IMG/VR virus record: IMGVR_UViG_3300021962_000059
From: a virus
DNA: 64,000 nt
Direction: 5' to 3' (one strand)
Under the pieces are notes generated by a model. The model searched no databases and was not told the DNA's origin. It worked only from the letters and a program-made list of their open reading frames with translations. The position numbers and the translations under genes were made by a program. Each line of letters starts with the position of its first letter. Position 1 is the first letter of the stretch. Positions 1 through 64,000 of this stretch are shown here, piece by piece.

Positions 1-2396
1 CTTCCCCAATTGGTGTTACGATTAATACCAATTGTTTTTTGAGTTTTTAACCAATCTTGGAACTCTTTAGCTCTTTTCTGCTCGTATTTATCTTTTATAG
101 CTTGACGTTTTCTTTCTAATTCAGCTAGTCTTTCAGGGGATTGAGCAATAGATAAAGATGTGGCTAATCTATTTAGACTATTAACCTCTCTTTGGATTTC
201 TTTTTCTATCTTTTGTTGTTGTCTTTTTTCTTGTTCTTTTCTTTTTTTAGTTAGTTCGGCTCGTTCGTTTATTTCTTGCTTAGTTTTAGGAATACGATTA
301 AGTTTATCGGTTTCTTGCTTAACCGCAATCTTTCTAGCAGACTCTAACTTTTCTAATAATTGAATAGCTCTATCACTGTTAACTCCAAATTGTCTGATAG
401 CAATTTGAACAGCTTTTTGCAATTTATTTAAATAATCGTCATTAATTTGTGGCGAAGTTAAATTTGGACGAGTATAAATTCCTTTTAATTCACTTAAAAC
501 TGGACTAGGTATGCTTTGCCCTTGTTTTAACTTAGATTCAATAACTCGCTCTAATCGCAATTGTCGTTTTAAGTCAGGATTAGCAAAGTTACCGTCAATC
601 TGTTTTGATGCGTTTTTAGACTCTTCAACAATTAATTTAATCTGCTCTTTAATGTAATCACTGGTTTTTTTCCAGTTTTTACGAGCATTAAATGTGGGTC
701 CAGGTGACGCTTCTGATATACCTCCTTGTATTTTTTTAGAATTTCTTTGTGACTCCTGTGTAATCTCATTAATATTTTCTTTAATTGATGCAGTTGTTTT
801 GTCCCAGTTTTGAGATGCTTGTCCAGAAGAAATGGCTTTAAAAATTTGTTTTTCTACATCTGTTTTTGGTGCGCTAACAAAAGCCTCTGTAGCACTAATA
901 GCTTTTTGCGCTGTATTTTTCCGATTAGCAATATCGGCTTGAATTCTTTGAAATTCTGTTCCAAATTTTTTATCTTTTTCTGGCAGATTTTTACCTAAAT
1001 CATTGATTCTTCCTTCTGCTCGTTTTGCTATATCATCATTCAACAAAAACTCAGCTTTTCCTCTTATTTCTCTTATTATTTCTAACGCTTCTGCCAATTC
1101 TTTAGGGTTTAATTTTCTTTTCCCTTTTTCTGCTTTATTAAGTAAAGTTTTTAACCTTTCTCTTTTATCGCCTGTTTTATTAAGTGCCTGCGCTACACTT
1201 TGATACATTTTTGATTGATGCCGAACGTGCGACATCGTTTCTTCAATAAAAGCATCAGTATTTTGCTCTAAATCTTTGTAGTTCCCAGCTATTTCTAACT
1301 TAGGCGCATTTTGTTGTGTAGCTCTTGGTGTACTAATAGCTTGTTCTGACGCTATTTTGCCCGCATTTAATGCGTTGGATTTAAGACTAGGGCTTCTTTC
1401 GGCTAAGACGGGAACTGGCTCTAATCTAGGAATATTTTTGATATTAGCAAGATCAGGTTTAAAAGACTGAGTGTCATTAGCAATATTTGATAGCACTGAA
1501 GACACCAAATTAATAACCGACTCTATGTTCTCTACGGTATTGGCAAATTTAACTGCATTATCAGTTATTTTGTCGATAGCTTGCGCTGTTTTTTGAATGC
1601 TTTTGGCAATTGCATCAGACTGTTCAGTATTAGAAAGTTTTTTAGGTTTAACTCCGTCTTCTGTTTCTGCACTTGATATTCTTTTTGTGTTTTTTTGATT
1701 TTTATTAGTAGCTTTAACGTTTCTAACGTTTAAACTTAGTCCCGCCGTTTCGTCAATTTGAGATAATACTTCGCTAGTTACATCTCCTAAAAATCCTCCT
1801 ATTCCTTCAAGTGAAATATTTGTAGATTTTTTTAAAGAAGATTCTAATCCTTTGCCAATTTTTTTAGATATAACGTTCCCAATTCCTTCAAAAACACCCG
1901 TAAAAACAGCTTCAAAAGGAGCCGTAGCAAATTTTGCAAAATTGGCAGTATTCTGTTTAAATGCTTCTAGATTTTCTTGTAAGCTGTTTTGTGCTGACTC
2001 AGCCATTGAATCAAGGGAGCTTTCAAATCCACTAGAATCAAGAGATATTTCTAGTGAACCTGATAGCAAATCTTGAATTGATTCTAGCTTTTCAAAAAAA
2101 TCATCTAATTTAATTAGATCAACTGATGGAGCTATTGTTTTATCGCTAACCCGATCAATGTGTTTTTCTTTTTCTGATAAATGTTTATTTAAACCATGCA
2201 ATGGACGGTGATCTACTGATGGAACAATTGTTAACTTAGGAATACTTTGTTTAAGAGACCATTCCATGTCTCTAGTGATTTTTTGGGCATGATCCTCAAG
2301 AGAAGAAAGCTGGTCTTTAGCCGATTTGATACCGCTATCATATTGGGCTGTATTTAGCCCTAGACCGATTTCTAAAGTACCAAGCGATAAAGACAT
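1..2396 (-). CDS. Tail tape measure protein, N-terminal ~798 codons (C-terminus lies beyond the window start)
   Basis: The minus-strand frame is open from ATG 2396-2394 to position 1. It is missing from the ORF track because no stop falls in the window. Long Lys/Glu/Gln/Asn-rich helical sequence. It follows the G/GT chaperone pair with a TAATG stop-start overlap. Confidence 0.75.
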   Translation of the reverse strand, partial: MSLSLGTLEIGLGLNTAQYDSGIKSAKDQLSSLEDHAQKITRDMEWSLKQSIPKLTIVPSVDHRPLHGLNKHLSEKEKHIDRVSDKTIAPSVDLIKLDDFFEKLESIQDLLSGSLEISLDSSGFESSLDSMAESAQNSLQENLEAFKQNTANFAKFATAPFEAVFTGVFEGIGNVISKKIGKGLESSLKKSTNISLEGIGGFLGDVTSEVLSQIDETAGLSLNVRNVKATNKNQKNTKRISSAETEDGVKPKKLSNTEQSDAIAKSIQKTAQAIDKITDNAVKFANTVENIESVINLVSSVLSNIANDTQSFKPDLANIKNIPRLEPVPVLAERSPSLKSNALNAGKIASEQAISTPRATQQNAPKLEIAGNYKDLEQNTDAFIEETMSHVRHQSKMYQSVAQALNKTGDKRERLKTLLNKAEKGKRKLNPKELAEALEIIREIRGKAEFLLNDDIAKRAEGRINDLGKNLPEKDKKFGTEFQRIQADIANRKNTAQKAISATEAFVSAPKTDVEKQIFKAISSGQASQNWDKTTASIKENINEITQESQRNSKKIQGGISEASPGPTFNARKNWKKTSDYIKEQIKLIVEESKNASKQIDGNFANPDLKRQLRLERVIESKLKQGQSIPSPVLSELKGIYTRPNLTSPQINDDYLNKLQKAVQIAIRQFGVNSDRAIQLLEKLESARKIAVKQETDKLNRIPKTKQEINERAELTKKRKEQEKRQQQKIEKEIQREVNSLNRLATSLSIAQSPERLAELERKRQAIKDKYEQKRAKEFQDWLKTQKTIGINRNTNWG

Positions 2397-2857
2397 TAGC
2401 TTTTCTCCCCTATTAATTGAATTATTTCGTCGTATAGTCCGCAATCGACTATTATCTGAGTGGCGAAGACTGGCACTTGTCCAGTTTTCATGGCTTCTAA
2501 CAAAATTTGAGCGGTTTCTTGATCAAGAAAATATTTTTTATTTTCTTTGAACTGGTAAGGCAGAAAATCACTAGGATTAAGACTTTGTGACTTGGAACCT
2601 TCCTTAGATTGCGCTATTAGGTAGGCGTGAACCATGGCGGCAATCTGACTAACCGTACCCGATAGCGAATTGATCTCTTCTGCCTTGACTTTTTGAATCC
2701 CTGAATATTTTTTTAGGATTAACCAGTCTGGCCACTCTTCCCACTCTTCGATAGATAACCCCCATGCACACCATTTGTAATAGATTTCTTCCCAATTAAT
2801 GGGGTTAGCGATTGCTTCTAACCGCGCATTAATTGCGTCTTCTATTCGTTTTTTTCG
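2396..2857 (-). CDS. gpT-like -1 frame extension of the tail assembly chaperone (expected only as a G-T fusion)
   Basis: The -1 frame is open for 153 codons, from 2857 to TAA at 2396-2398. The first 74 codons contain no ATG, GTG or TTG. The sequence is protein-like and Trp-rich (INWEEIYYKWCAWGLSIEEWEEW). Confidence 0.55.
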   Translation of the reverse strand, partial: RKKRIEDAINARLEAIANPINWEEIYYKWCAWGLSIEEWEEWPDWLILKKYSGIQKVKAEEINSLSGTVSQIAAMVHAYLIAQSKEGSKSQSLNPSDFLPYQFKENKKYFLDQETAQILLEAMKTGQVPVFATQIIVDCGLYDEIIQLIGEKS

Positions 2858-3627
2858 TCATCCTCCGTTGGCTCTGACTCTGTTTTTTCAGGTTCTGGTT
2901 TTTCAGGTTCTGGGTTTTGCCACTGGGTTATATCCTGCCAGAGATAGTCTTGATAGAGTTTTACTACCATAAATTGGGACATATCATTAATGTCTTCTAT
3001 AGTAAAGTCAACAGAAGATTTATCTTTGAGCTTAACTACCCGGCGAGGACTACCTAAAAAGTTAGCTAACAAGGCTTTATTGTAAGTTTCGTAGGTTGTT
3101 TCTCGATCCTTAAATAAAGCGTTTAATTCATCGAGATAAGGCTCTACAAGTTCTATAGATTCTCTTGTTAGTTCTCTTGTTTTTTTGCGGTTGTTTAATA
3201 TCGATTGCTGTACAATAGCGGCGGTTTCTACTTTTTGCTCTACGCTGTCAGATTTTACCCCGTCAAGGGCATCAACCATTACTTGCTCAATCCGCTCTCG
3301 GATCGAACCGTCATTAACTACCACCCCTTCAATTTCAGAGGTGGATAGCCCCGTTTTTTGCCCAATAGCTTTAATTCTCTCAAGATAAGCTTTATCAGCT
3401 TTTTCTCGTGCTTCTAGGTATTCCTTAACTGTTTCATTTTCCTTTGGATTAATCCCGTATCGTTTTAAAAACTTAATACCGATTTCCCCGTTTTCTTCAG
3501 TAGCAATTGCGTCTATCTTTTCTAATAAAGCATCATTGTCTTGGATATAATAAAGCCATTCTTTTTTTAAAGGGAAAAAGAATGTTTCATTGAACTTCAC
3601 TTTTCCTAACACGCTTAACTTCGCCAT
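2842..3627 (-). CDS. Tail assembly chaperone, gpG-like 0-frame product (261 aa, acidic C-terminus)
   Basis: Lies between the tube protein and the tape measure. It ends ...GAA AAA AAC GAA TAG, with a slippery heptamer 2 codons before the stop. Confidence 0.5.
   Translation of the reverse strand: MAKLSVLGKVKFNETFFFPLKKEWLYYIQDNDALLEKIDAIATEENGEIGIKFLKRYGINPKENETVKEYLEAREKADKAYLERIKAIGQKTGLSTSEIEGVVVNDGSIRERIEQVMVDALDGVKSDSVEQKVETAAIVQQSILNNRKKTRELTRESIELVEPYLDELNALFKDRETTYETYNKALLANFLGSPRRVVKLKDKSSVDFTIEDINDMSQFMVVKLYQDYLWQDITQWQNPEPEKPEPEKTESEPTEDDEKNE
2848..2854 (-). promoter_or_regulatory. -1 programmed frameshift slippery heptamer A AAA AAC
   Basis: Canonical X XXY YYZ heptamer in the 0 frame of 2842..3627. 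After a -1 slip the reading continues CGA ATA GAA... into the open T frame. Confidence 0.6.
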
Positions 3628-3883
3628 TTATTTTTACCTTTTGATTTCTTTTTGCACTTTGTTCTGTATTGAGCCACAGAGGATCAAGGGTTACAGATAC
3701 CTGTATTCTTTCTTGATTTTTTGTTCCGTCTGGTGGTTCGATTAATGTTTTTTCTTGTTGACCTATTTCTCGATCAAACGTACCGAAGGAAAACAAGAGG
3801 TAATTATTAATTATTTTGCAGTTAACTAACATCACCTCTTCGTTTTCATCAACAAGAAGGTTAACCGTTTTAATTGAGGTCAT
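3587..3883 (-). CDS. Hypothetical protein (98 aa) in the tail module
   Basis: ORF overlaps both neighbours (14 nt and 41 nt), as in tightly packed tail operons. No motif recognised. Confidence 0.4.
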   Translation of the reverse strand: MTSIKTVNLLVDENEEVMLVNCKIINNYLLFSFGTFDREIGQQEKTLIEPPDGTKNQERIQVSVTLDPLWLNTEQSAKRNQKVKINGEVKRVRKSEVQ

Positions 3884-4610
3884 CGGCTACATTGGGAGAG
3901 AATGGCGACGTTGCCATCGGTTTAATGTCGATTACATTGCCACTAATGGTTAGTGTGATATTCCCCTGTAAGAAGTTACCCTTTTCTCCACTAACATTTT
4001 GGCTAACATTTGTCTGGAATCCTAAACCGCCGCGCTGTCCCATGTAGATAATTTCGAGATAAATTCGCGCACCTTTTTGCTCTGCAGCCTTAATGATTTC
4101 ATAACCAGGATCGCCAAATACAACCGCACCCGATACCGATCCGGTACTCATAATCTCGGAGATGAATTTTTCAACCGCAATTTCGGTGAAAACACTATCA
4201 CTTACCTCAGTAGTAGAAGTATCAACGTTAAAGGTTTTTGCACTTATAAGCGGAACCCAAGATTTAAGCGTGCATTTTTGCGCGGGGGTAGCAAGGGATG
4301 CGGCAACTTTAGCAGGCTCGATCTGAATTGCTGTCTGAGTGGCTGTGGTTTTTGTCCGAACCACAACGTAGTCGCTACTACTAGCACCGAGATAAATAAG
4401 AGTACCGGGGTAAAGGATTCTACCAAATCCCCCCGTAGCCACAGTGAGGGTCGTGTCACCCAAGACAACCGCGGCAGCTAAATCGGCTTCTCGCGTCGGA
4501 GGATCTTCTCCAAACCCGTAAACACCCGATATGAAAAATCTTGTATCACGGGACGGTGTGAGGTTGTCACTCCGATTCAACTCTAAAATCTGATTACTCA
4601 TTCTGATCAC
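3870..4610 (-). CDS. Major tail (tube) protein
   Basis: 246 aa, Gly/Thr/Val-rich beta-type sequence. Conserved position upstream of the chaperones and tape measure. Confidence 0.55.
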   Translation of the reverse strand: MIRMSNQILELNRSDNLTPSRDTRFFISGVYGFGEDPPTREADLAAAVVLGDTTLTVATGGFGRILYPGTLIYLGASSSDYVVVRTKTTATQTAIQIEPAKVAASLATPAQKCTLKSWVPLISAKTFNVDTSTTEVSDSVFTEIAVEKFISEIMSTGSVSGAVVFGDPGYEIIKAAEQKGARIYLEIIYMGQRGGLGFQTNVSQNVSGEKGNFLQGNITLTISGNVIDIKPMATSPFSPNVADDLN

Positions 4611-4670
4611 TAACTAAACTTTTCTAGTTATATTGTACTATAAAGTTTAGAAAGTTAGTATTTATGTACT

Positions 4671-5120
4671 CTAGAAATCTAAAAGTCTAGCAGTAGTGAT
4701 TTTAAAAGTCGCTTTTGGTCTAATAATCCCTTCAGAAGTTTTGGTGTAAGGAGTTAGGCGCGGCTGATCTAGAAAATTCCAGTAGCGAGAAGATTTAAGT
4801 CTTTCAATTACTGGCGTTAAAGATTTCTCTAGATTATATTGTTTTAAGGTAATGCAATAGTTATTTATGCCTACGGTATAGCCTAATAGGTTTTCGTGAT
4901 AGGGGTCGGGTTCCCTCTGAATAATCGCTTCGATTCCACTATTAGGCTTTATTTTATAGTTAGCGGGTAGTTCGGGAGGTTCTACCCAGATAGCGTCAAT
5001 TTCATTTAATTTTTGCCCTGTAGGGCTTGTTATTTCGTATTTACCTAAGTCAATACCGATAAGTATTTTTAAATTGTTTCTAATACCTAACAAAATATCT
5101 CTTAATTCTGATTCAGTCAT
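4671..5120 (-). CDS. Hypothetical neck/tail-completion protein
   Basis: 149 aa ORF that overlaps the gp10-like gene by 8 nt. Called by position only. Confidence 0.4.
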   Translation of the reverse strand: MTESELRDILLGIRNNLKILIGIDLGKYEITSPTGQKLNEIDAIWVEPPELPANYKIKPNSGIEAIIQREPDPYHENLLGYTVGINNYCITLKQYNLEKSLTPVIERLKSSRYWNFLDQPRLTPYTKTSEGIIRPKATFKITTARLLDF

Positions 5121-5511
5121 TTAATTTTTCCTTTAAAATTTCACTATAAGCTTCAATTGGATTATAGTCTTCTATAGCTGTGTCTATAAAAGGTCGTGCG
5201 GGAACGTCTGTCACTGTCCCGTCGTTACGCTCTATCTGGTATCCTTCATGAACAAGAGCGGCGTAATCAGCCGTATAACCGACTACTTTATAGGTATCCG
5301 AAACATCTTCGATAAATTGACTATTTTTTAACTCACCTGTATCTACAATGTCCCGGGGTGAGCCAACTACACTACCATTTTTTCGCACGGTTTCCCGTGG
5401 CCAAGGCCATTTAGTATCTTCTATCTGAAAGTTAATCTCTTGGGCAAATTCGCCCACCATTTCGTCAAAAGACTCTATGGCTAATTGTTTTCCTAAATTC
5501 CAGTTAATCAT
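5113..5511 (-). CDS. HK97 gp10-family tail-completion / head-tail adaptor protein
   Basis: C-terminal motif ALVHEGYQ...VPARPFIDTAI resembles the HK97 gp10-like family signature. Position in the neck module agrees. Confidence 0.55.
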   Translation of the reverse strand: MINWNLGKQLAIESFDEMVGEFAQEINFQIEDTKWPWPRETVRKNGSVVGSPRDIVDTGELKNSQFIEDVSDTYKVVGYTADYAALVHEGYQIERNDGTVTDVPARPFIDTAIEDYNPIEAYSEILKEKLND

Positions 5512-5567
5512 TAAAAAATAGCCGTAAAGACAACTTACAGCTATTATAACAAGTTTGAATTAGTCGC

Positions 5568-5912
5568 TTATGGACAGTCGGTATTAATCCCCATAATCTC
5601 GCAAGCTTCAAAAAATTTATCTATTCCCCCAAATGTGTCAGGAGTAAGATTCTCGTGGGTAAATAAGCATCGAAGTTCTTCAATAATGCGATCACCCCTA
5701 AGTTTTCTTTGATAATCTTCTGGAGATGCGTATAACTCCCATTTATGCCCTTTTATTGCGCGATGGGTTTTAATATTGAACTTTTTGCCGTCAACCACTA
5801 TATATTTTTGATCAACTGATTCAATAGCTCCCCATCTACAAGTTCCATCTTCATAGGGAATCACCGCCCATACTTTAACCCCTTCTTTAATCTCGAAATC
5901 TTTCGGTAACAT
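5568..5912 (-). CDS. Hypothetical protein (114 aa)
   Basis: Intact ORF on the operon strand. No motif recognised. Confidence 0.45.
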   Translation of the reverse strand: MLPKDFEIKEGVKVWAVIPYEDGTCRWGAIESVDQKYIVVDGKKFNIKTHRAIKGHKWELYASPEDYQRKLRGDRIIEELRCLFTHENLTPDTFGGIDKFFEACEIMGINTDCP

Positions 5913-5925
5913 AAGTTTCCTTAAT

Positions 5926-6207
5926 CTAAAACCCTGATTGAATATAGGTCACGACGACATCGTGAATAAACTTAATATCTGTAGTTATACTTGTTTGATC
6001 GCCATAGTCTTTATCGTTATTCTGCAAAATGACGATAAATTTATTCAATCGACAAAGATAACGTACTCCTATCTGGGAATTTTTTATTCTTGCCCAATAT
6101 CCGTCATTATTGTCAGGAGATTGATTTTGCTCAAATTCCCAAAATTCCCAAAGATAATAGGGAATATTTTTTTTGATTGTAGATTGAAACTCTTGAAATG
6201 ATAACAT
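5926..6207 (-). CDS. Hypothetical protein (93 aa)
   Basis: Intact ORF preceded by a heptamer-repeat leader. Confidence 0.4.
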   Translation of the reverse strand: MLSFQEFQSTIKKNIPYYLWEFWEFEQNQSPDNNDGYWARIKNSQIGVRYLCRLNKFIVILQNNDKDYGDQTSITTDIKFIHDVVVTYIQSGF

Positions 6208-6228
6208 AATTGCCTCTGTTGATTTGTT

Positions 6229-6250
6229 GCTGATAGCTGATAACTGATTA
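6229..6250 (-). repeat. Phased heptamer repeats (minus strand nTATCAG / CAGTTAT type)
   Basis: Minus strand reads TAATCAG TTATCAG CTATCAG between the FGE stop and the next start. Confidence 0.8.
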
Positions 6251-6254
6251 GGAA

Positions 6255-6977
6255 CTAATTGTCACAGACTACCCGGAAGCCATAGTTAAAATCTGAGACA
6301 CGGTGATGGAGACAGCCTCGGTAGCTGCAATAGCAGTTAATCACATCGTTAACCCAAGAGCCACCCCGACGCACGACAATATCTTTGTAAGATTTATTGC
6401 TAGTTTCTGTCCAAGCACTGCCATCTGTCGGCGCACCGTCATAGCTATCGTGCCAAGTATCAGCGCACCACTCCCAAACATTACCAATCATGTCATATAA
6501 TCCCCAATTGTTAGGCCGTTTTAATCCTACAGGATGAGTTCTTTCCTGAGAATTTCTGTAATACTAAGCGTAGTCTCCTAACTCATTAGCATCATTGCCA
6601 TAATAAAAGCGAGTAGTAGTCCCTGCCCGACAAGCATACTCCCATTCGGCTTCCGTCGGTAGGCGATAGGTTTTGCCGGTTATTTGACTTAATTTCTGAC
6701 AAAAAGCTTGAGCATCGTTCCAACTAACATTTTCTACCGGATTTTGAGGATTATTTGAAAAATGAGAGGGATTTATTCCCATTACTGCTTCATATTGTGC
6801 CTGAGTCACTGGATATTTTCCAATCGCAAAACTTATAAGGTAAACCTTGTTGCAAGGTTTTTCATCTTTGGGATGGTTGCAATCTAAAGACAAAGTACCC
6901 ATCAAAAAGTTTCCTGTTGGCACGATTATCATTTCTAATGCGACCTGATTAGGCAAGGTTTCAGTAAATTGGTTCAT
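6255..6977 (-). pseudogene. FGE-sulfatase (SUMF1/EgtB-like) domain gene interrupted by one in-frame TAG
   Basis: ORFs 6564..6977 and 6255..6491 share one frame. Joined, they read ...NDANELGDYA[TAG]YYRNSQERTHPVGLKRPNNWGLYDMIGNVWEWC...RGGSW...GFRVV. The TAG (6564-6566) sits where family members have Trp (AWY). Confidence 0.7.
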
Positions 6978-7007
6978 TTCTTACTCCTAAGTGTTTTGTT
7001 TTTGACG

Positions 7008-7046
7008 GATGATAGCTGATAACTGATAACTGACTACTGATTACTG
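7008..7046 (-). repeat. Phased heptamer repeat leader
   Basis: Minus strand reads CAGTAAT CAGTAGT CAGTTAT CAGTTAT CAGCTAT CATCCGT CAAAAAC AAAACAC TTAGGAG, then ATG at 6977. Confidence 0.85.
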
Positions 7047-7048
7047 TT

Positions 7049-7324
7049 TCACCAAATTACTGAAAAGATAGACGGGATTAATAGCCTAAGTGGACAAATA
7101 ACACCGTTACTTTTAAACTGAATAACGTTACACTGCCTCATCCACTCAATATGATAGTAGTAGTAATGACCGTCTCCGTCTTTCTCTTTAACTATTACTG
7201 GATACTATCCAGTAATTATTTTTCTTAGCGAAGAAAAACTTAAAAGAGGTTTTTTCTCAGAAAATAACTCTTGATATTTTGCTTCGTCTATCTTAAACCG
7301 TTGGTATTCTGCTTTAGTTATCAT
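7049..7324 (-). other. 92-codon reading frame with an in-frame TAG at 7205-7207 (39 aa ORF plus a 51-codon open continuation)
   Basis: ATG 7324 has a TTAGGAG SD and encodes MITKAEYQRFKIDEAKYQELFSEKKPLLSFSSLRKIITG. After the TAG the frame continues YPVIVKEKDGDGHYYYYHIEWMRQCNVIQFKSNGVICPL... to TGA 7049-7051. Confidence 0.3.
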
Positions 7325-7350
7325 TTTGATACTCCTAAGTGATTTGTTTT

Positions 7351-7378
7351 TGATTACTGATAACTGATAACTGATTAT
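7351..7378 (-). repeat. Phased heptamer repeat leader
   Basis: Minus strand reads TTATAAT CAGTTAT CAGTTAT CAGTAAT CAAAAAC AAATCAC TTAGGAG TATCAAA ATG. Confidence 0.85.
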
Positions 7379-7521
7379 AACGCCGGATATTTGTCTAGCA
7401 CTGTTTGTGCTTCCTGATTTAAAGATTGAGCAAATAACTCAATCTCTTTGCAGAAAATTCGAGCCTTTTTAATTTCAGGTGGAGTTTGCGTTGTTTCGAT
7501 TAGTTGTTTGACGTTATCCAT
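7375..7521 (-). CDS. Small early protein (48 aa, below the ORF-track cutoff)
   Basis: ATG at 7521-7519 lies the same distance after the GAGGA SD of cassette 1 as in the other cassettes. Encodes MDNVKQLIETTQTPPEIKKARIFCKEIELFAQSLNQEAQTVLDKYPAL. Confidence 0.45.
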   Translation of the reverse strand: MDNVKQLIETTQTPPEIKKARIFCKEIELFAQSLNQEAQTVLDKYPAL

Positions 7522-7625
7522 AATCTTGTGTCCTCGTGTTTTGTTTACTTGATCCTATCTTACGATATTCTCCCAGAAATGTCAACTATCTGGGAGAATT
7601 ATTTTTCTGAACGTTTGTACTACTG
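7522..7625 (-). promoter_or_regulatory. Early promoter-operator-leader cassette 1
   Basis: -35 TTGACA (7585-7580), 17 bp spacer, -10 TAAGAT (7562-7557). Ten-bp inverted arms TTCTCCCAGA/TCTGGGAGAA (7568-7598) bracket the -35. The leader reads AAACAAAACACGAGGAC. Confidence 0.7.
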
Positions 7626-7641
7626 ATAACTGATAACTGGT
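7621..7641 (-). repeat. Phased heptamer repeats upstream of cassette 1
   Basis: Minus strand reads CCAGTTAT CAGTTAT CAGTAGT and runs into the conserved cassette 5' end AGTAGTACAAACGTTCA. Confidence 0.8.
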
Positions 7642-7643
7642 AT

Positions 7644-8699
7644 TTAACTAATCTCTATATCATTAGCATCAGCAAAATCGTTAATGTCCATAAACCAGTC
7701 TTCCCAGTCATCGGGGTCAGACAGATTGACTTTATCCATTGACCAGTGTCCTAGCTGTAAATATAGCCCTGCCTTCCACTTATCAGGATATGGATACAAC
7801 TGATTCTCTTTTTCGGTATCAGTAGGGGTGAGGATAAACTGGAGAATATCTTTCCCCCACTTGCCTTTTTTGACGCTATAGAAGCAGGATAAGGCATTAA
7901 TGAGGTCGTCGCACTCCTGCTGGTAGTCAGCAAAGTTCTCAGGGAGTGTAAATTTGGGTCGCTTTTTAGCCGTCCGTTTAGGTTTTGGTTGAGGCTCTGA
8001 TTGATTTTTTAGTTGCTTATTTTCCTGTTCTAATTCGTGGATACGAATGTGTAACTGAGTAACAGATTCGTTTAAGACTGTTATCTGATTTGTTTTTTGT
8101 TGCAGTAGATAAACCGCACATTCTAAATCGTGAACTCGTTGTTTTAGGCTGTCAATCCATGCTTCGTTGTATTCTTTACTCTGTTCTAATTCTTGATTTT
8201 TTTTCTCCAGAATTTCATTTTTTGTTTCTAGTTCCTCAACTAATTCGTTTAGGGTAGAAGCTTCGGTATTTAATCGAGGTGATTGAGGTATTAAACTAAT
8301 AGTCCAATCATCCAGTCCAGAAGACTCAGGTTCACCTAACAGTATATTGACAAGCGCAACTTGTCGTTTTTCAGAAAACGATAACTCGTCATCGGTCTTT
8401 AATTCATTTTCCTGATTTTCTGGAAGGGTGTATTCACAATCATCTAGGTAATCCCAAAGATCGTAACAATTGCGAGACTTGTAATCTTCTTGACTAAAGT
8501 TTTCTAGTGCGTCAAAAAGCTTCTGAGTGTCATAGTCAGCTAAATAAACACCTCGATTTTTAATCGTAACGTAATCGTCATTATCAGTCACTGATAATAT
8601 TCCGTGGTTCCCTTCAAAGTATCTTTGGTTAATTTGATCGAGATTGTTCTCAATACGTTTAATAATTGTCGATCTTTCGTAAAATTCGATGGAAGTCAT
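7644..8699 (-). CDS. Acidic early protein with central coiled coil (351 aa); N-domain paralogous to 8795..9331
   Basis: Start moved to ATG 8699 (MTSIEFYE...). The upstream 21 codons of the track ORF are the translated promoter cassette. Shares the motif CYDLWDYLDDCEYT. Confidence 0.6.
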   Translation of the reverse strand: MTSIEFYERSTIIKRIENNLDQINQRYFEGNHGILSVTDNDDYVTIKNRGVYLADYDTQKLFDALENFSQEDYKSRNCYDLWDYLDDCEYTLPENQENELKTDDELSFSEKRQVALVNILLGEPESSGLDDWTISLIPQSPRLNTEASTLNELVEELETKNEILEKKNQELEQSKEYNEAWIDSLKQRVHDLECAVYLLQQKTNQITVLNESVTQLHIRIHELEQENKQLKNQSEPQPKPKRTAKKRPKFTLPENFADYQQECDDLINALSCFYSVKKGKWGKDILQFILTPTDTEKENQLYPYPDKWKAGLYLQLGHWSMDKVNLSDPDDWEDWFMDINDFADANDIEIS

Positions 8700-8794
8700 G
8701 ATTTGTGTCCTCGTGTTTTGTTTGCCTAGATTTATCTTACAAGATTCTCCCATAAAAGTCAATAGATTGGGAGAATTATTTCTGAACAGGTGTA
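8700..8794 (-). promoter_or_regulatory. Early promoter-operator-leader cassette 2
   Basis: -35 TTGACT (8762-8757), 17 bp spacer, -10 TAAGAT (8739-8734). TTCTCCCA...TGGGAGAA arms and a GAGGA SD. Confidence 0.7.
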
Positions 8795-9331
8795 CTAATA
8801 TGAGTAATAAAACTCATCTACTTTTTGAGGTGTAATACCAGCATCATAAATGCGTCGGCGAATATCAATTGCGTCACCTTTGGCACTTAATCCGTAAAAT
8901 TTGCATAACTTACGAAGTTCACCCCAAGACAATTTATACAGTCGTCTTTTAAGACGACTGTAATCGTCGTCATACTCCGTTTCCTCGCTGATAGTTTGGC
9001 TGTCTTGTTTTGTAGAGTTTTCTAGAATGCCACTAACTTCTGGAGTATATTCGCAATCTCGAAGGTAATCAAAAAGATCATAGTAGCCGCCGTTGTCAAA
9101 ATCTTCATCGGTATAATTACATAAAGCATCCAAGAGCGACGGAACATGGTATTCAACCCCATCAATTGTCGCCACTAATAAATCGCTCAAGCGATTAACC
9201 GATATTTCTGAATGAAAAGTGGCACTAAAAGAATTGTTTATGATTAATTCCATGCGGGACTCAATTTCTTTAGCAAGTTCACCTACAGTGAGATCGGAGA
9301 ACAATTCATCAAACCATTTATGGTTAGCCAT
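8795..9331 (-). CDS. Early protein with a SAP-like C-terminal motif (178 aa)
   Basis: N-domain is paralogous to 7644..8699 (YYDLFDYLRDCEYT). The C-terminus LSWGELRKLCKFYGLSAKGDAIDIRRRI resembles a SAP DNA-binding motif. Confidence 0.55.
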   Translation of the reverse strand: MANHKWFDELFSDLTVGELAKEIESRMELIINNSFSATFHSEISVNRLSDLLVATIDGVEYHVPSLLDALCNYTDEDFDNGGYYDLFDYLRDCEYTPEVSGILENSTKQDSQTISEETEYDDDYSRLKRRLYKLSWGELRKLCKFYGLSAKGDAIDIRRRIYDAGITPQKVDEFYYSY

Positions 9332-9430
9332 GTTTAGTACCTCTCGTGTTTTGCTTACATTTCTAATGTATCTGATTCTCCCAATAAAGTCAATAGATTG
9401 GGTGAATTATTTTTGAACGTTTGTACTACT
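9332..9430 (-). promoter_or_regulatory. Early promoter-operator-leader cassette 3
   Basis: -35 TTGACT (9393-9388), 17 bp spacer, -10 TACATT (9370-9365). Same flanking palindrome arms and the same AGTAGTACAAACGTTCAAAAA 5' end. Confidence 0.65.
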
Positions 9431-9808
9431 ACGTCTTTGTTTGTAGCGTTGATGCTGAGATCGTTTTCTTTTGGGATCAAGTTCTCGGTGTTCCAAACAA
9501 TACCCAGAACTGTTACGGCTATTAAGTGCCGTAAACTTACCTATGGCTAGGCAAGCGACACAGTATTTAGTTTCAGGGATACTTACTTCTACAGAGAAAT
9601 TAATCCCTTTTATCTTAGGCTGTTTATCACAGATTAAAGCCACTCTTGTTAAGGCTATGCCAGATAGAGAGTAATCTTGTAATTTAATTAAGTTAGTGTC
9701 GATATTGTCGATATTGTCGATTTTTTGAACAGAAGATTTTAAAACTTCAAAATCTTCTGACTTGAGAGATAGGATTAGGATCATCGTAGTATTTATTGGT
9801 GTTAACAT
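9407..9808 (-). CDS. Hypothetical protein (133 aa)
   Basis: Intact ORF whose basic tail is encoded by the distal part of cassette 3. It has no cassette of its own, and a hairpin abuts its ATG. Confidence 0.35.
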   Translation of the reverse strand: MLTPINTTMILILSLKSEDFEVLKSSVQKIDNIDNIDTNLIKLQDYSLSGIALTRVALICDKQPKIKGINFSVEVSIPETKYCVACLAIGKFTALNSRNSSGYCLEHRELDPKRKRSQHQRYKQRRSSTNVQK

Positions 9809-9809
9809 G

Positions 9810-9831
9810 AAACGGGGAATTATCCCCGTTT
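9810..9831 (-). terminator. Hairpin AAACGGGGA-N4-TCCCCGTTT (possible terminator or attenuator)
   Basis: Perfect 9 bp stem. On the minus strand it is followed by a moderately U-rich stretch (UUUCAUGUU), and its 3' arm ends 1 nt before ATG 9808. Confidence 0.4.
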
Positions 9832-9966
9832 TGACTTACCAAATGCTGTAAAAGTGATAACCACCTTTTATGGCCTCTACGCCGCTAAAATGGGCGTTAT
9901 TGTGTTTGTAAGCGTCGTATATTTCTTTTTCCGTCGGCAACTCTAGAGACAAATCAACTAAAGCCG

Positions 9967-10221
9967 TCACACTGTACAGCGTGTCGTGGCATCCGTGGCT
10001 AAACTCCCCGCAGGAACCATAACCAGTTCCGAGACATAGATAGTGGTGTAGTCTAAAATGTCGTGGTGAATATGTCCGTGTTTTGCCTGAATAGCTTTTG
10101 CTATAAAACTAGCAATCGTGTGACTTCCCCAATGCCATCCGTGATTGCCAATATAGCCATCTTCGTAGATACGAAGTTCTTTTGCTTTAAACTTCTTAAA
10201 CCCGACTTGTTCTGTGTTCAT
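9967..10221 (-). CDS. Hypothetical protein (84 aa) with metallophosphoesterase-like motif remnants
   Basis: Motifs IGNHGWH and HGHIHH...VPAGS resemble MPP motifs III and V, but the N-terminal metal motifs are absent. Confidence 0.35.
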   Translation of the reverse strand: MNTEQVGFKKFKAKELRIYEDGYIGNHGWHWGSHTIASFIAKAIQAKHGHIHHDILDYTTIYVSELVMVPAGSLATDATTRCTV

Positions 10222-10276
10222 GGTATCCTCCTAAATAATAAATTAAATTAAGCAGTTTACTGACTTGCTTGGGTGA

Positions 10277-10630
10277 CTAAAATTTAAAAGTGATAAATTG
10301 TTCTAAGTGTTTGTTTTCCAAATCACGGAACTGTATTTGCTGTAAAGCGATATTCTCCGCTTCTTTATCAATCACAAAAGCGTTAATCATCTCGATGTCG
10401 GGAGATTTCTGATTAGCGATAACAGAAGCATAATATTCTAAATCTCCACTGATAATGTCATAGCGTTCACCAACTTTTTTATTATCAGCTTTTTTGAGGA
10501 TAACAGGGCGAATAAGTCCACCCATTTCAATAATAAGATTGGCTAAATTATCTAATTTAGTTTCGGAGAAGGTTTCTCTGGGAAGGGAAGGATTAATATC
10601 AGTAATATCAACTTGTAAAAATTTCCACAT
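10277..10630 (-). CDS. ParB N-terminal-like domain protein (117 aa)
   Basis: LDNLANLIIEMGGLIRPVILKK...YDIISGDLEYYASVIA resembles the ParB/Srx fold core. The catalytic GxRR motif is not seen. Confidence 0.4.
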   Translation of the reverse strand: MWKFLQVDITDINPSLPRETFSETKLDNLANLIIEMGGLIRPVILKKADNKKVGERYDIISGDLEYYASVIANQKSPDIEMINAFVIDKEAENIALQQIQFRDLENKHLEQFITFKF

Positions 10631-10724
10631 TTATTTAACTCCTGAAATTGTGTGTCTAGACTTATCTTACAATATTCTCCCAAAAATGTCAACTATTTGG
10701 GAGAATTATTTTTGAACGTTTGTA
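10631..10724 (-). promoter_or_regulatory. Early promoter-operator-leader cassette 4
   Basis: -35 TTGACA (10692-10687), 17 bp spacer, -10 TAAGAT (10669-10664). TTCTCCCAAA...TTTGGGAGAA arms and an AGGAG SD. Confidence 0.7.
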
Positions 10725-11528
10725 CTATTCAACGTTAAGCTCTTCTACAAGTTTGACGTATTCCTCGTACGTCGCTGAAAACCAATTGTCTCCAGCCATT
10801 TTTTCGACAAGATAGCAAGCATAAAGGGGCATTCCAGATTCTCGCATTTTTTTTGCAAGAGACCAAATCAGGCACGCCATGTCATTGTCGTCATCACCTA
10901 AAAACTTATCTCCGTCAAACCAGTCAGGAAACATTGGCTTAACTAATGCAATTTGTTCGGCTGTTACAACAGGCAGTTGAATTACATTTGATTTATTTTT
11001 AACTTCAGGTGTAGTTACTGTTGTAATTGCAGGTTTAGCGTTAACAGGCAATTGAATTACATTTGATTTATTTTCAGATTCGGATGCAGTTACTAGATCA
11101 GACAAAGCGGTATCAACCACGGGTTTATTGATAATTTCTGGACTTTTTAATCGAGAGTCCTTTTTCTGCTCATAATATCCGTCAGGAAGTATACTAAAAT
11201 ACTCATTGTCGGCAATTTTTGCAGTAATCTTCCAATCGTCCCCAGACATTTCTTTTATCTCTTGTAAATTAGATCTATAATCGGCATTCTCTACTTGAAT
11301 TACTGTATTGTTAGGATCGACGTAATCAATGTATCCTTTGTAATTATGATACTTTTTAGCAACTGCTTTAACTTCTGACATGGTATAGGAAGAACCGACT
11401 ATAGCTGCAACAGTAACAATGATCAACGAACCTGTTTTAGATTTGCCCATTCTGCAAGTCTTTACAGAAAACTTTAATTCTGGGAATGTTTGAGATAGTT
11501 CTTTTTTGAGTTGGTGTGATTTAGCCAT
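10725..11528 (-). CDS. Early protein (267 aa); N-domain paralogous to 11627..12454
   Basis: Shares QLKKELSQTFPELKFSVKT...YTMSEVKAVAKKYHNY with its neighbour. Contains the internal repeat NKSNVIQLPV twice. Confidence 0.6.
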   Translation of the reverse strand: MAKSHQLKKELSQTFPELKFSVKTCRMGKSKTGSLIIVTVAAIVGSSYTMSEVKAVAKKYHNYKGYIDYVDPNNTVIQVENADYRSNLQEIKEMSGDDWKITAKIADNEYFSILPDGYYEQKKDSRLKSPEIINKPVVDTALSDLVTASESENKSNVIQLPVNAKPAITTVTTPEVKNKSNVIQLPVVTAEQIALVKPMFPDWFDGDKFLGDDDNDMACLIWSLAKKMRESGMPLYACYLVEKMAGDNWFSATYEEYVKLVEELNVE

Positions 11529-11626
11529 GGTTTGTGTCCTCGTGTGTTTTGTTTGTCTAGATTTATCTTACGATATTCTCCCAATAAAGTCAAGTATATG
11601 GGAGAATCTTTTTTTGAACAGGTGTA
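11529..11626 (-). promoter_or_regulatory. Early promoter-operator-leader cassette 5
   Basis: -35 TTGACT (11593-11588), 17 bp spacer, -10 TAAGAT (11570-11565). Palindrome arms and a GAGGA SD. Confidence 0.7.
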
Positions 11627-12454
11627 CTAGGCGGCTAAAAGGATAGAACCGATGTACTCACAGACAGAATGAACCTTAGAAGTTTGGTTTTGTTTTAAAT
11701 TCTTAATTGTTTTTGCGCGTCTATATTGATTGTAGTAATCGTTAATGTCTGGTATCTCAAAAGAGAGATTTAACGCTAGTTCGCCAGTTTCGGACTTAAG
11801 GACTATTTGTTTGTCGGTAATCTCAATTTGAGCGTCCTTAAATTTAGACTCAAGGAATTTGATTGTTGTTTTTTCTGGTTTTTTACAAAACTCGTCTTTT
11901 TTAATCACGGGAGCATCAACTGATTTTAATTGGCTGATTTCCTTCTTAACTTCTACTGGTTTCTTTTGAATTGGTTCTGATTGTTCAATACCTGATTCTA
12001 TTTTTAAGATTTCTAAAACTAATTTAGCTTTATTCCGATTACCTTTGGTAATCGATAATTGGGCATTTAGGCGAGTTAGTTTAATCTGTAGTTTAGCTAT
12101 TTTGTTTTGCGGGGTAACTTCTTTGACTGTTCTAACTACAGTGTTATCGATGGCTTCTTCTTTGGTTTCTTGAATTGTTTCAATTACAGGGTTATCAATT
12201 TCTTCTTTGGTTTCTTCATCAGCATTGACAATAACATTAGTGTCACCAGTAACTGTTTGCCAATCCCAGTTGTGATATTTATTAGTGATTTCTTTTATCT
12301 CCGCTATTGTATAATCAGAATCTTTTAATCCTTTGATAGTTACTGCAATTTCAGTAATATTACCTTTACAAACCATTTTGGTTTTTACAGAAAACTTCAG
12401 TCCCGAAAATGCTTGAGTTAATTCCTTTTTTAATTCTTGTCCTTTGGTAGTCAT
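11627..12454 (-). CDS. Early protein (275 aa), paralogue of 10725..11528
   Basis: Has the conserved N-terminal ~65 aa. The remainder is Lys/Glu-rich. Confidence 0.6.
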   Translation of the reverse strand: MTTKGQELKKELTQAFSGLKFSVKTKMVCKGNITEIAVTIKGLKDSDYTIAEIKEITNKYHNWDWQTVTGDTNVIVNADEETKEEIDNPVIETIQETKEEAIDNTVVRTVKEVTPQNKIAKLQIKLTRLNAQLSITKGNRNKAKLVLEILKIESGIEQSEPIQKKPVEVKKEISQLKSVDAPVIKKDEFCKKPEKTTIKFLESKFKDAQIEITDKQIVLKSETGELALNLSFEIPDINDYYNQYRRAKTIKNLKQNQTSKVHSVCEYIGSILLAA

Positions 12455-12553
12455 TGTCTTGATCCTTGCGTGTTTTGCTTACATTTTTATTATGGATCGT
12501 TCTCCCAATAAAGTCAACTATCTGGGATAATCTTTTTTGAACGTTTGTACTAA
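12455..12553 (-). promoter_or_regulatory. Early promoter-operator-leader cassette 6
   Basis: -35 TTGACT (12518-12513), 17 bp spacer, -10 CATAAT (12495-12490). Palindrome arms TTCTCCCAAT.../...TGGGATAA. Confidence 0.65.
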
Positions 12554-12571
12554 GTATATTTACTCGTTATC

Positions 12572-13010
12572 ATTGTAGATAGATTGTAGATAGGGTGATC
12601 GACAACCGAAACCGTTACCCCGTAAAGGTTCTAGACTTTGTAGATAATGTCAATGCACTATAGAGGAAAAAAGAAGAAAGATAGAACAATAAACCAGACT
12701 GGACAATAAAAAACCGCAAGAGATAAACAAAGTCAACAGTAAAGCTGTTAGTTTGTATCTCGATTGTAGATAAGGTTATCTACAATCGAAAACCTTACAG
12801 GGTATAGGTTTCGAGGTTTGTTTATCTTGTCGATACTCTATACAGGGAAGAGAAAAGATAGAGAGAGATAAACGAACTGGACAATAAGAAAAGGATAAAA
12901 AATCTTGGCACGGGAAAATAGATCAACAATATAAACAAAGTCTAGAATCTATATATATCAATGCTTTTCAATGTTGATCACCTTATCTACAATCTATTTA
13001 CAAACCAACA
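12572..13010. repeat. Left iteron array (about two ~190 bp units, TTGTAGATA/TATCTACAA 9-mers, AT-rich TATATATA block)
   Basis: Units starting at 12572 and 12762 align at roughly 70 percent by eye. A 12 bp-arm palindrome GATTGTAGATAA-GG-TTATCTACAATC lies at 12762-12787. The array is an inverted copy of 23822-24445. Confidence 0.8.
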
Positions 13011-13019
13011 AACTATAAA

Positions 13020-13041
13020 CCCCCTATGAGTCCATAGGGGG
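13020..13041. terminator. Bidirectional hairpin terminator CCCCCTATG-N4-CATAGGGGG
   Basis: 9 bp GC-rich stem flanked by AAA on one side and TTTAT on the other. It lies 22 bp past the stop of 13063..13767. Confidence 0.6.
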
Positions 13042-13062
13042 TTTATATGGGTTTAGGTATTT

Positions 13063-13767
13063 TTACCGTTTTTTATCGTTCCGCATAAGCATTCGACCGC
13101 CTCGCCATCCCCGTGCTTTTTCCCGTTCGGTTTCGAGTAGGTTGAATTTGGCTATGTCTCGCTCTTTTTCGGCGTGTAGCTCTTCGATAACCAGACGCTT
13201 ATAGTCAATCATTGAGTTTTTACTGCTAAAGTCAGCGATCATAGTCTTTTGAGTTTTGATCAACTCCTCTAGTATTTGCTTTTCTTCGCTTAGTTTGACG
13301 ATTTGGCTCTCAAGTTGCCTTACTTCTGTAATTGCCTCGCTCTTGACGCGAAAACCAGCTAAGGTGTGAAGGAATAATCGGACTCCTAACTTAAGCACTT
13401 GAGAGGTTAACTCAGGATTATCCTTTGGCAACCACTTACAGATTAGGTCTTCTGGGATTAAATAAACCCCTTGCAACCCGCCCTCTGTTTGAATTTGAGC
13501 CTGCTTTAGTAATCCTAAGCCTAACCCTTTTGTGTTACCCCCTTGTAATCCGCTCCCTGCCTGAATTTGAGGGTGATTTGGAGATTCAGAAGTTACCCCC
13601 TTGCCATCTTCTTTAGACAGCCGGTTTAATCGCATAATGATGGCGTTGTGACTTTTCCCAGACATCCGTGCGTATCCCTTGATCGATGCGAAGCTTTCAC
13701 CAGTCTGGGTATCGATTATCAGTTCAATACCATCTTGATCAAATCGTTGTAAACTAGAAACAGCCAT
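13063..13767 (-). CDS. DNA-binding protein A: N-domain shared with 22537..23217, C-terminal coiled coil
   Basis: SSLQRFDQDGIELIIDTQTGESFASIKGYARMSGKSHNAIIMRL is near-identical to the N-terminus of 22537..23217 and looks KilA-N/Bro-N-like. The C-terminus is heptad-rich. Confidence 0.55.
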   Translation of the reverse strand: MAVSSLQRFDQDGIELIIDTQTGESFASIKGYARMSGKSHNAIIMRLNRLSKEDGKGVTSESPNHPQIQAGSGLQGGNTKGLGLGLLKQAQIQTEGGLQGVYLIPEDLICKWLPKDNPELTSQVLKLGVRLFLHTLAGFRVKSEAITEVRQLESQIVKLSEEKQILEELIKTQKTMIADFSSKNSMIDYKRLVIEELHAEKERDIAKFNLLETEREKARGWRGGRMLMRNDKKR

Positions 13768-13850
13768 ATTGACTCCTTATTAGTCTTATTGGTTAGTCCC
13801 TCGCGTCAACGAGGGCATATTAGTATTGTACCACTTTAAATAATTAATTA

Positions 13851-13882
13851 TTCCCCAATACAGAATTTTCTGTATTGGGGAA
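13851..13882. promoter_or_regulatory. Operator palindrome TTCCCCAATACAGAA-TT-TTCTGTATTGGGGAA
   Basis: Perfect 15 bp arms. It lies just upstream of the extended -10 TGGTACAAT of gene A. The core AATACAGAAnnTTCTGTATT recurs at 62623-62642. Confidence 0.6.
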
Positions 13883-14009
13883 TCTGGACACAGAAAAAAC
13901 GAGAATCAGGAAACCTATTAACAAAGATAACAAACTAATAAAACCTATATATATCAATACTTTTCACTGTCAATACCCTTGCTAACAATCTGGTAACAAT
14001 ATTAACTAA

Positions 14010-14037
14010 AAACCCGTCAATCAGTTGACGGGTTTTT
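14010..14037. terminator. Bidirectional terminator ACCCGTCAA-N4-TTGACGGGT
   Basis: 9 bp stem flanked by an A5 run and a T5 run. It lies directly 3' of 14040..14285. Confidence 0.65.
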
Positions 14038-14039
14038 AG

Positions 14040-14285
14040 TTAATTAAATTTTTCGTATTCTCTTAATATTATTTGGGTTGCCTCCTCGATTTGTTTTCCT
14101 TTTGATAGTAAGTTGAGAATTTTAGCTAGAACTTGCCTGACTCGTTCTTTACCTATTCCTAATTCTGCTGTAGTTGATGCCACTTTAAAGCGATAGTTCC
14201 GATGCCGGGAAGTGACAGGCACTGGGTCAAGATTGTTGTTTTTAGCCCACACCAGATAGATGTAAGCTTGTCTAGGAGTAATCAA
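14040..14285 (-). CDS. Small HTH protein resembling sigma-70 region 4 (81 aa)
   Basis: TAELGIGKERVRQVLAKILNLL matches the region 4.2 HTH pattern. Confidence 0.45.
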   Translation of the reverse strand: MITPRQAYIYLVWAKNNNLDPVPVTSRHRNYRFKVASTTAELGIGKERVRQVLAKILNLLSKGKQIEEATQIILREYEKFN

Positions 14286-14306
14286 AGTAATTGTCCTTTT
14301 AAAAGT

Positions 14307-14684
14307 TTAGGCATAAAAAACACCATCAGGATCATTTTCGTCAACTACTTCGCCGTCCTCGTTGTACAGTAATTTTACTTTTTCTGGCTTAAAATAAGCA
14401 ATTTTGAATTGTTCCGAAAGTATCTTGATTAAATCTTTAACTTCAGACTGTATCCCGTATTTAAAGCCAAAATAACCACCTTTAAATTCTTCGCCAATTT
14501 TCTTAATAGAAAAATAGCCTTCGCTGCCATTAAAGTAAACACGAATCTCGTCAGGTTTTTTGTCCCAAACACTAGCTTTTACAAAGCAACAAGCTTGCGA
14601 ATGCCACTCCGATCCTTTTGATTGGTTCCAGAGAGTTTGGAGTTTTTGTGCAAACTCTAGTCCTGAAATTAACTTTGCATCCAT
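14307..14684 (-). CDS. Hypothetical protein (125 aa)
   Basis: Intact ORF with an AAACAAAACAC-type leader and an AAGGA SD. Confidence 0.5.
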   Translation of the reverse strand: MDAKLISGLEFAQKLQTLWNQSKGSEWHSQACCFVKASVWDKKPDEIRVYFNGSEGYFSIKKIGEEFKGGYFGFKYGIQSEVKDLIKILSEQFKIAYFKPEKVKLLYNEDGEVVDENDPDGVFYA

Positions 14685-14757
14685 TTGATTTGTCCTTTTG
14701 TGTGTTTTGTTTATATTTTTATAGTAGATCGATTTTCTTGATAGGTGTTGGTCAAGT

Positions 14758-14787
14758 GTGACAGTTTATCAAGTGACACTGCGGGTA
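14758..14787. repeat. 30 bp direct repeat, copy 1 (GTGACAGTTTATCAAGTGACACTGCGGGTA)
   Basis: 27 of 30 positions match 15075-15104. The two copies bracket the structured region upstream of terS. Confidence 0.8.
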
Positions 14788-14804
14788 TCATTGAAAATAC
14801 TTTA

Positions 14805-15022
14805 AAACTATAATCCCAATGCTTTATTAGCATTGGGATTATAGAGAACCACTAGACCAAGTGCGTGCATTAGCTATCTACTATTTCAAGATAGTTACTG
14901 GACTTACACCAGCAAGCTTAGAACGACTTGTTAACCAGTCTCACTAGCCGACTACTATTTCAAATCGGTTGCTGATCTACCCAGTAGCTTATGGAGTCTC
15001 TAATTAATGGATGCACTCGGTT
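14805..15022 (-). ncRNA. Candidate structured ncRNA (~220 nt) antisense-upstream of terS
   Basis: A 16-position closing helix (15022-15007 with 14880-14865) has 14 pairs, including one G.U that exists only on the minus strand. Two hairpins share the loop UUGAAAUAGUAG. The 3' end is a 16 bp hairpin followed by UUUUAAAGUAUUUUC. The promoter is weak or unclear. Confidence 0.4.
14808..14844 (-). terminator. Perfect 16 bp hairpin CTATAATCCCAATGCT-TTATT-AGCATTGGGATTATAG
   Basis: A U-run follows it only on the minus strand. Confidence 0.55.
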
Positions 15023-15074
15023 TACTGTCCATATTCTAAATATATCATGATAATTTTCAGATAGTTGGCGAAGA

Positions 15075-15104
15075 GTGACGGTTTATCAAGTGTCACTGCG
15101 TGTA
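15075..15104. repeat. 30 bp direct repeat, copy 2 (GTGACGGTTTATCAAGTGTCACTGCGTGTA)
   Basis: Second copy of 14758-14787. Contains the inverted pair GTGAC-N12-GTCAC. Candidate pac or TerS-binding site. Confidence 0.8.
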
Positions 15105-15339
15105 CTTTTGTACTGGACTGATTGAATATCCGATTTATTACTGATTTTCAGTATATTTGGTTGTTTTACGTTCGTTCTCGTTGATTATTGATACTGAGAA
15201 TATTGTTAAGCATTTTTAACTATCATAAAGGTTTTTTCCTTTAGAACAATTTAATTTTGTCGGTTTATTTTTTGGTTGCACGGCACAAAAGCTGTCATTT
15301 TGGCATAATATTGATTAATCGAGATTATATCTTAATTTA

Positions 15340-16029
15340 ATGCCAAGACGAAAAAAAGCATCACCAAATAACTCAACCTCGACACCTAAAAGTCCTGTGT
15401 CAGGCAAAGTTAGTCGGTTTGATAATCTAATACCAAACTCACCTATCGAGTTTGGTCACTATCCTATCTGGGAAAGACAGCCTTGCGAAATGTCTCAATG
15501 GTTTGAAAAATTTCAAGCTTTTTACATTCATCTTCCTGCGGGGTACAGAACATTAAATCGTGCTTTCAATGATTGCGCTACGTCGGCAGGCGAGGAGATT
15601 CCAAAGACTGAAAGTAAGCGCAATATTACCGCACCAGAACAATGGCAATTAGCTTATAAAATGTATCGATGGGAGGATCGAGCTAAGGCGTATTGGCTTA
15701 AAAAGATACAAGATCAAGAGGCTTATAGAAATGAAATCCTAAACCAAATAATAGATAAAAGCATAAAGAATGCTTTTAAAACACTCGAAAAAAGCGAGGA
15801 GATAAACAATCGTTCACTGGACGATCCTAACGGCAATTGGAGTCATAAAGACGCTGTAATTATGACTAAAGCTGTCACTGAAATAGTAGAAAAAGCATTA
15901 GGGCTTGACACTGTAGAATATGCTATTAGTATTTTACAAAAAAATGGGTTAAAAGCAATTGATCCTGACGGGAACTTAATAGGACAGCCAACAGATAAGG
16001 GTAATTCAGAAGATGAAACTATCTTATAA
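15340..16029 (+). CDS. terS: Terminase small subunit
   Basis: Basic N-terminus. The segment FEKFQAFYIHLPAGYRTLNRAF...WQLAYKMYRWEDRAKAYW resembles a common TerS HTH/W-R-A motif. It overlaps terL by 17 nt. Confidence 0.6.
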   Translation: MPRRKKASPNNSTSTPKSPVSGKVSRFDNLIPNSPIEFGHYPIWERQPCEMSQWFEKFQAFYIHLPAGYRTLNRAFNDCATSAGEEIPKTESKRNITAPEQWQLAYKMYRWEDRAKAYWLKKIQDQEAYRNEILNQIIDKSIKNAFKTLEKSEEINNRSLDDPNGNWSHKDAVIMTKAVTEIVEKALGLDTVEYAISILQKNGLKAIDPDGNLIGQPTDKGNSEDETIL

Positions 16030-18889
16030 AAATCTCTCAAAGATAAAAACAGCAACCGAAAAATATCGACTTGTTAACACCAAAGAAGAAATTGTTTTTC
16101 CTCAATTACAAGAGGGAAAACAAGCTTTATTTGGAACAATTGATGCTGATGTAATCTTCTATGGCGGAGGCGCAGGAAGTGGAAAAGCAGGACGTGCATC
16201 CAAGACAGGAAAAGCGATTCGAGATAAAATGCTTTCTATGGCGGATGCGCTTTTAGGGAAAAAACTATTATCATATAATAGTAGTTTTAATGAATCGCAA
16301 ATGAAAGATTCAAAGGTCTTGGGATGGAGTGGTCAATGGATTGACTTCTCTGATCTTAAAGTCGGGGATAAGATTATGAATCCTGATGGCCAGTATCAAG
16401 AAATCATCCAAATTCATGAACAGGGATTCAAACAATTTTATCGGGTTTCTTTTGAAGACGGTACAAGTACAGAATGCTGTGGTGATCATTTATGGTCTTT
16501 TTGGGAATCTCGCCGTAATAGCCGCAGGAAGTCTAGTAATGGGATTAATCGAATTGAGTCGAATCTGACACCTCGAGGATGGAATACTAATTACATTACA
16601 AGAGCAAGGGTTAAGGATACTAATTGGTTGATTACTGAAATTAGTAAAGGAAGACGATTTATTATTCCAATTAACGCGCCATTGCAATTTACGGCACTCA
16701 ACAGGTCTGATACTGGCAGAGCCTATTTTTATGGTTGTTTAATAGGTGATGGTTCTTATTGTAGTGATTCAATTGTCGTAACAACTTCTGATAAGTTTAT
16801 TGCTGATAAACTTGTTGATATTTTAGGGAAAGAAGCTACTGTTAAAACACGAACACCAATAAAAGATGACCGCTTAGAAGTTTTATCCGTCAATGCGACA
16901 AAAGTTCAATGGGTTAAATCTTGGATAAGCAACAATGAATATAAAGGAAAAAGAGCGTGGGAAAAAGTATTTCCCGACGGCTATTTATCAGCATCTCTTG
17001 ATTTTCGTTATGCGTTTGCTCAAGGTCTTTTTGATACAGATGGAACTGTTGGAGATAAAAAAAGAGAAGTCTCCTATTGCACAACCAGTAAAGATTTGGC
17101 TATTCAGGTAGCTTCTTTGGTTCGTTCTTTGGGTTATATGGCTAAGATTACGGAAAGACAACCAAAATATAGATACAAAGGGGAACATTTAGATGGTCGT
17201 ACGGCTTACGTTGTGGCTGTTGAGGGAAATCATCTTGAATTACTTTTTAGTTTGCCGCGTAAAGTTAAACGAGCGAAAATACTTGGACAATTCAATGGAG
17301 GATCAAGTTGGCCGGGTAAAAGAATTGTTTCTATTGAACCAACTGAAATTGATTACGCTCGTTGTATTACTGTTAGTAATCCAAATCATCTTTATTTAAC
17401 AGACGATTATATAGTTACGCATAATAGCTTCGCATTATTAGCCGATTTTGCCCGTCAAGAATTTGTCAGCAATCCTGACTATCGGGCTGTTATTTTTCGC
17501 CGGACTTACCCTGAATTTACTCAAGCGGGCGGTTTAATAGATGAAAGCCAAAAAATCTATCAGGCAATAAAAGGCAATTTTATCGAAAAACCTCCGGGGT
17601 GGCGATTTCCATCTGGATCAAAAATAGCTTTTAGGCATTTACAATACGAAAAAACTGTCTATGTTTATCAAGGGGGGCAAATTGCAAAAATAGGTTTTGA
17701 TGAATTGACTCACTTTACAGAAGAGCAGTTTTTCTATCTTCTCTCTAGAAACCGATCTGTATCAGGGATTAAACCAGCAGTTAGAGCAACTTGTAACCCT
17801 GACGCTGACTCTTGGGTAGCTAGTTTTATCTCTTGGTGGATCGACCCTAAAACTGGGTATGCTATCGAGGAAAGAGCGGGAATAGTTAAATATTTTATTA
17901 GGCAAGGGGGCGCGGTTCATTGGGCTGACAGTAAACAAGAATTAATTGATAAGTTTAGTCTTAAAGATGAACTTTTTGATATTATCCCTGATGATAAAAA
18001 AGAAAAGTTTTTATCAGATACAGATGTAAATATTACACCAGATAAACTGATCAAAAGTTTTACTTTTATTCCTGCTACAATCTTTGATAATCCAGCTTTA
18101 ATTAGAGTTAACCCTACCTATTTGGCTAACCTTTACGCTTTACATCCTATTGAGCGGGAAAGACTTCTCAGGGGTAATTGGAAGATTAAATATGAATCTG
18201 GCACTGTATTTGATCGGACTTGGTTTGAGATACTCGATAAAGTACCCGATGATTGGAGACTAATAGGTAAGGTGAGGTTTTGGGATTTAGCGGCAACTGC
18301 TAAAGAGAATGCTGAAAACTATCACTGTTATACCAGTGGCACTCTTGTTTATAAGTATCAAAGAATTAAAAATACACTGCCAGATTCAACTGAGATTAAA
18401 GAATTTGCTTATGTGATTGCTGATAATATCTGTGAGCAGAAAAAGGTCGGGGAAGTGGAGTTAATGCTCAAAAATACTGCTGAATTAGATGGTAGAACCG
18501 TAGCCGTAAGATGGGAACAGGAAGGGGGATCGAGCGGTAAATTTGTTGAAAATACGATTACTAATGTAATTAGGGAAAACCACCCGAACCATGATGTTAG
18601 AGCTATCGCACCTCAAGGGGATAAACTCACTAGGGCTTTACCCGTAGCAACGGCGGCTAGTAGAGGACAAGTCTTTATCTTGAGAGATGGGATATGGAAT
18701 ACTCGATTTTTAAATGCTTGTCAGGGTTTTGATGGCAGTAAAAAAACACCCCCGACTAACGATATTGTGGATAGCTTATCAGGGGCTTTCTATTCTCTTG
18801 AAAATGAGTTTCAGGGACATGAGGAGGTTATTAGTGCGATTGTTACTAATATTCCCATTAATCGGTTTAGGGGCGGTTTTAGTCGCTAG
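16013..18889 (+). CDS. terL: Terminase large subunit, interrupted by an intein in the Walker A P-loop
   Basis: The exteins rejoin as YGGGAGSGK|SFALLADF (Walker A). Also present: Walker B IGFDELTHF, RATCNPD, and a C-terminal nuclease region. The mature protein would be about 545 aa. Confidence 0.85.
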   Translation: MKLSYKNLSKIKTATEKYRLVNTKEEIVFPQLQEGKQALFGTIDADVIFYGGGAGSGKAGRASKTGKAIRDKMLSMADALLGKKLLSYNSSFNESQMKDSKVLGWSGQWIDFSDLKVGDKIMNPDGQYQEIIQIHEQGFKQFYRVSFEDGTSTECCGDHLWSFWESRRNSRRKSSNGINRIESNLTPRGWNTNYITRARVKDTNWLITEISKGRRFIIPINAPLQFTALNRSDTGRAYFYGCLIGDGSYCSDSIVVTTSDKFIADKLVDILGKEATVKTRTPIKDDRLEVLSVNATKVQWVKSWISNNEYKGKRAWEKVFPDGYLSASLDFRYAFAQGLFDTDGTVGDKKREVSYCTTSKDLAIQVASLVRSLGYMAKITERQPKYRYKGEHLDGRTAYVVAVEGNHLELLFSLPRKVKRAKILGQFNGGSSWPGKRIVSIEPTEIDYARCITVSNPNHLYLTDDYIVTHNSFALLADFARQEFVSNPDYRAVIFRRTYPEFTQAGGLIDESQKIYQAIKGNFIEKPPGWRFPSGSKIAFRHLQYEKTVYVYQGGQIAKIGFDELTHFTEEQFFYLLSRNRSVSGIKPAVRATCNPDADSWVASFISWWIDPKTGYAIEERAGIVKYFIRQGGAVHWADSKQELIDKFSLKDELFDIIPDDKKEKFLSDTDVNITPDKLIKSFTFIPATIFDNPALIRVNPTYLANLYALHPIERERLLRGNWKIKYESGTVFDRTWFEILDKVPDDWRLIGKVRFWDLAATAKENAENYHCYTSGTLVYKYQRIKNTLPDSTEIKEFAYVIADNICEQKKVGEVELMLKNTAELDGRTVAVRWEQEGGSSGKFVENTITNVIRENHPNHDVRAIAPQGDKLTRALPVATAASRGQVFILRDGIWNTRFLNACQGFDGSKKTPPTNDIVDSLSGAFYSLENEFQGHEEVISAIVTNIPINRFRGGFSR
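16187..17425 (+). mobile_element. Intein (413 aa) with a double-motif LAGLIDADG homing endonuclease
   Basis: Starts at Ala59, right after the GSGK lysine, and ends ...IVTHN|S. Block B reads GDHLW. LAGLIDADG motifs YGCLIGDGSY and AQGLFDTDGTV. Block F reads RCITV. Confidence 0.8.
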
Positions 18890-19067
18890 TCCATCCACAA
18901 TGCCAAACGATACCAGAGGTACTAATATCAATGCGTTCTATTTCGACTGGGTTGTCATTTTTATTGCTAAAATAACGACACCAATGCCAGATAGCCTCTG
19001 GTTCGGATTTTGATGCGATAAGAAGACTGAATGACGTGACCGAATCTTTAATTAGATACAAATCCAT
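18879..19067 (-). CDS. Doubtful small ORF (62 aa) downstream of the higA-like gene
   Basis: Converges on terL and overlaps its end by 11 nt. No motif recognised. Confidence 0.25.
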   Translation of the reverse strand: MDLYLIKDSVTSFSLLIASKSEPEAIWHWCRYFSNKNDNPVEIERIDISTSGIVWHCGWTSD

Positions 19068-19095
19068 AAATCCTCGTTAATAGTTGTAAAATATC

Positions 19096-19374
19096 CTAAT
19101 CGATTTGATTTACTAGGGATTCTCGGTAAAGTCTTTCACGCTCTATCCAGAAACGAGCAGAAGGTACGCCTAAAGCTAACTCCATTTTGTAGGCAATACG
19201 GATAGTAATTTCTGCTTTACCTTTTATGATTTGATTGATAGTCTTTTTTGGCAACCCCATTCGATTGGCAAATTCAGTTCTAGTTATTTTTCTTTCCTTT
19301 AGGATGCCAGCAAGGGTTTCTCCTGGTGGAGAAACCCAATCGGGTGTAAATCTGTTCTCAATAGTATTAGTCAT
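19096..19374 (-). CDS. higA: HigA-type XRE-family antitoxin-like HTH protein
   Basis: PPGETLAGILKERKITRTEFANRMGLPKKTINQIIKGKAEITIRIAYKMELALGVPSARFW matches the HigA/VapI antidote pattern. Confidence 0.65.
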   Translation of the reverse strand: MTNTIENRFTPDWVSPPGETLAGILKERKITRTEFANRMGLPKKTINQIIKGKAEITIRIAYKMELALGVPSARFWIERERLYRESLVNQID

Positions 19375-19377
19375 GAA

Positions 19378-19920
19378 TTAATCTTCGTTATGTAAAAAAT
19401 CGTGAACAAAATAATTGACAACTTTGATAGCCTCTTTAGTTTTTGGGATAAAATCAAGGTCTAAAGCAATAAAAACAAAAGGGTCTTTTGTTTTTATTGT
19501 ATTTTCTAGCTTGTGAAAACAAGATATATCTAATAATAAAATATCTCCTGCTTTTACTGTTAGTCTTTGAGTGTCTTTTCTGCGAACTAACAGATTATCT
19601 ATTTGTTTATTGGGAATACTAAAGTAATCTGTTTTTAGGAGTTTTTCTATTTTTTTATTATTTACTGGGGATGCGTAAAGTTCATAACGATCACTTTCAA
19701 TAACTAAAATAATTGAGTATTTTCTGTCATCATTAATGTCATCGACGTGCCATTCTACTCCTAGCGTCCCCCATAAAGCATGAGAGTAATCGGACATATC
19801 ATAGAGAGGTGTCACATAATTATGTCTTATAGGAAATTTGACAGTAAAACAAGGATTATTTGCTATTTTGCTTAGATTGTCTAGATTATGGTATTTACCT
19901 AGTTTATGCAAAGATTTCAT
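19378..19920 (-). CDS. Cupin / 2OG-Fe(II) oxygenase-like protein (180 aa)
   Basis: Has an HxD...H arrangement (EWHVDD ... VKAGDILLLDISCFHK) typical of the double-stranded beta-helix fold. It ends 3 nt before the higA-like start. Confidence 0.4.
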   Translation of the reverse strand: MKSLHKLGKYHNLDNLSKIANNPCFTVKFPIRHNYVTPLYDMSDYSHALWGTLGVEWHVDDINDDRKYSIILVIESDRYELYASPVNNKKIEKLLKTDYFSIPNKQIDNLLVRRKDTQRLTVKAGDILLLDISCFHKLENTIKTKDPFVFIALDLDFIPKTKEAIKVVNYFVHDFLHNED

Positions 19921-19938
19921 TTTTTTGTTTGGTTGAGG

Positions 19939-19968
19939 ATTACTAACTGATAACTGGTAACTGATTAC
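19939..19968 (-). repeat. Phased heptamer repeat leader
   Basis: Minus strand reads TCAGTTA CCAGTTA TCAGTTA GTAATCC ... ATG 19920. Confidence 0.85.
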
Positions 19969-20462
19969 CTACCAAATAAAAAAGATGCAGCGCCAAGTAA
20001 ATACACCCATTCTTCTTCAAGCATTAATTCCGTTTTAGAAGGATCAGCTATATCAAATAAACAAAAGTCAACTTCATCTATACGATCACCGTCGTAATAT
20101 AACTCAATATCAGTTTCTGGAAATACTGTCATAAAGCTAAATTTAAATACGGCATCTTGACGATTCTCGCAAGTTAATGTAGCTGAATGACTTGGATTTT
20201 CCCACGGAATACGATCTCTAAAGTTTTGATAGGTTACTTTTAACTTCCAGTCAATAATTGAGGGAAAATCTTCTTTAAAATGATTTTCCTTTACCCATTT
20301 AGCAATTTCGTCTATTATCCATCCTTGATCCTTTTGGATAAAATAGTGAATGCCCTCTGAATATCGAAACGGATAAATTAACTTTGTTTCGTACCAGTCC
20401 AACTTAAATTCTTGCGGTTCCGATTTTATCTTAGGAAATTGTCCTATGTCTATTATTGTCAT
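19965..20462 (-). CDS. DUF6876-like protein (165 aa), distant paralogue of 20520..20858
   Basis: YPFRYSEGIHYFIQKDQGWIIDEIAKW parallels YPFEYTDGIKYLAENGGAYWLLDAIASW in the neighbour. Confidence 0.45.
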   Translation of the reverse strand: MTIIDIGQFPKIKSEPQEFKLDWYETKLIYPFRYSEGIHYFIQKDQGWIIDEIAKWVKENHFKEDFPSIIDWKLKVTYQNFRDRIPWENPSHSATLTCENRQDAVFKFSFMTVFPETDIELYYDGDRIDEVDFCLFDIADPSKTELMLEEEWVYLLGAASFLFGR

Positions 20463-20482
20463 AATTTTTACTCCTAATTTTT

Positions 20483-20518
20483 TACTGATATCTGATAACT
20501 GATTACTGATAACTGAGA
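20483..20518 (-). repeat. Phased heptamer repeat leader
   Basis: Minus strand reads TTCTCAG TTATCAG TAATCAG TTATCAG ATATCAG TAAAAAA TTAGGAG ... ATG 20462. Confidence 0.85.
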
Positions 20519-20519
20519 A

Positions 20520-20858
20520 TTAATATTCACTAGATAGCAACAAAACACCGTCATACAACCAAAGCGTGACCTCTGGAATAGGAAAATCGGTAAATGGTAT
20601 CTGCTGAGTTACAACAAGTCCATCGTCTTGTTCGCAGCTAAGAACTGCCGAGTTATCGGCATTAACTATCAGCATCCAAAACTGAATCTGGCTTGAATCA
20701 AGTTCTTTTTGCCATGACGCAATGGCATCAAGCAACCAGTAAGCTCCTCCATTTTCTGCTAAATACTTGATGCCGTCAGTGTACTCAAATGGGTAATTTT
20801 TATTGCGGTAATAGTTTTCAGTACCCGTAAAATTGCTAAGATTTTCTAGTTTGTTCAT
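20520..20858 (-). CDS. DUF6876-like protein (112 aa)
   Basis: FTGTENYYRNKNYPFEYTDGIKYLAENGGAYWLLDAIASWQ matches my recollection of the DUF6876 signature seen on plasmids and phages. Confidence 0.5.
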   Translation of the reverse strand: MNKLENLSNFTGTENYYRNKNYPFEYTDGIKYLAENGGAYWLLDAIASWQKELDSSQIQFWMLIVNADNSAVLSCEQDDGLVVTQQIPFTDFPIPEVTLWLYDGVLLLSSEY

Positions 20859-20880
20859 GATTTTAGTCTCCTAAATAATT

Positions 20881-20932
20881 GTTAGCTGACAACTGATTAC
20901 TGATAACTGATTACCGATAACTAATAACTGCT
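20881..20932 (-). repeat. Phased heptamer repeat leader (longest, about 7 units)
   Basis: Minus strand reads CAGTTAT TAGTTAT CGGTAAT CAGTTAT CAGTAAT CAGTTGT CAGCTAA CAATTAT TTAGGAG ... ATG 20858. Confidence 0.9.
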
Positions 20933-20934
20933 AT

Positions 20935-21207
20935 TTAGTCAGGAATACCATACCCATCTTCAAACCGTCCAGCGATCTGCTCATCAATCCATTGTCTTAT
21001 TTTTGGTGACAACTCAGCCACCGTAATAATCGGAGGCAGATTTAAATCAGGATAAAACATCACATAGTATTGTTCAATGCTTTTAAACGCTGGCCAAGGC
21101 AATACATCTTCATAGATAGTTAAAACTGTCAGTATGTGTTTTGAATCAACAACAAGAGCAACTTTGCCTGTGTTTGGAGAGATGCCTTCAATACGAATAC
21201 CTTTCAT
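20935..21207 (-). CDS. Hypothetical protein (90 aa)
   Basis: Intact ORF with a heptamer leader and a TTAGGAG SD. Confidence 0.5.
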   Translation of the reverse strand: MKGIRIEGISPNTGKVALVVDSKHILTVLTIYEDVLPWPAFKSIEQYYVMFYPDLNLPPIITVAELSPKIRQWIDEQIAGRFEDGYGIPD

Positions 21208-21230
21208 TTTTTTGACTCCTAAATAATTGT

Positions 21231-21260
21231 TGGCTGATAACTGATAACTGACAACTGATA
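21231..21260 (-). repeat. Phased heptamer repeat leader
   Basis: Minus strand reads CAGTTGT CAGTTAT CAGTTAT CAGCCAA CAATTAT TTAGGAG ... ATG 21207. Confidence 0.85.
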
Positions 21261-21262
21261 TA

Positions 21263-21754
21263 TTAAAACTCTTGCCATGTCATCGGATCAGACATTGGCT
21301 CGCTGTACCGACTTAAATCCGATGGCTCGGTATCTTCATAAATGAAGTCGTCATCAGGCTCATTTGAGGGGAATAAGTAAGGTCGTCCTGCACACTCTAT
21401 CCAATCTGAGTAACCAAAAATAGGTAACTGCGAAGGAACGCTAGAGCGCACAGGTTCAAATTCGATCTCAGGTAATTCGCAACCTGGGATTTTTTTCTCG
21501 GCATCAAAGCCACGGCGTAGTTTCCCATTAAAGGTATCGAAAAACCATTCACGCCCAGTCTTCTGGCAAATGACTCGGAGGGTCGTGATTTGACCCTCTC
21601 CCCATACTTCGAGGGATACACGGTGTTTTTGACCTCGGGCGATCATAGTGAAATCACCAGAGGTAATGGGGGCTTTGACGGAAACGCGATTGGATGGTAT
21701 CATGGCTTTGACCTTTACTAGGGTTGACGGAAAGGCGATCACACTAATTTGCAC
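21263..21754 (-). CDS. Hypothetical protein (163 aa; the start may be the internal Met at 21706)
   Basis: Intact ORF downstream of a TTGACA-N18-TAATAT promoter. Confidence 0.45.
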   Translation of the reverse strand: MQISVIAFPSTLVKVKAMIPSNRVSVKAPITSGDFTMIARGQKHRVSLEVWGEGQITTLRVICQKTGREWFFDTFNGKLRRGFDAEKKIPGCELPEIEFEPVRSSVPSQLPIFGYSDWIECAGRPYLFPSNEPDDDFIYEDTEPSDLSRYSEPMSDPMTWQEF

Positions 21755-21784
21755 TTGGGAGTGGTCGTCTTTCTCTATATCTGT

Positions 21785-21814
21785 ATATTACAATCATACT
21801 TGTAATATTGTCAA
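21785..21814 (-). promoter_or_regulatory. Sigma-70-type promoter CTTGACAATATT-N-TAATAT
   Basis: -35 TTGACA (21814-21809), 18 bp spacer, -10 TAATAT (21790-21785). The same GAATTGTCAAG-type box reads TTGTCA on the plus strand, toward the cro-like gene. Confidence 0.5.
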
Positions 21815-21867
21815 GGGGTATTCCAAAAAAAGTTATAATAAATATATCGAGTGCAAAAACTAATACA

Positions 21868-22071
21868 ATGGTACTAAAAAACAGGGTCAAGGAATTTACG
21901 GAGAACAAAGGTATTACGATTTACAAGTTTGCTAAAGATGTAGGCATATCCTTTAATACGGGGTATAGATTATCAAATGATCCGACTCACTTACCCTCTA
22001 TTACTGTCTTAGAAGCAATCTGTGATTATTATAAGGTCGATCCTAACGAAATTATCTATCGCATTGATTGA
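21868..22071 (+). CDS. Cro/CI-type XRE-family HTH regulator (67 aa)
   Basis: Start moved to the internal ATG (MVLKNRVKEFTENKGITIYKFAKDVGISFNTGYRL...), giving a typical XRE HTH protein. Confidence 0.6.
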   Translation: MVLKNRVKEFTENKGITIYKFAKDVGISFNTGYRLSNDPTHLPSITVLEAICDYYKVDPNEIIYRID

Positions 22072-22091
22072 AAGTGTGATATGCTAGTAAA

Positions 22092-22164
22092 GCGGGGTGA
22101 GTGAAATGGTTTCCACATAGGCCTCATAAGCCTAAAACACTAAGTTCGACTCCTAGACCCCACA
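22092..22164 (+). tRNA. Degenerate tRNA-like gene, anticodon CAU (Met or Ile2 type)
   Basis: The cloverleaf can be drawn: acceptor GCGGGGT/ACCCCAC (C2-A71 mismatch), a D arm with GG, anticodon stem TAGGC/GCCTA with loop CTCATAA, and T arm CTAAG-TTCGACT-CCTAG (one mismatch). G replaces U at position 8, and no CCA is encoded. Confidence 0.4.
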
Positions 22165-22168
22165 CTAA

Positions 22169-22462
22169 TTAAACAAAATCCCAATTAAGAGAATTATTAA
22201 ATTCTTGTATATCAGCAAGGGCTTTTTCCCCTGATTGGGTAATCCGATAGTATCTTTTTCTAGCACCGCCTCTATCGTTAGATCGCTCGGTTCCCCATCG
22301 GGATTTAATGAGTTCTTTTTCCTCTAATTTCTGGAATACAGAGTAAAACAAGCCAATATCAAGGCTTTTACCTTTAATATCAGCTATAGATTGAATTATC
22401 TGCAATCCTGATAATTCTTTATTGTAAAGAGTCCGCAAAACAAGGATTTCTTTAGGTCTCAT
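22169..22462 (-). CDS. PadR-family transcriptional regulator
   Basis: LSGLQIIQSI...LFYSVFQKLEEKELIKSRW...GGARKRYYRITQSGEKAL is the PadR winged-helix pattern. Confidence 0.7.
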   Translation of the reverse strand: MRPKEILVLRTLYNKELSGLQIIQSIADIKGKSLDIGLFYSVFQKLEEKELIKSRWGTERSNDRGGARKRYYRITQSGEKALADIQEFNNSLNWDFV

Positions 22463-22536
22463 CTAAATATGGTATAATATTGATACGCCCCCGCGTTAAC
22501 GGGGGACTAACCACAATTACTACTACACAGTAAATC

Positions 22537-23217
22537 ATGACTGATTCTAGTTTACAGCGTTTTGATCAAGATGGTATCGAACTGATTATCAATACCGAGA
22601 CTGGCGAAAGCTTTGCTACGGTGCGAGGATATGCCCGTATGTCTGGAAAAACACACACAACAATTTTACGGCGTTTAAAGGTGGTAACACCCGATGTTTT
22701 AAATCATGCTCAAATCCAGACAGCAGGCGGGCTACAACAATCAATGCTAATACCTATTAATATTGTTACGTCCATGCTTTTAAGTGATTATAATCAGACG
22801 CCAACGCAAAAACTATTTGAGTCTTTAGTGGCAATTTACAAGCATCAAGGGTTAGATACCAGTGGTTTTAATTTACACAATTTTAACAAAGATAAATCAA
22901 GGGTTTTAAAAGTCCGTGACAGAGAAAAGCAAATACAATTGGCTTATCAATCAAAATATGGGGGAGTAATAGAACATTCTACCGCTAACGGACGAATAGA
23001 TCTACTTACCGACACTACGATTTATGAGTTTAAATCGTTTAAAAATTATAAAGATTGCTTAGGTCAGCTACTTGCTTATCATGACTGCATCCCTGAAGCT
23101 AAACTTGTAGCTGTTTTATTTGGTGTACCTAAAGCAATAGCCTTTAATAGTCCAGAATGCAATCGGATAAAATCCTTGTTAAATAAATACGGAATTACAG
23201 CCGAATTTTTACGTTAA
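22537..23217 (+). CDS. DNA-binding protein B: N-domain shared with 13063..13767, C-terminal PD-(D/E)xK nuclease-like domain
   Basis: The N-terminus SSLQRFDQDGIELIINTETGESFATVRGYARMSGKTHTTILRRL matches gene A. In the C-terminus, GRIDLLTDTTIYEFK...QLLAY fits a D...ExK nuclease core. Confidence 0.55.
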   Translation: MTDSSLQRFDQDGIELIINTETGESFATVRGYARMSGKTHTTILRRLKVVTPDVLNHAQIQTAGGLQQSMLIPINIVTSMLLSDYNQTPTQKLFESLVAIYKHQGLDTSGFNLHNFNKDKSRVLKVRDREKQIQLAYQSKYGGVIEHSTANGRIDLLTDTTIYEFKSFKNYKDCLGQLLAYHDCIPEAKLVAVLFGVPKAIAFNSPECNRIKSLLNKYGITAEFLR

Positions 23218-23258
23218 CTGGGTCTATCGTGTTTCAATTGCGAAAACTCTACCCTAGA

Positions 23259-23303
23259 GGAACAAATCGAGTTAATGGGGGGATATTAGGCAAAAGCAGT
23301 AAA
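23259..23303 (+). repeat. 45 bp direct repeat, copy 1, flanking higA-2
   Basis: GGAACAAATCGAGTTAATGGGGGGATATTAGGCAAAAGCAGTAAA. Copy 2 at 23594-23639 is identical except for one extra A. Confidence 0.85.
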
Positions 23304-23327
23304 ACTGGTACATAAAGGAGTATAAAC

Positions 23328-23624
23328 ATGGTTCGCACACCTACCCATAGAAGACCCACCCATCCGGGTGAAATGCTGAACGAGGAATTTTTAAAGCCGA
23401 TGGGCATCACACAGAGTCAACTCGCTGATGCGATTGGGGTTCCTTACCAGCGAATTAATGAAATTGTCAACCGTCGCCGGGGGATTACCCCTAGCACCGC
23501 TTTAAGACTTGCTAAATACTTCCAAGTCTCTCCTGATTTTTGGTTGAATCTTCAAACCCGATTGGATTTGTTTGACACTAAACAGAAAGAGGGGGAACAA
23601 ATCGAGTTAATGGGGGGATATTAG
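23328..23624 (+). CDS. higA: HigA-family antitoxin-like HTH protein (98 aa)
   Basis: HPGEMLNEEFLKPMGITQSQLADAIGVPYQRINEIVNRRRGITPSTALRLAKYFQVSPDFWLNLQ is the canonical HigA antidote signature. Confidence 0.75.
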   Translation: MVRTPTHRRPTHPGEMLNEEFLKPMGITQSQLADAIGVPYQRINEIVNRRRGITPSTALRLAKYFQVSPDFWLNLQTRLDLFDTKQKEGEQIELMGGY

Positions 23625-23639
23625 GCAAAAAGCAGTAAA
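23594..23639 (+). repeat. 45/46 bp direct repeat, copy 2 (includes the last 10 codons of higA-2)
   Basis: See copy 1. Copy 1 encodes an orphan ...EEQIELMGGY* tail with no start codon. Confidence 0.85.
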
Positions 23640-23708
23640 TAAAGTTATTTACTGCTAAAATAAAAGGTACTTGAAATTGACATCATAATTGATAACTGAT
23701 AAAACCAA

Positions 23709-23736
23709 CCCCTGTAGGGACTACAGGGGTTTTTTA
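23709..23736 (+). terminator. Rho-independent terminator CCCCTGTAG-GGA-CTACAGGGG plus T6
   Basis: 9 bp GC-rich stem followed by TTTTTT, downstream of higA-2. Confidence 0.75.
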
Positions 23737-23741
23737 TTGCC

Positions 23742-23820
23742 TAATGTTCGGAGCTTAGTGGGTAATGTTCGGAGCTTAACAGCTTAATGTTCGGAGCTTA
23801 GTGGGTAATGTTCGGAGCTT
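23742..23820 (+). repeat. Four direct copies of TAATGTTCGGAGCTT at 21-22 bp spacing
   Basis: Copies at 23742, 23763, 23785 and 23806, all exact. Confidence 0.9.
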
Positions 23821-23821
23821 G

Positions 23822-24445
23822 GCTAGTTTGTTAGATTGTAAATAGATTGTAGATAAAGGTATTTACAATAGAATCCTTGATATATATAGATTTCAGACTT
23901 TGTTTATATTGTTATCCCTATCCCTGTGTCAGGATTTTTTGTGTTTTTATTGCTGACCTCGATTAATTAGATTGTTACTTTGTAAATAGATTGTAAATAA
24001 GGGTATTAACAAAAATAGAAAAGATGAAAGTATTGATATATATAGCTTTTATCATTTTTTTACCTCTTTGTTTATATTGCTCATAATTACCCCGTGTGTA
24101 TTTTTTTTGCTTTACTGTTGAGATTGTTGTTTTTTTTTATTGCTGACTTTGTTTGATTTCTTTGTTTTTCTCTCCTCCCTATAAAGCATCAACAGTATCT
24201 ACAAAGTCTAGAACCTAGACAGGGTAAGGATTTTGATTGTAGATAAGCTTATCTACAATCAATCACAAAAAGAACAGATTAGTGATGAAACACTTTTATT
24301 GCTGACTTTGCTGTATATCTTCTCTTTTCTTTCTTTTCCTCTATAAAGCATCGACAATATATACAAAGCCTGAAACCTATATCTAGCAAGAGTTTCCGTT
24401 GTCGATAACCTTATTTACAATCTATCTACAAACTACAATCGCTCT
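23822..24445. repeat. Right iteron array (inverted counterpart of 12572-13010)
   Basis: Contains a perfect 26 bp palindrome GATTGTAGATAAGCTTATCTACAATC at 24235-24260, multiple TTGTA[AG]ATA / TATCTACAA 9-mers and TATATATA blocks. The reverse complement of 24330-24420 aligns with 12590-12670. Confidence 0.8.
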
Positions 24446-24477
24446 GTAGTATTTGTAATATATGTAATACAGATAGA

Positions 24478-24508
24478 CAAAAAAATACCGCTCCCTCGTA
24501 GGGCGGTA
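24478..24508 (-). terminator. Minus-oriented hairpin plus U-run, upstream of a plus-strand operon
   Basis: The minus strand reads ACCGCCCTACGAGGGAGCGGTA followed by TTTTTTT. Confidence 0.4.
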
Positions 24509-24562
24509 ATCCACAGTGAATCTTCTTAAAAATTCTCTCACAGTCTTAATAGAATTGTCAAG

Positions 24563-24607
24563 GCAAAAAAATAACCGCGCTCCCGGGTGCGGTATAAAAG
24601 AGCGCGG
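24563..24607 (-). terminator. Minus-oriented hairpin CCGCGCTC-N17-GAGCGCGG plus U-run
   Basis: 8 bp GC stem. On the minus strand it is followed by TTATTTTTTT. Confidence 0.35.
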
Positions 24608-24689
24608 CGACTTAAATATGTTTTCCTTTTAAGTATATCTCAAAAAAGAAAATTTAATATACAATACAATAAACAGTACAATCTCGTTA

Positions 24690-25148
24690 ATGTCTCAAAA
24701 AGTCCTTACAGGTAATCTCTATTTAATAGGGCAGTCGTATCCTACGATTGTTAGCGAAACTGTTATTGAGATTAAGCAGGGAACGACTTGGGATGAGGAG
24801 TTTTTTATTCAAGGGGATATTACAGGGTGGAACATTAACTTTTATGTAGCCAAACAATCAGGTGAGGCTAGAATAGCTACTGGTCGGATCGAGGGGTTAC
24901 AGTTTGGAAATTTTACGGTAGAGGGAACTGAATATGAAAATTACACTTATTTTAAGTTGATTATCGATAGTAATATTACCGCTGAAATGGACATTACCCC
25001 AATTGCGATTAAAGAAATATCTCAACCAAAGGCTGGTAGGGATTACTGGCAAGCTGACTTAGAAGCTTCTAAAACAATTGCTGGTAAATTGATAGTTCAA
25101 CCTTTAGCTTTTGACCTAACTCCTGTAGTAGTGAGAGGACAAGTCTAA
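24690..25148 (+). CDS. Structural protein of the fibre/baseplate operon (152 aa)
   Basis: First gene of six tightly coupled plus-strand ORFs. Beta-rich sequence. Confidence 0.45.
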   Translation: MSQKVLTGNLYLIGQSYPTIVSETVIEIKQGTTWDEEFFIQGDITGWNINFYVAKQSGEARIATGRIEGLQFGNFTVEGTEYENYTYFKLIIDSNITAEMDITPIAIKEISQPKAGRDYWQADLEASKTIAGKLIVQPLAFDLTPVVVRGQV

Positions 25149-25618
25149 TGGCAGTCATTATTCAATCTTCTGGTGCGATAGCGGAGATAACAGGTAGTTC
25201 TCAAAAGATAATTCTTTCAGCTACTTTAGGGAATGCTGGATGGTCTCCTGTTCTTTCTTTGATTTCCGACGGCAATCGTCGGGTACTGCAAATATCTGAT
25301 TGGGTAGGCGGTTCTGGTTCGCCACCAGCTATTGGAGGATATATCGGGAATAATGGCATAGTTTTATTGATTACTGATGCAATTAATATTCGTGGCGAAA
25401 AAGGTGAGCAGGGAGAGCCAAGTCCGTCCTATCTCCACGCTCAATCTACTGCTTCTAATACTTGGTTAATTAACCATAATTTAAATGCTTATCCTCAAAT
25501 TCAATTATTTAGCTTAGGTTGGGTTAAAATTTATGCCGATGAACAGCATCTATCTTTAAATACTACCCAAGTATCTTTTTCGTATCCTACTACAGGATAC
25601 GCGATTCTTTCTTTATAG
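25148..25618 (+). CDS. Tail fibre-like protein with a short collagen-like segment
   Basis: Contains the Gly-X-Y run GEKGEQGEP. The C-terminal motif NTWLINHNLNAYPQIQLF is common in phage fibre tips. Confidence 0.5.
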   Translation: MAVIIQSSGAIAEITGSSQKIILSATLGNAGWSPVLSLISDGNRRVLQISDWVGGSGSPPAIGGYIGNNGIVLLITDAINIRGEKGEQGEPSPSYLHAQSTASNTWLINHNLNAYPQIQLFSLGWVKIYADEQHLSLNTTQVSFSYPTTGYAILSL

Positions 25619-25627
25619 AGGTAAAAT

Positions 25628-26422
25628 ATGCCTAGATTTGATAATAATCTTACTTTTGCTACTAATGCTACGGCAAAAGTCCCCAATCCACAGAGTGGAA
25701 GCGACGCTGTAAATCTTCAATTTATAGAAGATTATTTTACTGGATTAAATGAAAAGACGGCAGTTTTAGCTTCATCCTCTGGTAATATTAATTTAGCCGC
25801 TCCGGGATCGACTATTGGGGGAATAACGATGCCCCTTAATGGTCGTTTTTTAGCACCTAATCAAACAAATAACACCCAAAACGGGATTTACATTTGGAAC
25901 GGGGCTTCTGTACCGGCAACGCGAAGTTCTGATGCAAATACTTCTGCTGAGTTGAATAATGCTACTGTTTATGTTCCCGATTCTACGGGAACAACTATCG
26001 GTGCGACTTATCGACAAATTACTCGAAATCCAGTAATAGGAACCGATCCAATTATCTGGACTGTTTACGGAAATTCTGTCCCCGACGCAACAACAACTAC
26101 TCCAGGAAGAGTAACTTTAGCAACCTCGACAAATATTAATAACAATACCGATACAAGTAAAGTTGTTACAGTTGAGGCTTTGCTAGGCTCAAATGTAATT
26201 AAACGACAAGCTAAAGCAGTAATCGGAAATGGCACTGATAGCACTTTTCCAATTTCTCATACTTTGAATACTTTTGACGTTGATGTTAAAGTGCGTAGAA
26301 CTGCTGGTGATCGGGCTGACGTTTATCCGGATATTACTCGTCCGACTACTGGATCGATTACGGTCGCTTTTTCTTATGTGCCGTCTGTAGGGGAATTTAC
26401 TGTTTTATTGGAGGCTTATTAA
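25628..26422 (+). CDS. Tail fibre protein
   Basis: SDAVNLQFIEDYF and TTTPGRVTLATSTNINNNTDTSKVVTVEAL are recurrent phage tail-fibre motifs. Confidence 0.55.
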   Translation: MPRFDNNLTFATNATAKVPNPQSGSDAVNLQFIEDYFTGLNEKTAVLASSSGNINLAAPGSTIGGITMPLNGRFLAPNQTNNTQNGIYIWNGASVPATRSSDANTSAELNNATVYVPDSTGTTIGATYRQITRNPVIGTDPIIWTVYGNSVPDATTTTPGRVTLATSTNINNNTDTSKVVTVEALLGSNVIKRQAKAVIGNGTDSTFPISHTLNTFDVDVKVRRTAGDRADVYPDITRPTTGSITVAFSYVPSVGEFTVLLEAY

Positions 26423-26423
26423 T

Positions 26424-26843
26424 GTGCCAGAGAACGCAGGTTTAATTACAAAAGCGCGTGATCTTGTCGATGCTAACTACGTTGCTACTAGACAACAGTT
26501 TCAAGGAATTATTTATGAGGATGTGAATACAGGTTCTCCTAACGAGAATCTGTTAGTTTATCCTCGTAATTATACTCTACAAGCTATTTCTGTTCAAAAT
26601 AATCGAGTTGGCTCGTCAGGGTCGGGAGTAATTTCTATCCTGTTTGGTTCTGGTGCTAGTTTTGTTGCGGTTCCAGGTTTGTCTTCTCGGACTGTTACTA
26701 CTACTAATACAGTGTATAATGTTACTGGTAGTGGTCAATTGGTAACCACGTCTCAGCAGTTACAGGTACAGTTTGTTTCTGTAACTAGCGGACCGATAAA
26801 TGTCGCGATTTATTTCTATTTTAGTGAGCAGTTTGTATTATGA
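26424..26843 (+). CDS. Hypothetical structural protein (139 aa, GTG start)
   Basis: Coupled ORF within the fibre operon. Confidence 0.4.
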   Translation: MPENAGLITKARDLVDANYVATRQQFQGIIYEDVNTGSPNENLLVYPRNYTLQAISVQNNRVGSSGSGVISILFGSGASFVAVPGLSSRTVTTTNTVYNVTGSGQLVTTSQQLQVQFVSVTSGPINVAIYFYFSEQFVL

Positions 26844-27232
26844 ATAGTTTAAAAGCTTTTAATCTGTTTAAAGAAAATCCTGAGTTATTTGCTCTCTACA
26901 GTGCTGGTATAGCCAATCAAGCGAGAGTAAATATGCACCAAATATCCACTGATCCAGGGTTTCAAGTTGCATTTGCAACTGTAATCCGATATTTAATTCT
27001 TGTCGAGTTGCAATTTAACGAAACTTTTCGATCCCAATTGACAAGATTAGCTATGCAAGAAGCAACTACTGGTGAAAATCCAAGAATATTGCTTTCTTTT
27101 CTTCCTGATGGAAATTTGGCAGATGTTCCAGAAATTGACATAAAAACAGCTATTGTAAATCAATTTACCGATAACGGACCACTAAATCAATTACTGAACC
27201 GAAATGTTATTAAATTTAGTTTTAATTTATGA
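26840..27232 (+). CDS. Hypothetical protein (130 aa); possible fibre assembly factor
   Basis: Has a 4 nt overlap at each end and a helical composition. Confidence 0.4.
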   Translation: MNSLKAFNLFKENPELFALYSAGIANQARVNMHQISTDPGFQVAFATVIRYLILVELQFNETFRSQLTRLAMQEATTGENPRILLSFLPDGNLADVPEIDIKTAIVNQFTDNGPLNQLLNRNVIKFSFNL

Positions 27233-27747
27233 TAATCTTAAGGAAAAAAGCTGCGCCAGCTTCACCTTCTTTAATTCCAGGTACAATCTTTCAGTTTGTA
27301 GGATTGACAATCAATGCTGGATCAGTTGCAAACGTAACAAATGGATCTGGCTTGACTCCTGCTATTCCTGCGTTAACGGGAGTACACGAAAATTATAGTA
27401 ATACGAACGGAGTTCGAAGTGCCAATATAATAACTTCTCCTGTTAGTTTGCTATTTACTTTTCCCGCCGTTTACTGGGTAACTGGAATGAGTTTTTGGCA
27501 GGTTACAGGATTCAACAGCGATAATGGACTTCGTTCTGTTTTAATTCAGTCTTCTTTAGATAATTCGTCGTGGATTTCAGTACCCAACGGATCATTGCAG
27601 TTTCCCTTTGGAGGCGACATTCCTTCAAATCCGATTGTTATCTCTTGGCCTCCTGTTCAAGCAAGATTTATCCGATTTTTAGTAAACAGTGTTTGGGGTG
27701 GCACTAGAATCGCTCTTTCGGAAGTGCAATTTGCTGGATATTTATAG
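27229..27747 (+). CDS. F5/8 type C (discoidin)-like carbohydrate-binding protein
   Basis: MSFWQVTGFNSDNGLRSVLIQSSLDNSSW...ARFIRFLVNSVWGGTRIALSEVQFAGY matches the galactose-binding-like domain pattern. Confidence 0.55.
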   Translation: MIILRKKAAPASPSLIPGTIFQFVGLTINAGSVANVTNGSGLTPAIPALTGVHENYSNTNGVRSANIITSPVSLLFTFPAVYWVTGMSFWQVTGFNSDNGLRSVLIQSSLDNSSWISVPNGSLQFPFGGDIPSNPIVISWPPVQARFIRFLVNSVWGGTRIALSEVQFAGYL

Positions 27748-28857
27748 ATCATCCCATCCACTTAACCCAGAAGACATAATGTAGTTGGTAACAGTAGCTT
27801 CAAAAAAGTTTGATTTAGTGTGACCTTCTCCTTGAGTATCAGAGAATTTTTCCAAGTGGGAATAGGGGGATTTTTTGTATTTGTCTTCTGTAAAAATTGG
27901 ATTTAAACCAATCGCCCTTAGTCGAATATTGGCTAAATATTTTGTGTATTGATCAGTGCTATCTTCTGTAATTCCTAATATTTGATTGCCGACAATATGA
28001 TTAGTCCATTTAATTTCTTGTTCAACTGCACAATAAAATAAATCTTCTATTTCTTTTTTGCTATAAGAGAAAACATTCATTGCTTCAATAATTAACTTTT
28101 GATATAATCGGACGTGACTTAATTCGTCTCGATTGATCATCCTAAAAATATCGGCAGAACCAGGCATTAATTGTCGAGAAGCAAGATTATAAAAGAATAT
28201 AAATCCATTATAAAAATACAAACTTTCTAGCAAATAATCAGCAAGAAGGGCAATAAAATAGCTTTTAGTAGTTTGTTTGTCGATGTATTCCTGGTAAAGA
28301 TTAGCAATAAATTCACAACGATCTTTAAGAATTTTATCGGTACGCCAAAAGTCATAAACTTGACTTCTCTGATCCGATGGAATGATAGTCTCAATTAAGT
28401 ATTGGTAACTTTGATTGTGCATAGCCTCTTGAGAGATTTGTTCTGCCATACAAAGGCTAATCTCTGGGGCTGTGACGCAAGATTTTAGGTGGGGGATGTT
28501 ACAGGTCTGGACAGAATCAAGAAAAGTTAAATAAGACAAAATACCATCATAAGCACGTCTTTCGTCAAGGGTTAAGTTATTGTAGTTAGTCACATCTTGA
28601 GTGACATCTATTTTTTGCGGGATCCAGAAGTTTTCACGCATTTGTTGGTATAAACCTACCGCCCAACTATAACGAACGTCGTTTAATTGCATTAAGTTGG
28701 TAGTGTTACCAAACCAGATAGATCGGGTTTCAGTTGTATCATTTCCTGATGGATTAAAGATCGGAGAAACAGGCATTTTGCCGTTAAGATTTGCTGATGT
28801 CATAGCCTTGATTAAGTAGATTATTTTGATACTGGTTTTGTTTTTAAAGGTTCCCAT
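27742..28857 (-). CDS. nrdB: Ribonucleotide reductase class Ia beta subunit (the start may be Met at 28803)
   Basis: Di-iron ligand motifs EQISQEAMHNQSYQY and NRDELSHVRLY. Adjacent to nrdA. Confidence 0.85.
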   Translation of the reverse strand: MGTFKNKTSIKIIYLIKAMTSANLNGKMPVSPIFNPSGNDTTETRSIWFGNTTNLMQLNDVRYSWAVGLYQQMRENFWIPQKIDVTQDVTNYNNLTLDERRAYDGILSYLTFLDSVQTCNIPHLKSCVTAPEISLCMAEQISQEAMHNQSYQYLIETIIPSDQRSQVYDFWRTDKILKDRCEFIANLYQEYIDKQTTKSYFIALLADYLLESLYFYNGFIFFYNLASRQLMPGSADIFRMINRDELSHVRLYQKLIIEAMNVFSYSKKEIEDLFYCAVEQEIKWTNHIVGNQILGITEDSTDQYTKYLANIRLRAIGLNPIFTEDKYKKSPYSHLEKFSDTQGEGHTKSNFFEATVTNYIMSSGLSGWDDL

Positions 28858-29129
28858 TCTCTACATTGTACACAGGAAATAGAAGGATTTACACTACATT
28901 TTAGATTGAAATTTTTGTGAGTTTCAGGATTATAATATTTACAAGAACTAATTCGATTGCGTTCAGCTACTGAATAGTATTTGAATTGTTTAATTGTATA
29001 AATTAAATTAGTCTTAAATCTAAAAAACACTCTACACAAAACAACAGTGAAAATTAAAGCAATATAAAGTAAAAATATACTTAATGCAATAGTTGCTAAA
29101 AAGTTAATAATTATTAACACAATATTCAT
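28821..29129 (-). CDS. Small membrane protein with a C-terminal Cys cluster (102 aa)
   Basis: Hydrophobic N-terminal ~35 aa, then CKYYNP...CSVNPSISCVQC. Confidence 0.4.
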   Translation of the reverse strand: MNIVLIIINFLATIALSIFLLYIALIFTVVLCRVFFRFKTNLIYTIKQFKYYSVAERNRISSCKYYNPETHKNFNLKCSVNPSISCVQCREWEPLKTKPVSK

Positions 29130-29134
29130 AATGA

Positions 29135-29287
29135 TTATTTTCGAGTATTGATAAAATTTTTAAGACCTTCAATGAATCCAAGAGAAAAACTGATTGTATA
29201 AAACATAATAAAAAAAACAATTAGTACAAGTATTGTAAATATTACAATAGCCGCAATAGATAGAATGACAGTAGAAATAATATTCAT
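29135..29287 (-). CDS. Small membrane protein (50 aa, below the ORF-track cutoff)
   Basis: MNIISTVILSIAAIVIFTILVLIVFFIMFYTISFSLGFIEGLKNFINTRK. It fits exactly between nrdA and the next ORF. Confidence 0.4.
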   Translation of the reverse strand: MNIISTVILSIAAIVIFTILVLIVFFIMFYTISFSLGFIEGLKNFINTRK

Positions 29288-29289
29288 GG

Positions 29290-31557
29290 TTAATTAGCGC
29301 AACTAGAGCAGTTATCTTTAAAGTTATCTTTTTGAACAGTTCGTACATAATAAACCGCTTTACAGCCTGATTCCCACGCTAAGATTAAAGTCTCATAAAT
29401 TTCTTTAGCTGTTAATGCGCGGTTTGGTTCATCAGGAAAATAAACACCTTGATTAAGGTTAAACAGTAATTCCATAGAAATCCCTGTATCAATCCATTTT
29501 TGCATTTCGGCAATTGCTTGAACGACAATCTTTTGGTCAAGATTTTGATTTTCTTGATAATACCAAAAAGATTCTTTAATAAAAGGAGGGCAATTAGGGA
29601 TCGCACCTTTTGAGTTCTTTTCTGTAAATACCCGCTTAAAAACAGGTAAAACACTGGCAGTACAACCCTGAATTAAAGATGATGTGGTATTGGGGGCTAT
29701 AGCAGTAATATGAGAGTTTCTAATGCCGTAGCGTTGCACATTAGCGGCTAATCGATGCCAATGATAATAAGTACCTCCATCACAGAGGAACTTAAACCAT
29801 TCTAACGGTTTAGCTCCTAGTAATTTACCTTGACTCCATTCACTACCAGAAAAAGCTTGATAAGCACCGCGTTCTTTAGCCAATCTCATCGAAGCGTGAG
29901 TACAATAATAGCTAATTCTTTCAAATAAATCACTGATAGATTTGTCTTTATGAGATACTTTATAAGATAATTTTCGTTTAGCTAACCAGTCAGCTAAACC
30001 CATAACCCCAACTCCAATAGTCCGATAACGGTCATTGTGTTCTTTGGCTTCACCAATTGGGGGACAAGTGAGGTCAATAGTATTATCGAGCATCCTGACA
30101 GCAAGGTAACACATTTCCGCTAAATTAGCACCAGTTTCAATATTGGCAAGATTAAGACTAACTAAATTACAGCAATGGGCGGTTTTACCTGGCGTGACAT
30201 TTGAAAAACTCTCACAGCATAAATTAACACCGGGGATATAGCCATCGTGTTTATTAGGATTATCTCGGTTAATGGTATCTTTAAAGGCAAGATAGGGCAT
30301 ACCCGTCTCAATTTGAGAGCGCATAACATCCTTGAATAACTCCCTAGCGTTAACTTTTTTGTAGAGAGTTATTTTTATCCCTAGACTATCTTCGATTAAT
30401 TTGTAGGCAGTTTCAAACTTATCTCCCCATAATTCTGCTAATTCTATACCTAATTCCGTCCGAACTTGATAGGGATCGACTAATGTCCACTCGGCTTTAT
30501 CTACTACCCGACGCATAAATTCATCGGGAATAACCAATTGAGGGAAAACATCATAGGCTTTTCTTCTTTGATCACCATTTTCTGTCTGCATTTCCAGAAA
30601 TTCTGGCACGTCTAAATGCCAGATGTCAACCCCAACAGTGACAGCCCCAGCGCGTCTCCCCCCTTGATTTACTGCGATAGCTGTATCGTTGAGTAATTTA
30701 ATCCACGGAATAATCCCACCAGAAGCGTTAGCTTTTCCCATAACCGAGCTACCAGTGGCACGGATTCTACTTACATTCACCCCGACACCACCGCCATTTT
30801 TAGAGATACGAGCAGTATTAGTAATCTCGCTAAAAATACTCTCTAGATTGTCTTGCGTTGCCACGATAAAGCAGCTACTCAAAGAACCGTTAGGGGTTCT
30901 TAAATTACCTAAAATTGGGGTAGCAAGAGAGATTTTTCTTTGAGCTATAGCTAAATAAATTTGAAGCGCAATTCTTAATCTATTTTCTGATTTTTCTTCT
31001 ACACTGGCAAGCAATAAAGCGCAAGTCAAAAAAGCCTCTTGAGGTAATTCACAATCAAGTAAGTACCTTTCTGATAACATGATCGCACCAGCGTAGTCAA
31101 AATCTTTATCGTATTCTGGGTATATCCACTCTCCTGCAATCTCTAGGTCTTTTTCATCATAAATTTCAGTAATTTTTGAATCATAAACACCTCTCTCCAC
31201 TTGCCATTGGACATATTTAGCGTAGTCAGTCCCTTCAAACCTTTTAAAAACTGTACGGGATAAATACCCACCAAATTCTCTTTTGATTCTAGTATCTTTC
31301 CACAGTCCCCAGATATGAAGTCTTCCAGCTACATACTTCCAGTCGGTTTCCTCTACACAGAACAATTGTGTAGCTACATTGATTAAATTTTCTTGAATTT
31401 CCCTAGTGGTAATCCCATCTCGTAATCGAGAAGTTAATCCTGATTCTAATGCAAGAGGATTGACTTCTAACCCTTCACACGCCCATTCTACTACTCGCCG
31501 AATTTTGGTGATGTCTAAAGAACAAGTTTCACCACTTCTTTGAATTACGTTAATCAT
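29290..31557 (-). CDS. nrdA: Ribonucleotide reductase class Ia alpha subunit with an ATP-cone
   Basis: N-terminal ATP-cone (VIQRSGETCSLDITKIRRVVEWA), active-site NLCCES, and a C-terminal CSSCAN redox tail. 755 aa. Confidence 0.9.
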   Translation of the reverse strand: MINVIQRSGETCSLDITKIRRVVEWACEGLEVNPLALESGLTSRLRDGITTREIQENLINVATQLFCVEETDWKYVAGRLHIWGLWKDTRIKREFGGYLSRTVFKRFEGTDYAKYVQWQVERGVYDSKITEIYDEKDLEIAGEWIYPEYDKDFDYAGAIMLSERYLLDCELPQEAFLTCALLLASVEEKSENRLRIALQIYLAIAQRKISLATPILGNLRTPNGSLSSCFIVATQDNLESIFSEITNTARISKNGGGVGVNVSRIRATGSSVMGKANASGGIIPWIKLLNDTAIAVNQGGRRAGAVTVGVDIWHLDVPEFLEMQTENGDQRRKAYDVFPQLVIPDEFMRRVVDKAEWTLVDPYQVRTELGIELAELWGDKFETAYKLIEDSLGIKITLYKKVNARELFKDVMRSQIETGMPYLAFKDTINRDNPNKHDGYIPGVNLCCESFSNVTPGKTAHCCNLVSLNLANIETGANLAEMCYLAVRMLDNTIDLTCPPIGEAKEHNDRYRTIGVGVMGLADWLAKRKLSYKVSHKDKSISDLFERISYYCTHASMRLAKERGAYQAFSGSEWSQGKLLGAKPLEWFKFLCDGGTYYHWHRLAANVQRYGIRNSHITAIAPNTTSSLIQGCTASVLPVFKRVFTEKNSKGAIPNCPPFIKESFWYYQENQNLDQKIVVQAIAEMQKWIDTGISMELLFNLNQGVYFPDEPNRALTAKEIYETLILAWESGCKAVYYVRTVQKDNFKDNCSSCAN

Positions 31558-31624
31558 TTATTTACTCCTGGTTTTTATTTTTTTTAAAGAGGGTAAGACT
31601 TTTTTATGCCTTTTGTTGTATCTC

Positions 31625-31885
31625 CTACTCAAAATCTGGCCAGCATCCAGATTTCTCCCATTTTCCATCTGATCGAACTGTCCAATTTTCTGTTAAATTT
31701 GAACAAAGATTTGTTTTGGGATTATTGCCATTCTTTACACTTCCTTTCCATCTTTTAACAGTAGATAAACTAACTTCATAAAGCCTTGCAAATTCCTGAT
31801 CGGTGAAAATTCTGCCAACAAAAACTATTTTAGGAATAGTATAGTTTCGATACCATTTAGTATTTTCGTAATCACCTAAAAACAT
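31625..31885 (-). CDS. HTH protein, paralogue family member 1 (86 aa)
   Basis: FTDQEFARLYEVSLSTVKRWK...NLCSNLTENWTVRSDGKWEKS is shared with the next two ORFs. Confidence 0.5.
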   Translation of the reverse strand: MFLGDYENTKWYRNYTIPKIVFVGRIFTDQEFARLYEVSLSTVKRWKGSVKNGNNPKTNLCSNLTENWTVRSDGKWEKSGCWPDFE

Positions 31886-31889
31886 TTAT

Positions 31890-32195
31890 CTACTCCTGAT
31901 TTTTGATTTTATTTGAAAGCTCTATAGGGTTTGGTAACGACATTTCTATTCTACCAAAAATTCCTTTGTATTCTGTCTTTTCCCATTTACCATCTTTTCT
32001 AATTGTCCAGTTGTGAGGTAAAGTTGAACAGAGTTTTGTGTTTGGTTGACGACAAGCTTTTATATCTTTTTTCCATCTGCGAATAGTAGTTAAGCTAACG
32101 TCGTAAATTTCGGCAATCTCTTTATCATTAAAAGTTTCACCAGCTTGGATTAAAGCAGGGGTAATATGTGATCGCTTAAAAGATTTTGTCAGCAT
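31890..32195 (-). CDS. HTH protein, paralogue family member 2 (101 aa)
   Basis: FNDKEIAEIYDVSLTTIRRWK...KLCSTLPHNWTIRKDGKWEKTEY. Confidence 0.5.
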   Translation of the reverse strand: MLTKSFKRSHITPALIQAGETFNDKEIAEIYDVSLTTIRRWKKDIKACRQPNTKLCSTLPHNWTIRKDGKWEKTEYKGIFGRIEMSLPNPIELSNKIKNQE

Positions 32196-32241
32196 TTTAT
32201 CTATCTCCTTTAGTCATACCTTGATACCATTTATTGCTGTA

Positions 32242-32490
32242 CTACTCTAACAACCCTAGCATTCCTTCAATATTAGGACGGTCGTTTTCTTCTGATTTTT
32301 CGTAAGCCGCTTTTATAGCTTTATCAATCCAATCATTAATTTGATCATGCCTAATTTCTTCATAATCGGTTTTATCATCAATTTCGTTTTCACTCTTAAT
32401 TCCTATATTTGAATAAAGTAATAAGAAATTGTATAAATCAATTTCGTTGACCGATTATATTAACTTTTTAAGAACTTGTTTAGCGTCCAT
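32242..32490 (-). other. 83-codon frame with an in-frame TAA at codon 12
   Basis: MDAKQVLKKLI[TAA 32455-32457]SVNEIDLYNFLLLYSNIGIKSENEIDDKTDYEEIRHDQINDWIDKAIKAAYEKSEENDRPNIEGMLGLLE*. After the TAA there is no in-frame start until near the end. Confidence 0.25.
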
Positions 32491-32518
32491 TGTTATTTCT
32501 CCTTTTTTGTACTAGCTT

Positions 32519-32938
32519 TTATCGCCACCACAATCTATGAACGATAGTAGTTATATCATCAGTCACAACTTTTACTATAGCCCCTTTCCATGAAGAGTTT
32601 TTATTTGGGTTATATTCTGTTCTTTCCCACATTTTGTTATCCTTAATCTTCCAAATTTTAGGCAAAGAATAACTGCAACAGAGGTTTGTATTTGGTTCCC
32701 ATTCGTTTCCTATGTATTTTCGCCACTTACGGGCAGTAGTTAAATTAATTTCATAAAGGTTTGCAATTTCTCCATCGGTAAAAGTTTCGCCAGACTCAAT
32801 TAAATTAGGGATAATGTATGACTTAGCAAAAAACCTTTGATCATCATTTAATACATTAAGGGTTACTAAATTTGTCGGCATTTTATCTGTCCTAAGTGTA
32901 ACTTGTTTTGAAATAATTACATTTTCATTGGTTGCCAA
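32519..32938 (-). CDS. HTH protein, paralogue family member 3 (139 aa)
   Basis: FTDGEIANLYEINLTTARKWR...NLCCSYSLPKIWKIKDNKMWERTEY. Confidence 0.5.
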   Translation of the reverse strand: MATNENVIISKQVTLRTDKMPTNLVTLNVLNDDQRFFAKSYIIPNLIESGETFTDGEIANLYEINLTTARKWRKYIGNEWEPNTNLCCSYSLPKIWKIKDNKMWERTEYNPNKNSSWKGAIVKVVTDDITTIVHRLWWR

Positions 32939-33315
32939 TTAATTGATATTTTTAGTTTATCATAAGTTCCAGCTTTTATAAAGCCACACTCTTCTAAATA
33001 TTCTATTAAAGATTTAATTCGTTTTCTAGGAAAGCCTAAAATATCAGCTAATTGAGTAATATTAGTCATTGTAAATTTGCCGTTATTTTTTTCTTTGATT
33101 GACTTTGCAGTAGATATAATAGCTTGTCCTTTTATAGCCAAGTAAGCTTTTAAGTTGCCATGATATCGTTGACCTTTTGCTGTTTTTAAAGAGTTAATTA
33201 TAGCAGTCTCATTGCCGTCAAAACACAAGTTGCAAGGATTAACATAGCAAGGGCATTTATACAGATAAGTACCGTCGGGAAAAGATTGTTCCTTTGGAAT
33301 GATTTGTGTTGACAT
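32917..33315 (-). CDS. Cys-cluster plus winged-helix-like protein (132 aa)
   Basis: N-terminal CPCYVNPCNLCFDG. C-terminal ITQLADILGFPRKRIKSLIEYLEECGFIK. Confidence 0.4.
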   Translation of the reverse strand: MSTQIIPKEQSFPDGTYLYKCPCYVNPCNLCFDGNETAIINSLKTAKGQRYHGNLKAYLAIKGQAIISTAKSIKEKNNGKFTMTNITQLADILGFPRKRIKSLIEYLEECGFIKAGTYDKLKISINWQPMKM

Positions 33316-34857
33316 TTATTTATCCTGAGTGTAATTTGTTTTTTGTTGAGATGCTCGTTCAATTTCTCTAGCTAAATAGCCGATATGAAGGGATTGAATA
33401 CTAGGGCAATCAGTAACTATTTGACGGATTAGCTTTAAAGGATTCTTGCCTTCCCATTTTCCCACAAATTCACCATTAGGGGTTAGCTGACCAACTGTGA
33501 TATTGTTCCCATCCGTTTCTACTAAAAAGTTACCAGTAGGGTCACTGTAAGATTGAATCTCTTTATTAATAATTGATTGATATTGATTATTAATTAGCTG
33601 TTCTACGTTTTCCCAACAGTCATCGTAAATATGGGCTGATTGACTAATAGTAATCAGTGGACCCATTGTTAAATCGTAGTCGGACTGACTAGCAATTCCA
33701 TCTCTGATATGATGCTGTAAAGCCCGCAATCCCATTGCGTTAGCTGGCCAAGCGGAAAACATATCATTACTCCTAAAGGTAGCTGTCAGTGACAATTCAT
33801 TATCTACTACTCTTACCCAAATATGATTAAGGCAAGGTGAACCGCCGTGATTATGGTCTGAATCACCCTTTTTTCTTTCTCCTCGCACGATTGTATTATA
33901 ATCGTTGTTACGCCAACTGTTATGTTCGGCAAGTATTTGATAGTTTCCACTTCCACTATCCCATAAAGACATAACGGCACTAGCTGAGTCAATTTCTTTG
34001 ACTAATTTATTGATAACTGCTTTAATTTGATCTTGACCAAACCAAGAACGCAATCGTTGACCATAGGTATATTTAACCCCTTCTCGATAATCAGCATCAT
34101 CAAGTATTTGTGGAATATAGTTCTTTAGATACTCTTTATCTAAAGGTAAGTAATTGGGTTCGGGAAAGTAAAAGTCTTCTGGTTCATCGGTAACTATCGC
34201 CATTAAGTCGATTAATTCTTGCCATTTACCATCATACCCAGTCGGTCTGATAGTGCCAGTGGTTTTGATTCTTTGCAGTATTTTTATCCAAGTTTCAGCA
34301 ATAGTTTTACCTTCAATCCGATGACCATAGAGCGGACCAGGTTTTACCTCTGATGTGGGTTCATTGTAGGGAAAGACCATTGGTTCTGCCCACGGTTTCA
34401 CTTTAGAGTATTGATTTAAGCTCTTTATCTCTACTATCCAATCAAGATTTGAGACTACATTAATTGAAGACCGTGATTGATTTAAAACTTCCAAAGGAAT
34501 ATCTATATCAATATACCCTTTTACCAAAGAGTCAATTATCCAGCACGGTTTCCCTACATCGTTTTTTCCTTTATAAACTCCATTTTCAAAGAAATCTTTT
34601 AGGCATTGAACACTACCAGAATTTTTGTCTTCACGGGTTGAATTTATTACAACAAGATAACGAACGTGGGGATTAGCTAACAAATTACGGACTAAAAAGT
34701 TAATTCCCCTTGATGCGCTATAAAGATTACCAATCACGGCATAATCAGAGGGATCAAGTTTTGAAGCTACCGACTTAGCGGGAGTCCATCCTGTACAGAT
34801 AGCTATATGGCCTGTTCCGATGATTAATTGATTAGGTTTGTAGATTGCGTTAAACAT
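33316..34857 (-). CDS. ThyA-superfamily dUMP C5-(hydroxy)methylase fused to an N-terminal MtrA-like (DUF4346) domain
   Basis: The C-terminal half has GGSPCLNHIWVRVVDNELSLTATFRSNDMFSAWPANAMGL. This aligns with ThyA PCH..QFYV and RS.D...G.PFN and keeps the Asn that specifies uracil. The N-terminal LYSASRGINFLVRNLLANPHVRYLVV resembles DUF4346/MtrA. Confidence 0.6.
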   Translation of the reverse strand: MFNAIYKPNQLIIGTGHIAICTGWTPAKSVASKLDPSDYAVIGNLYSASRGINFLVRNLLANPHVRYLVVINSTREDKNSGSVQCLKDFFENGVYKGKNDVGKPCWIIDSLVKGYIDIDIPLEVLNQSRSSINVVSNLDWIVEIKSLNQYSKVKPWAEPMVFPYNEPTSEVKPGPLYGHRIEGKTIAETWIKILQRIKTTGTIRPTGYDGKWQELIDLMAIVTDEPEDFYFPEPNYLPLDKEYLKNYIPQILDDADYREGVKYTYGQRLRSWFGQDQIKAVINKLVKEIDSASAVMSLWDSGSGNYQILAEHNSWRNNDYNTIVRGERKKGDSDHNHGGSPCLNHIWVRVVDNELSLTATFRSNDMFSAWPANAMGLRALQHHIRDGIASQSDYDLTMGPLITISQSAHIYDDCWENVEQLINNQYQSIINKEIQSYSDPTGNFLVETDGNNITVGQLTPNGEFVGKWEGKNPLKLIRQIVTDCPSIQSLHIGYLAREIERASQQKTNYTQDK

Positions 34858-34993
34858 TAGCCTTTCCTTTTTCTTTGAGATTTGGTTGTTTCCAAGTTTC
34901 TATTTCTTTGAGAAATGAATCGGACTTAGGTTTCCAGTTCTCTATTTTTTCTAGAAGCAAGTCCAGTTTTGCATTAATTTCTTCAAGAGTCAT
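34850..34993 (-). CDS. Small helical protein (47 aa, below cutoff)
   Basis: MTLEEINAKLDLLLEKIENWKPKSDSFLKEIETWKQPNLKEKGKANV. Its stop overlaps the next ATG. Confidence 0.35.
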   Translation of the reverse strand: MTLEEINAKLDLLLEKIENWKPKSDSFLKEIETWKQPNLKEKGKANV

Positions 34994-35132
34994 AATTGAT
35001 TTTACCTCTACTTTGTTCAACAGATTCTATTTCTGTTAATGTTTTTTTGATTGATTCTTTTTCGTTGGTAAGCAATTCTCTTACTTCTTGAAAAAGAATT
35101 GATATTCTTTTGTCAATTTCTACAGTATTCAT
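34983..35132 (-). CDS. Small helical protein (49 aa, below cutoff)
   Basis: MNTVEIDKRISILFQEVRELLTNEKESIKKTLTEIESVEQSRGKINYDS. Its stop overlaps the next ATG. Confidence 0.35.
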   Translation of the reverse strand: MNTVEIDKRISILFQEVRELLTNEKESIKKTLTEIESVEQSRGKINYDS

Positions 35133-35201
35133 GGAGAATTTCTTTGTGCTAATTTTTACTATCTGGCATCAATCTAATAACCAATAACTGACATTGCGGC
35201 A

Positions 35202-35405
35202 CTACTCTGTTTTTGGGAAAGGATTATCACCTAATCCCCACTGGTGTTTAAGAAGAGCGTTGTACATATTTTCCCTGACTATCATTTGTTCATAAAGCTT
35301 GATCAGAAAATCCTGCGCTTGTTCGTGACTCATTTCTTGTACCTGAATACGAAAAGAACGAATACTAAACTGCTGTTCTAATGAAAGTTTGGTAGGTTGA
35401 GACAT
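35202..35405 (-). CDS. nblA: Phycobilisome degradation protein NblA
   Basis: MSQPTKLSLEQQFSIRSFRIQVQEMSHEQAQDFLIKLYEQMIVRENMYNALLKHQWGL follows the NblA family pattern and is very close to Anabaena/Nostoc NblA as I recall it. Start moved to the internal Met. Confidence 0.8.
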   Translation of the reverse strand: MSQPTKLSLEQQFSIRSFRIQVQEMSHEQAQDFLIKLYEQMIVRENMYNALLKHQWGLGDNPFPKTE

Positions 35406-35418
35406 AATTGCTCCTAAG

Positions 35419-35610
35419 TTAAAATTCAGACTCTTCCTTCTGGGGTTCATATCTATTATCAAAGTCTTCCAATGTTTGTTTTAAGCAATGATAAAAGCCG
35501 TTAAATTCGTCAAAGGGTTCCCAATCTTCTTTGTGCTTTTCCAGAAGCTTTCTTGCTAACTCTGGTTCGATGGGAACGTAAATGTAATCTTCTAGTGATT
35601 TATCTTGCAT
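35419..35610 (-). CDS. Hypothetical acidic protein (63 aa)
   Basis: Intact ORF on the operon strand. Confidence 0.4.
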   Translation of the reverse strand: MQDKSLEDYIYVPIEPELARKLLEKHKEDWEPFDEFNGFYHCLKQTLEDFDNRYEPQKEESEF

Positions 35611-35621
35611 AGCATCTCTTT

Positions 35622-35813
35622 TTAGATAATTATCTGCTTTTGATCGCCGCCTTTCTGGAGTATTAACTGACTATCTTCTTTGGCATATAAAGCCATAAGT
35701 TTTAATCCTTTGCAAATGACTTCAGACTCTGTTAAGCCTAGCTGTTTGGCTATTTCTTCAAGGTGTTCTGAGTCTTTTTTACATAAGTTGATTTCCCATT
35801 TGTGAATACCCAT
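35622..35813 (-). CDS. Hypothetical small protein (63 aa)
   Basis: Intact ORF. A possible HTH-like segment is LEEIAKQLGLTESEVICKGL. Confidence 0.4.
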   Translation of the reverse strand: MGIHKWEINLCKKDSEHLEEIAKQLGLTESEVICKGLKLMALYAKEDSQLILQKGGDQKQIII

Positions 35814-35816
35814 GAT

Positions 35817-35912
35817 TTAATTTTTTCCTAAATAAAACCAGTAAAACCATAGAATCACTATCGCAATATTTAACATAAAAAATGTTAAATACATCAACAA
35901 TTGTTTTGACAT
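35817..35912 (-). CDS. 31 aa hydrophobic peptide (below cutoff)
   Basis: MSKQLLMYLTFFMLNIAIVILWFYWFYLGKN. Its stop lies 3 nt before the next ATG. Confidence 0.3.
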   Translation of the reverse strand: MSKQLLMYLTFFMLNIAIVILWFYWFYLGKN

Positions 35913-35965
35913 ATTTTTTGTTTCTATAAATTTACCATAACTAAACTATACGGCTTCTTACTTGA

Positions 35966-35994
35966 ATTGTCAAGATAATTTTGATACACTAAGA
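35966..35994 (+). promoter_or_regulatory. Promoter TTGTCA-N17-TAAGAT within a GAATTGTCAAG box
   Basis: The plus strand reads cTTGAATTGTCAagataattttgatacacTAAGAT, upstream of ATG 36019. The TTG start in the ORF track lies inside the -35 box. Confidence 0.5.
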
Positions 35995-36018
35995 TTAGAT
36001 AAATTTATATTAGTACAA

Positions 36019-36453
36019 ATGTTCGACACTGCTATTGGAGTTGCTGGGAAATTTTTAGAAAATCCCATAATTAAGGCTAATGCCTCCCTATCTTTTTCCG
36101 TGGCTACAGGTTCGACTGTAACTACGGATAGCGTAGGTAATCCGATTATAAGCCCTACAGCGATGGAATCCGTAGTAATTGCCTGTTGGTTACATCAAAC
36201 AAAACCTTCTGTGGCAGAAGTGCAAGAGGGTAGCTATCTCGATTGTGAATACTTTGAAGGAAGATTGGTAAAGCCTAGAGACTACCCTTTTCCAATTAGA
36301 ACTACAGGGGAACTGCAAGTAACAATTAATGGCAGAATCGGTCTTGTTAGGCAGTTAAATGTATTTGAATCGCCGACAAGTCAACAGTTAGGAATTGCCG
36401 CAAAATTAGGACGTAGGATTAAACTTTATGCAAGGTTTGAGCAAGGTAGTTAA
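36019..36453 (+). CDS. Hypothetical protein (144 aa from the ATG)
   Basis: An isolated plus-strand ORF in a minus-strand region, with its own promoter. Confidence 0.45.
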   Translation: MFDTAIGVAGKFLENPIIKANASLSFSVATGSTVTTDSVGNPIISPTAMESVVIACWLHQTKPSVAEVQEGSYLDCEYFEGRLVKPRDYPFPIRTTGELQVTINGRIGLVRQLNVFESPTSQQLGIAAKLGRRIKLYARFEQGS

Positions 36454-36597
36454 CTTTCAGAACCTTTTAGATAACCGAGGTATCCAGAGACAATTGCTGT
36501 AATAACATTGCCGTAAGTATCGCTAGTTTCAGGAGTAAAGAAAGAATGAATCAAGCAGGCAAAGACAATTAAAACACAGACAATAGATGGGTCTAAT

Positions 36598-37011
36598 TTA
36601 AGGTGTGGCATTATCGTTATCATCATCCTCTATAAAAATTTTCTTTATAATCGGTTTATCACTAATTGTTAACTTTAATTCGTCTTTATGCCATTTTGTA
36701 AAGATTGGATCGTATCCATAAATATATTTTAAGCTGTCCCCGACAATAATCCCTGCTTTTTTTAAACCATCATTGACGTATTTTGCACTACCACAAATAT
36801 TATCAGGGTCACGTCCAAAATTTTTAATTCGCCATTCGTAAAGTAGCCATACTTTATCAGGAAACCGTGGAATTTCTTGTTCTATGATAAGTTTTTGTAT
36901 GTCAAAATCCCATTGTTTTTTAGTAGTCGCACTTTTAAATTTGTTTGCACGAGCCAACCTTATCTGTTCATTGAGAGTCGGGGGAAGTGGACAGATGAAA
37001 ACGGCTTTCAT
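36598..37011 (-). CDS. rusA: RusA-family Holliday junction resolvase
   Basis: LPPTLNEQIRLA...GRDPDNICGSAKYVNDGLKKAGIIVGDS matches the RusA motifs (P-x-x-N, D-x-DN, DD/GD). Confidence 0.6.
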   Translation of the reverse strand: MKAVFICPLPPTLNEQIRLARANKFKSATTKKQWDFDIQKLIIEQEIPRFPDKVWLLYEWRIKNFGRDPDNICGSAKYVNDGLKKAGIIVGDSLKYIYGYDPIFTKWHKDELKLTISDKPIIKKIFIEDDDNDNATP

Positions 37012-37679
37012 AAGCTTATTGGGCGATACTTCTTAAATACCATTAACAAATCGTCGGGAATTGTACCAAGCTGACCAGTTCCATAGTTAATTTTTGCCTC
37101 TTCAAAAGGTAATTCTACAGACGAAACACCTTTAAAAGAACCTGTATTACACACCCAATCTAAAATACGACCAAAAGCCGCTTTTATTTCTCTTGTTTGT
37201 CGGTTATCTTGAGAGAAGTCAATACCGCTAGAATATTCCACGTCAGCCTCGGAAAACTCAGGATATGGCTCACGATTATAGCCATGATAACCCCAATATC
37301 CCCACGATCTACTGATTGCAGTAGATAAATGGATCTGACCATCAATATCGATTATATAATCGTTAGAACCTAGAGTTTGCCAACTGTCAGGAGCGATAGC
37401 CCGATTAAATCCGTCGGTAATATTGCCTAATCTAGCTTTAATTATCGGAGCGGGGTTGCTGACAAGTGGAGTATTTATACTGACATAAGTTAATCTAAAA
37501 TTTTGGAATTTTAGATTAACTCTTAGCTTTTCCCGGTGACGGGTAATCTCTAAAGGTCGATCCGCTCCTCTATCGCCTTCGATAATTGATTGGACAAAGT
37601 AAATCGCACCAGTGACGGCATCTTCTGGTAAAGATACCGATGGTGCGAATAGTAGGAGGTCATCAAGGCTAAAAATCAT
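37008..37679 (-). CDS. Hypothetical head-completion / connector protein (223 aa)
   Basis: Called by position, downstream of the MCP. ATGA overlap with rusA. Confidence 0.3.
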   Translation of the reverse strand: MIFSLDDLLLFAPSVSLPEDAVTGAIYFVQSIIEGDRGADRPLEITRHREKLRVNLKFQNFRLTYVSINTPLVSNPAPIIKARLGNITDGFNRAIAPDSWQTLGSNDYIIDIDGQIHLSTAISRSWGYWGYHGYNREPYPEFSEADVEYSSGIDFSQDNRQTREIKAAFGRILDWVCNTGSFKGVSSVELPFEEAKINYGTGQLGTIPDDLLMVFKKYRPISL

Positions 37680-37891
37680 TAGTTTGATTTACTCAATAGA
37701 GGGCATGAGTTGTCATGAACCGGACAAAATGGACGATGATCGAGATCAGTTCTGAGTTGACCTTTACACCGGTTACAGACTGGATAGCCCAATGCTTTTA
37801 GATTGTTATAAGTGACTTCATTGGTTCCATTTGTTGGGGGAATGTTTTTAACAGTTGGAGTTTCTTCGATGGTGGGTTCTTTGCTTGCCAT
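37679..37891 (-). CDS. Small zinc-ribbon protein (70 aa)
   Basis: CNRCKG...CPVHDNSC. Confidence 0.4.
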   Translation of the reverse strand: MASKEPTIEETPTVKNIPPTNGTNEVTYNNLKALGYPVCNRCKGQLRTDLDHRPFCPVHDNSCPLLSKSN

Positions 37892-37911
37892 AATTGTTAG
37901 AAAGATAGGGT

Positions 37912-39810
37912 TTATACGGCCACGTCTAGGGTTCTTAATTCAGCTACTCGCAACTGTTGAGAAGCTTCACCAGTACCTACGGGGTCAACGTCTAAGGTTT
38001 TATATCCGAGCCACGCTAACCAAGTTGCGCGAATCCGACGATCAAATTGAGTGACATTATCAAAAGTGATTTGAAACGGCATCCCTACTCCAACACCTAA
38101 CGCACCGGCTCCAATTAAATAACCAGTACGGGTAGTTTTAGCACCTAAAGAACCGCCTAATGTTTCGCTTTGAACACCGGGTTGGCCAGCCGCTCCGACA
38201 CCGACGCTATTGCCAGTTTCAAAGATATGGAATTTTTCGACTAATCCTAAATACGAGCTAACCCTTCCAGTATCCCCAGGGGGAATATAAGACGGATTGA
38301 GGATATTTAGTAAAGCGTCAAGATCACGAGTCGTATTTGCTTGCCAATCGTCATCGTAACTCTCTTTTAATTGCAGAATTTGAGTCGAATTTAGGAATAA
38401 CAGATACGTCTGGTCAGGATACATTTGGAACCTGTTATCGTGGGCATATTGGTACAATCGCCGCAAGAATCCTTTGGTAAAAGTTCCATCATCTCCTGTT
38501 GCTGATAGTCCAGTGGGGGAGGTAACAAGACTGCCTTTTTTGTTATATAAATGCAGTGACGTGCTATCAAGCATAGTTTTGATCATGGTATTATCAAAAC
38601 TTGCATAGTCGTAATACAGCGTATTCTGCATCCAATCAAGCATTCCCATCGCACTAAAATATTCAGTGAAAGTTGGGATAGAAACAGGTCGGATTGCAGT
38701 AGAAGCTCCTACTTTACCGCGTCCATATTCAAAGATTTCTGCCGATACGCTAGACGCACTATTATTATCTGATTCAGAAGTCAGATCAGCATACTCACCC
38801 TTTCCTGATAGTTGATAGTCGCTTACCGACGGGGAACTGGTTAAATAATTCAGTCTAGGAATACGAATAACAGTTCCATTACGAGCCGTAAAGTCTAAGG
38901 CATAATTAGGAATCTGCCAAAATGCAAACCCAGGGATTTGGGTTGTACGGAGAATTGCTGACAAAGTGTCAAGAAAAAACGGGGGCAGATCCGCCGCAGT
39001 CGTTGGGCTATTTTTTGAAACTTGACCGCCCATTACAGGGGCCGAACGAGTCCCTCTAAACCAGCCTTGTTTGCGTCCCCAATCATCTAAAGAGTTGACA
39101 ATCTGTTGTCGGTTATTTTTGACATGGCGATCTAATCGTACTTTATCGTACAGGTTTACTGTTTGATTACCGCCCATTACAGGAGCCGAATAGATTACAC
39201 CAGAATTTTTCTGAATGTCCTCGATTAGCTCAAAGGTTTCGTCAAGCGCACCTGTAATTTTATCGGCATCATGGGCGACGGTTTTATTGAAGTTAGGCAA
39301 CTGCATTTTTTCTGGTGTTTGGCTACCGTGAAGCTTTCCTAAGTCAGTAAAGTTGTTAATCGTCTTTTCCGACTCAGTGACTTTAGTTTCTAGTTGAGCG
39401 ATTTTCTTGTGGGATTCTTGGATAGCTTCCGTGGCAGAATTGAGAGAAGCTTCTAGGGTAGCTTTCGTAGCCTCGAATTGTTGCTTTTGGGCTTCTAATG
39501 CCGATTGTTTTTCCAATTCCATCGCTTGCTTTACCGATTCAACGGTTGCCGTCACGGTATTTTGTACAAGCTCTTGAAGCATTTTGGGGTCAAAAGCTGG
39601 CGCGGGAGCAGTAGCGGTAACAGGAGTAGGTTCGGGGTCAGAATTTTTAACTGGTACACCACCACCATCAGAAGACTTTAAATCACCTCGAAAAGCCGCT
39701 TTTTTAGTCAAGGTAAAGACTTCCTCTTGAGAAGGAGCATCACTTCCTTCTGCTGAATCTTTAATAACTACGGGAGTAACCCGCTTAATTTCTTTTAGGG
39801 TACTTTTCAT
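37912..39810 (-). CDS. Major capsid protein with an N-terminal coiled-coil (delta/scaffold-like) domain
   Basis: 632 aa. The N-terminal ~170 aa are Ala/Glu/Gln-rich coiled coil, followed by a large alpha/beta domain. It lies directly after the protease gene. Confidence 0.6.
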   Translation of the reverse strand: MKSTLKEIKRVTPVVIKDSAEGSDAPSQEEVFTLTKKAAFRGDLKSSDGGGVPVKNSDPEPTPVTATAPAPAFDPKMLQELVQNTVTATVESVKQAMELEKQSALEAQKQQFEATKATLEASLNSATEAIQESHKKIAQLETKVTESEKTINNFTDLGKLHGSQTPEKMQLPNFNKTVAHDADKITGALDETFELIEDIQKNSGVIYSAPVMGGNQTVNLYDKVRLDRHVKNNRQQIVNSLDDWGRKQGWFRGTRSAPVMGGQVSKNSPTTAADLPPFFLDTLSAILRTTQIPGFAFWQIPNYALDFTARNGTVIRIPRLNYLTSSPSVSDYQLSGKGEYADLTSESDNNSASSVSAEIFEYGRGKVGASTAIRPVSIPTFTEYFSAMGMLDWMQNTLYYDYASFDNTMIKTMLDSTSLHLYNKKGSLVTSPTGLSATGDDGTFTKGFLRRLYQYAHDNRFQMYPDQTYLLFLNSTQILQLKESYDDDWQANTTRDLDALLNILNPSYIPPGDTGRVSSYLGLVEKFHIFETGNSVGVGAAGQPGVQSETLGGSLGAKTTRTGYLIGAGALGVGVGMPFQITFDNVTQFDRRIRATWLAWLGYKTLDVDPVGTGEASQQLRVAELRTLDVAV

Positions 39811-39832
39811 TACTGATTACTGATCACTAACT
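39811..39832 (-). repeat. Heptamer repeats abutting the MCP start
   Basis: The minus strand reads TTAGTGA TCAGTAA TCAGTA, then ATG 39810. Confidence 0.7.
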
Positions 39833-39851
39833 ATTAAATACAATTGTAGTA

Positions 39852-39865
39852 CAGAACTTTCTGTT
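39852..39865. promoter_or_regulatory. Palindrome ACAGAA-CT-TTCTGT (third copy of the operator core)
   Basis: Same half-sites as 13851-13882 and 62623-62642. Lies between the protease stop and the MCP start. Confidence 0.35.
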
Positions 39866-40585
39866 TTAGTTAAAAACAAAAGTATTAAGACGGGAATCTA
39901 CTAATCTCGCCTGACGACAATTGCCACTGGTAACGAAACTGCATTCGATGGAGTCCATCTTTCCGGATCGGCGATAGTAAGGGGTTAGGATTTCTTCATC
40001 TACTAATCCAGCCATATAAGGGGGATAGTGAGGGCATTTAGGATCGCTGTAGGGAATATCACAGATAGGGCAAATCGACTCACCATAGAAAAACCCGCCC
40101 ATTGAAACATCGGCTTTCCGTCCATAGGAAATCTCAGAAATAATCGGGTGAGTCGCTTCTACAAAACCAAAAACCAAGACTTGATGATAACCGTCTTTTT
40201 GAATTATTCGATAATCTTCGCTTGGATTAGGGGATTTTTCGAGGATTCTTGCTATCCCCTCTTTACTTACGCGGGGCAAAGAATAAATTAAGGAATCATA
40301 AATCATGCCAAAAGTTTTGGTCTGATCGTCCCATTCATGATCGATCATCAAAGCGCATCCGGGATAACTAGCCACCATAGTTTCTAGGGCATTTTTATCC
40401 CAGACTTGCAAAGAACTGTGAATTAAGTTATTTGAGGCAATTAAAGCGAATCGCATTAACTCCGATGGTTCCCACGGATCGAGTCCGTAAGGTTTAAATT
40501 GGTTGATTAATTGCATCTCGTCATCGGTGGGGTGACGAGTCTCTAGTAATTGCTCTAATTCAGCGCGGGTTAATTTTAGTTCCAT
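39866..40585 (-). CDS. Prohead protease (or scaffold) candidate
   Basis: Lies between the MuF-like gene and the MCP. ALMIDHEWDDQTKTFGMIY and DVSMGG loosely resemble S78/U35 protease motifs. Also has a Cys4 cluster. Confidence 0.4.
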   Translation of the reverse strand: MELKLTRAELEQLLETRHPTDDEMQLINQFKPYGLDPWEPSELMRFALIASNNLIHSSLQVWDKNALETMVASYPGCALMIDHEWDDQTKTFGMIYDSLIYSLPRVSKEGIARILEKSPNPSEDYRIIQKDGYHQVLVFGFVEATHPIISEISYGRKADVSMGGFFYGESICPICDIPYSDPKCPHYPPYMAGLVDEEILTPYYRRSGKMDSIECSFVTSGNCRQARLVDSRLNTFVFN

Positions 40586-40626
40586 AGCGATAAAAAATAC
40601 TTATACAAACAATTCTATCTAAAGAC

Positions 40627-40655
40627 TTGACGTTTATAGTTGGTTGATGTATATT
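40627..40655 (+). promoter_or_regulatory. Plus-strand promoter TTGACG-N17-TATATT in a minus-strand intergenic gap
   Basis: -35 at 40627-40632, 17 bp spacer, -10 at 40650-40655. Confidence 0.5.
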
Positions 40656-40661
40656 AATAGA

Positions 40662-40771
40662 GTGTGTACAGTCTCCATCCAAACCTATAAATAACCAATT
40701 TCAATATAAAATTTTCGTCTCTGAAGGAAGTGTAAAGTATCTAGCGTGGAAGTGGCCTCCACGCTTTTTTA
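40662..40771 (+). ncRNA. Candidate ~110 nt sRNA (promoter plus intrinsic terminator)
   Basis: Lies downstream of the 40627 promoter and ends in the hairpin AGCGTGGA-N7-TCCACGCT (40743-40765) plus TTTTTTATTTT. It contains no ORF. Confidence 0.45.
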
Positions 40772-41413
40772 TTTTGTCCATCCAAAATTTAACGAGAGCA
40801 TATTCTGGCTAGGGCGTGTCCTGGAATTAGAAAAAACAAAATAACAACCACAATTAGCCCGACAAGTGCATTTTTCAGTCGGTCGGGGGAGTGTTCCAAT
40901 TGGCTGCCAACCGGCACTCTCATAAAAAAGACACTCTTGGCAAGATTCTCTTTTGGTAATTATTCTCTTTTCCCACTTGTTGATTAGAGCGTGACCTCTC
41001 CTATTCCCCTCTTCAAAAGCTTCCCTAGACTTAGCAACATACATCTTAGAGCGGTTTATTATTTGGGCTTCTGATTGAGTACCCAAAATAATATCGCGGG
41101 AAAATTTTCTTAATCGTGCGTATTGCGTCCTAAGCATCTGACCGATTCTACCGTAGTCAGAAGCGTTCATATCGGGTTTACCAATCCGATAAAGTTGAAT
41201 AGTTAGGTCTTTAATCTCAAAAGACATCTTTTCTTCCCACTCGCTGACAGTTATTTTTTTCTGCAAAAGGTCACGGGTAAGTTTATCTGTTTTTTGGATA
41301 CGGGCATTAATAGTTTGTTGGGAGATTTGTCTAACTTTTTCGGTAGAGACAAATCTACCTGTTCTATTATCTCGATAGCGTCGAGTTGCAGGATTAAAGG
41401 AAAAATCATTCAT
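40769..41413 (-). CDS. Head morphogenesis protein, SPP1 gp7 / Mu F-like
   Basis: The C-terminal CQECLFYESAGWQPIGTLPRPTEKCTCRANCGCYFVF is the typical Mu F family ending. Position near the portal agrees. Confidence 0.65.
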   Translation of the reverse strand: MNDFSFNPATRRYRDNRTGRFVSTEKVRQISQQTINARIQKTDKLTRDLLQKKITVSEWEEKMSFEIKDLTIQLYRIGKPDMNASDYGRIGQMLRTQYARLRKFSRDIILGTQSEAQIINRSKMYVAKSREAFEEGNRRGHALINKWEKRIITKRESCQECLFYESAGWQPIGTLPRPTEKCTCRANCGCYFVFSNSRTRPSQNMLSLNFGWTK

Positions 41414-41576
41414 AATTTATTTCTGGTTCTAATAGATTCTTAAATTCATCATCCGGAGGTTTCTTTTTCCAGTCGTCAATAGCTTTTTGAATGTCATCGG
41501 CTGTTACTTCGGCTCTTTCTAGTAATCGAGCAACTGGTTGTAGGTTTTTATCTTCTGGGTTGAATTTATCTGTCAT
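41406..41576 (-). CDS. Small acidic protein (56 aa, below cutoff)
   Basis: MTDKFNPEDKNLQPVARLLERAEVTADDIQKAIDDWKKKPPDDEFKNLLEPEINYE. Overlaps the next start. Confidence 0.35.
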   Translation of the reverse strand: MTDKFNPEDKNLQPVARLLERAEVTADDIQKAIDDWKKKPPDDEFKNLLEPEINYE

Positions 41577-41578
41577 GG

Positions 41579-41788
41579 TTATTTGTCTCCCAGTCCGTCA
41601 TAAACTAATTCTTGGGTGTTTTCTGATTTATTAAGTTTAGCCTTTAGATCACGGTTTTTAACTTCTAACATTTTCACCTTTAACTTTAATTTTTCATGAT
41701 CAAACATCAGGTTGTCGTAAGAATCGATTAATTCAGCGTATTCGGCTCTCAAATCTTCGATGATAGCGTCAAAATTGTTGTTATTCAT
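41579..41788 (-). CDS. Coiled-coil protein (69 aa)
   Basis: Heptad-rich sequence LKLKVKMLEVKNRDLKAKL. Confidence 0.4.
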   Translation of the reverse strand: MNNNNFDAIIEDLRAEYAELIDSYDNLMFDHEKLKLKVKMLEVKNRDLKAKLNKSENTQELVYDGLGDK

Positions 41789-41846
41789 GATTCTTTTATT
41801 TTTAATTTTAACATATTGTCGTTAACTATAATTTCTTCTGTCATGG

Positions 41847-42779
41847 TTAGAATAAGGCTAATTGTAATGGAAAATTATCTAGTGGTTCTTCTGGTTCCTC
41901 TATCGGTTCATCTGGAATATGTTCTATGGGTTGGTCTAATCTGTTACAAGCTATTCGATAATATTCTAGTTCTTTCTCGATACAGATATAATTTCTACCC
42001 AATTCTTTGCAAGCTAAGGCAGTAGTACCAGAACCACAAAAAGGGTCGAGGACTGTCCCACCGGGAGGAGTTAACATCTCTACTAACCGTTTCATTACTT
42101 CTATTGGCTTTTCTGTGGGATGATTGTAGATACCCTTTCCTGCTCGTCCTGGCTGCCGATAAGGCGGCAAAAAAGACCATACATTTGTAAAATTAACATC
42201 TCTAACCGCATATTCGCCTCTGTTATATTCCATCTTTTTAAATTTTCTTGTTACGTTAAACCTTAACCTTTGAGTATCGCCAAATTCTGTTGGTTCTCCA
42301 AATGAACCAGTTTCTATTTTTTTAATTAGTGCAGCAAAGTATCTTTTATAAGATTCTATGCTATGTGTATCAAACATGATACCTGGTATTTTAACATCTG
42401 AATAACGACCAGTCACTTTATTCGCTTTGTGATGCTTACTTGTTCTATATAGTATTATCGACTCATGGCTTTTAGAAAGATTGCTAGGATGAGTTGAGAC
42501 AGTAACTCTTTTTACCCATGAGATATGTTCGTAATAATGCAGCTTCTCATTATTAGCCAAATTAATCCAATTAACCATCGTTGGCATTTGTCCAAAAAAG
42601 CAATAAAAGCCATTAGTAACTCGTTTTACTTCTCTGGTAAATAATGGAATATCAATTGCAGAATCCCATTCAGCCAATCCAATGCCATAAGGCGGATCAG
42701 TTATCACAGCATCTATTGAACCATCAGGAATATCTTTTAAAACATCAAAACAATCGCCGTGAATAATTTGATTAATCAT
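41847..42779 (-). CDS. DNA methyltransferase, beta-class N6A/N4C (PF01555-like)
   Basis: Motif IV VITDPPYGIG is N-terminal and motif I VLDPFCGSGTTALAC is C-terminal. Confidence 0.8.
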   Translation of the reverse strand: MINQIIHGDCFDVLKDIPDGSIDAVITDPPYGIGLAEWDSAIDIPLFTREVKRVTNGFYCFFGQMPTMVNWINLANNEKLHYYEHISWVKRVTVSTHPSNLSKSHESIILYRTSKHHKANKVTGRYSDVKIPGIMFDTHSIESYKRYFAALIKKIETGSFGEPTEFGDTQRLRFNVTRKFKKMEYNRGEYAVRDVNFTNVWSFLPPYRQPGRAGKGIYNHPTEKPIEVMKRLVEMLTPPGGTVLDPFCGSGTTALACKELGRNYICIEKELEYYRIACNRLDQPIEHIPDEPIEEPEEPLDNFPLQLALF

Positions 42780-44046
42780 TTTGATTTATATTTAATTTTT
42801 TAACAGGTTGTTTATTGGTTTCTTCATCAGTTAAATCAGAACCAGTATCCTCAACTTCGCCCCCTGACATACCATCGATAGACTCACTCCATTCTGGCCA
42901 CAATATCCGATATTTATTCCTAGCATTTTCAGCATAAAAGTCTAAACCTTTTCTAAGAATAATTTCCGTATCGATGACCTGCTTAATCGCACCGCTAAGA
43001 AGCTGACACCATCCGTATCTCATCCTAGAATACCGACGGTCAGGCGAGCGGGATAACTCTTTAGTTCCCCCTTTTGACTCTAACCCCGGAAAGAAATAGG
43101 TAGGGAATCCGGGGATAATTAGCTTATACCGGCATTGTAAAAGAGTTTCAATTAACCCTGTTAAATCAGAGTTAAAATTAGCCATTTTGCGAATATCTTG
43201 ACCGGGAAACTTGAGAACATGATCGGTTATAATACCACTTTTCCTACGGATTCCTAAGTCTCGTTCGTAACTCTCAGACTGTTCTTTAGATACCCCCGGC
43301 ATGATATGAAGGGTCGGGGAAACTCCCAAGTCATTAGATGCCCTAATTAAATTATCAAAAGCTTGTTTAACATCAGCCCACGCATCTAAGGACGCTAACC
43401 AAAGAGAGCGACCATAAAGGAAATCAGGTTCATGGCGAATATGACAGATTTTATAGGGTTCAAAAAAATAATCAGGGTCAGAATCTGAAACGTATTTTCT
43501 TTGCTCAAAACCAATTAATTCCCCTTGATCAGTTTCTTTTCTAAAGATCTCAAAGGTAGGTAGATAAAGAGTCTTTGTTACACAAAAGTCTTTGGATTTG
43601 TTAGCAGATAAACCCTCTCTTTCAATACCTAACTCTAGGAAACATTCCCCTTTTCCTAATGCCCATCTTAAAGCTTTTTTAAGCCTATCCCCACCAATCA
43701 CATAGGTTGAAAAATTTTGTTTTCTTAATCTAATATCCTCAGCAATAGCAAACACTTCTGGGTTAATAGGAGTGTCTTCATCGTCTAGGGTTTTGGCTAC
43801 CATCCATCCTTGATCATCCCCATCATCAGAAGCAAAGGTATCAGAAGCGGCCATATCTAAGGCGTGAATGACCTCATAACACCACTGATTAAGTTCGATT
43901 AATTCTCTCGATATTCTCGGATCACGGATAGGATTTTCCGTAATCTCCAAATCATACCGACGCGATACCGACACGATCCCTGGTGAGGAGAGGGAACGCT
44001 GAGAACCTCTTAATGTTTGGTCATCCTTTTTCTTCTTTTTTGCCAT
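42772..44046 (-). CDS. Portal protein candidate (424 aa)
   Basis: Called from its size and its position upstream of the MuF-like, protease and MCP genes. No motif recognised by eye. Confidence 0.5.
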   Translation of the reverse strand: MAKKKKKDDQTLRGSQRSLSSPGIVSVSRRYDLEITENPIRDPRISRELIELNQWCYEVIHALDMAASDTFASDDGDDQGWMVAKTLDDEDTPINPEVFAIAEDIRLRKQNFSTYVIGGDRLKKALRWALGKGECFLELGIEREGLSANKSKDFCVTKTLYLPTFEIFRKETDQGELIGFEQRKYVSDSDPDYFFEPYKICHIRHEPDFLYGRSLWLASLDAWADVKQAFDNLIRASNDLGVSPTLHIMPGVSKEQSESYERDLGIRRKSGIITDHVLKFPGQDIRKMANFNSDLTGLIETLLQCRYKLIIPGFPTYFFPGLESKGGTKELSRSPDRRYSRMRYGWCQLLSGAIKQVIDTEIILRKGLDFYAENARNKYRILWPEWSESIDGMSGGEVEDTGSDLTDEETNKQPVKKLNINQND

Positions 44047-44079
44047 TGGAACTGCCGTGTACTACTTCTATGATATAAG

Positions 44080-44111
44080 AAAAAAAGACCATTTTGTTAA
44101 TGGTCTTTTTT
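44080..44111 (-). terminator. Bidirectional terminator AGACCATT-TTGT-AATGGTCT
   Basis: 8 bp stem flanked by an A7 run and a T5-6 run. On the minus strand it follows 44131..44406. Confidence 0.65.
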
Positions 44112-44130
44112 AAATCACCCAAGGAGAAAT

Positions 44131-44406
44131 CTAAATATTAAAAAATCTATCGAATGTTCCGTCGCTCCGCAAAACCCTTCTTTCGTCAATATCATCACTG
44201 GAAAAAAATAAATCGGTAATTATTGCTTGCATTAAGACATTAGCTGCTTTATTGGATATTGTAATTCCCACTCTTGAGGTCGCATCCACTACATAATTAT
44301 CCCCTACGGGACAATGAGTAATTGTAACAATCTTGTAACAGTCGATAAACTCTGGATAACTATCTACGGTTTCTAAAATCAACGGACGAAATTCTCTTGT
44401 ATTCAT
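44131..44406 (-). CDS. Hypothetical protein (91 aa) in a moron-like unit
   Basis: Has its own consensus promoter and terminator. Confidence 0.5.
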   Translation of the reverse strand: MNTREFRPLILETVDSYPEFIDCYKIVTITHCPVGDNYVVDATSRVGITISNKAANVLMQAIITDLFFSSDDIDERRVLRSDGTFDRFFNI

Positions 44407-44428
44407 GATAACCTCTTAACCTAACTAA

Positions 44429-44457
44429 ATATTACAGATTACTTTTTGAATTGTCAA
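44429..44457 (-). promoter_or_regulatory. Consensus promoter cTTGACAATTC-N-TAATAT
   Basis: -35 TTGACA (44457-44452), 17 bp spacer, -10 TAATAT (44434-44429). Confidence 0.6.
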
Positions 44458-44461
44458 GATT

Positions 44462-45220
44462 TTAGATAAATCTTAAAGCCCTCTCGTAATACCGTTTTCT
44501 TTCAGCTAGTCCATTTGTACCACCGTTGACGCGGCGGGTAACTTGTTCAACGGTTGCCCCACGGTCGCATAATTCATTCATTTTGTTATTTTGCCACCAA
44601 AACCCAGAAGGTAAAAACAAATATCTTTCGCTGACATATCGCCACCCTTCCATAACACGCTGATCGCCTATGTAGTTAGCAAATGCCTGATAATTAGCTC
44701 TGCCAGTCATTTGCAAGGCATCTACACCTCTAAACTTTCTCCCATCACCAGGACGGGTATTTCCTAAGTCTCTACGCTCTTCATAATTTGAGCCGTCATG
44801 AATTTCTACCATAAACCTTAAGCCTGCTGATTCATGGGCTATTTGACTTAAAAAGTGCCTTACTCTTGGTAGCGTGATAATATCAAATCTCTTAAGGCAT
44901 TCATCTAATTTTTGGAACTGAAAATCAGTAATTTTATCGTTAAGCCTATCAAACACAGCCTCAACTTGATCCTTGCGAACCACAGTAGGATTAAGGTCGT
45001 CAAAGTGACTAACAAATGCGTACCAGTTAAATCTACCCTCAATCGGTGGTTTTATTTCTATTAAATAGTGATTTTTTTCTCTTCTAATGATTTGATTATA
45101 AATTACCTTTTGACCAGATTTAATTGGAACTGATCTAAAGTCTTGGGGAAGACTTTCAGAACTAGAGTCGATTAGGTGAGACTTTAAGATAGTGTTGCGA
45201 TTTGCTGTTAGGGATTTCAT
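44462..45220 (-). CDS. Endolysin, glycoside hydrolase family 19-like
   Basis: HFLSQIAHESAGLRFMVEI...YEERRDLGNTRPGDGRKFRGVDALQMTGRANYQAF matches the GH19 catalytic region. Confidence 0.75.
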   Translation of the reverse strand: MKSLTANRNTILKSHLIDSSSESLPQDFRSVPIKSGQKVIYNQIIRREKNHYLIEIKPPIEGRFNWYAFVSHFDDLNPTVVRKDQVEAVFDRLNDKITDFQFQKLDECLKRFDIITLPRVRHFLSQIAHESAGLRFMVEIHDGSNYEERRDLGNTRPGDGRKFRGVDALQMTGRANYQAFANYIGDQRVMEGWRYVSERYLFLPSGFWWQNNKMNELCDRGATVEQVTRRVNGGTNGLAERKRYYERALRFI

Positions 45221-45251
45221 AGTAGTTTAGCTAGTAAAGTTGACAATTCTA

Positions 45252-45659
45252 TTAAGGTTTATGTTCAAGTATTCCAATTCGTCTGTCAAATTCTTCCTGT
45301 TTCCTGCGAATTGTTTCTATTTGATCAAAAATAGATGAGAAAGTTTCTTGTTTGGCTTTAATTAGGCTCATCTCTTTGTCGAGTTGAGATGTTAATGTGG
45401 TCAGTTTTTCTATTCCTGTTGATAGTTTTTCGACCATTTTCTCTAGTTTCTGTTCAAAAGATTCCATCTTCCTTGATATCTTCTCAAGGGTTTCGTGATC
45501 AAGTTCTTTAGCCTGTGATCTGGTATTTTTTGAAAGCACACTAAGTAATGCTATTGCAATAGCCAAAACAGTGCCGATGTCATTAAGACTTATTTTTAGA
45601 CCATAATTCCCAGCATAAGGGGGATGGCTTTGGTTGTTAGCAACAGAAATATAATACAT
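45252..45659 (-). CDS. Membrane-anchored coiled-coil protein (holin or spanin candidate)
   Basis: One TM segment (IGTVLAIAIALLSVL), then coiled coil. It lies directly upstream of the endolysin. Confidence 0.4.
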   Translation of the reverse strand: MYYISVANNQSHPPYAGNYGLKISLNDIGTVLAIAIALLSVLSKNTRSQAKELDHETLEKISRKMESFEQKLEKMVEKLSTGIEKLTTLTSQLDKEMSLIKAKQETFSSIFDQIETIRRKQEEFDRRIGILEHKP

Positions 45660-45718
45660 AGTAAAAGGGGATGTATTTGGTTGGTAACAGAAATATAATA
45701 CATAGTAAAAGGGGAGTA
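45631..45718 (-). repeat. 44 bp tandem duplication covering the start codon context
   Basis: AACAGAAATATAATACATAGTAAAAGGGGA occurs at 45642-45671 and again at 45686-45715. Confidence 0.85.
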
Positions 45719-45768
45719 TAAAACCATTCTAGTCTTTTTTCTTTACTAGATAAAATATTTAAAAAAAG

Positions 45769-48714
45769 TTAACCTTGTCTTGGAGGTGCAAGATAAAAAT
45801 CATTACCTTTCATAAAGTTTCCAAAGCTAGGGATACCTCCAAAGTTTTGAACGTTATCCCAATCGTTTCTACAGGCATTATAGGTACGCTCACAACCAGC
45901 AGTTAAAATTACCTTGTCATGGGCGGCGATAGAGTCAGCCGCACCAGTAAATAACTCAATTCTAGTCCTTTGACCAGATTGCTGAATAGTTTGGTAGATT
46001 GCATAAGTAGCTGATTTATTTTTCCCATCGATAAAGGTACACTTCCCCCATCTAAGGTTAGCAAAATTATCGCCGTAAACGTCAAAAACACGACGATCAC
46101 CGACGCTGGCAACGTAAGTGGTATAAGTTGGGGGGATTTTTCGACAACCAGTTCCATCGCCGTTATCTTGCCCAAAAAACCATCGACAAGATGGGGATGT
46201 TTTTTCGTCTCTAGACTGTCTAAGCTTAATGCTCCCTTCTGTGAGATTTTCGAGAGTATAAGCCTCCTCGCTTTTTGATGTAATTTCTCCTATATATCCG
46301 ACCTGTACCTGTTCGTCAGGAAGACTAAGAAGTGAGTTAGGAAGATTACGCCAATTGACTACGGCTGTGATAATTTTTGCCTCTTGAAATCGGTCTGAGA
46401 AGATTAAATTTTCTGTAATATTGTCGCTAAAAGCTCCCCGCATTTCTTCATTATCTGCCTCAATTCCTAGCTTTCTTTCTAGGGCTGTGGGGTCAAGGGC
46501 ATGATGTGATTTAAATACTATCCCATCGATTATTAAATCACGGGAAAAGTTGGTATATCCTAATTTTTGCCCGTCCGTAAGTTCAATTAAAATACATCGA
46601 CAAAGGGTTAGAACGGGACTTGAGAGATTACCATTTGTCCCATTGTCTATTACTATTCCCTCGCTAAATCTTCTAATCTGTAATTCTCCAAGAGAATAAA
46701 TTTTTAGAGATGTTTGGTTCTGATAGCTTAAACTTTGAGAGTTAAACCTAGATACAATTGATGAATTGTTAACTAAATCTGGGTAGCGAAAGGTAGCACC
46801 CGAACCTTTAGCACACAGCCATAAACAAATTAAATATTCAATATCTTTTTGATCAAGGGTCTTTCTTTGTTGTAAAGAGTTTATATCAGCAGGCGCATTT
46901 CTCCTAGAGTATCTTTTTCTTTCTCCAGAAGATAAAGTGATTATATTGGTTTCAAATTGAGGGCTAATAGTAGATTGCTTGGTTAGATTAAGTGCAAAAT
47001 CGTGGTTAATTGTAGCGTTAAAAATATCAGGCGGGATAATATCTGGTTCAATTCTTGATTCACGCAAAATAAGGTTTGGGACTGAAAAAAGACCGTTAAT
47101 ATTGGTCGGATTTCCGTTGACAGTTTTAACAATTGGTTGATAATCTAACTTATCCTCTTCAAAGTGGCAAAGGGTTTTAAATGTTCCTTCCCAAGTTAGT
47201 GTTCCAGGGTTAGGAGGTGTTTCAAACACTACTCTATCGGGAGTCACGCAATAACCAGATAGTAATGTATTACCTTGATAGATTTTAGGGTTAAAAGGGT
47301 ATTCATGAAGAGCAAATTTATATCTCTGGTTAAAATATCGAGTGGTCGTAATATCTGGTACTGGTAAATTTGGTTGCCCTCCCCATGTGTGTACCCACCA
47401 CGCTTCATAGATATGCCTTCTGCCATTATCACCTATTGGAGTGAGTAAAGTGTGTCTAATCCAATCGTATTGTCCATTGCCAGATTTAATACCAACGACA
47501 ATAGCATAATGGCTTATAGGTAATAAAAATATTGGATTAGGAGCGTTAAAAACAATATTATTAGTACCTGATGGAATATTGCTGGGAATAATAAAATCTG
47601 TTACTTTGTCCCAATGATAGTTATTATAACTTACCTCGTTATTTCCAAAAGGGAAAGATCCCCTGTACAAACTAACTACTAATTCAGAAGAAGGAACAAC
47701 TTGAGTTAACCTAAGAGTAATTGAACCAAGCCAATATCCATCAACCTTTCTTAGACTAGGATTCTCGAAATTATCTGTAGGAACTTCAAAATAAGCCGCT
47801 CTCCATCGATCAACTGTTATATCGTCATAACCACTAGATTCGCTGATTGGACGTACAGTATCAACAAATGTCCTTGAGTTATAAGGTGGTTCGGGATAGA
47901 GGATTGGTCGATAATATTCATTTCCCCCGCAAGAATATTTTTTAGTTAATAGAAACTCTGTTCTTATTCCGTCAGCACTGGGATAAAGAACACCTTGAGT
48001 TGATACGCCGTTCTCAAGTATTTTAGGATTTTTTGTAGCTTCAAAATCGGATAAGTCTCGATAGAGGAGACCTCCTTTTGCCCCTTTAACGGCTTCATGA
48101 AAGTCTAAGAGATTGTTTAGATCATCAGATTTTAAAGCAGTACGGGAAAGATTAAAAATACGAATGGGGTCAGCCCATTCTATAATTCTTTGTTCTGCTG
48201 TCCCAGTGTTGTCATATTCAAAGTTAGAAAATTGAATTTCTGTCTGATAGTCTCGATCAGGAACTATCGGGAAATTAGGAGTATTTAAAGGGTAAGGGCT
48301 TAATGGAAAATAAATAGGATTAATAATAGGAGCGACTTCTATAATTTCAACATTGTAAGCTAATTTTGTAGATTCAGGAGGAGAACTTAATGGAGAATAA
48401 CTAGGGCAAGTTCTTTTTAAATTTACTCCACTAGGAAAAACAAACTCTCCATTAAATACAAACTTACTGGTTACGGTGTCTCTAATATACTGAGATTCTG
48501 CTATTGGATAAATATCGACTTGTTGTCCATATTTAGTCTCAATCTTCCATATCTGATCAAATTGGTTTATCCCCCCAGTGATTGTTAAAAAGGGATTTTT
48601 ATCCCAAGAAATGGGGGTGACGGTTCTCCAAAATATAGGATTATCTTGAGTCCCATCTAAGCTTTTTTCTCTAGCGGTTCCAAAAACGTGATAATAAATA
48701 TTGTGCTGGTTCAT
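45769..48714 (-). CDS. Distal tail / hub protein: GTA gp12-like (DUF2460) plus gp13-like (DUF2163/BR0599) fusion
   Basis: FEYDNTGTAEQRIIEWADPIRIFNLS...LLDFHEAVKGAKGGLLYRDLSDFEAT is DUF2460-like. The C-terminal ILTAGCERTYNACRNDWDNVQNFGGIPSFGNFMKGND is BR0599-like. Confidence 0.6.
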   Translation of the reverse strand: MNQHNIYYHVFGTAREKSLDGTQDNPIFWRTVTPISWDKNPFLTITGGINQFDQIWKIETKYGQQVDIYPIAESQYIRDTVTSKFVFNGEFVFPSGVNLKRTCPSYSPLSSPPESTKLAYNVEIIEVAPIINPIYFPLSPYPLNTPNFPIVPDRDYQTEIQFSNFEYDNTGTAEQRIIEWADPIRIFNLSRTALKSDDLNNLLDFHEAVKGAKGGLLYRDLSDFEATKNPKILENGVSTQGVLYPSADGIRTEFLLTKKYSCGGNEYYRPILYPEPPYNSRTFVDTVRPISESSGYDDITVDRWRAAYFEVPTDNFENPSLRKVDGYWLGSITLRLTQVVPSSELVVSLYRGSFPFGNNEVSYNNYHWDKVTDFIIPSNIPSGTNNIVFNAPNPIFLLPISHYAIVVGIKSGNGQYDWIRHTLLTPIGDNGRRHIYEAWWVHTWGGQPNLPVPDITTTRYFNQRYKFALHEYPFNPKIYQGNTLLSGYCVTPDRVVFETPPNPGTLTWEGTFKTLCHFEEDKLDYQPIVKTVNGNPTNINGLFSVPNLILRESRIEPDIIPPDIFNATINHDFALNLTKQSTISPQFETNIITLSSGERKRYSRRNAPADINSLQQRKTLDQKDIEYLICLWLCAKGSGATFRYPDLVNNSSIVSRFNSQSLSYQNQTSLKIYSLGELQIRRFSEGIVIDNGTNGNLSSPVLTLCRCILIELTDGQKLGYTNFSRDLIIDGIVFKSHHALDPTALERKLGIEADNEEMRGAFSDNITENLIFSDRFQEAKIITAVVNWRNLPNSLLSLPDEQVQVGYIGEITSKSEEAYTLENLTEGSIKLRQSRDEKTSPSCRWFFGQDNGDGTGCRKIPPTYTTYVASVGDRRVFDVYGDNFANLRWGKCTFIDGKNKSATYAIYQTIQQSGQRTRIELFTGAADSIAAHDKVILTAGCERTYNACRNDWDNVQNFGGIPSFGNFMKGNDFYLAPPRQG

Positions 48715-48765
48715 AGATTTAGGGTAATTCTATAATGAAAATGTGATACTTAGAAAATTTAAATA

Positions 48766-49308
48766 TCAATAACTTTGTCCGTTGATGCTAAATTGAAAAG
48801 GACCAGACCCAGAAAAAACACCCCAAATATTTGAAGCCCCTTGATCATTGCTAAAAATAGCCTGATCACCGATCAACCAACCAGTCAACCCTGTTTCTAC
48901 AGTAGAATCAGTCTTAGCCCAAAAATATCTTCCACTACCAATTGAAACCCCAGCAACTAACCAGTAAGTAGTATTAGCGGTTAATAGTTGCGGACTGGTA
49001 AGCGTAAACTCGTAATTGTTAGTGCCACCAATAGAAGGAACATTGAAATTCATTATCTCAGTGTTTGGGCTTCCACTGCCACTATAGAGTTTAACAAACA
49101 AAGAACCCGAAGTGAATTGACCAAACCGAAGAGTGACCGAGCTAATAACATGAACATTACTGGCATTGCCAGTTTGAAAACTTGAACTCACCCATTGATC
49201 GTTTTTTACCTCGAATCCCGCACTAGCTGGAGTTATTGGGGGTCGGTTGCTAACAAGATTTATTACCTGATTAGGGATTGGCATCGGATCAATAGTCAAT
49301 GGCAACAT
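48766..49308 (-). CDS. Tail-associated lectin-like protein (180 aa)
   Basis: Beta-rich. LLTANTTYWLVAGVSIGSGRYFW resembles a segment inside the hub protein. Confidence 0.4.
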   Translation of the reverse strand: MLPLTIDPMPIPNQVINLVSNRPPITPASAGFEVKNDQWVSSSFQTGNASNVHVISSVTLRFGQFTSGSLFVKLYSGSGSPNTEIMNFNVPSIGGTNNYEFTLTSPQLLTANTTYWLVAGVSIGSGRYFWAKTDSTVETGLTGWLIGDQAIFSNDQGASNIWGVFSGSGPFQFSINGQSY

Positions 49309-50948
49309 TAGGGATTCTCCGTGTAATCTATCCGAAAACTGATATTAATTAGTCCTGTGATCGAACTAAAGCTAATTCTTAATCTTCCGCCCGCACTAAG
49401 AATATTATTAGCAGTGGCTAATTGATCAGCTAATACCGTAGTGGTACAATTCAAACTATTGAGTCCCGATATATTAGTCGTATCATTTTGAATAGAAATT
49501 ACGGCACTCCCACTACTCAGGGAGTTGATTAGTCCAGAAACTTTATTGATTGTTACTCCTACGGGAAAAGGAGGTAAAGTCAATGTTTTCGGAAAAGATG
49601 CTCCTTCAAGCCTTGGATCATTCGCAATAAGTGCAAAAATAGTAATCGGCCAAGAATCTTCGCTGCTTCCCCCGCCACCAGTTGGTAAATTCTTGATAGC
49701 AGAAGCATCTAATCGATCACCGCCAGTCAAGGTGGCGAGAGAATCTCTGATTTGAGAAGCTGATAAAACAGGTAAATTAGTTAGTTGACTTCCATCTACT
49801 GCGGGTAATTTAGCGGTATTGTCCAGTCGAATTAGATTGTTAGCTTCGACTCCAATGGGTATTTCAGTGATAGTTCCATTGCCATTGGTGGGCTTACCTA
49901 ATGCAATATTCCCGCTATTTGTCTGTTGTAGCTTGGAATAAGTGACAGATTGATTGTCGATAGTCCAAGTCGTACCAGAGTTAGAAACAGTAATATCACC
50001 CTTATCACCATCTGTAACCCCAGTTCCCCCACCCCCAGTAGGTAAATTAGTTAGTTGGCTCCCGTCTATTGCCGGTAGTTTAGCGGCACTATCTAACCTG
50101 ACAATACTATTGGCAGTCGTACCAGTTTCTACTGTCCAAGTTGTACCAGAGTTACTAACGGCTACATCACCTTTATCACCATCAGTAACACCAGTAATAT
50201 TAAGATCATTAAGCTGTTTTTGAAGTTTACCAAAACCCTGTAAAACGTTGTCAGTAGTGGTTATTGCGCCACCAGTAGTTGTTGACAGTCCAGTTAATAC
50301 AGTTGTTAAAACATTTGCGGACGGATTGATATTATTAATCTGATTTTGAATCTTACCTAACGAAATTAGCAGCGTATCAGTAGCAGTTATCGCACCTCCA
50401 GTAGATGTACTTAAAGCTGTCAATGGAGTTGATAAAACTTTTGAGAAGAACCCAAAAAACCCTTTAACTCCTGATTCTTTTCCATAGAAAGTATCGTTAT
50501 TAGGATTCCCTGCGATTTCATCAGCTTTGGCTACTATTCCCGCAGCACTTCCCCCGTATTCAGCAACAAGCATATCCCCCGCGCCTGTTACTGTCTGCCA
50601 GTTTGTACCATTAAAAAATAAATTATCACCAGAAACAAGGGAGACTTTTATCCCTAGAAAAGGTAGCCAAAATCCCCAATCGCCATTAGGCTGCCCATTT
50701 AGCCCAATCAAAGGAAAGGCTATTTGATTAGTCTTTCCTTCCCATGCTCCGGTGGCTCCCGTGGGAACAATATAATAGCTATCTGGTGTTAATCCAGAAG
50801 TTGGGGGAGTTGTCACGATTCGACTAATTACTGGCACGGAAGCCACCGATGTTAATCGAATCAGTTCGTTTACAAGCTGTTCTTTATACTCCTGAGATGG
50901 GTTAAGCATAAAGCCGTTATTGCCTAATATTTTCCCAGTCATCTCCAA
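49308..50948 (-). CDS. Tail fibre with a DUF2793-like N-terminus and internal repeats
   Basis: The N-terminal YYIVPTGATGAWEGKTNQIAF...WGFWLP is DUF2793-like. Repeat modules are GVTDGDKGD[IV].VSNSGTTWT and KLPA[IV]DGSQLTNLPTGGGG. Confidence 0.65.
   Translation of the reverse strand: MEMTGKILGNNGFMLNPSQEYKEQLVNELIRLTSVASVPVISRIVTTPPTSGLTPDSYYIVPTGATGAWEGKTNQIAFPLIGLNGQPNGDWGFWLPFLGIKVSLVSGDNLFFNGTNWQTVTGAGDMLVAEYGGSAAGIVAKADEIAGNPNNDTFYGKESGVKGFFGFFSKVLSTPLTALSTSTGGAITATDTLLISLGKIQNQINNINPSANVLTTVLTGLSTTTGGAITTTDNVLQGFGKLQKQLNDLNITGVTDGDKGDVAVSNSGTTWTVETGTTANSIVRLDSAAKLPAIDGSQLTNLPTGGGGTGVTDGDKGDITVSNSGTTWTIDNQSVTYSKLQQTNSGNIALGKPTNGNGTITEIPIGVEANNLIRLDNTAKLPAVDGSQLTNLPVLSASQIRDSLATLTGGDRLDASAIKNLPTGGGGSSEDSWPITIFALIANDPRLEGASFPKTLTLPPFPVGVTINKVSGLINSLSSGSAVISIQNDTTNISGLNSLNCTTTVLADQLATANNILSAGGRLRISFSSITGLINISFRIDYTENP
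49676..50195 (-). repeat. Intragenic repeats of the tail fibre gene
   Basis: DNA repeats at 49963-50025 and 50133-50195, and at 49775-49845 and 50043-50113, with a third partial copy near 49676. Confidence 0.75.
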
Positions 50949-52740
50949 ACTCCTCTATCATCTTGGCTTTTACCCAGTTATTATTTTCAATTTTACAAAG
51001 ACTTTTCAAGTAAGTTTCATAACGATTTAAGTCTTCTTTATTATAGTCTTTTTTGAAAATTGCGTGAAGTCTCCACGACTTAGGCGGCATCCAGTCCTTG
51101 CTTAATTTAGGATTTTTGAATGTTTTGATCATCCATCCCCGGACACTGTCAATATGCTCACCTTTTTTATAAGCTTCTTTGAGAGCGTATTTATAGGCTA
51201 GGTATAATTCTCTATCTCTATCGTGAATTATGATTTCTAATCTTTCGTTGGCTATTTGTTTCTTTTCTTTTGTTGGAAATTCGTAACCACAGTGAGGGCA
51301 AATACGAGCGGAAGCATAAGTGATTTTACCGCAATTTTCGCACTCTTTAATCGGAGCCTGTCCTTTTTGAGTATCGGAAGATGTAGAAAGCTTGGGATAG
51401 TCCACATCTTCGATAAATCCGTGTTCCGTCACGTTCCCCGCTTGATCTAATACCAAACAGTCAATTTTATCTAGCCAGCTACAGAGTCTTTGACCCCGAC
51501 CAGTCATTTGAATATAAAGAGTCCGGCTTTTAGTCGGTCTGGCATGGATAATACAAGAAATTGCAGGTAAGTTAAATCCGATCCCGCAAGTGTTAATATT
51601 TACAATTCCCCGCAATCTTAATTCAGCTACTTTTCTGAATATTTCTCTTCTTTCCTGTTCTGGTGTTTCAGCCGTGATAATAGCCGTGGGAACACCCCTT
51701 TTATTAAATTCTGTACAGAGGCTTTTTGCGTGTTCTACACCCGCAGCGAAGCAAACAAATTGTCTCCCTTGACCGAGCCTACGATACTCGGAAACCGTTG
51801 ATTTTACCGCTTCTAGGCAACGAATTTCTAGCTGACTAACATCAAAATCACCGCCATTGATTTTTACTCCTTTAGTATTGATTTTATTTTTAGTACCAAA
51901 ATAAACACAACCAACAAGCGCACCCTGTTCAATCATTTCTTTGGGAGTAGGACCAGTTACCTGAACCTCAAAAATATCTCCTAACTCCTCTCTTTTTGAC
52001 AAACGCCACGGAGTTGCTGTTAGACCAATTACGAGACGATTATCTACTGGTAGGGTTTTTCCCGAAAAAAGATGCTGTTGCTTACGAATCACTTCCCATG
52101 CTGAGTTTATCTCTTGTAAAGTTTCCTTTGATTCAGCGTGAATTAGGCTAAGATGTTTGTATTTTTCCTTAGCTTCATCAAAAGTGATTTTGTAGGGTTC
52201 TAAGTCTTCTCTTTCTACGGCAATCCCTAATACTGCTAATTCATCACGAATATCTTTAATTGAGGTTGTTTGTTTACCATTTTTAAGATTTGGGAAGTTA
52301 TCTTTAAACCACTGACAATAAGCTGATAAATGCACTTCATCAGCTAGTATTACTTCGGGATTGAACCAACTCAAGTCGCGCCCTCTAGACAAGGTTTGCG
52401 TTGTTGCAATTTGAACTAACTGACTTCTATCTTCTTTATAACCACCAGCAATTACTCCGGCAGTTAATCCAAATTTTGCTAATGTTTCTAGAGTCTGTTC
52501 TATGAGTACCGTAAAGGGTACTACAATTAAAGTCCGTCGCTGTCTTTTTACTGCGGCATCATAGATTATTTGACAGAAAAATACTGTTTTTCCCCATCCG
52601 CAAGGGGCAACTACTAAGGCTCTTTTATGGATTTTTAGAGCATCATACAGTTCTCTTTTAAGAGCTTTTTGGTCGTCTCTTAATTGAATTTGTGGTTTAG
52701 TCGGTACGAAAAGTGTTTGTGTTTGTAGTGTTAGTGTCAT
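50917..52740 (-). CDS. SF2 DEAD/DEAH-box helicase with a C-terminal zinc ribbon
   Basis: Walker A APCGWGKT, DEVH box, TATPWR, QMTGRGQR, and CENCG...CPHCG. Confidence 0.8.
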   Translation of the reverse strand: MTLTLQTQTLFVPTKPQIQLRDDQKALKRELYDALKIHKRALVVAPCGWGKTVFFCQIIYDAAVKRQRRTLIVVPFTVLIEQTLETLAKFGLTAGVIAGGYKEDRSQLVQIATTQTLSRGRDLSWFNPEVILADEVHLSAYCQWFKDNFPNLKNGKQTTSIKDIRDELAVLGIAVEREDLEPYKITFDEAKEKYKHLSLIHAESKETLQEINSAWEVIRKQQHLFSGKTLPVDNRLVIGLTATPWRLSKREELGDIFEVQVTGPTPKEMIEQGALVGCVYFGTKNKINTKGVKINGGDFDVSQLEIRCLEAVKSTVSEYRRLGQGRQFVCFAAGVEHAKSLCTEFNKRGVPTAIITAETPEQERREIFRKVAELRLRGIVNINTCGIGFNLPAISCIIHARPTKSRTLYIQMTGRGQRLCSWLDKIDCLVLDQAGNVTEHGFIEDVDYPKLSTSSDTQKGQAPIKECENCGKITYASARICPHCGYEFPTKEKKQIANERLEIIIHDRDRELYLAYKYALKEAYKKGEHIDSVRGWMIKTFKNPKLSKDWMPPKSWRLHAIFKKDYNKEDLNRYETYLKSLCKIENNNWVKAKMIEEFGDDWENIRQ

Positions 52741-52754
52741 GTTTTTATTTGAGA

Positions 52755-53213
52755 TTATATTTTGGTTTCAATGAAATCTATAGTCACTCGCAATTGACTA
52801 TCTTTTTTAGCTTTCCTAGACGAGTCTATTTTGGGCTGCATCTCATTTTCAATAAAATCTGAGATAGGTTTCATTATTTTTTTTGCTTCTGCGAGTAAAG
52901 TATCTAAGTTTTTACCGTCTCCTTGTATTTTTTTTCTGTTTGATTTTATCTCAACCCAACTAAAGCAAGGAATCCGATCAGGTTCTAAAGCGAAACATTC
53001 TACTGTAACTATTAATTTTTTAGAATATTTATTTTGAAACTCAATCCACATCTTGCATTCATATTGCCCTAGACATTGACAAAACATACGCAGTGTTCCT
53101 TGTAGATAGGAGAATCCGTCTTCTGTTTTTATTTGCCATTCCGAGCAATTAGACTGACTAAAAGTTTCTTTACAGAAAACTTCAATTTGTTTTAATGCTT
53201 CTGTTTTGTTCAT
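52755..53213 (-). CDS. Tandem paralogue family, divergent member P1 (152 aa)
   Basis: N-helix ALKQIEVFCKETF and C-helix AKKIMKPISDFIENEMQ. Confidence 0.55.
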   Translation of the reverse strand: MNKTEALKQIEVFCKETFSQSNCSEWQIKTEDGFSYLQGTLRMFCQCLGQYECKMWIEFQNKYSKKLIVTVECFALEPDRIPCFSWVEIKSNRKKIQGDGKNLDTLLAEAKKIMKPISDFIENEMQPKIDSSRKAKKDSQLRVTIDFIETKI

Positions 53214-53217
53214 TGTT

Positions 53218-53700
53218 TTAACAGGTAATCGTTTTGATGAAATTTGATATAGCCTCTACTATTTCGTCTGTTTTATCACAGATAAAATCAATCTCATTTT
53301 GTTTATCAGGGTTCTCAACGTCACTGTAAAGTGATTCATGGTAACTAAACCCTATATATTTATATATTTCTTTTATTTGCCCTGTTCTTAAGTCAAATAT
53401 TCTACTTTTCACTTTGACTGCTGGTAAATCATCAGAATCTCGGTAATGACACATGACTTTAATATGGGCTATTGTTTGCTTGTCTAAAAGAACCTTAGCA
53501 TTACCTATTAAGTGAATTTGTTCATCAAATTTTAATTGCCATTCCGACCAAAGAAGGCTTTTAAACGCCCAACTGTTCCAGTCGGAATTGTTGTTATATT
53601 CTTTGTAACAAAAAGCCGCAATCTTTTGTAGTATTCTTGCTTTTCTCGAGCGCTCCATAGCTTCTAGTTTTTTAAAAAACTCTTCTGCTGTTATTGTCAT
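53218..53700 (-). CDS. Tandem paralogue family, divergent member P2 (160 aa)
   Basis: ILQKIAAFCYKEY...WSEWQLKF...IVEAISNFIKTI. Confidence 0.5.
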   Translation of the reverse strand: MTITAEEFFKKLEAMERSRKARILQKIAAFCYKEYNNNSDWNSWAFKSLLWSEWQLKFDEQIHLIGNAKVLLDKQTIAHIKVMCHYRDSDDLPAVKVKSRIFDLRTGQIKEIYKYIGFSYHESLYSDVENPDKQNEIDFICDKTDEIVEAISNFIKTITC

Positions 53701-54074
53701 AGTGTCACCTCGGTTTGTATTTCATTTTTGATAAACTGAAAAATATCAATCATAATCTGTGTTCCTTTTTTACGCCATAGATTTAATTCTTCATGTTTAG
53801 CGGTTCCACTTTTCTTGAATGAGATTTTACTGTTTTTTCTGTCATTTATCCATACAAGAAAACTTCCTTCCCAATCTAAATTAGAAATAGTAGATCGACC
53901 TTCTATATAATTTCTAAAATCATTAGTAAACTTTATATCTATCCATATAGACTTAGGGCGATACCCGTAAATCATGTCTTGAGTTCTGCTTAAAGACGTA
54001 AATGACCACTTTAGCTCTGGGTAAGTTTTTTGGCAGAAATTGAATATTTTTGTGGTTACTTCTGTTATATTCAT
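53697..54074 (-). CDS. Tandem paralogue family, subfamily A member P3 (125 aa)
   Basis: MNITEVTTKIFNFCQKTYPELKW...DWEGSFLVWIN...IMIDIFQFIKNEIQTEVTL. ATGA overlaps on both sides. Confidence 0.65.
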   Translation of the reverse strand: MNITEVTTKIFNFCQKTYPELKWSFTSLSRTQDMIYGYRPKSIWIDIKFTNDFRNYIEGRSTISNLDWEGSFLVWINDRKNSKISFKKSGTAKHEELNLWRKKGTQIMIDIFQFIKNEIQTEVTL

Positions 54075-54451
54075 AGTGTCACCTGAGATTGTATTTCAAT
54101 TTCGATAAAGTCAAAAATGCTTGACAGTATTTCTTTGGCTTTTACAAATAAATCTGTTGACGTATCAAATTCTTTTTTTGATTTAAAAGAAAATTGAGTT
54201 CCTGTTCTGTCTAACCAAATCTTGAAAGAACCAGTCCATATTTCTGTACTAGAAATAAATGCACTTATATCTCCTAATACAACGTGACTTTCTAATCGCG
54301 TCCCGATAATCTCTATGCCTATATCAATTCCAGTTGTTTCACCCCAAATACGGGAAGTTAAATCTGTGTAATTTATCTGTTCCCAATTTATTTCTGAGTA
54401 ACGGTCTTTGCAAAAATTGAATATTTTTTGAGTTGTTTCTGTTATATTCAT
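54071..54451 (-). CDS. Tandem paralogue family, subfamily A member P4 (126 aa)
   Basis: MNITETTQKIFNFCKDRYSEINW...WTGSFKIWLD...ILSSIFDFIEIEIQSQVTL. Confidence 0.65.
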   Translation of the reverse strand: MNITETTQKIFNFCKDRYSEINWEQINYTDLTSRIWGETTGIDIGIEIIGTRLESHVVLGDISAFISSTEIWTGSFKIWLDRTGTQFSFKSKKEFDTSTDLFVKAKEILSSIFDFIEIEIQSQVTL

Positions 54452-54867
54452 AGTGTCACCTCGGATTGTATTTCATGTTCAATAAATGAAAGAATGTCAA
54501 TCATAATCTGTGTCCCTTTTTCACACCATAAGTTTAGTTCTTCATGCTGACATATTCCATCTCCTTTAAACAAAATTTCATTATTTTTTTCTTGGTTTAC
54601 CCATGCCGTAAAAACTCCTTCCCATGCTAAACGATCTATAGTGCAATAACCTTTTATTAAGCCAACTTGCAAATTACTCGGATCGTGACTAATAATGTCT
54701 ATGTATATTTTTATAGTAAGTATTCCTAGTCTAGTAAAAAAAGCTTTACATCCATAAATACACGGTTCCCCATTTCGTCCAGTCCAACTATCATCATCCC
54801 ATCTTAAATCGGGATGATTTTTCTGACAAAAATCTAATATTTTTGTGGTTACTTCTGTTATGTTCAT
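54448..54867 (-). CDS. Tandem paralogue family, subfamily A member P5 (139 aa)
   Basis: MNITEVTTKILDFCQKNHPDLRW...AWEGVFTAWVN...IMIDILSFIEHEIQSEVTL. Confidence 0.65.
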   Translation of the reverse strand: MNITEVTTKILDFCQKNHPDLRWDDDSWTGRNGEPCIYGCKAFFTRLGILTIKIYIDIISHDPSNLQVGLIKGYCTIDRLAWEGVFTAWVNQEKNNEILFKGDGICQHEELNLWCEKGTQIMIDILSFIEHEIQSEVTL

Positions 54868-55289
54868 AGTGTCACCTCGGTTTGTATTTCATTTTTGATA
54901 AACTCAAAAATATCAATCATAATCTGTGTCCCTTTTTCACACCATAGATTTAACTCTTCGTGTTTAGCGGTTCCACTTTTCTTGAATGAGATTTGACTGT
55001 TTTTTCTGTCATTTATCCATACAAGAAAACTTCCTTCCCAATCTAAATTAGAAATAGTAGATCGACCTTCTATATAATTTCTAAAATCGCTAGGTGAACC
55101 GTCACTGCTATAAGAGTTGTTACTATTGACCCTTATATCTATTTGTATTCCATTTATAGAATTAAGAATAGGGCGATACCCGTAAATCATGTCTTGAGTT
55201 CTGTCTAAAGACGTAAATGACCACTTTAGCTCTGGGTAAGTTTTTTGGCAGAAACCTAATATTTTTTGGGCTGTTTCTTGTTTGTTCAT
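54864..55289 (-). CDS. Tandem paralogue family, subfamily A member P6 (141 aa from MNKQETAQ; the track start at 55310 is an alternative)
   Basis: The C-terminal ~60 aa are nearly identical to P3. The central segment is replaced by ILNSINGIQIDIRVNSNNSYSSDGSPSD. Confidence 0.6.
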   Translation of the reverse strand: MNKQETAQKILGFCQKTYPELKWSFTSLDRTQDMIYGYRPILNSINGIQIDIRVNSNNSYSSDGSPSDFRNYIEGRSTISNLDWEGSFLVWINDRKNSQISFKKSGTAKHEELNLWCEKGTQIMIDIFEFIKNEIQTEVTL

Positions 55290-55293
55290 AATT

Positions 55294-55773
55294 TTAACTT
55301 TTAACCTCAACTATTTTGCAAAACCTTAAAATAGTCTCCATTATCTTTATTGCCTCTGGAACCAAAATATTGAACTCTTCTTTGTTTCCGCTTGGATAAA
55401 GATTATATCTTGAGTTGCAGTCTGGTGTTTCGTTATAACCGTATATCCAACTTAAGGCAACCAAAGACCCGCCTAACGTACCTTCTATTGTGATTTTTTC
55501 AAGGCATTTGTCTACTAATTGATATTCAGTCGAAATTTCTCGACATTCAATCAAAACTTCATACTTTTTACATTTTATTAACTTACCATAAGTTTTGTAA
55601 AGATAATCCTCTTTAATTATCAAAGTTCCTATTAAACGAATACATTTATCGTCTGCAACTGTATCCCATTCTGAGATGTCCACTGTATCGTATTCGGAGA
55701 TGGTCATCTGCTCAAAAGTTTTTTTAAAGAAATCTCTGATTTCTTTAAGTGACTTTTCTTTTAATACTTCCAT
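55294..55773 (-). CDS. Tandem paralogue family, divergent member P7 (159 aa)
   Basis: LKEIRDFFKKTFEQ...VPEAIKIMETILRFCKIVEV. Confidence 0.5.
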   Translation of the reverse strand: MEVLKEKSLKEIRDFFKKTFEQMTISEYDTVDISEWDTVADDKCIRLIGTLIIKEDYLYKTYGKLIKCKKYEVLIECREISTEYQLVDKCLEKITIEGTLGGSLVALSWIYGYNETPDCNSRYNLYPSGNKEEFNILVPEAIKIMETILRFCKIVEVKS

Positions 55774-55783
55774 TGTTTTTACC

Positions 55784-56116
55784 TCAAATACAAATAACTA
55801 GATCACCGACACAAACATTGATAAATTTCTCACAATCGTATCGAGAATTATTACAAGCTTGAATAATAGAAGTATTTTCCTCAATAGAAATAACCATCCC
55901 TGATCCCTTATAAAGGATACGATGACCAATAAAGTCTCTAGTTATTGGGTCGTATATTGGGTTGTTTGTAATTGAATAAACCAGATGAGAGTCATTTATT
56001 CTCATACGATTTAATTCGCCACGGTTTATTACTACTTTAAAATCATCGATAACTTCAATTACCTTAGCTGGATACGTTCCTTTAGTCGGAAGTCCTAGCT
56101 CCTCGTCTGTTGTCAT
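55784..56116 (-). CDS. Unrelated 110 aa beta-rich protein embedded in the array
   Basis: Intact ORF. Its ATG lies 4 nt after the stop of the truncated paralogue. Confidence 0.45.
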   Translation of the reverse strand: MTTDEELGLPTKGTYPAKVIEVIDDFKVVINRGELNRMRINDSHLVYSITNNPIYDPITRDFIGHRILYKGSGMVISIEENTSIIQACNNSRYDCEKFINVCVGDLVICI

Positions 56117-56120
56117 TGTT

Positions 56121-56243
56121 TTAAGTGCCTGTAGCCTCAGTTGTTTTAATAAAGCCTAAAATAGTCTCCATTATCTTTGTCGCTTCTGGAATTAAGATAT
56201 TTAAGATTTCGTTGTCCCCCTCACTTTTTGGCTCTTTTTTAAT
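56121..56243 (-). pseudogene. Truncated paralogue (only the C-terminal helix of a P7-like gene)
   Basis: 56154-56228 aligns at roughly 75 percent by eye with the 3' end of P7. It reads (ATT)KKEPKSEGDNEILNILIPEATKIMETILGFIKTTEATGT* immediately after an AGGAG SD. Confidence 0.6.
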
Positions 56244-56267
56244 CTGTTACTCCTATTGGGTGAAATT

Positions 56268-56290
56268 ACTAGACAGATATTTTGTCTAGT
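56268..56290 (-). promoter_or_regulatory. Inter-gene hairpin ACTAGACA-N7-TGTCTAGT preceding the leader AATTTCACCCAATAGGAG
   Basis: 8 bp stem. A paralogous hairpin and leader occur at 57554-57576. Confidence 0.5.
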
Positions 56291-56297
56291 AGTGTTT

Positions 56298-56660
56298 TCA
56301 TTCTTGAATCTCATCAAGAATGAAAGTGAAGATGTCTAGCATTACTTTTCGGGTTTCTCTGTATTTGTTGTCAAAATAATCGCATTTTGACTTTCTAATA
56401 TAATCAAAGAATATTTTATTTTCATAAGAACGGTTATTGTCTCTATCGTCAGGGTTTATCCATAATTCAAATGTGCCTACATAATACGCTTCACATAAAA
56501 CACGCTTAAGCAAGCCATCCAGAAAAACCTCTATTATTAATTCATCAGGAAAAAGTGGACACTGAATTATATTATTTTCAGGGTCAAGATTCCATCTTAA
56601 ATTTGGATAACTTCTGTGACAGAATTCCAATATTTTCTCTGTTATTTGTTTTATGTCCAT
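56298..56660 (-). CDS. Tandem paralogue family, subfamily B member P8 (120 aa)
   Basis: MDIKQITEKILEFCHRSYPNLRW...GTFELWINP...VMLDIFTFILDEIQE. Confidence 0.65.
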   Translation of the reverse strand: MDIKQITEKILEFCHRSYPNLRWNLDPENNIIQCPLFPDELIIEVFLDGLLKRVLCEAYYVGTFELWINPDDRDNNRSYENKIFFDYIRKSKCDYFDNKYRETRKVMLDIFTFILDEIQE

Positions 56661-56675
56661 TGGTGTTGCTCCTAT

Positions 56676-57086
56676 TTATTCTTGAATTTCGTTAGCAATA
56701 AAATTGAAAATACCTAGCATCACTTCTCGATATTTTTTGTACAAGTCCCAGTCTTTTTTATCCCACTCTTTTGTTATTGGGAGACTACGAAAATCTATTT
56801 TTTTGTCACAATTTAGATGAATACCAAACATCCCCAACCAACCTACATTAACTAGGTCAAAGTGTCCGATTATATAATCATCGGTAGTTTCTTCTTTATA
56901 AGAAGAAACATCATTTCTTTTGTCTGAGCAAATTTTTAGAGTTACTTTAAACAGAGAATCTACTCCACAAATTACAGTTTTATTTGTACATTCACTATTT
57001 AATTTATCTACATTCCACTCTAAATCTGGGTATTGATTTAAGCAATAACCTGATATTTTGTAAGCTATTAGTTGTATCTCCATCAC
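56676..57086 (-). CDS. Tandem paralogue family, subfamily B member P9 (136 aa)
   Basis: ...IAYKISGYCLNQYPDLEW...GWLGMFGIHLN...VMLGIFNFIANEIQE. Confidence 0.65.
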   Translation of the reverse strand: MMEIQLIAYKISGYCLNQYPDLEWNVDKLNSECTNKTVICGVDSLFKVTLKICSDKRNDVSSYKEETTDDYIIGHFDLVNVGWLGMFGIHLNCDKKIDFRSLPITKEWDKKDWDLYKKYREVMLGIFNFIANEIQE

Positions 57087-57098
57087 TGTTACTCCTGT

Positions 57099-57527
57099 CT
57101 ATTCTTGAATTTCATCTTCAATAAAATTAAAGATTTCTCTCACCATTTTTCTGGCTTTTTTTACTAAAAGCCAGCTATCATCATTCCAATCGTCATGAGT
57201 AGCAAGCATAAGCTCTAATTCGCTGTCTTTGTTATGGTTTAACTTAACCTCAAAACTACCCGACCAGAAAAGTAGAGATTTTTCTTCTGATTGAGGTATT
57301 AGAAGCGACCCCAATATATAATCGTAAGTAGCTTCTTTTTCGTAAAACTCTTGTTTTTCATCTGAGCAAATTTCTAGCTCTAATTTAAATAAAGAGCAAG
57401 AGCCAAGAATAAGTGCGACAACGTTATAGTTATTTTTATGGCTGTCAAAATAGTTACAGTTCCAGCCTAAATCTGAATAACTTTGGCAGAAATTAAATAA
57501 TTTTTCTGTCACTTGTTTTGTATCCAT
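57099..57527 (-). CDS. Tandem paralogue family, subfamily B member P10 (142 aa)
   Basis: MDTKQVTEKLFNFCQSYSDLGW...WSGSFEVKLN...MVREIFNFIEDEIQE. Confidence 0.65.
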   Translation of the reverse strand: MDTKQVTEKLFNFCQSYSDLGWNCNYFDSHKNNYNVVALILGSCSLFKLELEICSDEKQEFYEKEATYDYILGSLLIPQSEEKSLLFWSGSFEVKLNHNKDSELELMLATHDDWNDDSWLLVKKARKMVREIFNFIEDEIQE

Positions 57528-57553
57528 TGATTTTACTCCTATTAGGTGAACTT

Positions 57554-57576
57554 ACTAGACAGATATTCTGTCTAGT
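57554..57576 (-). promoter_or_regulatory. Inter-gene hairpin ACTAGACAGA-TAT-TCTGTCTAGT preceding the leader AAGTTCACCTAATAGGAG
   Basis: 10 bp stem between P11 and P10. Confidence 0.5.
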
Positions 57577-57583
57577 ATTGTTT

Positions 57584-57982
57584 TTACTCTTGAATCTCAT
57601 TAAGGATGAAATTGAAAATGTCTAGCATTACTTTTCGGCATTGACTAGCTAATTTCCAATGTTCTGCACTCCATAGTTCATGTTTATAATAGGCAAGATT
57701 CTCAAAAACTATATAGTCTTCATACCGATAGCTCATGTCTTCGATGGGAGGATTTATCCAAATTTTAAACTTTCCTATTTGGTTATCTTGCCACTCAACA
57801 CACTTGAGTTGTCCGTCTAATCCCGACCAAATACCGTATTTAATCTTTATGCTGTCATCAGAAAAAGTTAAGCATTGAATGATTTTATAGTCATTATCTG
57901 TAAAATCAAAATTCCAGTCTAAATCTGGGTATTTTTCTTCACAGAAATTTAGTATCTTTTCTGCTATTTGTTGTGTGTCCAT
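57584..57982 (-). CDS. Tandem paralogue family, subfamily B member P11 (132 aa)
   Basis: MDTQQIAEKILNFCEEKYPDLDW...IGKFKIWINP...VMLDIFNFILNEIQE. Confidence 0.65.
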   Translation of the reverse strand: MDTQQIAEKILNFCEEKYPDLDWNFDFTDNDYKIIQCLTFSDDSIKIKYGIWSGLDGQLKCVEWQDNQIGKFKIWINPPIEDMSYRYEDYIVFENLAYYKHELWSAEHWKLASQCRKVMLDIFNFILNEIQE

Positions 57983-58007
57983 TCGTTAGTCCTGTTGGGT
58001 GAAATTA

Positions 58008-58160
58008 CTAGGAAATACCTACTGTTTCTTCTACTACGATACTGTGATGACCGTTGCGACTTAGAGCTTCTAAATAAGAAGCTAATCGACTCGCGTGCAT
58101 AGATGTTTTAATCTTGCAAGGCTTGTTTTTTCCATCTATTGTTCTAATTGTGTATCGCAT
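58008..58160 (-). CDS. Small protein (50 aa, below cutoff)
   Basis: MRYTIRTIDGKNKPCKIKTSMHASRLASYLEALSRNGHHSIVVEETVGIS. A 3 nt gap separates it from the upstream ORF. Confidence 0.35.
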   Translation of the reverse strand: MRYTIRTIDGKNKPCKIKTSMHASRLASYLEALSRNGHHSIVVEETVGIS

Positions 58161-58163
58161 CTG

Positions 58164-58322
58164 CTATCTCCAATTTTTTGAATTTTGCCTGCAATAATCT
58201 AAATGCGCCTTAAGTCTTTTGGCAGACTTTTGTTCATCTGTTCCTCTAATAAGTCCTTTGTTCTTATCAATGTCATCCTGACTTGATAATTTAGCCCATG
58301 CTTTCTTTTTTTCTTCTGTCAT
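58164..58322 (-). CDS. Small basic protein (52 aa, below cutoff)
   Basis: MTEEKKKAWAKLSSQDDIDKNKGLIRGTDEQKSAKRLKAHLDYCRQNSKNWR. Tightly packed between its neighbours. Confidence 0.35.
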   Translation of the reverse strand: MTEEKKKAWAKLSSQDDIDKNKGLIRGTDEQKSAKRLKAHLDYCRQNSKNWR

Positions 58323-58324
58323 AA

Positions 58325-58513
58325 TTACACCTTTACTGTTTCAAGTCCACGCTGTTCTAAGATTTTATTATACTCTTTGATTTTCGAGTATAAAACCTCT
58401 CGTTTTTGTTGTGCGGTTTCCCCAGATTCTTGCTTAGAACTTCGATATTGTCCCGCGTAAAAATTAGCGTAATAACTAATTTTAGCAGTGTCTATATTTG
58501 CAACAAGCTTCAT
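58325..58513 (-). CDS. Hypothetical protein (62 aa)
   Basis: Intact ORF with a heptamer-type leader and a TAAGGAG SD. Confidence 0.45.
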   Translation of the reverse strand: MKLVANIDTAKISYYANFYAGQYRSSKQESGETAQQKREVLYSKIKEYNKILEQRGLETVKV

Positions 58514-58542
58514 AATTTTCTCCTTAATTCATTGTTGTTTTT

Positions 58543-58562
58543 AACTAATAACTGATAACTAA
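58543..58562 (-). repeat. Heptamer repeat leader
   Basis: Minus strand reads TAGTTAT CAGTTAT TAGTTAA AAACAAC AATGAAT TAAGGAG. Confidence 0.75.
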
Positions 58563-58593
58563 ATCCAATTAATTTTTCCACCTTGCCCGAACA

Positions 58594-58836
58594 TCATATG
58601 TATAAAGCATACATATAAATTGGGTCAGGATTATCTGGTGGTTCATACATTTGATCGTAGGCAGCCTCAATGTCAGAATCTTCAATGTCACCATTAATTA
58701 AATGGTCAATCAAAATAGCAGCCATGTTTTCAGCTTCTTCTTTGGTTAATTGAAGGCCTAAGTCACTCCAATGATCAGTTGCATACTCAAGAATGTATTT
58801 AACTAATTCATCGACTTTATCTTGCAATTTACTCAC
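58594..58836 (-). CDS. Acidic hypothetical protein (80 aa, GTG start)
   Basis: An AGGAGG SD lies 5 nt before GTG 58836. It is downstream of a consensus promoter. Confidence 0.5.
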   Translation of the reverse strand: MSKLQDKVDELVKYILEYATDHWSDLGLQLTKEEAENMAAILIDHLINGDIEDSDIEAAYDQMYEPPDNPDPIYMYALYI

Positions 58837-58862
58837 GATTTCCTCCTTGATTCATTACTTAA

Positions 58863-58891
58863 ATCTTACATTATTCTACTAGAATTGTCAA
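58863..58891 (-). promoter_or_regulatory. Consensus promoter cTTGACAATTC-N-TAAGAT
   Basis: -35 TTGACA (58891-58886), 17 bp spacer, -10 TAAGAT (58868-58863). Confidence 0.6.
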
Positions 58892-59091
58892 GAAATTTCT
58901 TGAAAATCTTCTTTTCTAAAACAGTAAAATTGTTCTCCTTTTGTGAGGTGATCGATTGATTCAAAATGGTAGTAGATTCCTATGGCAGTCTTAATAATTC
59001 CCAGTGGTTTGCACTGAGGAAAAATACGACCATAGGAATTGACACGATAAACTTTTTCAGGGTATCGAGAGGGAATATATTGTCCAATCAT
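58888..59091 (-). CDS. Hypothetical protein (67 aa from MIGQYIPS...)
   Basis: Start moved to ATG 59091. The first 10 codons of the track ORF are the translated T-arm of the tRNA-like element. Confidence 0.45.
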   Translation of the reverse strand: MIGQYIPSRYPEKVYRVNSYGRIFPQCKPLGIIKTAIGIYYHFESIDHLTKGEQFYCFRKEDFQEIS

Positions 59092-59092
59092 A

Positions 59093-59294
59093 GGTACTAG
59101 AGACGGGAATTGAACCCGCAAAACTTAATTAAATCTACTCCTGACGAAACGCCCTTCCCTTACTCAATCTTTGCCAAGTTCGGTGGATTCGCAAATTTCA
59201 GTTTTGAAACAAAAAATAAAGGTATTTTTTGTATTAAGTCCCTTTTCGGTTGAAGGCTCCGTTTCACAGCCTTTAGCTACCAAGCTACTCTAGC
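59093..59294 (-). ncRNA. tRNA-like RNA with a ~130 nt internal insert
   Basis: 5' GCTAGAG-TA-(AGCT-TGGT-AGCT). 3' GCGGG-TTCAATT-CCCGT followed by CTCTAGT-A-CC. The 7 bp acceptor pairing begins with G1.U72, and U8 and A9 are present. The predicted TSS of the upstream promoter falls on the first acceptor base. Confidence 0.5.
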
Positions 59295-59300
59295 ACTTCA

Positions 59301-59329
59301 ATCCTATCAGAGGCTTCTGAAATTGTCAA
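59301..59329 (-). promoter_or_regulatory. Promoter TTGACA-N17-TAGGAT driving the tRNA-like RNA
   Basis: -35 at 59329-59324, 17 bp spacer, -10 at 59306-59301. Predicted +1 is about 59294. The -35 begins 6 nt after the primase stop. Confidence 0.6.
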
Positions 59330-59334
59330 TCCTA

Positions 59335-62220
59335 TCAGGTACTTATATCCTGTAGATAACAGTTAGAAAATGGAATTGTAAAAGCGATCACAGACCCATT
59401 TAAGATAGTTTCTACCCTCAAAAGCCATTGATTGTCAAAAGTCACTTCGATAACTTTTCCGACTGCTCTTGGTGGGATAGTTCGCTCTCCTATCTCTATA
59501 GATGCACCCGTTCGCACTAATACCCTTTCTTTTTCAAGATCAGGAAGACTATCAATGTGTACACCATCAGCCGAGAACTCATCGACTGGCTCCGATTCAA
59601 CTTCTACTATCTCAGGGTTAGAGATCGGTTCATTTTTTGGAGTAGGAGTGGGAATCTGGACAATTTCCTCTTTTATTTCTGATTGATATTCCAGAGATTC
59701 GGGTTCTTCTATCTCAAAAGCTTCTAATTCTTTTGGCTCTTGATAGCGCAGTATCATGCCCCTTGATTTGACCTCTAATCGTCCATAGCCAGCTTGTTCT
59801 AACTGAGTAAGTAGGGTGCGGGCAATAGAGGTGTTTACTTTTTCCCCGTTAATTTTACGCCCGCCGAATTTTTGGGCAACTTCCCGGGGTTTAATCTGTC
59901 CTGCGCTTTTGACAATCTCCCATATCTCGGATAAGATTCCCTGTACCGGATTCTCATCCTGAGAAGTAACCCCTTGAATTGTCAAGAATTGACTGATATA
60001 GAAGTCAGTCATCTTAGCAGCTTTTTTAGCTGTTTGTACTGGTATTTTATAGAGGTCGGTATTATCTGGATCAAATATCCAGTTCAATAGATGGATTGCC
60101 AGAGTAAGCCTTAAGAAAGTCTTCATCTGTTTCCCTATATAAGAAGCAAATGATGGATTAATCGCCCGATACTTTTTGATAAGCATCTCGTAATGATACT
60201 TAATACCGAAGGCATAATCCTCTCCAGTTTCGGTAAACCAACAATTATAAGGATCGACGATTCCATCTTCATCAGCTTCTAGATTAATCCCGCTGATTTG
60301 ATTGATAATATTTTGGATGCACTCTTGAATCGAGTTAGGGTCTTCTGGCGGTCTCCCACGTTGAGGATCGAGGGGTTCATGCAATAGGAAAAGAAACCGA
60401 GAAACCAATCCATCTACATCATTAGATAGGTCTAAGTATTTTTGTACTTTCTGTATCTGTATCCCACCTAATATATTGATAGTTTGCCCATTCAGGAAAT
60501 AGCGATTTTCCTCTTTTACCCTATCAAAAGTATTTTGTACTGGATCATTCCAAGATGATAATAATCGTTGCCGGTCATTACCTTTACCGCCCGACCGGTA
60601 TTGATTTAAGCCTTCAAATAATCCCGTTAACTCATCCGCTACCCACACCCCACCTTGCCAACGAGGTTGAGTGGACATCGTTTTCAGGACACCATCGAAA
60701 GTTCCTTCGTCATAAAACCAGCGACGGGATTGACAGTTTTCTTTTTCGTAAAGACTAGGATTTACTTCAGCGTTTTCTTTGTGTATGCTACGCTCTTCGC
60801 GGGTCATTTCTGCCCATTCTGCTTTTAATTCTTTTAGCCTAGCTTGCTTTTTAGAGAGCCTTTCTAACTCATCTAAGTCCTTTCTTTTTAATACCTTGTA
60901 AATTTCTTTTTGAGTAGTAGTTTTCCCACTACTTACACCACCAGCATCAGCACAATAAAAAATCGGGTATTCTTTCCAGCACTCCCTTTCCCTTGCAGTA
61001 GTTCGGAGGTTAACTGCAAATCGACTACCTAAGATAGCCCCTAATATTGGCCATAGGGAGTGTAGCAATCGGATTGGGGGCTGGTTAAGTGTTCTGGCGC
61101 GGGATATGATTGCCTCAGCTAAAGGTTGGGGTAATATTTGAAAAAGATCAATCTCTTTTTTCTGATAATGCTTACCCCTTAAAAAACCCTCTAATCCTGT
61201 TTTAATAGCGTCCCCTTCCGCTATTTCTGTTTTACGAATTTCGATTAAATGCCGTATTTCTGTTGGCTTTTTACCAGTGGCTTTTGCCCATAAATCGACT
61301 TTTTCTTGCCATTGGGTTCTAGTGATTTCCTCTTGTCCAATACAGCCGTCAATGGCTGTTATTAAGTCTTGGAAAGTCATAGTTTCTGTTACTGTGACTT
61401 CCTTCTCTTTTTTCTCCTTTACTTCTTTTGGTTTGTCAACTATCGAGGCTAATAGTTCTTTAAGATCAATTTTCTTTTCCTCAATCCAGTTGATGATATC
61501 TACCCCCTGAGAATCTGGCAAGTGATTCCATATAAGAGAGTCTGGATAGGCATAAAGCCATTTTGCTTCTGGGAAATCTTGATAAATTTTCTGGCAGTGA
61601 GCTACTCCCCCTTTGTCACGGTCCGGGCATAAAACTAATTTTGCTCCCTTTAAAGCTTCTGTGTGAGACGGTTGCCATTTCTTTGATCCGCCTATATTGC
61701 AAGTGGCAACTAATCCAAAAGATTCAAGCTTTTCTACTTTAGTCTCACCCTCGACTATATAAATCGGAGTTCCTTCCTTGATAGCCTTTTCTAGGCGATC
61801 TGCGTGGTAAAGAGGTATATTTTTGTACTCAATATCACCTATGCCCCACTTCCAGTTTTTACCATTATCTGTAGAGTGCTGTTGTTTTATATCCTTTTTC
61901 CAAATACCATCTTCTTTGTAATCCTTCCGGTACACACGGACTCTCACCCCATTGGCAAGAGGGGGATAAAGGAAGTATTGGGTTTTTTCTTCTTTATAGG
62001 CAGAAAATTTGACTTCTTTTTTAAGATAGTAGAGCGGTGTACCCTCACTATCTACTTTGCTCGATTTTTCCCATCCTGGTGCGGGGTCATAGTTTCGTTT
62101 GCAGACTGAGATGGTATTGCCGTCATCGGCTACATACATATAGCACCAATCGGGCTTGCCACAGTGGGGGCAAGGATTGTTTTTGTCGATCTTGACACGG
62201 TTAGAGTTTTGTGTTACCAT
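59335..62220 (-). CDS. Primase-helicase (zinc finger, TOPRIM, DUF3987-like P-loop domain)
   Basis: CPHCGKPDWC, TOPRIM motifs IVEGETKVEKL and CPDRDKGG, and the P-loop DAGGVSSGKTT. 961 aa. Confidence 0.8.
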   Translation of the reverse strand: MVTQNSNRVKIDKNNPCPHCGKPDWCYMYVADDGNTISVCKRNYDPAPGWEKSSKVDSEGTPLYYLKKEVKFSAYKEEKTQYFLYPPLANGVRVRVYRKDYKEDGIWKKDIKQQHSTDNGKNWKWGIGDIEYKNIPLYHADRLEKAIKEGTPIYIVEGETKVEKLESFGLVATCNIGGSKKWQPSHTEALKGAKLVLCPDRDKGGVAHCQKIYQDFPEAKWLYAYPDSLIWNHLPDSQGVDIINWIEEKKIDLKELLASIVDKPKEVKEKKEKEVTVTETMTFQDLITAIDGCIGQEEITRTQWQEKVDLWAKATGKKPTEIRHLIEIRKTEIAEGDAIKTGLEGFLRGKHYQKKEIDLFQILPQPLAEAIISRARTLNQPPIRLLHSLWPILGAILGSRFAVNLRTTARERECWKEYPIFYCADAGGVSSGKTTTQKEIYKVLKRKDLDELERLSKKQARLKELKAEWAEMTREERSIHKENAEVNPSLYEKENCQSRRWFYDEGTFDGVLKTMSTQPRWQGGVWVADELTGLFEGLNQYRSGGKGNDRQRLLSSWNDPVQNTFDRVKEENRYFLNGQTINILGGIQIQKVQKYLDLSNDVDGLVSRFLFLLHEPLDPQRGRPPEDPNSIQECIQNIINQISGINLEADEDGIVDPYNCWFTETGEDYAFGIKYHYEMLIKKYRAINPSFASYIGKQMKTFLRLTLAIHLLNWIFDPDNTDLYKIPVQTAKKAAKMTDFYISQFLTIQGVTSQDENPVQGILSEIWEIVKSAGQIKPREVAQKFGGRKINGEKVNTSIARTLLTQLEQAGYGRLEVKSRGMILRYQEPKELEAFEIEEPESLEYQSEIKEEIVQIPTPTPKNEPISNPEIVEVESEPVDEFSADGVHIDSLPDLEKERVLVRTGASIEIGERTIPPRAVGKVIEVTFDNQWLLRVETILNGSVIAFTIPFSNCYLQDIST
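62192..62220 (+). promoter_or_regulatory. Possible plus-strand promoter TTGACA-N17-TACCAT inside the primase 5' end
   Basis: -35 at 62192-62197. The -10 at 62215-62220 is the complement of the primase start codon region. Confidence 0.35.
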
Positions 62221-62226
62221 AGCTTT

Positions 62227-62276
62227 ATATGAAAAGTGTTTTGTTTACACGACCCGCCTCCAAGCGGGTTTTTTAT
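62227..62276 (+). ncRNA. Candidate ~50 nt cis-antisense RNA to the primase leader
   Basis: Ends in ACCCGC-CTCCAA-GCGGGT (62252-62269) plus TTTTTT, which is a terminator only on the plus strand. Confidence 0.35.
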
Positions 62277-62359
62277 TGGGTAGATGGAGTGGTAGGGAAC
62301 AAATCAAAGTATTTACTATCCTAGCAGAATTTTCTTGATCGGTAAATACTACACTTGCA

Positions 62360-62608
62360 CTACACCTGCAAATCCTTGCTACGCTTAGGTTTTAGGCTAT
62401 GCAAAGAGTTGTAAAACGCGGCTTCCCCCTCTTTCCTTGCATTGAGTTCGGTATCAACGGGAATGATAAGGTAGGATTTTAGTGCAATTTCGATCACCTC
62501 TGGAGTTTTCAAACCTAAAATCTCGGCTCTTTGGCACATCTCAGCCCATAACTCTTTTTTTACTCGGACTGACACAACTTTTATAGGGGCATCTTGATTA
62601 ACAGACAT
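62360..62608 (-). CDS. Ribbon-helix-helix (CopG/Arc-like) regulator
   Basis: IKVVSVRVKKELWAEMCQRAEILGLKTPEVIEIALKSYL fits the beta-alpha-alpha RHH pattern. Confidence 0.55.
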   Translation of the reverse strand: MSVNQDAPIKVVSVRVKKELWAEMCQRAEILGLKTPEVIEIALKSYLIIPVDTELNARKEGEAAFYNSLHSLKPKRSKDLQV

Positions 62609-62622
62609 AGATTAAGCTATGA

Positions 62623-62642
62623 AATACAGAATTTTCTGTATT
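62623..62642. promoter_or_regulatory. Operator palindrome AATACAGAA-TT-TTCTGTATT overlapping an extended -10 TGGTATAAT
   Basis: On the minus strand TGGTATAAT runs directly into the palindrome, 15 bp upstream of ATG 62608. Confidence 0.55.
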
Positions 62643-62668
62643 ATACCACAAAAGTTGAGTTTGGCTAT

Positions 62669-62702
62669 AAGTTTTTTGTAAGTTTTTTGTAAGTTTTTTG
62701 TA
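62669..62702 (+). repeat. Three tandem 11 bp repeats TAAGTTTTTTG
   Basis: ctaTAAGTTTTTTGTAAGTTTTTTGTAAGTTTTTTGtaagg. The period is about one helical turn. They overlap the -35 region of the plus-strand promoter (-10 TAAGAT at 62711-62716). Confidence 0.8.
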
Positions 62703-62743
62703 AGGTAGTGTAAGATAAGGGTATCTTATCAAAATATGATTTT

Positions 62744-63349
62744 ATGGCTACACCACGGTTTAATAGTGACGGGACACCTCGCAAGCGAGTCAAGGCTTCG
62801 GCTCTGACAGAAAAAGGTATAGTGCGAATGGCTGGCACTATCAAGGGAAAGCGGCTAAGCTTGGGCATGACTCAAGCTGAGTTTACCGAGTGGATATTGA
62901 AAGAAGGTAAGCGGTTGGGCTTGCCTGGCACAGAATTTTCTAATGGCGCAATTCAGAACTGGGAGCTAAAAAATATCGCTAGTTGCCCTGATCTAGGGAA
63001 TATGCGGCTGTTGGCTGCTGTATTTGGGCTTGATACGGATTCTTTTGTGAACTATCTTAATGGTGATTGGCCGACAATTCAGGATTTTCTCAAAGACCCA
63101 ATCAATCAAAAAAAGGATTGTGTTAAGAATCCTAATCTAATCCCGGAACTTTTTCAGGAAGCTGATACTCAGGTCAAGGCAAAACTTGTAATCAAAGAAG
63201 TCGAGTCTCTTTATTCAAAACTGGATGAGTTACAAAAAATGATTAAAGAGATCGATCTAGAGGATGTAAAGTCTTTTCTGTGTTCCGCCCCAAAGGAATT
63301 ACAGAAAGAAGTTTACCAATATTTACAGGAGAAACTAATCGGAGCGTAA
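62744..63349 (+). CDS. CI-like XRE-family repressor candidate (201 aa)
   Basis: HTH KGKRLSLGMTQAEFTEWILKEG...NGAIQNWELKN. Divergent from the RHH gene. Confidence 0.55.
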   Translation: MATPRFNSDGTPRKRVKASALTEKGIVRMAGTIKGKRLSLGMTQAEFTEWILKEGKRLGLPGTEFSNGAIQNWELKNIASCPDLGNMRLLAAVFGLDTDSFVNYLNGDWPTIQDFLKDPINQKKDCVKNPNLIPELFQEADTQVKAKLVIKEVESLYSKLDELQKMIKEIDLEDVKSFLCSAPKELQKEVYQYLQEKLIGA

Positions 63350-63391
63350 CAGAAAAAACAGAGGGTTAACCCTCTGTTTTTTCTTTGAAAT

Positions 63392-63754
63392 TCATTCAAA
63401 CATATCATTTGTTGCTTGATATGTCCTAACTGGAGTAAATCCTTCTTTATCTTTTCGGTTAATTCCGTAGGCACTCAAGTACGGACCACAAAGGGGAACA
63501 ACTTCTAGATGTCTGTAATAATTCTCTAAGTTCCATCGGCTACCATCAGAAAATTCGTAAACTGTATATCCGTAAACTATTTCAATTTTTTCTACACTCC
63601 CAAGTATCCTTTTAGTGTGTTTATTTCTAAAAATCTTTTTTTCTGCCCGTTGTTTTTCTTTTTCTATTTTTTCTGGACTCAGATGTACGGGGTCAGGACA
63701 AGGCCACTCTATCTCACGGGCGGGACAATCTAAAGCCACAAAATTTAAAAACAT
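63392..63754 (-). CDS. Hypothetical protein (120 aa)
   Basis: Intact ORF with a heptamer-type leader and a TAGGAG SD. Confidence 0.45.
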   Translation of the reverse strand: MFLNFVALDCPAREIEWPCPDPVHLSPEKIEKEKQRAEKKIFRNKHTKRILGSVEKIEIVYGYTVYEFSDGSRWNLENYYRHLEVVPLCGPYLSAYGINRKDKEGFTPVRTYQATNDMFE

Positions 63755-63788
63755 AATGAGTTACTCCTAATTCATTTGATTTTTTGAC

Positions 63789-63848
63789 TAATTACTGATC
63801 ACTTACTTCTGATAACTGACGACTTACTTCTGCTATCTGATAACTAAG
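63789..63848 (-). repeat. Heptamer-type repeats, partly translated as the C-terminus of the upstream ORF
   Basis: The minus strand reads ...CTTAGTTATCAGATAGCAGAAGTAAGTCGTCAGTTATCAGAAGTAAGTGATCAGTAA. Confidence 0.75.
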
Positions 63849-64000
63849 AATTTGCATATCAAATGTCTTGCACTCTATCTCAATTAATAAAACTTTAATC
63901 GTTTCTAATGCACATCTTGCTTCTACACAGTCTAAAGACGCTAATTTATCGAGCATCTGTTTATAGAGGATAGCTTTTTCCTTTTTATTGAAGCCACTAG
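63792..64000 (-). CDS. Partial ORF (N-terminus beyond the window end)
   Basis: The frame is open from the window edge to TAA 63792-63794: ...KEKAILYKQMLDKLASLDCVEARCALETIKVLLIEIECKTFDMQILSYQIAEVSRQLSEVSDQ*. Confidence 0.4.
   Translation of the reverse strand, partial: SGFNKKEKAILYKQMLDKLASLDCVEARCALETIKVLLIEIECKTFDMQILSYQIAEVSRQLSEVSDQ

What the first reader, a model, noticed from the sequence alone, without database searches (positions are those of the whole stretch)
52755..57982. 5.2 kb tandem array of 11 intact plus 1 truncated diversified small paralogues between the helicase and the primase
Eleven consecutive minus-strand ORFs of 120-160 aa share a conserved N-terminal helix (consensus roughly M-[ND]-I/T-x-[EQ]-[VI]-T/A-x-K-I-[LF]-x-F-C-x-x-x-Y-P-[ED]-L-x-W). 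They also share a conserved C-terminal helix ([VI]M[IL]DIFxFIxNEIQ). A W-x-G-[ST]-F-x-[VI]-W-[IL]-N strand sits in between. The central 40-70 residues differ almost completely in sequence and length.

Three subgroups are visible:
- Subfamily A (53697-55289) has four genes joined by ATGA stop-start overlaps and ends in EIQxEVTL.
- Subfamily B (56298-57982) has four genes separated by AGGAG spacers and ends in NEIQE.
- Three members are divergent (52755, 53218, 55294).

The 3' halves of P3 and P6 are nearly identical while their middles differ. That points to recent duplication or gene conversion with replacement of the central cassette. A truncated copy (56121-56243) and an unrelated inserted gene (55784-56116) show the array is still being remodelled.

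I recognise no known domain. Conserved framework helices with a hypervariable middle, tandem amplification and an early/replication-module location suggest a binder family under diversifying selection. Candidates are anti-defence decoys or inhibitors, or host-takeover factors, amplified like a genomic accordion. This is the best candidate in the window for an undescribed system.
Basis: partly seen in the sequence, partly recalled or inferred. Interest (0 to 1): 0.85.

Follow-up and report, generated by a model that had tools for sequence, protein, structure and literature searches.

The report
Variable orphan gene-family array in Microcystis phages
A cyanobacterial virus carries eleven tandem genes of one undescribed small-protein family that resembles no known protein or fold, varies from 2 to 11 copies among sister viruses and moves between unrelated Microcystis viruses, so it is probably a host-interaction toolkit, though its function is untested.

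Summary
Eleven tightly packed minus-strand genes (52755-57982) belong to one family, plus a truncated copy. Eight are unambiguous; P1 is clearly related; P2 and P7 are only remotely related.

The family is an orphan. It has no Pfam, PHROG, NCBIfam or PADLOC hit and only 28 clusters among 1.84 billion representative proteins. It was found only on phage or phage-like contigs. An AlphaFold model (pLDDT 81) shows an N-terminal helix, six beta strands and a long C-terminal helix, with no PDB match.

In sister ~90 kb phages the primase-to-helicase array holds 2-9 copies; this window's 11 is the largest seen. About 16 old types exist, usually one per genome in a semi-conserved order, and truncated members are common.

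The cassette, including upstream small genes and a conserved sigma70-like promoter, also sits at two different sites in Fukuivirus myoviruses that infect Microcystis, at 82-92% nucleotide identity.

This is birth-and-death turnover of old types, not a recent accordion. Gene X is a conserved array component, not a random insertion. dN/dS is 0.3-0.55, with strongly constrained helices and near-neutral patches in the middle, and no significant positive selection.

Anti-defence or host-takeover binding is the best guess and is untested.

The parts
58863..58891 (-). Sigma70-like promoter (TTGACA, 17 nt, TAAGAT) followed by a GGAGG ribosome-binding site, at the head of the cassette
   Evidence: Found by the scan. 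It is almost identical in sister phages L003, L007 and L011, and in the Fukuivirus-like contig L068. Promoter activity is inferred.
58008..58836 (-). Four small upstream genes (80, 62, 52 and 50 aa; 58594-58836, 58325-58513, 58164-58322, 58008-58160). Part of this stretch travels with the array.
   Evidence: ORFs. Orthologues lie in the same position in sister phages. Window 58288-58894 (the 80- and 62-aa genes and the promoter) is 81-83% identical to L013 and L068. No Pfam or PHROG function.
57584..57982 (-). P11, 132 aa, core member (type also found in 38 loci)
   Evidence: AlphaFold model with pLDDT 80.8 and pTM 0.77: helix 3-17, six strands, helix 106-129.
57553..57577 (.). 25-nt palindrome TACTAGACAG-ATATT-CTGTCTAGTA in the P11-P10 spacer
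   Evidence: 0 expected by chance. Folds as an RNA hairpin with z -3.1. Role unknown.
57099..57527 (-). P10, 142 aa, core member
56676..57083 (-). P9, 135 aa, core member of a rare type (3 loci; split by frameshift in L062 and L071)
56298..56660 (-). P8, 120 aa, core member of the commonest type (44 loci). 88% amino-acid identity (91% nucleotide) to MaMV-DH01 gene 159.
56267..56291 (.). Second copy of the palindrome, within a 106-nt repeat (56247-56352 vs 57533-57638, 91% identical)
56121..56243 (-). Truncated pseudogene holding only the C-terminal helix of a P7-type member, with no start codon
   Evidence: (repeat D8, 76% to 55302-55385).
55784..56116 (-). Gene X, 110 aa. Unrelated orphan, but a conserved component of the array, always directly upstream of the P7 type.
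   Evidence: Present in most related arrays at 81-95% identity. Omega 0.17-0.19 pairwise and 0.31 by tree counts. Only 19 protein clusters known. No family or PDB sequence hit.
55294..55773 (-). P7, 159 aa, remote member (type in 41 loci, including MaMV-DH01 gene 157)
   Evidence: Independent profile E 0.064, ranked 11th of 284 ORFs. hhalign 30%. Model pLDDT 62 with the same helix, six strands, helix order. The Foldseek link to the family is inconclusive.
54864..55289 (-). P6, 141 aa, core member. Recent recombinant duplicate of P3.
   Evidence: C-terminal pS 0.09 against P3.
54448..54867 (-). P5, 139 aa, core member
54071..54451 (-). P4, 126 aa, core member
53697..54074 (-). P3, 125 aa, core member. 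Its 3' end GAGGTGACACTATGA encodes ...EVTL and also holds the ribosome-binding site and overlapping ATG of the next gene.
   Evidence: (repeat D5).
53218..53700 (-). P2, 160 aa, remote member with an N-terminal extension. Carries KIAAFCYKEY...W and ISNFI motifs.
   Evidence: E 0.06, ranked 10th of 284; type in 22 loci.
52755..53213 (-). P1, 152 aa, divergent member with a C-terminal tail
   Evidence: E 8e-5; 88.6%; type in 37 loci.
50917..52740 (-). Downstream flank: SF2 helicase with a zinc ribbon, 14 nt after P1
   Evidence: Omega 0.05-0.07.
59335..62220 (-). Upstream flank: DUF3987 protein with a weak Toprim match, taken as a primase-helicase (961 aa)
   Evidence: Omega 0.09-0.14.

Best explanation
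The locus is an accessory, horizontally mobile gene cassette of Microcystis phages. It probably has its own host-type promoter, four tiny genes, an array of paralogues from one phage-restricted orphan family, and a conserved partner gene X.

Each family protein is a small two-helix plus beta-sheet scaffold. The N- and C-terminal helices and one central strand (WxGxF..W.N) are held constant by purifying selection. The rest of the sheet and its loops differ between about 16 old types.

The array evolves by birth and death. Types are gained, lost, truncated and occasionally recombined or duplicated, helped by the shared gene ends. Closely related phages therefore carry different subsets of 2-11 types.

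The most likely role is inferred, not shown. The proteins would be expressed early and each would bind a different host (or rival) protein, such as components of the many Microcystis defence or toxin systems. A larger repertoire would then widen the range of strains the phage can exploit.
For: Shown:
- The family is real and an orphan.
- The fold model has no PDB relative. In BFVD it matches only family members at TM 0.63-0.83.
- The family was found only on phage or phage-like contigs. In 185,579 species-representative genomes there are just four contigs in two MAGs. One is the 86.5 kb contig also fetched as locus L011 and another carries this phage's primase region.
- Copy number is 2-11 in backbones whose helicases are 88-95% identical.
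- There are 16 types, mostly one per genome in a semi-conserved order.
- Truncated and frameshifted members are frequent.
- Omega is 0.34-0.55 for family types against 0.05-0.14 for the flanking replication genes. The helices are strongly constrained (10-codon omega 0.04-0.4) and blocks in the middle are near neutral.
- Between subfamilies, synonymous sites in the helices are close to saturation (pS 0.5-0.9). The conservation is therefore at protein level and not from gene conversion.
- Family dS (0.13-0.47 in most pairs) is lower than flank dS (0.5-0.77), pointing to more recent exchange.
- The cassette occurs at 82-92% nucleotide identity at two different sites in Fukuivirus myoviruses. One site is next to the primase in MaMV-DH01. 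The other is near the tail genes in L013, which is 97% identical to MaMV-DC there. Ma-LMM01 and MaMV-DC lack it.
- The TTGACA-17-TAAGAT element is conserved, also in another backbone.
- Tight packing and ATGA overlaps indicate one operon.

Inferred: early expression, binding function, and a target in host defence.
Against: There is no functional evidence of any kind. No similarity was found to any PADLOC model. No anti-defence protein library was available to search.

Positive selection, expected for arms-race binders, was not detected at any site. Power was low, with 11-30 sequences per type and a parsimony method.

Charge is not uniform (pI 4.5-9.4), so a common DNA-mimic mechanism is unlikely.

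The conserved residues look like core positions, so no shared active or docking site is evident.

The host of the ~91 kb phage is inferred only from DNA shared with cultured Microcystis phages and from one MAG label.
Confidence: 0.4

Rival explanations
1. Inter-phage competition or immunity. The proteins would neutralise effectors of co-infecting phages or other mobile elements, or exclude them. The repertoire would then track rival phages and not host defences.
For: The cassette is exchanged among unrelated phages that share one host. Tandem arrays of diverged small paralogues recall polyimmunity loci (my own knowledge of polymorphic-toxin immunity arrays). Members are dispensable.
Against: No toxin or effector gene lies next to the array. 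No Pfam match at or near threshold to any family, SMI1/KNR4 and the Imm families included, and no significant PDB fold match at all. No homologues were found in the cellular genomes scanned.
Confidence: 0.15
2. Replication or transcription accessory factors. These would be small adaptors that modulate the neighbouring primase-helicase or SF2 helicase, or couple them to variants of host replication or transcription proteins.
For: The array lies between the primase-helicase and the helicase on the same strand, 14 nt from the helicase start. In MaMV-DH01 it is again next to a DNA primase.
Against: In the Fukuivirus contig L013 the cassette sits near tail genes, not replication genes. Copy number of 2-11 and frequent pseudogenes do not fit essential replisome parts. 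Ma-LMM01 and MaMV-DC do without it.
Confidence: 0.1
3. Virion-packaged, ejected proteins, analogous to the polymorphic internal-protein locus of T-even phages. A conserved terminus would serve as a packaging signal and the variable body would act on the host at injection.
For: Conserved termini with variable bodies, and polymorphism between related phages, resemble the T-even IP locus (my own knowledge). The helicase downstream is followed directly by tail-module genes.
Against: Both conserved termini are long helices, and the periodicity of their conserved residues suggests they are part of the folded core and not a detachable leader (inferred). The cassette has a sigma70-like promoter and sits among early or replication-type genes. 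No similarity to T4 internal proteins was tested or seen.
Confidence: 0.07
4. Functionless or selfish duplicated DNA in a recombination hotspot, drifting toward loss.
For: Truncated and frameshifted copies are common. Omega is higher than in neighbouring genes. Copy number is highly variable.
Against: Every type has omega well below 1, with 8-21 codons under significant purifying selection and strongly constrained helices. The types have persisted as orthologues across many genomes and across phage families.
Confidence: 0.05

Closest known systems
Virus multigene families in variable genome regions (e.g. ASFV MGF360/505; the comparison rests on my own knowledge)
   Same: Tandem arrays of anciently diverged paralogues of one small-protein family. 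Presence or absence and copy number differ between close isolates. Individual members are dispensable. A presumed host-range or immune-evasion role.
   Different: This is a bacteriophage, not a eukaryotic virus. The fold and sequence are unrelated. The cassette is also horizontally mobile between unrelated phage families. No phenotype is known.
Poxvirus K3L 'genomic accordion'
   Same: Tandem copy-number variation of a putative host-interaction gene.
   Different: Accordions are recent, near-identical amplifications of one gene under acute selection. Here there are about 16 old types at 20-45% identity, usually one copy each. Only the P3/P6 pair is recent.
Polymorphic internal-protein (IP) locus of T-even phages (my own knowledge)
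   Same: A variable set of small proteins sharing a conserved terminus. The set is polymorphic among relatives. At least one T4 member counters a host restriction system.
   Different: The IP leader is a short cleaved capsid-targeting peptide and the locus is expressed late. Here both termini are long helices, apparently part of the fold, and the setting is early or replication-like. No homology.
Phage anti-defence (anti-CRISPR-type) islands
   Same: Small orphan proteins clustered together. Highly variable content between related phages. Exchanged horizontally. Accompanied by a conserved marker gene (here X).
   Different: Anti-defence islands normally mix unrelated families. Here nearly all genes belong to one family. 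X gave no family match, helix-turn-helix families included. No inhibition has been shown.
Polyimmunity arrays (SUKH/SMI1-KNR4 and Imm families) of polymorphic toxin systems
   Same: Tandem arrays of diverged small alpha+beta proteins with a conserved framework.
   Different: No sequence or fold match, no adjacent toxin, and not found in cellular genomes.

Membership tests
Any curated protein family (Pfam, PHROGs, NCBIfam, PADLOC) | Profile match at or above the curated threshold | tested here: not met
   Best hits have E 0.0075-0.3 and lie far below the cutoffs. PcfK (PF14058) is hit weakly by 15 of 106 members (best E 0.015). In the one member inspected (P0053, E 0.048) the match covers only the C-terminal helix, 14 bits against a cutoff of 27.
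Any solved fold (PDB) | Significant structural or sequence match | tested here: not met
   Foldseek with the pLDDT 81 model: best E 1.1, TM no higher than 0.37. Profile against PDB sequences: best E 0.51.
Genomic accordion (recent tandem amplification) | Copies nearly identical to each other, arising within a lineage | tested here: not met
   Paralogues are 20-49% identical except P3/P6 at 75%. Each type has 62-93% identical orthologues in other genomes.
Genomic accordion (recent tandem amplification) | Copy number varies among close relatives | tested here: met
   2-11 copies between a primase and a helicase that stay 81-95% identical.
Family under diversifying (positive) selection | dN/dS above 1 at sites or regions among orthologues | tested here: inconclusive
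   Gene-wide omega is 0.34-0.55. No site has a significant non-synonymous excess. A few 10-codon blocks reach 1-2.5. The counting method is simple, uses 11-30 sequences per type and does not correct for recombination.
SUKH / Imm polyimmunity proteins | SMI1_KNR4 or Imm profile or fold match, and linkage to a toxin gene | tested here: not met
   No such Pfam hit among 106 members at E up to 5. No PDB fold hit. The neighbours are replication and small orphan genes.
Anti-CRISPR / anti-defence proteins | Demonstrated inhibition of a defence system, or homology to a known inhibitor | not testable with these tools
   No anti-defence protein library or assay was available. PADLOC models defence systems, not inhibitors, and gave nothing.
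Diversity-generating retroelement targets | Template/variable repeat pair and a reverse transcriptase nearby | tested here: inconclusive
   Within 52700-58100 the repeats are all gene-to-gene paralogy or spacer elements, with no template/variable pair. No reverse transcriptase among the 16 window proteins scanned outside the array. The window was not scanned exhaustively.
This orphan family itself (membership of P1, P2, P7) | Detected by a profile that excludes them, plus the same architecture | tested here: inconclusive
   P1 is met (E 2.8e-4; hhalign 88.6%). P2 and P7 have E 0.06 and hhalign about 30%, yet rank directly after the other members. The P7 model has the same order of secondary-structure elements but pLDDT 62, and TM 0.3 to a family member.

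The most novel reading that the evidence does not exclude
The family is a phage-specific, modular binder scaffold: two invariant helices clamp a replaceable beta-sheet face. Its 16 or more types would each neutralise a different Microcystis defence, toxin-antitoxin or host-takeover target. The array content would then act as a swappable 'host-range barcode' traded among unrelated Microcystis phages. That would be a new class of anti-defence protein and a new way for phages to organise counter-defence.
Probability: 0.25. Interest if true: 0.85.

Novelty: new variant of a known kind. Interest (0 to 1): 0.62.

Why it matters
By my own knowledge, Microcystis carries one of the largest defence arsenals of any bacterium, and its blooms are partly controlled by phages. 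How those phages cope with that arsenal is essentially unknown.

This cassette is a concrete and easily testable candidate:
- It is a single orphan family with an apparently new fold.
- It has many old specificity types.
- Its content differs between otherwise near-identical phages.
- It is traded between a ~91 kb phage lineage with a phiJL001-type baseplate hub and cultured Fukuivirus myoviruses.

MaMV-DH01 and its relatives are culturable and carry three members, while Ma-LMM01 and MaMV-DC carry none. Natural plus and minus comparisons are therefore possible.

Even if the function turns out to be different, the locus is a clean example of birth-and-death evolution of a multigene family in a bacteriophage. 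I believe such examples are rarely documented.

Tried and rejected
- Pfam, PHROGs, NCBIfam and PADLOC scans of the members gave nothing usable. The PHROGs and PADLOC scans left out P9, NCBIfam left out P6 and P9, and PADLOC also left out P6; P9 was covered separately by Pfam and PHROGs.
- A Pfam scan of 106 family members, to pool weak signals, gave only PcfK on the C-terminal helix, below threshold. I rejected it.
- The profile against PDB sequences had a best E of 0.51 (BH2032). Rejected.
- Foldseek against PDB gave scattered weak hits (START/SRPBCC, p32, ssRNA-phage coat, UEV), all with TM below 0.4. Rejected as chance.
- Two eukaryotic proteins in the representative search (P0134, a repeat protein with ...KKKYPDVDWSF... 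units, and P0143, a kinase repeat) match only the N-helix motif through repetition. Treated as spurious.
- A DNA-mimic idea was rejected because pI ranges from 4.5 to 9.4.
- Gene conversion as the cause of helix conservation was rejected. Synonymous sites there are nearly saturated between subfamilies.
- The genome-contig scan failed with the full alignment and was repeated with a subfamily B alignment. Its patterns therefore cover only that subfamily.
- Gene X has too few and too similar homologues for a useful structure prediction, so none was run.
- Literature searches found no description of the family. The MaMV-DH01 paper has no text match for the gene labels tried or for 'paralog', 'tandem' or 'unique'.

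Full report

Yes. Between 52755 and 57982 the minus strand carries eleven back-to-back ORFs of 120-160 aa. Their alignment shows three shared elements:
- an N-terminal motif, M-x-I-x-x-x-x-x-K-I-x-x-F-C-x-x-x-Y-P-x-L-x-W;
- a central strand, W-x-G-x-F-x-x-W-x-N;
- a C-terminal motif, K-[VI]-M-x-x-I-F-x-F-I-x-x-E-I-Q.

A profile built from the eight obvious members (P3-P6, P8-P11) finds each of them at E 1e-37 to 1e-50 among the 284 ORFs of the window. It finds P1 at 8e-5.

A deeper profile that excludes the P1, P2 and P7 types (A4) ranks those three directly after the eight, at E 2.8e-4, 0.06 and 0.064. Profile-profile comparison gives 88.6% for P1 but only about 30% for P2 and P7. P1 is therefore a member. 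P2 and P7 are probable remote members. P2 carries both end motifs. A P7 model built only from its own orthologues has the same order of helix, six strands and helix, but pLDDT is 62 and the Foldseek link to the family is weak.

The finer details also hold:
- The ATGA overlaps in P6 to P2 follow from the coordinates.
- Ribosome-binding spacers were read for three of the four genes in P11 to P8: AGGAG before P8 and P10, AGGAC before P11.
- The P3/P6 pair is a mosaic: 95% identity over the 3' 242 nt, 86% at the 5' end, and a replaced middle. The first 30 nt of P3 match P5 instead.
- The fragment at 56121-56243 is the C-terminal helix of a P7-type gene.
- The conserved ...EVTL tail of P3-P6 is encoded by GAGGTGACACTATGA. 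That sequence is also the ribosome-binding site and overlapping start of the next gene. This tail may therefore be constrained at the RNA level.

**2. What is the setting?**

The window is part of a tailed phage. It encodes a large terminase with a LAGLIDADG insertion, both ribonucleotide reductase subunits, a thymidylate synthase-like protein, a DNA methylase, a phiJL001-type baseplate hub and a DUF2793 fibre.

Proteins identical to P1 and P7 occur on a 91,124-nt metagenome contig. No cultured phage has a close helicase; the listed matches are 28% identical or less.

Three separate stretches of the window are 83-93% identical in DNA to cultured Microcystis myoviruses of the genus Fukuivirus. 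That makes Microcystis the likely host. This is an inference.

The array lies between a DUF3987 protein with a weak Toprim match (taken as the primase-helicase) and an SF2 helicase. It is tightly packed with both.

**3. What is the family?**

It is an orphan. No member reaches a threshold in Pfam, PHROGs, NCBIfam or PADLOC. A profile search of 1.84 billion representative proteins returns 28 clusters, several of them fragments or spurious repeat proteins. The word-indexed search of 5.8 billion proteins returns 219, all unnamed.

A scan of one genome per 185,579 prokaryotic species finds four contigs in two MAGs. One is the 86.5 kb contig also fetched as locus L011, and another carries this phage's primase region. 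That scan used patterns from one subfamily only.

The AlphaFold model of P11 has pLDDT 80.8 and pTM 0.77. It shows helix 3-17, six strands between residues 23 and 93, and a long helix 106-129. Foldseek finds nothing in the PDB (best E 1.1, TM no higher than 0.37). In BFVD it finds only three family members from one viral record, at TM 0.63-0.83 and down to 23% identity. The fold is therefore consistent within the family and has no detectable relative.

The conserved residues lie with helical periodicity on the two helices and on one central strand. They look like a structural core. The 'hypervariable middle' is the rest of the sheet and its loops.

**4. How does the array evolve?**

I recovered about 80 related loci. 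Among sister phages whose helicase is 88-95% identical to this one, complete primase-to-helicase arrays hold 2 to 9 members. The window's 11 is the largest.

Clustering 309 members gives 16 types at 55% identity or more. Genomes usually hold one copy per type, in a semi-conserved order. The window holds ten types, with P3 and P6 sharing one. Orthologues of a type are 62-93% identical between genomes, whereas different types are 20-49% identical.

Truncated or frameshifted members are common. Examples are a 94-aa stub in nine loci and a split P9 type.

This is birth-and-death turnover of old paralogues with occasional recombination. It is not a recent accordion.

Gene X (55784-56116) is not a random insertion. 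It is present in most arrays, always just upstream of the P7 type. It is 81-95% identical, with omega 0.17-0.19 pairwise and 0.31 by tree counts. It is itself an orphan.

**5. Selection.**

Pairwise dN/dS for family orthologues is 0.19-0.81. The helicase gives 0.05-0.07 and the primase-helicase 0.09-0.14.

By region, omega is 0.35 in the N-helix, 0.46 in the middle and 0.25 in the C-helix.

Parsimony-based counts on 11-30 distinct sequences per type give omega 0.34-0.55 and 8-21 codons under significant purifying selection. No codon has a significant non-synonymous excess. Some 10-codon blocks in the middle reach 1-2.5, while the helices mostly sit at 0.04-0.4.

Between subfamilies, synonymous sites in the helices are nearly saturated (pS 0.5-0.9). 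The helices are therefore conserved by protein-level selection. Local conversion is seen only for P3/P6 and P8/P11.

The proteins are functional and constrained, with relaxed or near-neutral patches. Diversifying selection is not demonstrated, and these simple methods cannot exclude it.

**6. Mobility.**

Family genes have lower dS than their flanks: 0.13-0.47 in most pairs against 0.5-0.77.

The same genes occur at 82-92% nucleotide identity in Fukuivirus genomes. In each of those backbones similarity stops at the cassette, apart from one weak 335-nt match in L078. In L013 and L068 the shared DNA also covers the upstream genes at window 58288-58894.

In MaMV-DH01 and its four relatives, three members lie next to the DNA primase. 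In contig L013 two members plus X lie near the tail genes. L013 is 97% identical to MaMV-DC over its tail region. Ma-LMM01 and MaMV-DC have none.

A TTGACA-17-TAAGAT element with a strong ribosome-binding site heads the cassette. It is nearly identical in sister phages and in another backbone. This suggests a self-contained unit read by host RNA polymerase. That is an inference.

**7. Most likely function.**

The cassette is accessory, mobile and phage-restricted, and probably expressed early. It encodes many specificity variants on one scaffold, and its repertoire differs between near-identical phages.

The best-fitting explanation is a set of binders against variable host proteins. Defence or toxin systems are the obvious candidates in Microcystis. 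I put this at about 0.4.

The rivals are inter-phage competition or immunity (0.15), replication accessory factors (0.1), ejected virion proteins (0.07) and functionless DNA (0.05). None is excluded by direct evidence.

**8. Comparison with known systems, and novelty.**

In behaviour the locus is closest to viral multigene families such as those of ASFV. It shares features with phage anti-defence islands and with the T-even internal-protein locus. It fails the defining test of a genomic accordion, because the copies are not near-identical. It matches no immunity or anti-defence family that could be tested.

The protein family and its fold appear to be undescribed, and literature searches found no mention. 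I rate it a new variant of a known kind of locus, with interest 0.62. It is a strong, experimentally tractable lead, but its function is unknown.

Noticed in passing
window 59038-59347: A roughly 308-nt, apparently non-coding stretch just downstream of the primase-helicase gene (it overlaps the gene's last 13 nt). It is 92.6% identical to Ma-LMM01 and 92.3% to MaMV-DC, where it lies beside tRNA-Tyr. It contains a tRNA-like T-arm (GCGGGTTCAATTCCCGTC), but neither ARAGORN nor Rfam calls a tRNA. It could be a tRNA remnant or a shared regulatory or integration element.
   Followed up: partly
window 56267-56291 and 57553-57577: A 25-nt palindrome, TACTAGACAG-ATATT-CTGTCTAGTA, in two spacers of the array. 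It is part of a 106-nt repeat at 91% identity, and a half copy lies upstream of P11 (57985-58011). It forms a stable RNA hairpin (z -3.1 and -2.5). It lacks a U-tract on the coding strand, so it is not an obvious terminator for these genes.
   Followed up: partly
window 16013-18889: The large terminase (958 aa) carries LAGLIDADG_3 and Hom_end domains at residues 327-407, upstream of the Terminase_6N match. It looks like an intein or homing-endonuclease insertion.
   Followed up: no
window 18889-20031: A third DNA segment shared with Fukuivirus phages, 78-84% identical. It covers genes annotated there as XRE-family or HTH antitoxin-like. This is further evidence of gene exchange between the two phage lineages.
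   Followed up: no
L001 (MaMV-DH01) 9290-10200, minus strand in locus coordinates: Just upstream of the three family genes, MaMV-DH01 has a different tandem series of small ORFs of about 53-75 aa (MKTINHNDW.LHNKL...FYYRL...). The annotation suggests the series continues over many small genes in Fukuivirus genomes.
   Followed up: no
window 49308-50948: The DUF2793 tail-fibre-like protein is 546 aa here, with internal repeats (GVTDGDKGD.xVSNSGTTWT...). Most sister phages have 221 aa and L009 has 308 aa. The receptor-binding module therefore also varies between these genomes.
   Followed up: no
P0134 (499-aa protein from the representative search): A protein with a signal-peptide-like N-terminus (source organism not given) carries seven or more repeats of ...SEIAKG[FL]DYLKKKYPDVDWSF... 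These resemble the family's N-terminal helix motif (KI..FC..KYPDLDW). It is probably convergent or chance, amplified by the repetition.
   Followed up: no
window 58863-58891; L003 5780, L007 7153, L011 8776, L068 149: A near-identical TTGACA-17-TAAGAT promoter-like element with its ribosome-binding site heads the small-gene and array cassette in several genomes, including a different phage backbone.
   Followed up: partly

Follow-up and report, generated by a model that had tools for sequence, protein, structure and literature searches.

A predicted gene for a tRNA-like RNA downstream of the primase ORF

The window analysed here is a 64,000-nucleotide stretch of viral DNA (IMG/VR record IMGVR_UViG_3300021962_000059). 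The features around the end of its primase ORF are listed below, together with the counterpart in the Microcystis phage Ma-LMM01.

59335-62220, minus strand: primase ORF, stop codon TGA at 59337-59335
59301-59329, minus strand: sigma-70-type promoter with -35 TTGACA (59329-59324), a 17-nt spacer and extended -10 TGaTAGGAT (59309-59301)
59092-59294, minus strand: whole RNA gene (RNA nt 1 is 59294; nt n is 59295-n)
58888-59091, minus strand: 67-aa gene with its AUG 4 nt past the discriminator base of the RNA, without a Shine-Dalgarno sequence or a promoter of its own
NC_008562, 144879-145077, plus strand: Ma-LMM01 copy of the RNA gene

A preliminary description of the window had placed here a TTGACA-N17-TAGGAT promoter immediately after the primase stop, a predicted transcription start at about 59294 and a tRNA-like RNA ending 1 nt ahead of the ATG of the 67-aa gene. 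Its observations were confirmed in all details for the window, in which the element occupies 59092-59329 of the minus strand. The promoter matches the consensus at 10 of 12 positions, with TG ahead of the -10 hexamer, and the predicted start, G1 of GCTAGAG, lies 7 nt past -10. Both hexamers are kept in relatives: TTGACA is retained and the -10 hexamer keeps its T1, A2 and T6, while the spacer differs at many positions and the +1 base is G or A across all variants. The RNA extends 200 nt up to a discriminator A (59095), which is followed by two non-conserved bases and then U.

Distribution and conservation

About 60 contigs from phages or metagenomes contain the unit from the promoter to ...CUCUAGUACC, as does every one of the nine sequenced Ma-LMM01/MaMV Microcystis phages. 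The 59 full-length copies of the RNA comprise 32 distinct sequences with a mean column identity of 97%. Mean identity is 96.6% within the RNA, compared with 87.8% in the 45 nt upstream and 86.6% in the 63 nt downstream. At the DNA level, only 310 bp of the region 58000-61000 (the promoter, the RNA and 55 nt beyond) matched Ma-LMM01-type phages, with 92% identity, and the 24-kb stretch 30000-54000 of the window had no match in the phage collection. The conserved unit begins at the promoter. At least three different sets of flanks surround it, and with one of these, homology ends exactly past ACCU, the tRNA-like 3' end. In Ma-LMM01, it lies in an unannotated gap, antisense to every neighbour. 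Judged from sequence and predicted fold, several unrelated Microcystis viruses have in common an unannotated gene for a tRNA-folded RNA of about 200 bases.

The window and Ma-LMM01 share nrdA, nrdB, nblA, an endolysin and genes for an FGE-sulfatase-like and a ProQ-C-like protein; as a possible protein partner of the RNA, no SmpB-like, synthetase-like or RNA ligase gene was found in common between the two lineages. A covariance model gave one copy of the RNA per genome and no paralog. No integrase lies near the locus, and the tRNA-Tyr near the RNA locus of Ma-LMM01 shows no sequence similarity to the RNA. In both lineages, the unit sits inside the replication module: it follows the primase-helicase in the window and has helicase genes around it in Ma-LMM01. 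Mosaicism is evident in the flanks: a truncated 5' duplicate lies 1251 bp upstream in L034, L037, L039 and L047, and L074 joins the flanks of two lineages.

One pattern scan per collection detected the RNA in 12 contigs of the JGI metagenomes and in only 3 MAG contigs of the representative genomes, none of the three labelled Microcystis. Scans of these two sets and of IMG/VR gave no homologue less than 95% identical, and no homologue of the RNA was found beside primases 55% and 32% identical. Because all relatives are at least 95% identical, deep covariation analysis is impossible. We found no description of this RNA in the literature, and the published Ma-LMM01 transcriptome paper mentions neither tRNA nor non-coding RNA.

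Predicted cloverleaf of the RNA

The predicted elements of the RNA, all on the minus strand, are as follows.

59288-59294, minus strand: acceptor 5' strand GCUAGAG (nt 1-7), paired with nt 193-199
59275-59286, minus strand: D-like arm AGCU-UGGU-AGCU (nt 9-20) with GG in a 4-nt loop
59253-59273, minus strand: anticodon-arm-like hairpin AAGGCU-GUGAAACGG-AGCCUU (nt 22-42) with a 6-bp stem
59240-59252, minus strand: linker CAACCGAAAAGGG (nt 43-55) from the anticodon-like arm to the long arm
59123-59239, minus strand: long arm at the variable-arm position (nt 56-172), closed by ACUUAAU/AUUAAGU
59239-59233 with 59129-59123, minus strand: closing helix ACUUAAU/AUUAAGU (nt 56-62 with 166-172)
59209-59232, minus strand: 10-bp A/U hairpin (nt 63-86) with a 4-nt loop
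59160-59192, minus strand: mini-frame GCG AAU CCA CCG AAC UUG GCA AAG AUU GAG UAA (nt 103-135), ANPPNLAKIE*
59143-59153, minus strand: small hairpin GGCG-UUU-CGUC (nt 142-152)
59103-59119, minus strand: T arm GCGGG-UUCAAUU-CCCGU (nt 176-192), with a partial Rfam tRNA match of 15.8 bits
59093-59102, minus strand: acceptor 3' strand CUCUAGU (59102-59096), discriminator A (59095) and CC (59094-59093)

Single-sequence folding gave the same architecture; the folding energy alone is unremarkable (z = -1.73). ARAGORN made no call at the locus with standard settings. In intron mode, one of the checks named in the preliminary description, it called exactly 59093-59294 and added nothing else in the 64-kb window; in the 162-kb genome of Ma-LMM01, it likewise added a single call, at the homologous site (226 kb together). 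The tmRNA mode, named there as well, found nothing, nor did the mitochondrial mode at this locus. Searches against Rfam assigned the RNA to no family: at gathering thresholds, a search of the entire window gave no match, and with E up to 10 (58900-59500) the only hits were a partial tRNA match and a chance sRNA match on the other strand, with no tmRNA model among them. The tRNA match (RF00005, 15.8 bits versus a gathering threshold of 29) covers only the T arm and the 3' acceptor strand. Deletion of nt 44-172 in silico produced a 72-nt cloverleaf that ARAGORN called as tRNA-Val(AAC) at 90% of the threshold, below its default cutoff.

Compensatory changes in relatives, which the preliminary description had proposed as a test of the fold, were indeed present. 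A standard pair is retained by 14 of the 17 distinct stem substitutions (p = 0.006), and double compensatory changes occur at two pairs, 6-194 in the acceptor stem and 71-78. The G.U-compatible changes fit only this strand, which indicates that the transcript, and not duplex DNA, is under selection, and indels of 1-2 nt in the RNA exclude protein coding on either strand. In whole-structure shuffle controls, 41-61 of 500 shuffles reached the observed values; such controls are weak in so shallow a family (97% identity). Covariation is entirely absent from the closing helix and from most of the insert. Conservation together with pair-preserving variation in relatives sets the element beyond chance.

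The 7-bp acceptor stem opening with G1.U72, the U8-A9 followed by a D-like arm containing GG, and the textbook T arm stacked on the acceptor and followed by A-CC were all found as first described. In the acceptor, pair 1-199 is G.U or A-U, so that position 1 opposite U72 is a purine in every variant; pair 5-195 is G-C or G.U; and pair 6-194 (6-67 in tRNA numbering) is A-U, G.U or G-C. Relatives have CC, CU, UU or UC immediately past the discriminator; CCA is therefore not encoded. The D-like arm is unvarying apart from C11U, which retains a U.G pair. In the T arm, the loop varies only at purine 57 (A or G), C190U retains a G.U pair and the singleton G178A breaks one pair. In a sublineage of at least six contigs (L036, L043 and L070), the acceptor 3' strand is swapped for CUGGGGAC, which destroys the acceptor stem; tRNA-like closure is thus dispensable at least there.

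One correction concerns the anticodon-like hairpin. Its 6-bp stem stands (A23G retains a G.U pair), and so does its 9-nt loop in the window, GUGAAACGG, but a loop of this length is found only there and in L024. Most relatives have the 7-nt loop GAAACGN, which makes the cloverleaf more tRNA-like than the window alone had shown. Across variants the loop is 7, 8 or 9 nt long, with variable end positions around an invariant AAACG. Position 33 is A rather than U, and position 32 is G. Compared with tRNAs, the RNA has the 7-bp acceptor on a 5-bp T stem and the UUCRAnn T loop; a fixed 7-nt anticodon loop with U33 and purine 37 is missing, and 133 nt separate the anticodon-like stem from the T stem, where tRNAs have a variable region of about 4-24 nt. 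As read from its sequence, the RNA is not a decoding tRNA.

The long arm and its mini-frame

All three structural elements that had been proposed between the D-like and T arms (the 6-bp hairpin, the 10-bp A/T hairpin and the closing helix) are where they had been placed. The linker is mostly invariant, and RNAalifold puts into it a 2-bp mini hairpin without covariation. The closing helix appeared in single-sequence and consensus folds alike; being invariant, it has no covariation support. Variation is richer in the A/U hairpin. Pair 71-78 is U-A, U.G or C-G (a double change in L020), pairs 63-86 and 68-81 are A-U or G.U, the Ma-LMM01 type shows a one-base deletion paired across both arms of the hairpin, and all four loop positions vary freely. 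In the small hairpin, pairing is retained by U151C (to G-C) and C149U (to G.U).

A pseudoknot between the loop GAAACG (nt 30-35) and CGUUUC (nt 144-149) was considered and rejected, the complementarity being at chance level (P = 0.16); L065 carries one double change at this candidate pairing. The repeated CTGATAGGATTGA in the promoter and the GAAAC in the loop prompted the idea of a CRISPR-repeat mimic or RNA anti-CRISPR. This was rejected as well: local alignments with seven Microcystis CRISPR repeat types (PMC4428289), in both orientations, gave p of at least 0.13 against shuffles.

The mini-frame had been noted as an Ala-initiated reading frame, and GCG..UAA or GCG..UGA is present in all variants. 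Its variable sites are GCG>GCU, CCG>CCA, UUG>UUA and UAA<>UGA, all four of them synonymous or stop-preserving (p = 0.012), and both in-frame variable sites just 5' of it (C89U and U95C) are non-synonymous. RNA pairing accounts for part of the synonymous pattern: in the predicted fold, G120A is also a change from G.U to A-U within a helix. In the consensus fold, the remaining variable sites lie outside helices, and the whole pattern consists of four events. No new variable site of the mini-frame was found in Logan, ENA or NCBI contigs reached via primase homologues.

The 67-aa ORF

The frame of the 67-aa ORF is intact in 40 loci, and its variable sites number 18, 5 and 38 at the first, second and third codon positions. 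The intact frame and this codon-position pattern establish that the ORF is truly coding. Its product has no match in Pfam. The ORF is cut to 18 codons in the Ma-LMM01 and MaMV isolates and missing in another context (at least 9 contigs).

Alternative readings of the locus

A reduced tmRNA-like function had been left open in the preliminary description, which pointed out that G3.U70 and a C-terminal AA tag are absent; both are indeed absent. On such a reading, the RNA would be a reduced, non-canonical ribosome-rescue RNA whose aminoacylated ends enter stalled ribosomes and whose GCG AAU...UAA frame adds (X)ANPPNLAKIE, a tag with no obvious degradation signal. The topology matches, in that the ends form an acceptor and a T arm and the frame lies in an arm placed like the long variable arm of class II tRNAs, the site from which helix 2 of tmRNA projects in TLD-SmpB structures. 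The frame has no start codon of its own, has A at -4 from GCG, and opens with Ala-Asn, as many tmRNA tags do; its synonymous sites, set against the non-synonymous sites just upstream, point the same way. Against this, the alanine identity pair universal in tmRNA, G3.U70, is replaced by U3-A70 in 30 of the 32 variants (and by U.G in the other two, the acceptor-disrupted L036 and L043), and the conserved 4-bp D stem and 6-bp anticodon-like arm fill the space that SmpB occupies in tmRNA. No pseudoknot was found, only the simple A/U hairpin upstream of the putative resume codon; the tag lacks a hydrophobic ..AA end; the tmRNA mode of ARAGORN and the tmRNA models of Rfam were silent; the two phage lineages share neither an SmpB-like nor a synthetase-like gene; and of the four events in the frame, G120A is equally explained by helix pairing. 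By definition, the RNA is not a tmRNA. A reduced tmRNA-like function seems to us unlikely. We are slightly more sceptical still of its stronger form, a new kind of trans-translation RNA with a full tRNA shape and a ten-codon tag in the variable arm but no alanine identity pair, exchanged among Microcystis phages to rescue or re-tag stalled ribosomes in the course of infection.

The preliminary description had also raised the possibility of a processed tRNA-like 5' leader, which fits the window's own lineage, where the downstream ORF is real and has no Shine-Dalgarno sequence. As a purely cis-acting 't-element' of the 67-aa gene, the RNA would be cut by tRNA-processing enzymes to give an almost leaderless mRNA, as the short distance to the AUG and the lack of a separate promoter would suggest. 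In L036, L043 and L070, CUGGGGAC yields a Shine-Dalgarno-like GGGGA 3-4 nt ahead of the AUG, which looks like a substitute for processing, and the t-elements of plant mitochondria, as outlined in PMC1920247, offer a precedent. However, the RNA and its promoter are more than 95% identical even where the ORF has 18 codons or is absent, and a processing signal needs no 130-nt insert conserved throughout. A leader function and nothing else is improbable.

We give very little credence to an element that acts as DNA and only resembles a tRNA gene (an origin of replication, a hotspot of recombination or an attachment site) or to a gene for a 24-aa micropeptide (AUG at nt 61-63). The location in the replication modules of both lineages and the mosaic flanks would suit the former, but the strand-specific, pair-preserving G.U changes point to RNA and no integrase is nearby. 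For the micropeptide, G63 creates an in-frame AUG after AAGGG in 26 of the 32 variants. We rejected the 24-aa ORF as the target of selection: neither the window nor five other variants have the AUG, the paired indel breaks the frame in all cultured isolates, the hypervariable codon 5 encodes P, K, T or S, and both the AUG and AAGGG are buried in helices. Most improbable of all is a true tRNA gene whose intervening sequence is removed after transcription to leave a working tRNA, Val(AAC) according to ARAGORN. It would account for the textbook T loop and acceptor stem and for the call on the 72-nt construct, but that construct misses the default threshold, the anticodon-like loop has A at 33 and G at 32, and its length and flanking positions vary among variants. 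The insert had been judged not to be a group I intron, and this holds: such introns interrupt the anticodon loop, have a P1-P9 core and measure at least about 200 nt, whereas the present insert has about 130 nt, sits in the variable region and matches neither Intron_gpI nor any other intron model in Rfam. We know of no bacterial intron class in the variable region of tRNA, and conservation is as high in the insert as in the tRNA-like part.

A proposed phage-encoded tRNA mimic

The comparative data support the core of the initial reading, a self-contained, promoter-driven tRNA-like RNA in which an acceptor and T arm enclose a structured insert of about 130 nt. We give an even chance to the locus being a stand-alone phage gene for a non-coding tRNA mimic of about 200 nt, matured by tRNA enzymes, with the insert as functional payload. 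Host RNA polymerase would start at the first base of the acceptor, as the promoter suggests, so that no RNase P step would be needed. The fold and the pair-preserving variation indicate that the transcript forms a cloverleaf of acceptor, reduced D arm, anticodon-like arm and T arm, with a 117-nt structured arm and a 13-nt linker at the position of the long variable arm of class II tRNAs. The tRNA 3'-end machinery would probably cut past the discriminator A and add CCA, giving a stable tRNA-shaped RNA; in the window's lineage, the same cut might free a nearly leaderless mRNA of the 67-aa gene, to judge from how close that gene lies and from its lack of a Shine-Dalgarno sequence. The tRNA shape may provide stability and access to tRNA-binding host factors, and the conserved insert would be the payload. 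Our best guess at its role, and the least supported step of this scheme, is that it acts as a decoy for, or modulates, host functions linked to translation or directed at tRNA, the host being one with many defence systems.

For the toxic bloom-former Microcystis aeruginosa, Ma-LMM01 serves as the model phage, and the annotation of NC_008562.1 leaves the locus an empty gap. A near-consensus host-type promoter, and an RNA conserved far above its surroundings and common to unrelated lineages with the same host, form a signature of host interaction or counter-defence. No described RNA family has this architecture, in which a full cloverleaf bears a large conserved arm in place of the variable arm. 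If the internal frame were read by ribosomes, the RNA would be a second, independent solution to trans-translation, joining tRNA and mRNA in one molecule outside the SsrA lineage, and could resemble an ancestral form of tmRNA. If the frame is not read, it would still be a new natural tRNA scaffold with a functional RNA payload, in a culturable host-phage system.

Comparison with known RNAs

The ends of the Y-RNA-like YrlA RNAs form a Ro-binding stem, and their tRNA-like part is internal. These bacterial non-coding RNAs with a tRNA-mimicking module also occur in phages (PMC4201824). The RNA described here resembles them in its T arm and D-like GG and differs in that its own ends form an acceptor stem and that it has no Rfam match. 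The stable RNA species 1 and 2 of phage T4 (rnaC and rnaD; 120-140 nt) are of unknown function, have tRNA-like termini and need tRNA-processing enzymes; they lie inside a tRNA cluster, and RNase P excises them from a polycistronic precursor. By this description they are similar phage-encoded RNAs with tRNA-like termini, but the Microcystis phage RNA has its own promoter, starts at +1 and shows no sequence relationship to them. Plant mitochondrial t-elements and RNAs of the MALAT1 mascRNA type likewise place a tRNA-like fold beside an mRNA, whereby the ends of the transcript are set by tRNA-processing enzymes; here, the AUG of a real gene follows 4 nt past the discriminator. They are short and carry no conserved payload, whereas the phage RNA keeps its 130-nt insert and persists without the downstream gene.

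With tmRNA (SsrA, including phage-encoded forms), the RNA shares paired ends that form an acceptor on a T arm, a reduced D region with GG, the discriminator A, and a short internal Ala-Asn frame running to a stop within an arm at the variable-arm position. It differs in its length (about 200 nt, compared with about 350 for tmRNA), in lacking G3.U70, pseudoknots and a hydrophobic tag C-terminus, and in having a D stem as well as an anticodon-like hairpin. Class II tRNAs (Leu, Ser and bacterial Tyr) have the same cloverleaf, with an extra arm between the anticodon and T arms, and the same A73; CCA is not encoded in the phage RNA and is usually not encoded in cyanobacteria. Compared with these tRNAs, the phage RNA has an arm and linker of about 130 nt instead of 10-20, a D loop of only 4 nt, and a non-canonical anticodon loop of variable length.

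Layout of the locus and predicted fold of the RNA

When the sequence was checked, every feature of the preliminary description was found in place on the minus strand. The locus is laid out as follows; nucleotide n of the RNA corresponds to window position 59295-n, and the helices and hairpins are predicted.

59335-62220, minus: primase-helicase ORF (DUF3987), upstream of the promoter; stop codon at 59337-59335
59329-59301, minus: near-consensus sigma-70-type promoter; -35 TTGACA (59329-59324), 17-nt spacer, extended -10 TGaTAGGAT (59309-59301)
59294, minus: first base of the RNA (GCUAGAG), seven bases past the -10
nt 1-7 with 193-199: acceptor stem
nt 9-12 with 17-20: D-like arm, loop UGGU
nt 22-27 with 37-42: anticodon-like hairpin
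nt 43-55: linker
nt 56-62 with 166-172: closing helix of the long arm
nt 63-86: A/U hairpin
nt 97-104 with 157-164: helix
nt 142-152: small hairpin
nt 176-192: T arm, GCGGG-UUCAAUU-CCCGU
nt 200: discriminator A
nt 201-202 and 203: CC, then U
58888-59091, minus: 67-aa ORF, its AUG beginning at the base directly after U203

All of these helices are present in the minimum-energy fold of the single sequence, the energy of which is by itself unremarkable (z = -1.73). Within the promoter (59298-59337, minus), two copies of the 13-nt direct repeat CTGATAGGATTGA are spaced 30-31 nt apart, one covering the -35 and the other the -10; not all relatives keep the first. A second near-consensus promoter-like site (TTGACA-N17-TAAGAT; 58863-58891, minus) overlaps the 67-aa ORF's final codons, and the next small gene (58594-58836) begins shortly after it.

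The promoter and the RNA are shared between unrelated phages

Employing megablast, we compared 3 kb around the RNA with about 50,000 phage genomes. The match was confined to window 59037-59346 (promoter, RNA and 55 nt beyond), which Microcystis phage Ma-LMM01 and its eight MaMV relatives all carry at 92% identity; the remainder of the 3 kb was unmatched, and a separate 24 kb of the window gave zero matches in the phage genome collection. Judged from these comparisons, the window belongs to an uncultured phage unrelated to Ma-LMM01 at the DNA level. The only proteins common to the two are nrdA, nrdB, nblA, endolysin, an FGE-sulfatase-like protein and a ProQ-C-like protein. At window 6258-6980 (minus), two adjacent ORFs (138 and 102 aa) make up the two halves of one FGE-sulfatase-type domain; the pair looks like a split or frameshifted gene and is 79% identical to Ma-LMM01 gp037, annotated 'kinase'.

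In Ma-LMM01, no annotation covers the RNA gene, which lies between gp162 and tRNA-Tyr and runs antisense to every adjacent gene. Both phage lineages carry tRNA-Met(CAU) (window 22092-22165, plus; Ma-LMM01 34160-34232); Ma-LMM01 has, in addition, the adjoining tRNA-Tyr, RNA ligase gp003, and gp131, a 266-aa protein annotated 'histidyl tRNA synthetase' and without a Pfam match.

Pattern scans located about 45 true loci in IMG/VR, 12 in JGI metagenomes and 3 in mis-binned MAG contigs. The family comprises 59 full-length copies, representing 32 distinct sequences, with at least about 95% identity among all copies. A family covariance model found a single copy in each genome and detected no paralogs. 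In a scan of one representative genome per species, no Microcystis-labelled record carried the RNA, which rules out a host tRNA or an attachment-site copy. Phages with a primase 55% or 32% identical had no RNA adjoining that gene. In two phages with a primase 56% identical (L085 and L086), a DNA methylase gene directly follows the primase, at the place of the RNA gene in the window, and a helicase with intein-type Hom_end and LAGLIDADG domains lies further downstream.

Among relatives, the conserved block starts at the promoter: TTGACA and positions 1, 2 and 6 (T, A, T) of the -10 hexamer are kept, the spacer drifts, and +1 is a purine in every variant. In one recurring context, seen in nine loci (L004, L005, L008, L016, L020, L021, L025, L029 and L033), homology ends right after CUCUAGUACCU, the tRNA-like 3' end. 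Mean pairwise identity is 96.6% in the RNA, 87.8% in the 45 nt upstream and 86.6% in the 63 nt downstream. The two bases past the discriminator are CC, CU, UU or UC, indicating that CCA is not encoded, as is normal in cyanobacterial tRNA genes. Clearly, phages share the promoter and the RNA horizontally, as one conserved unit.

The RNA gene appears to act as a site of recombination. At 4802-4840 of contig L034, 1251 bp upstream of the intact gene, lies a truncated copy with a mutated -35; it retains about the first 37 nt of the RNA, after which comes a terminator-like hairpin (ACAGAGGG-ACAA-CCCTCTGTTTTTT). Four small opposite-strand genes separate the two copies, and L037, L039 and L047 share this arrangement. 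L074 (metagenome contig Ga0208053_1011350) combines an upstream flank of the primase type with a Ma-LMM01-like downstream flank; either it arose naturally by recombination within the RNA gene, or it is an assembly chimera joined at the common 200 bp.

Base pairing is preserved on the strand of the RNA

Consensus folding of the 32 variants recovered the same helices. The compensatory base changes that the preliminary description had suggested looking for in relatives were found: acceptor pair 6-194 shows the full series A-U, G.U and G-C, and pair 71-78 of the A/U hairpin is U-A, U.G or C-G. Pair 1-199 is G.U or A-U, and 5-195 is G-C or G.U. The D stem, anticodon-like stem, small hairpin, T stem and helix 97-104/157-164 show one-sided changes with a standard pair retained. 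In the A/U hairpin, all four loop positions vary freely, and each arm is one base shorter in the Ma-LMM01 type. Among distinct stem substitutions, 14 kept a pair versus 3 that broke one (p = 0.006, relative to random transitions, about half of which are expected to break a pair). Many retained pairs are G.U and would be A.C mismatches on the opposite strand; selection therefore acts on the transcript of the RNA's strand. A shuffle control was weak, the observed values being reached by 41-61 of 500 shuffles, and no position varied in the closing helix or in most of the insert (the ~130 nt between the anticodon-like and T arms). In one sublineage (L036 7562-7762, L043 6926-7126 and L070), CUGGGGAC replaces the 3' acceptor strand CUCUAGUACC, and the acceptor stem is lost. 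These results established a tRNA-like cloverleaf with a large arm, evolving in a strand-specific, pair-preserving manner.

Relationship to known RNA classes

Default ARAGORN and Rfam at gathering thresholds missed the RNA, their sole find in the window being tRNA-Met at another site. With Rfam at E up to 10, there was only a partial tRNA match, scoring 15.8 bits and covering the T arm plus the 3' acceptor strand, and none to tmRNA, intron, Y RNA or 6S families. ARAGORN made no call at the locus in tmRNA mode; in intron mode, it called exactly 59093-59294. This was the only extra call in the 64-kb window, as was the homologous site in the complete 162-kb Ma-LMM01 genome, so the tRNA-like frame is not readily produced by chance in that mode. 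Removal of nt 44-172 in silico left a 72-nt cloverleaf, called tRNA-Val(AAC) at 90% of threshold and not called at default.

The RNA lacks decoding capacity: the anticodon-like loop, GAAACGN, carries A instead of U at position 33 and varies at its first and last positions; most variants have a 7-nt loop, one has 8 nt, and the window and L024 have 9 nt. Indels of 1 or 2 bases inside the RNA exclude protein coding across it on both strands. A group I intron, for which the insert had been considered too short, is ruled out by size, position and lack of an Rfam match. The two promoter copies of CTGATAGGATTGA and GAAAC in the loop raised the idea of a CRISPR-repeat mimic. The similarity of CTGATAGGATTGA to the 3' half of the Microcystis I-D repeat is not significant, and alignments to seven Microcystis repeat types (PMC4428289) were no better than shuffles. 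GAAACG could also pair with the complementary CGUUUC at nt 144-149, and L065 shows one double change in these two stretches; this long-range pairing was not above chance (P = 0.16).

By definition the RNA is not a tmRNA: 30 of the 32 variants have U-A at pair 3-70 and two have U.G, bearing out the reported absence of G3.U70; the RNA has both a D stem and an anticodon-like arm, pseudoknots lack support, and no detector recognises it. We consider it rather improbable that the RNA is tmRNA-like with a tag translated from GCG of the mini-frame GCG AAU CCA CCG AAC UUG GCA AAG AUU GAG UAA, although this frame is borne in an arm at the variable-arm position, as in a tmRNA-like topology, and varies as a translated tag would. 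None of its four variable sites (GCG to GCU, CCG to CCA, UUG to UUA, and UAA/UGA) alters an amino acid or removes the stop (p = 0.012 for such a placement), and the two variable in-frame sites directly upstream are non-synonymous. However, these are four events only, and G120A, one of them, also turns a G.U pair of a predicted helix into A-U; the consensus fold leaves the other three sites unpaired. G63, present in 26 of 32 variants, creates an in-frame AUG after AAGGG and a 24-codon ORF. We do not regard this ORF as the selected feature: the AUG is absent from the window and five other variants, a paired indel breaks the frame in every cultured isolate, four residues (P, K, T or S) occur at codon 5, and the start region is buried in helices.

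The downstream 67-aa gene

The 67-aa ORF is a genuine gene, its frame being intact in 40 loci with 18, 5 and 38 variable sites at the three codon positions. Its AUG lies 4 nt past the discriminator, preceded by neither a Shine-Dalgarno sequence nor a separate promoter; the RNA is therefore its 5' leader in the window's lineage, as the preliminary description had suggested. Cutting at the tRNA-like 3' end would yield an almost leaderless mRNA. In the acceptor-less sublineage, CUGGGGAC creates a Shine-Dalgarno-like GGGGA 3-4 nt before the AUG, as though a conventional ribosome-binding site had taken over. Serving as a leader cannot be the sole role, since the promoter and RNA are kept at high identity where the ORF has 18 codons (Ma-LMM01 and MaMV isolates) or is missing.

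About 900 bp downstream of the ORF is a tandem array of about ten paralogous genes (53697-57982, minus), encoding proteins of 120-160 aa that open with M(N/D)I(T/K)(E/Q)..KI(F/L)(N/D)FC and close with ..F(I/L)..EIQ(S/T)EVTL or EIQE. The one member tested (57584-57982) had no Pfam match.

A possible role and comparison with known RNAs

Transcription would begin at G1, with no leader; an RNase Z-type cut after the discriminator and CCA addition would then give a stable tRNA-shaped RNA. The conserved insert may be the payload, and the tRNA shape may provide access to tRNA-binding host factors. Our best guess is a decoy or modulator in a defence-rich host. A possible RNA-binding partner, encoded at window 5571-5948 (minus), is a 126-aa protein that contains a Phage_ProQ_C_like domain (PF24203, E = 1.9e-8), shares 65% identity with Ma-LMM01 gp129 and is among the few proteins common to both RNA-bearing lineages. 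The phage-host pair can be cultured in the laboratory, so questions on the RNA are directly testable.

The RNA was not described in the literature searched and has no Rfam family. tmRNA, YrlA, T4 species 1 and 2 RNAs and t-elements are likewise tRNA-like non-coding RNAs, already known; what is new here is the architecture, a complete cloverleaf with a +1 transcription start, whose variable-arm position holds a conserved arm of 130 nt.
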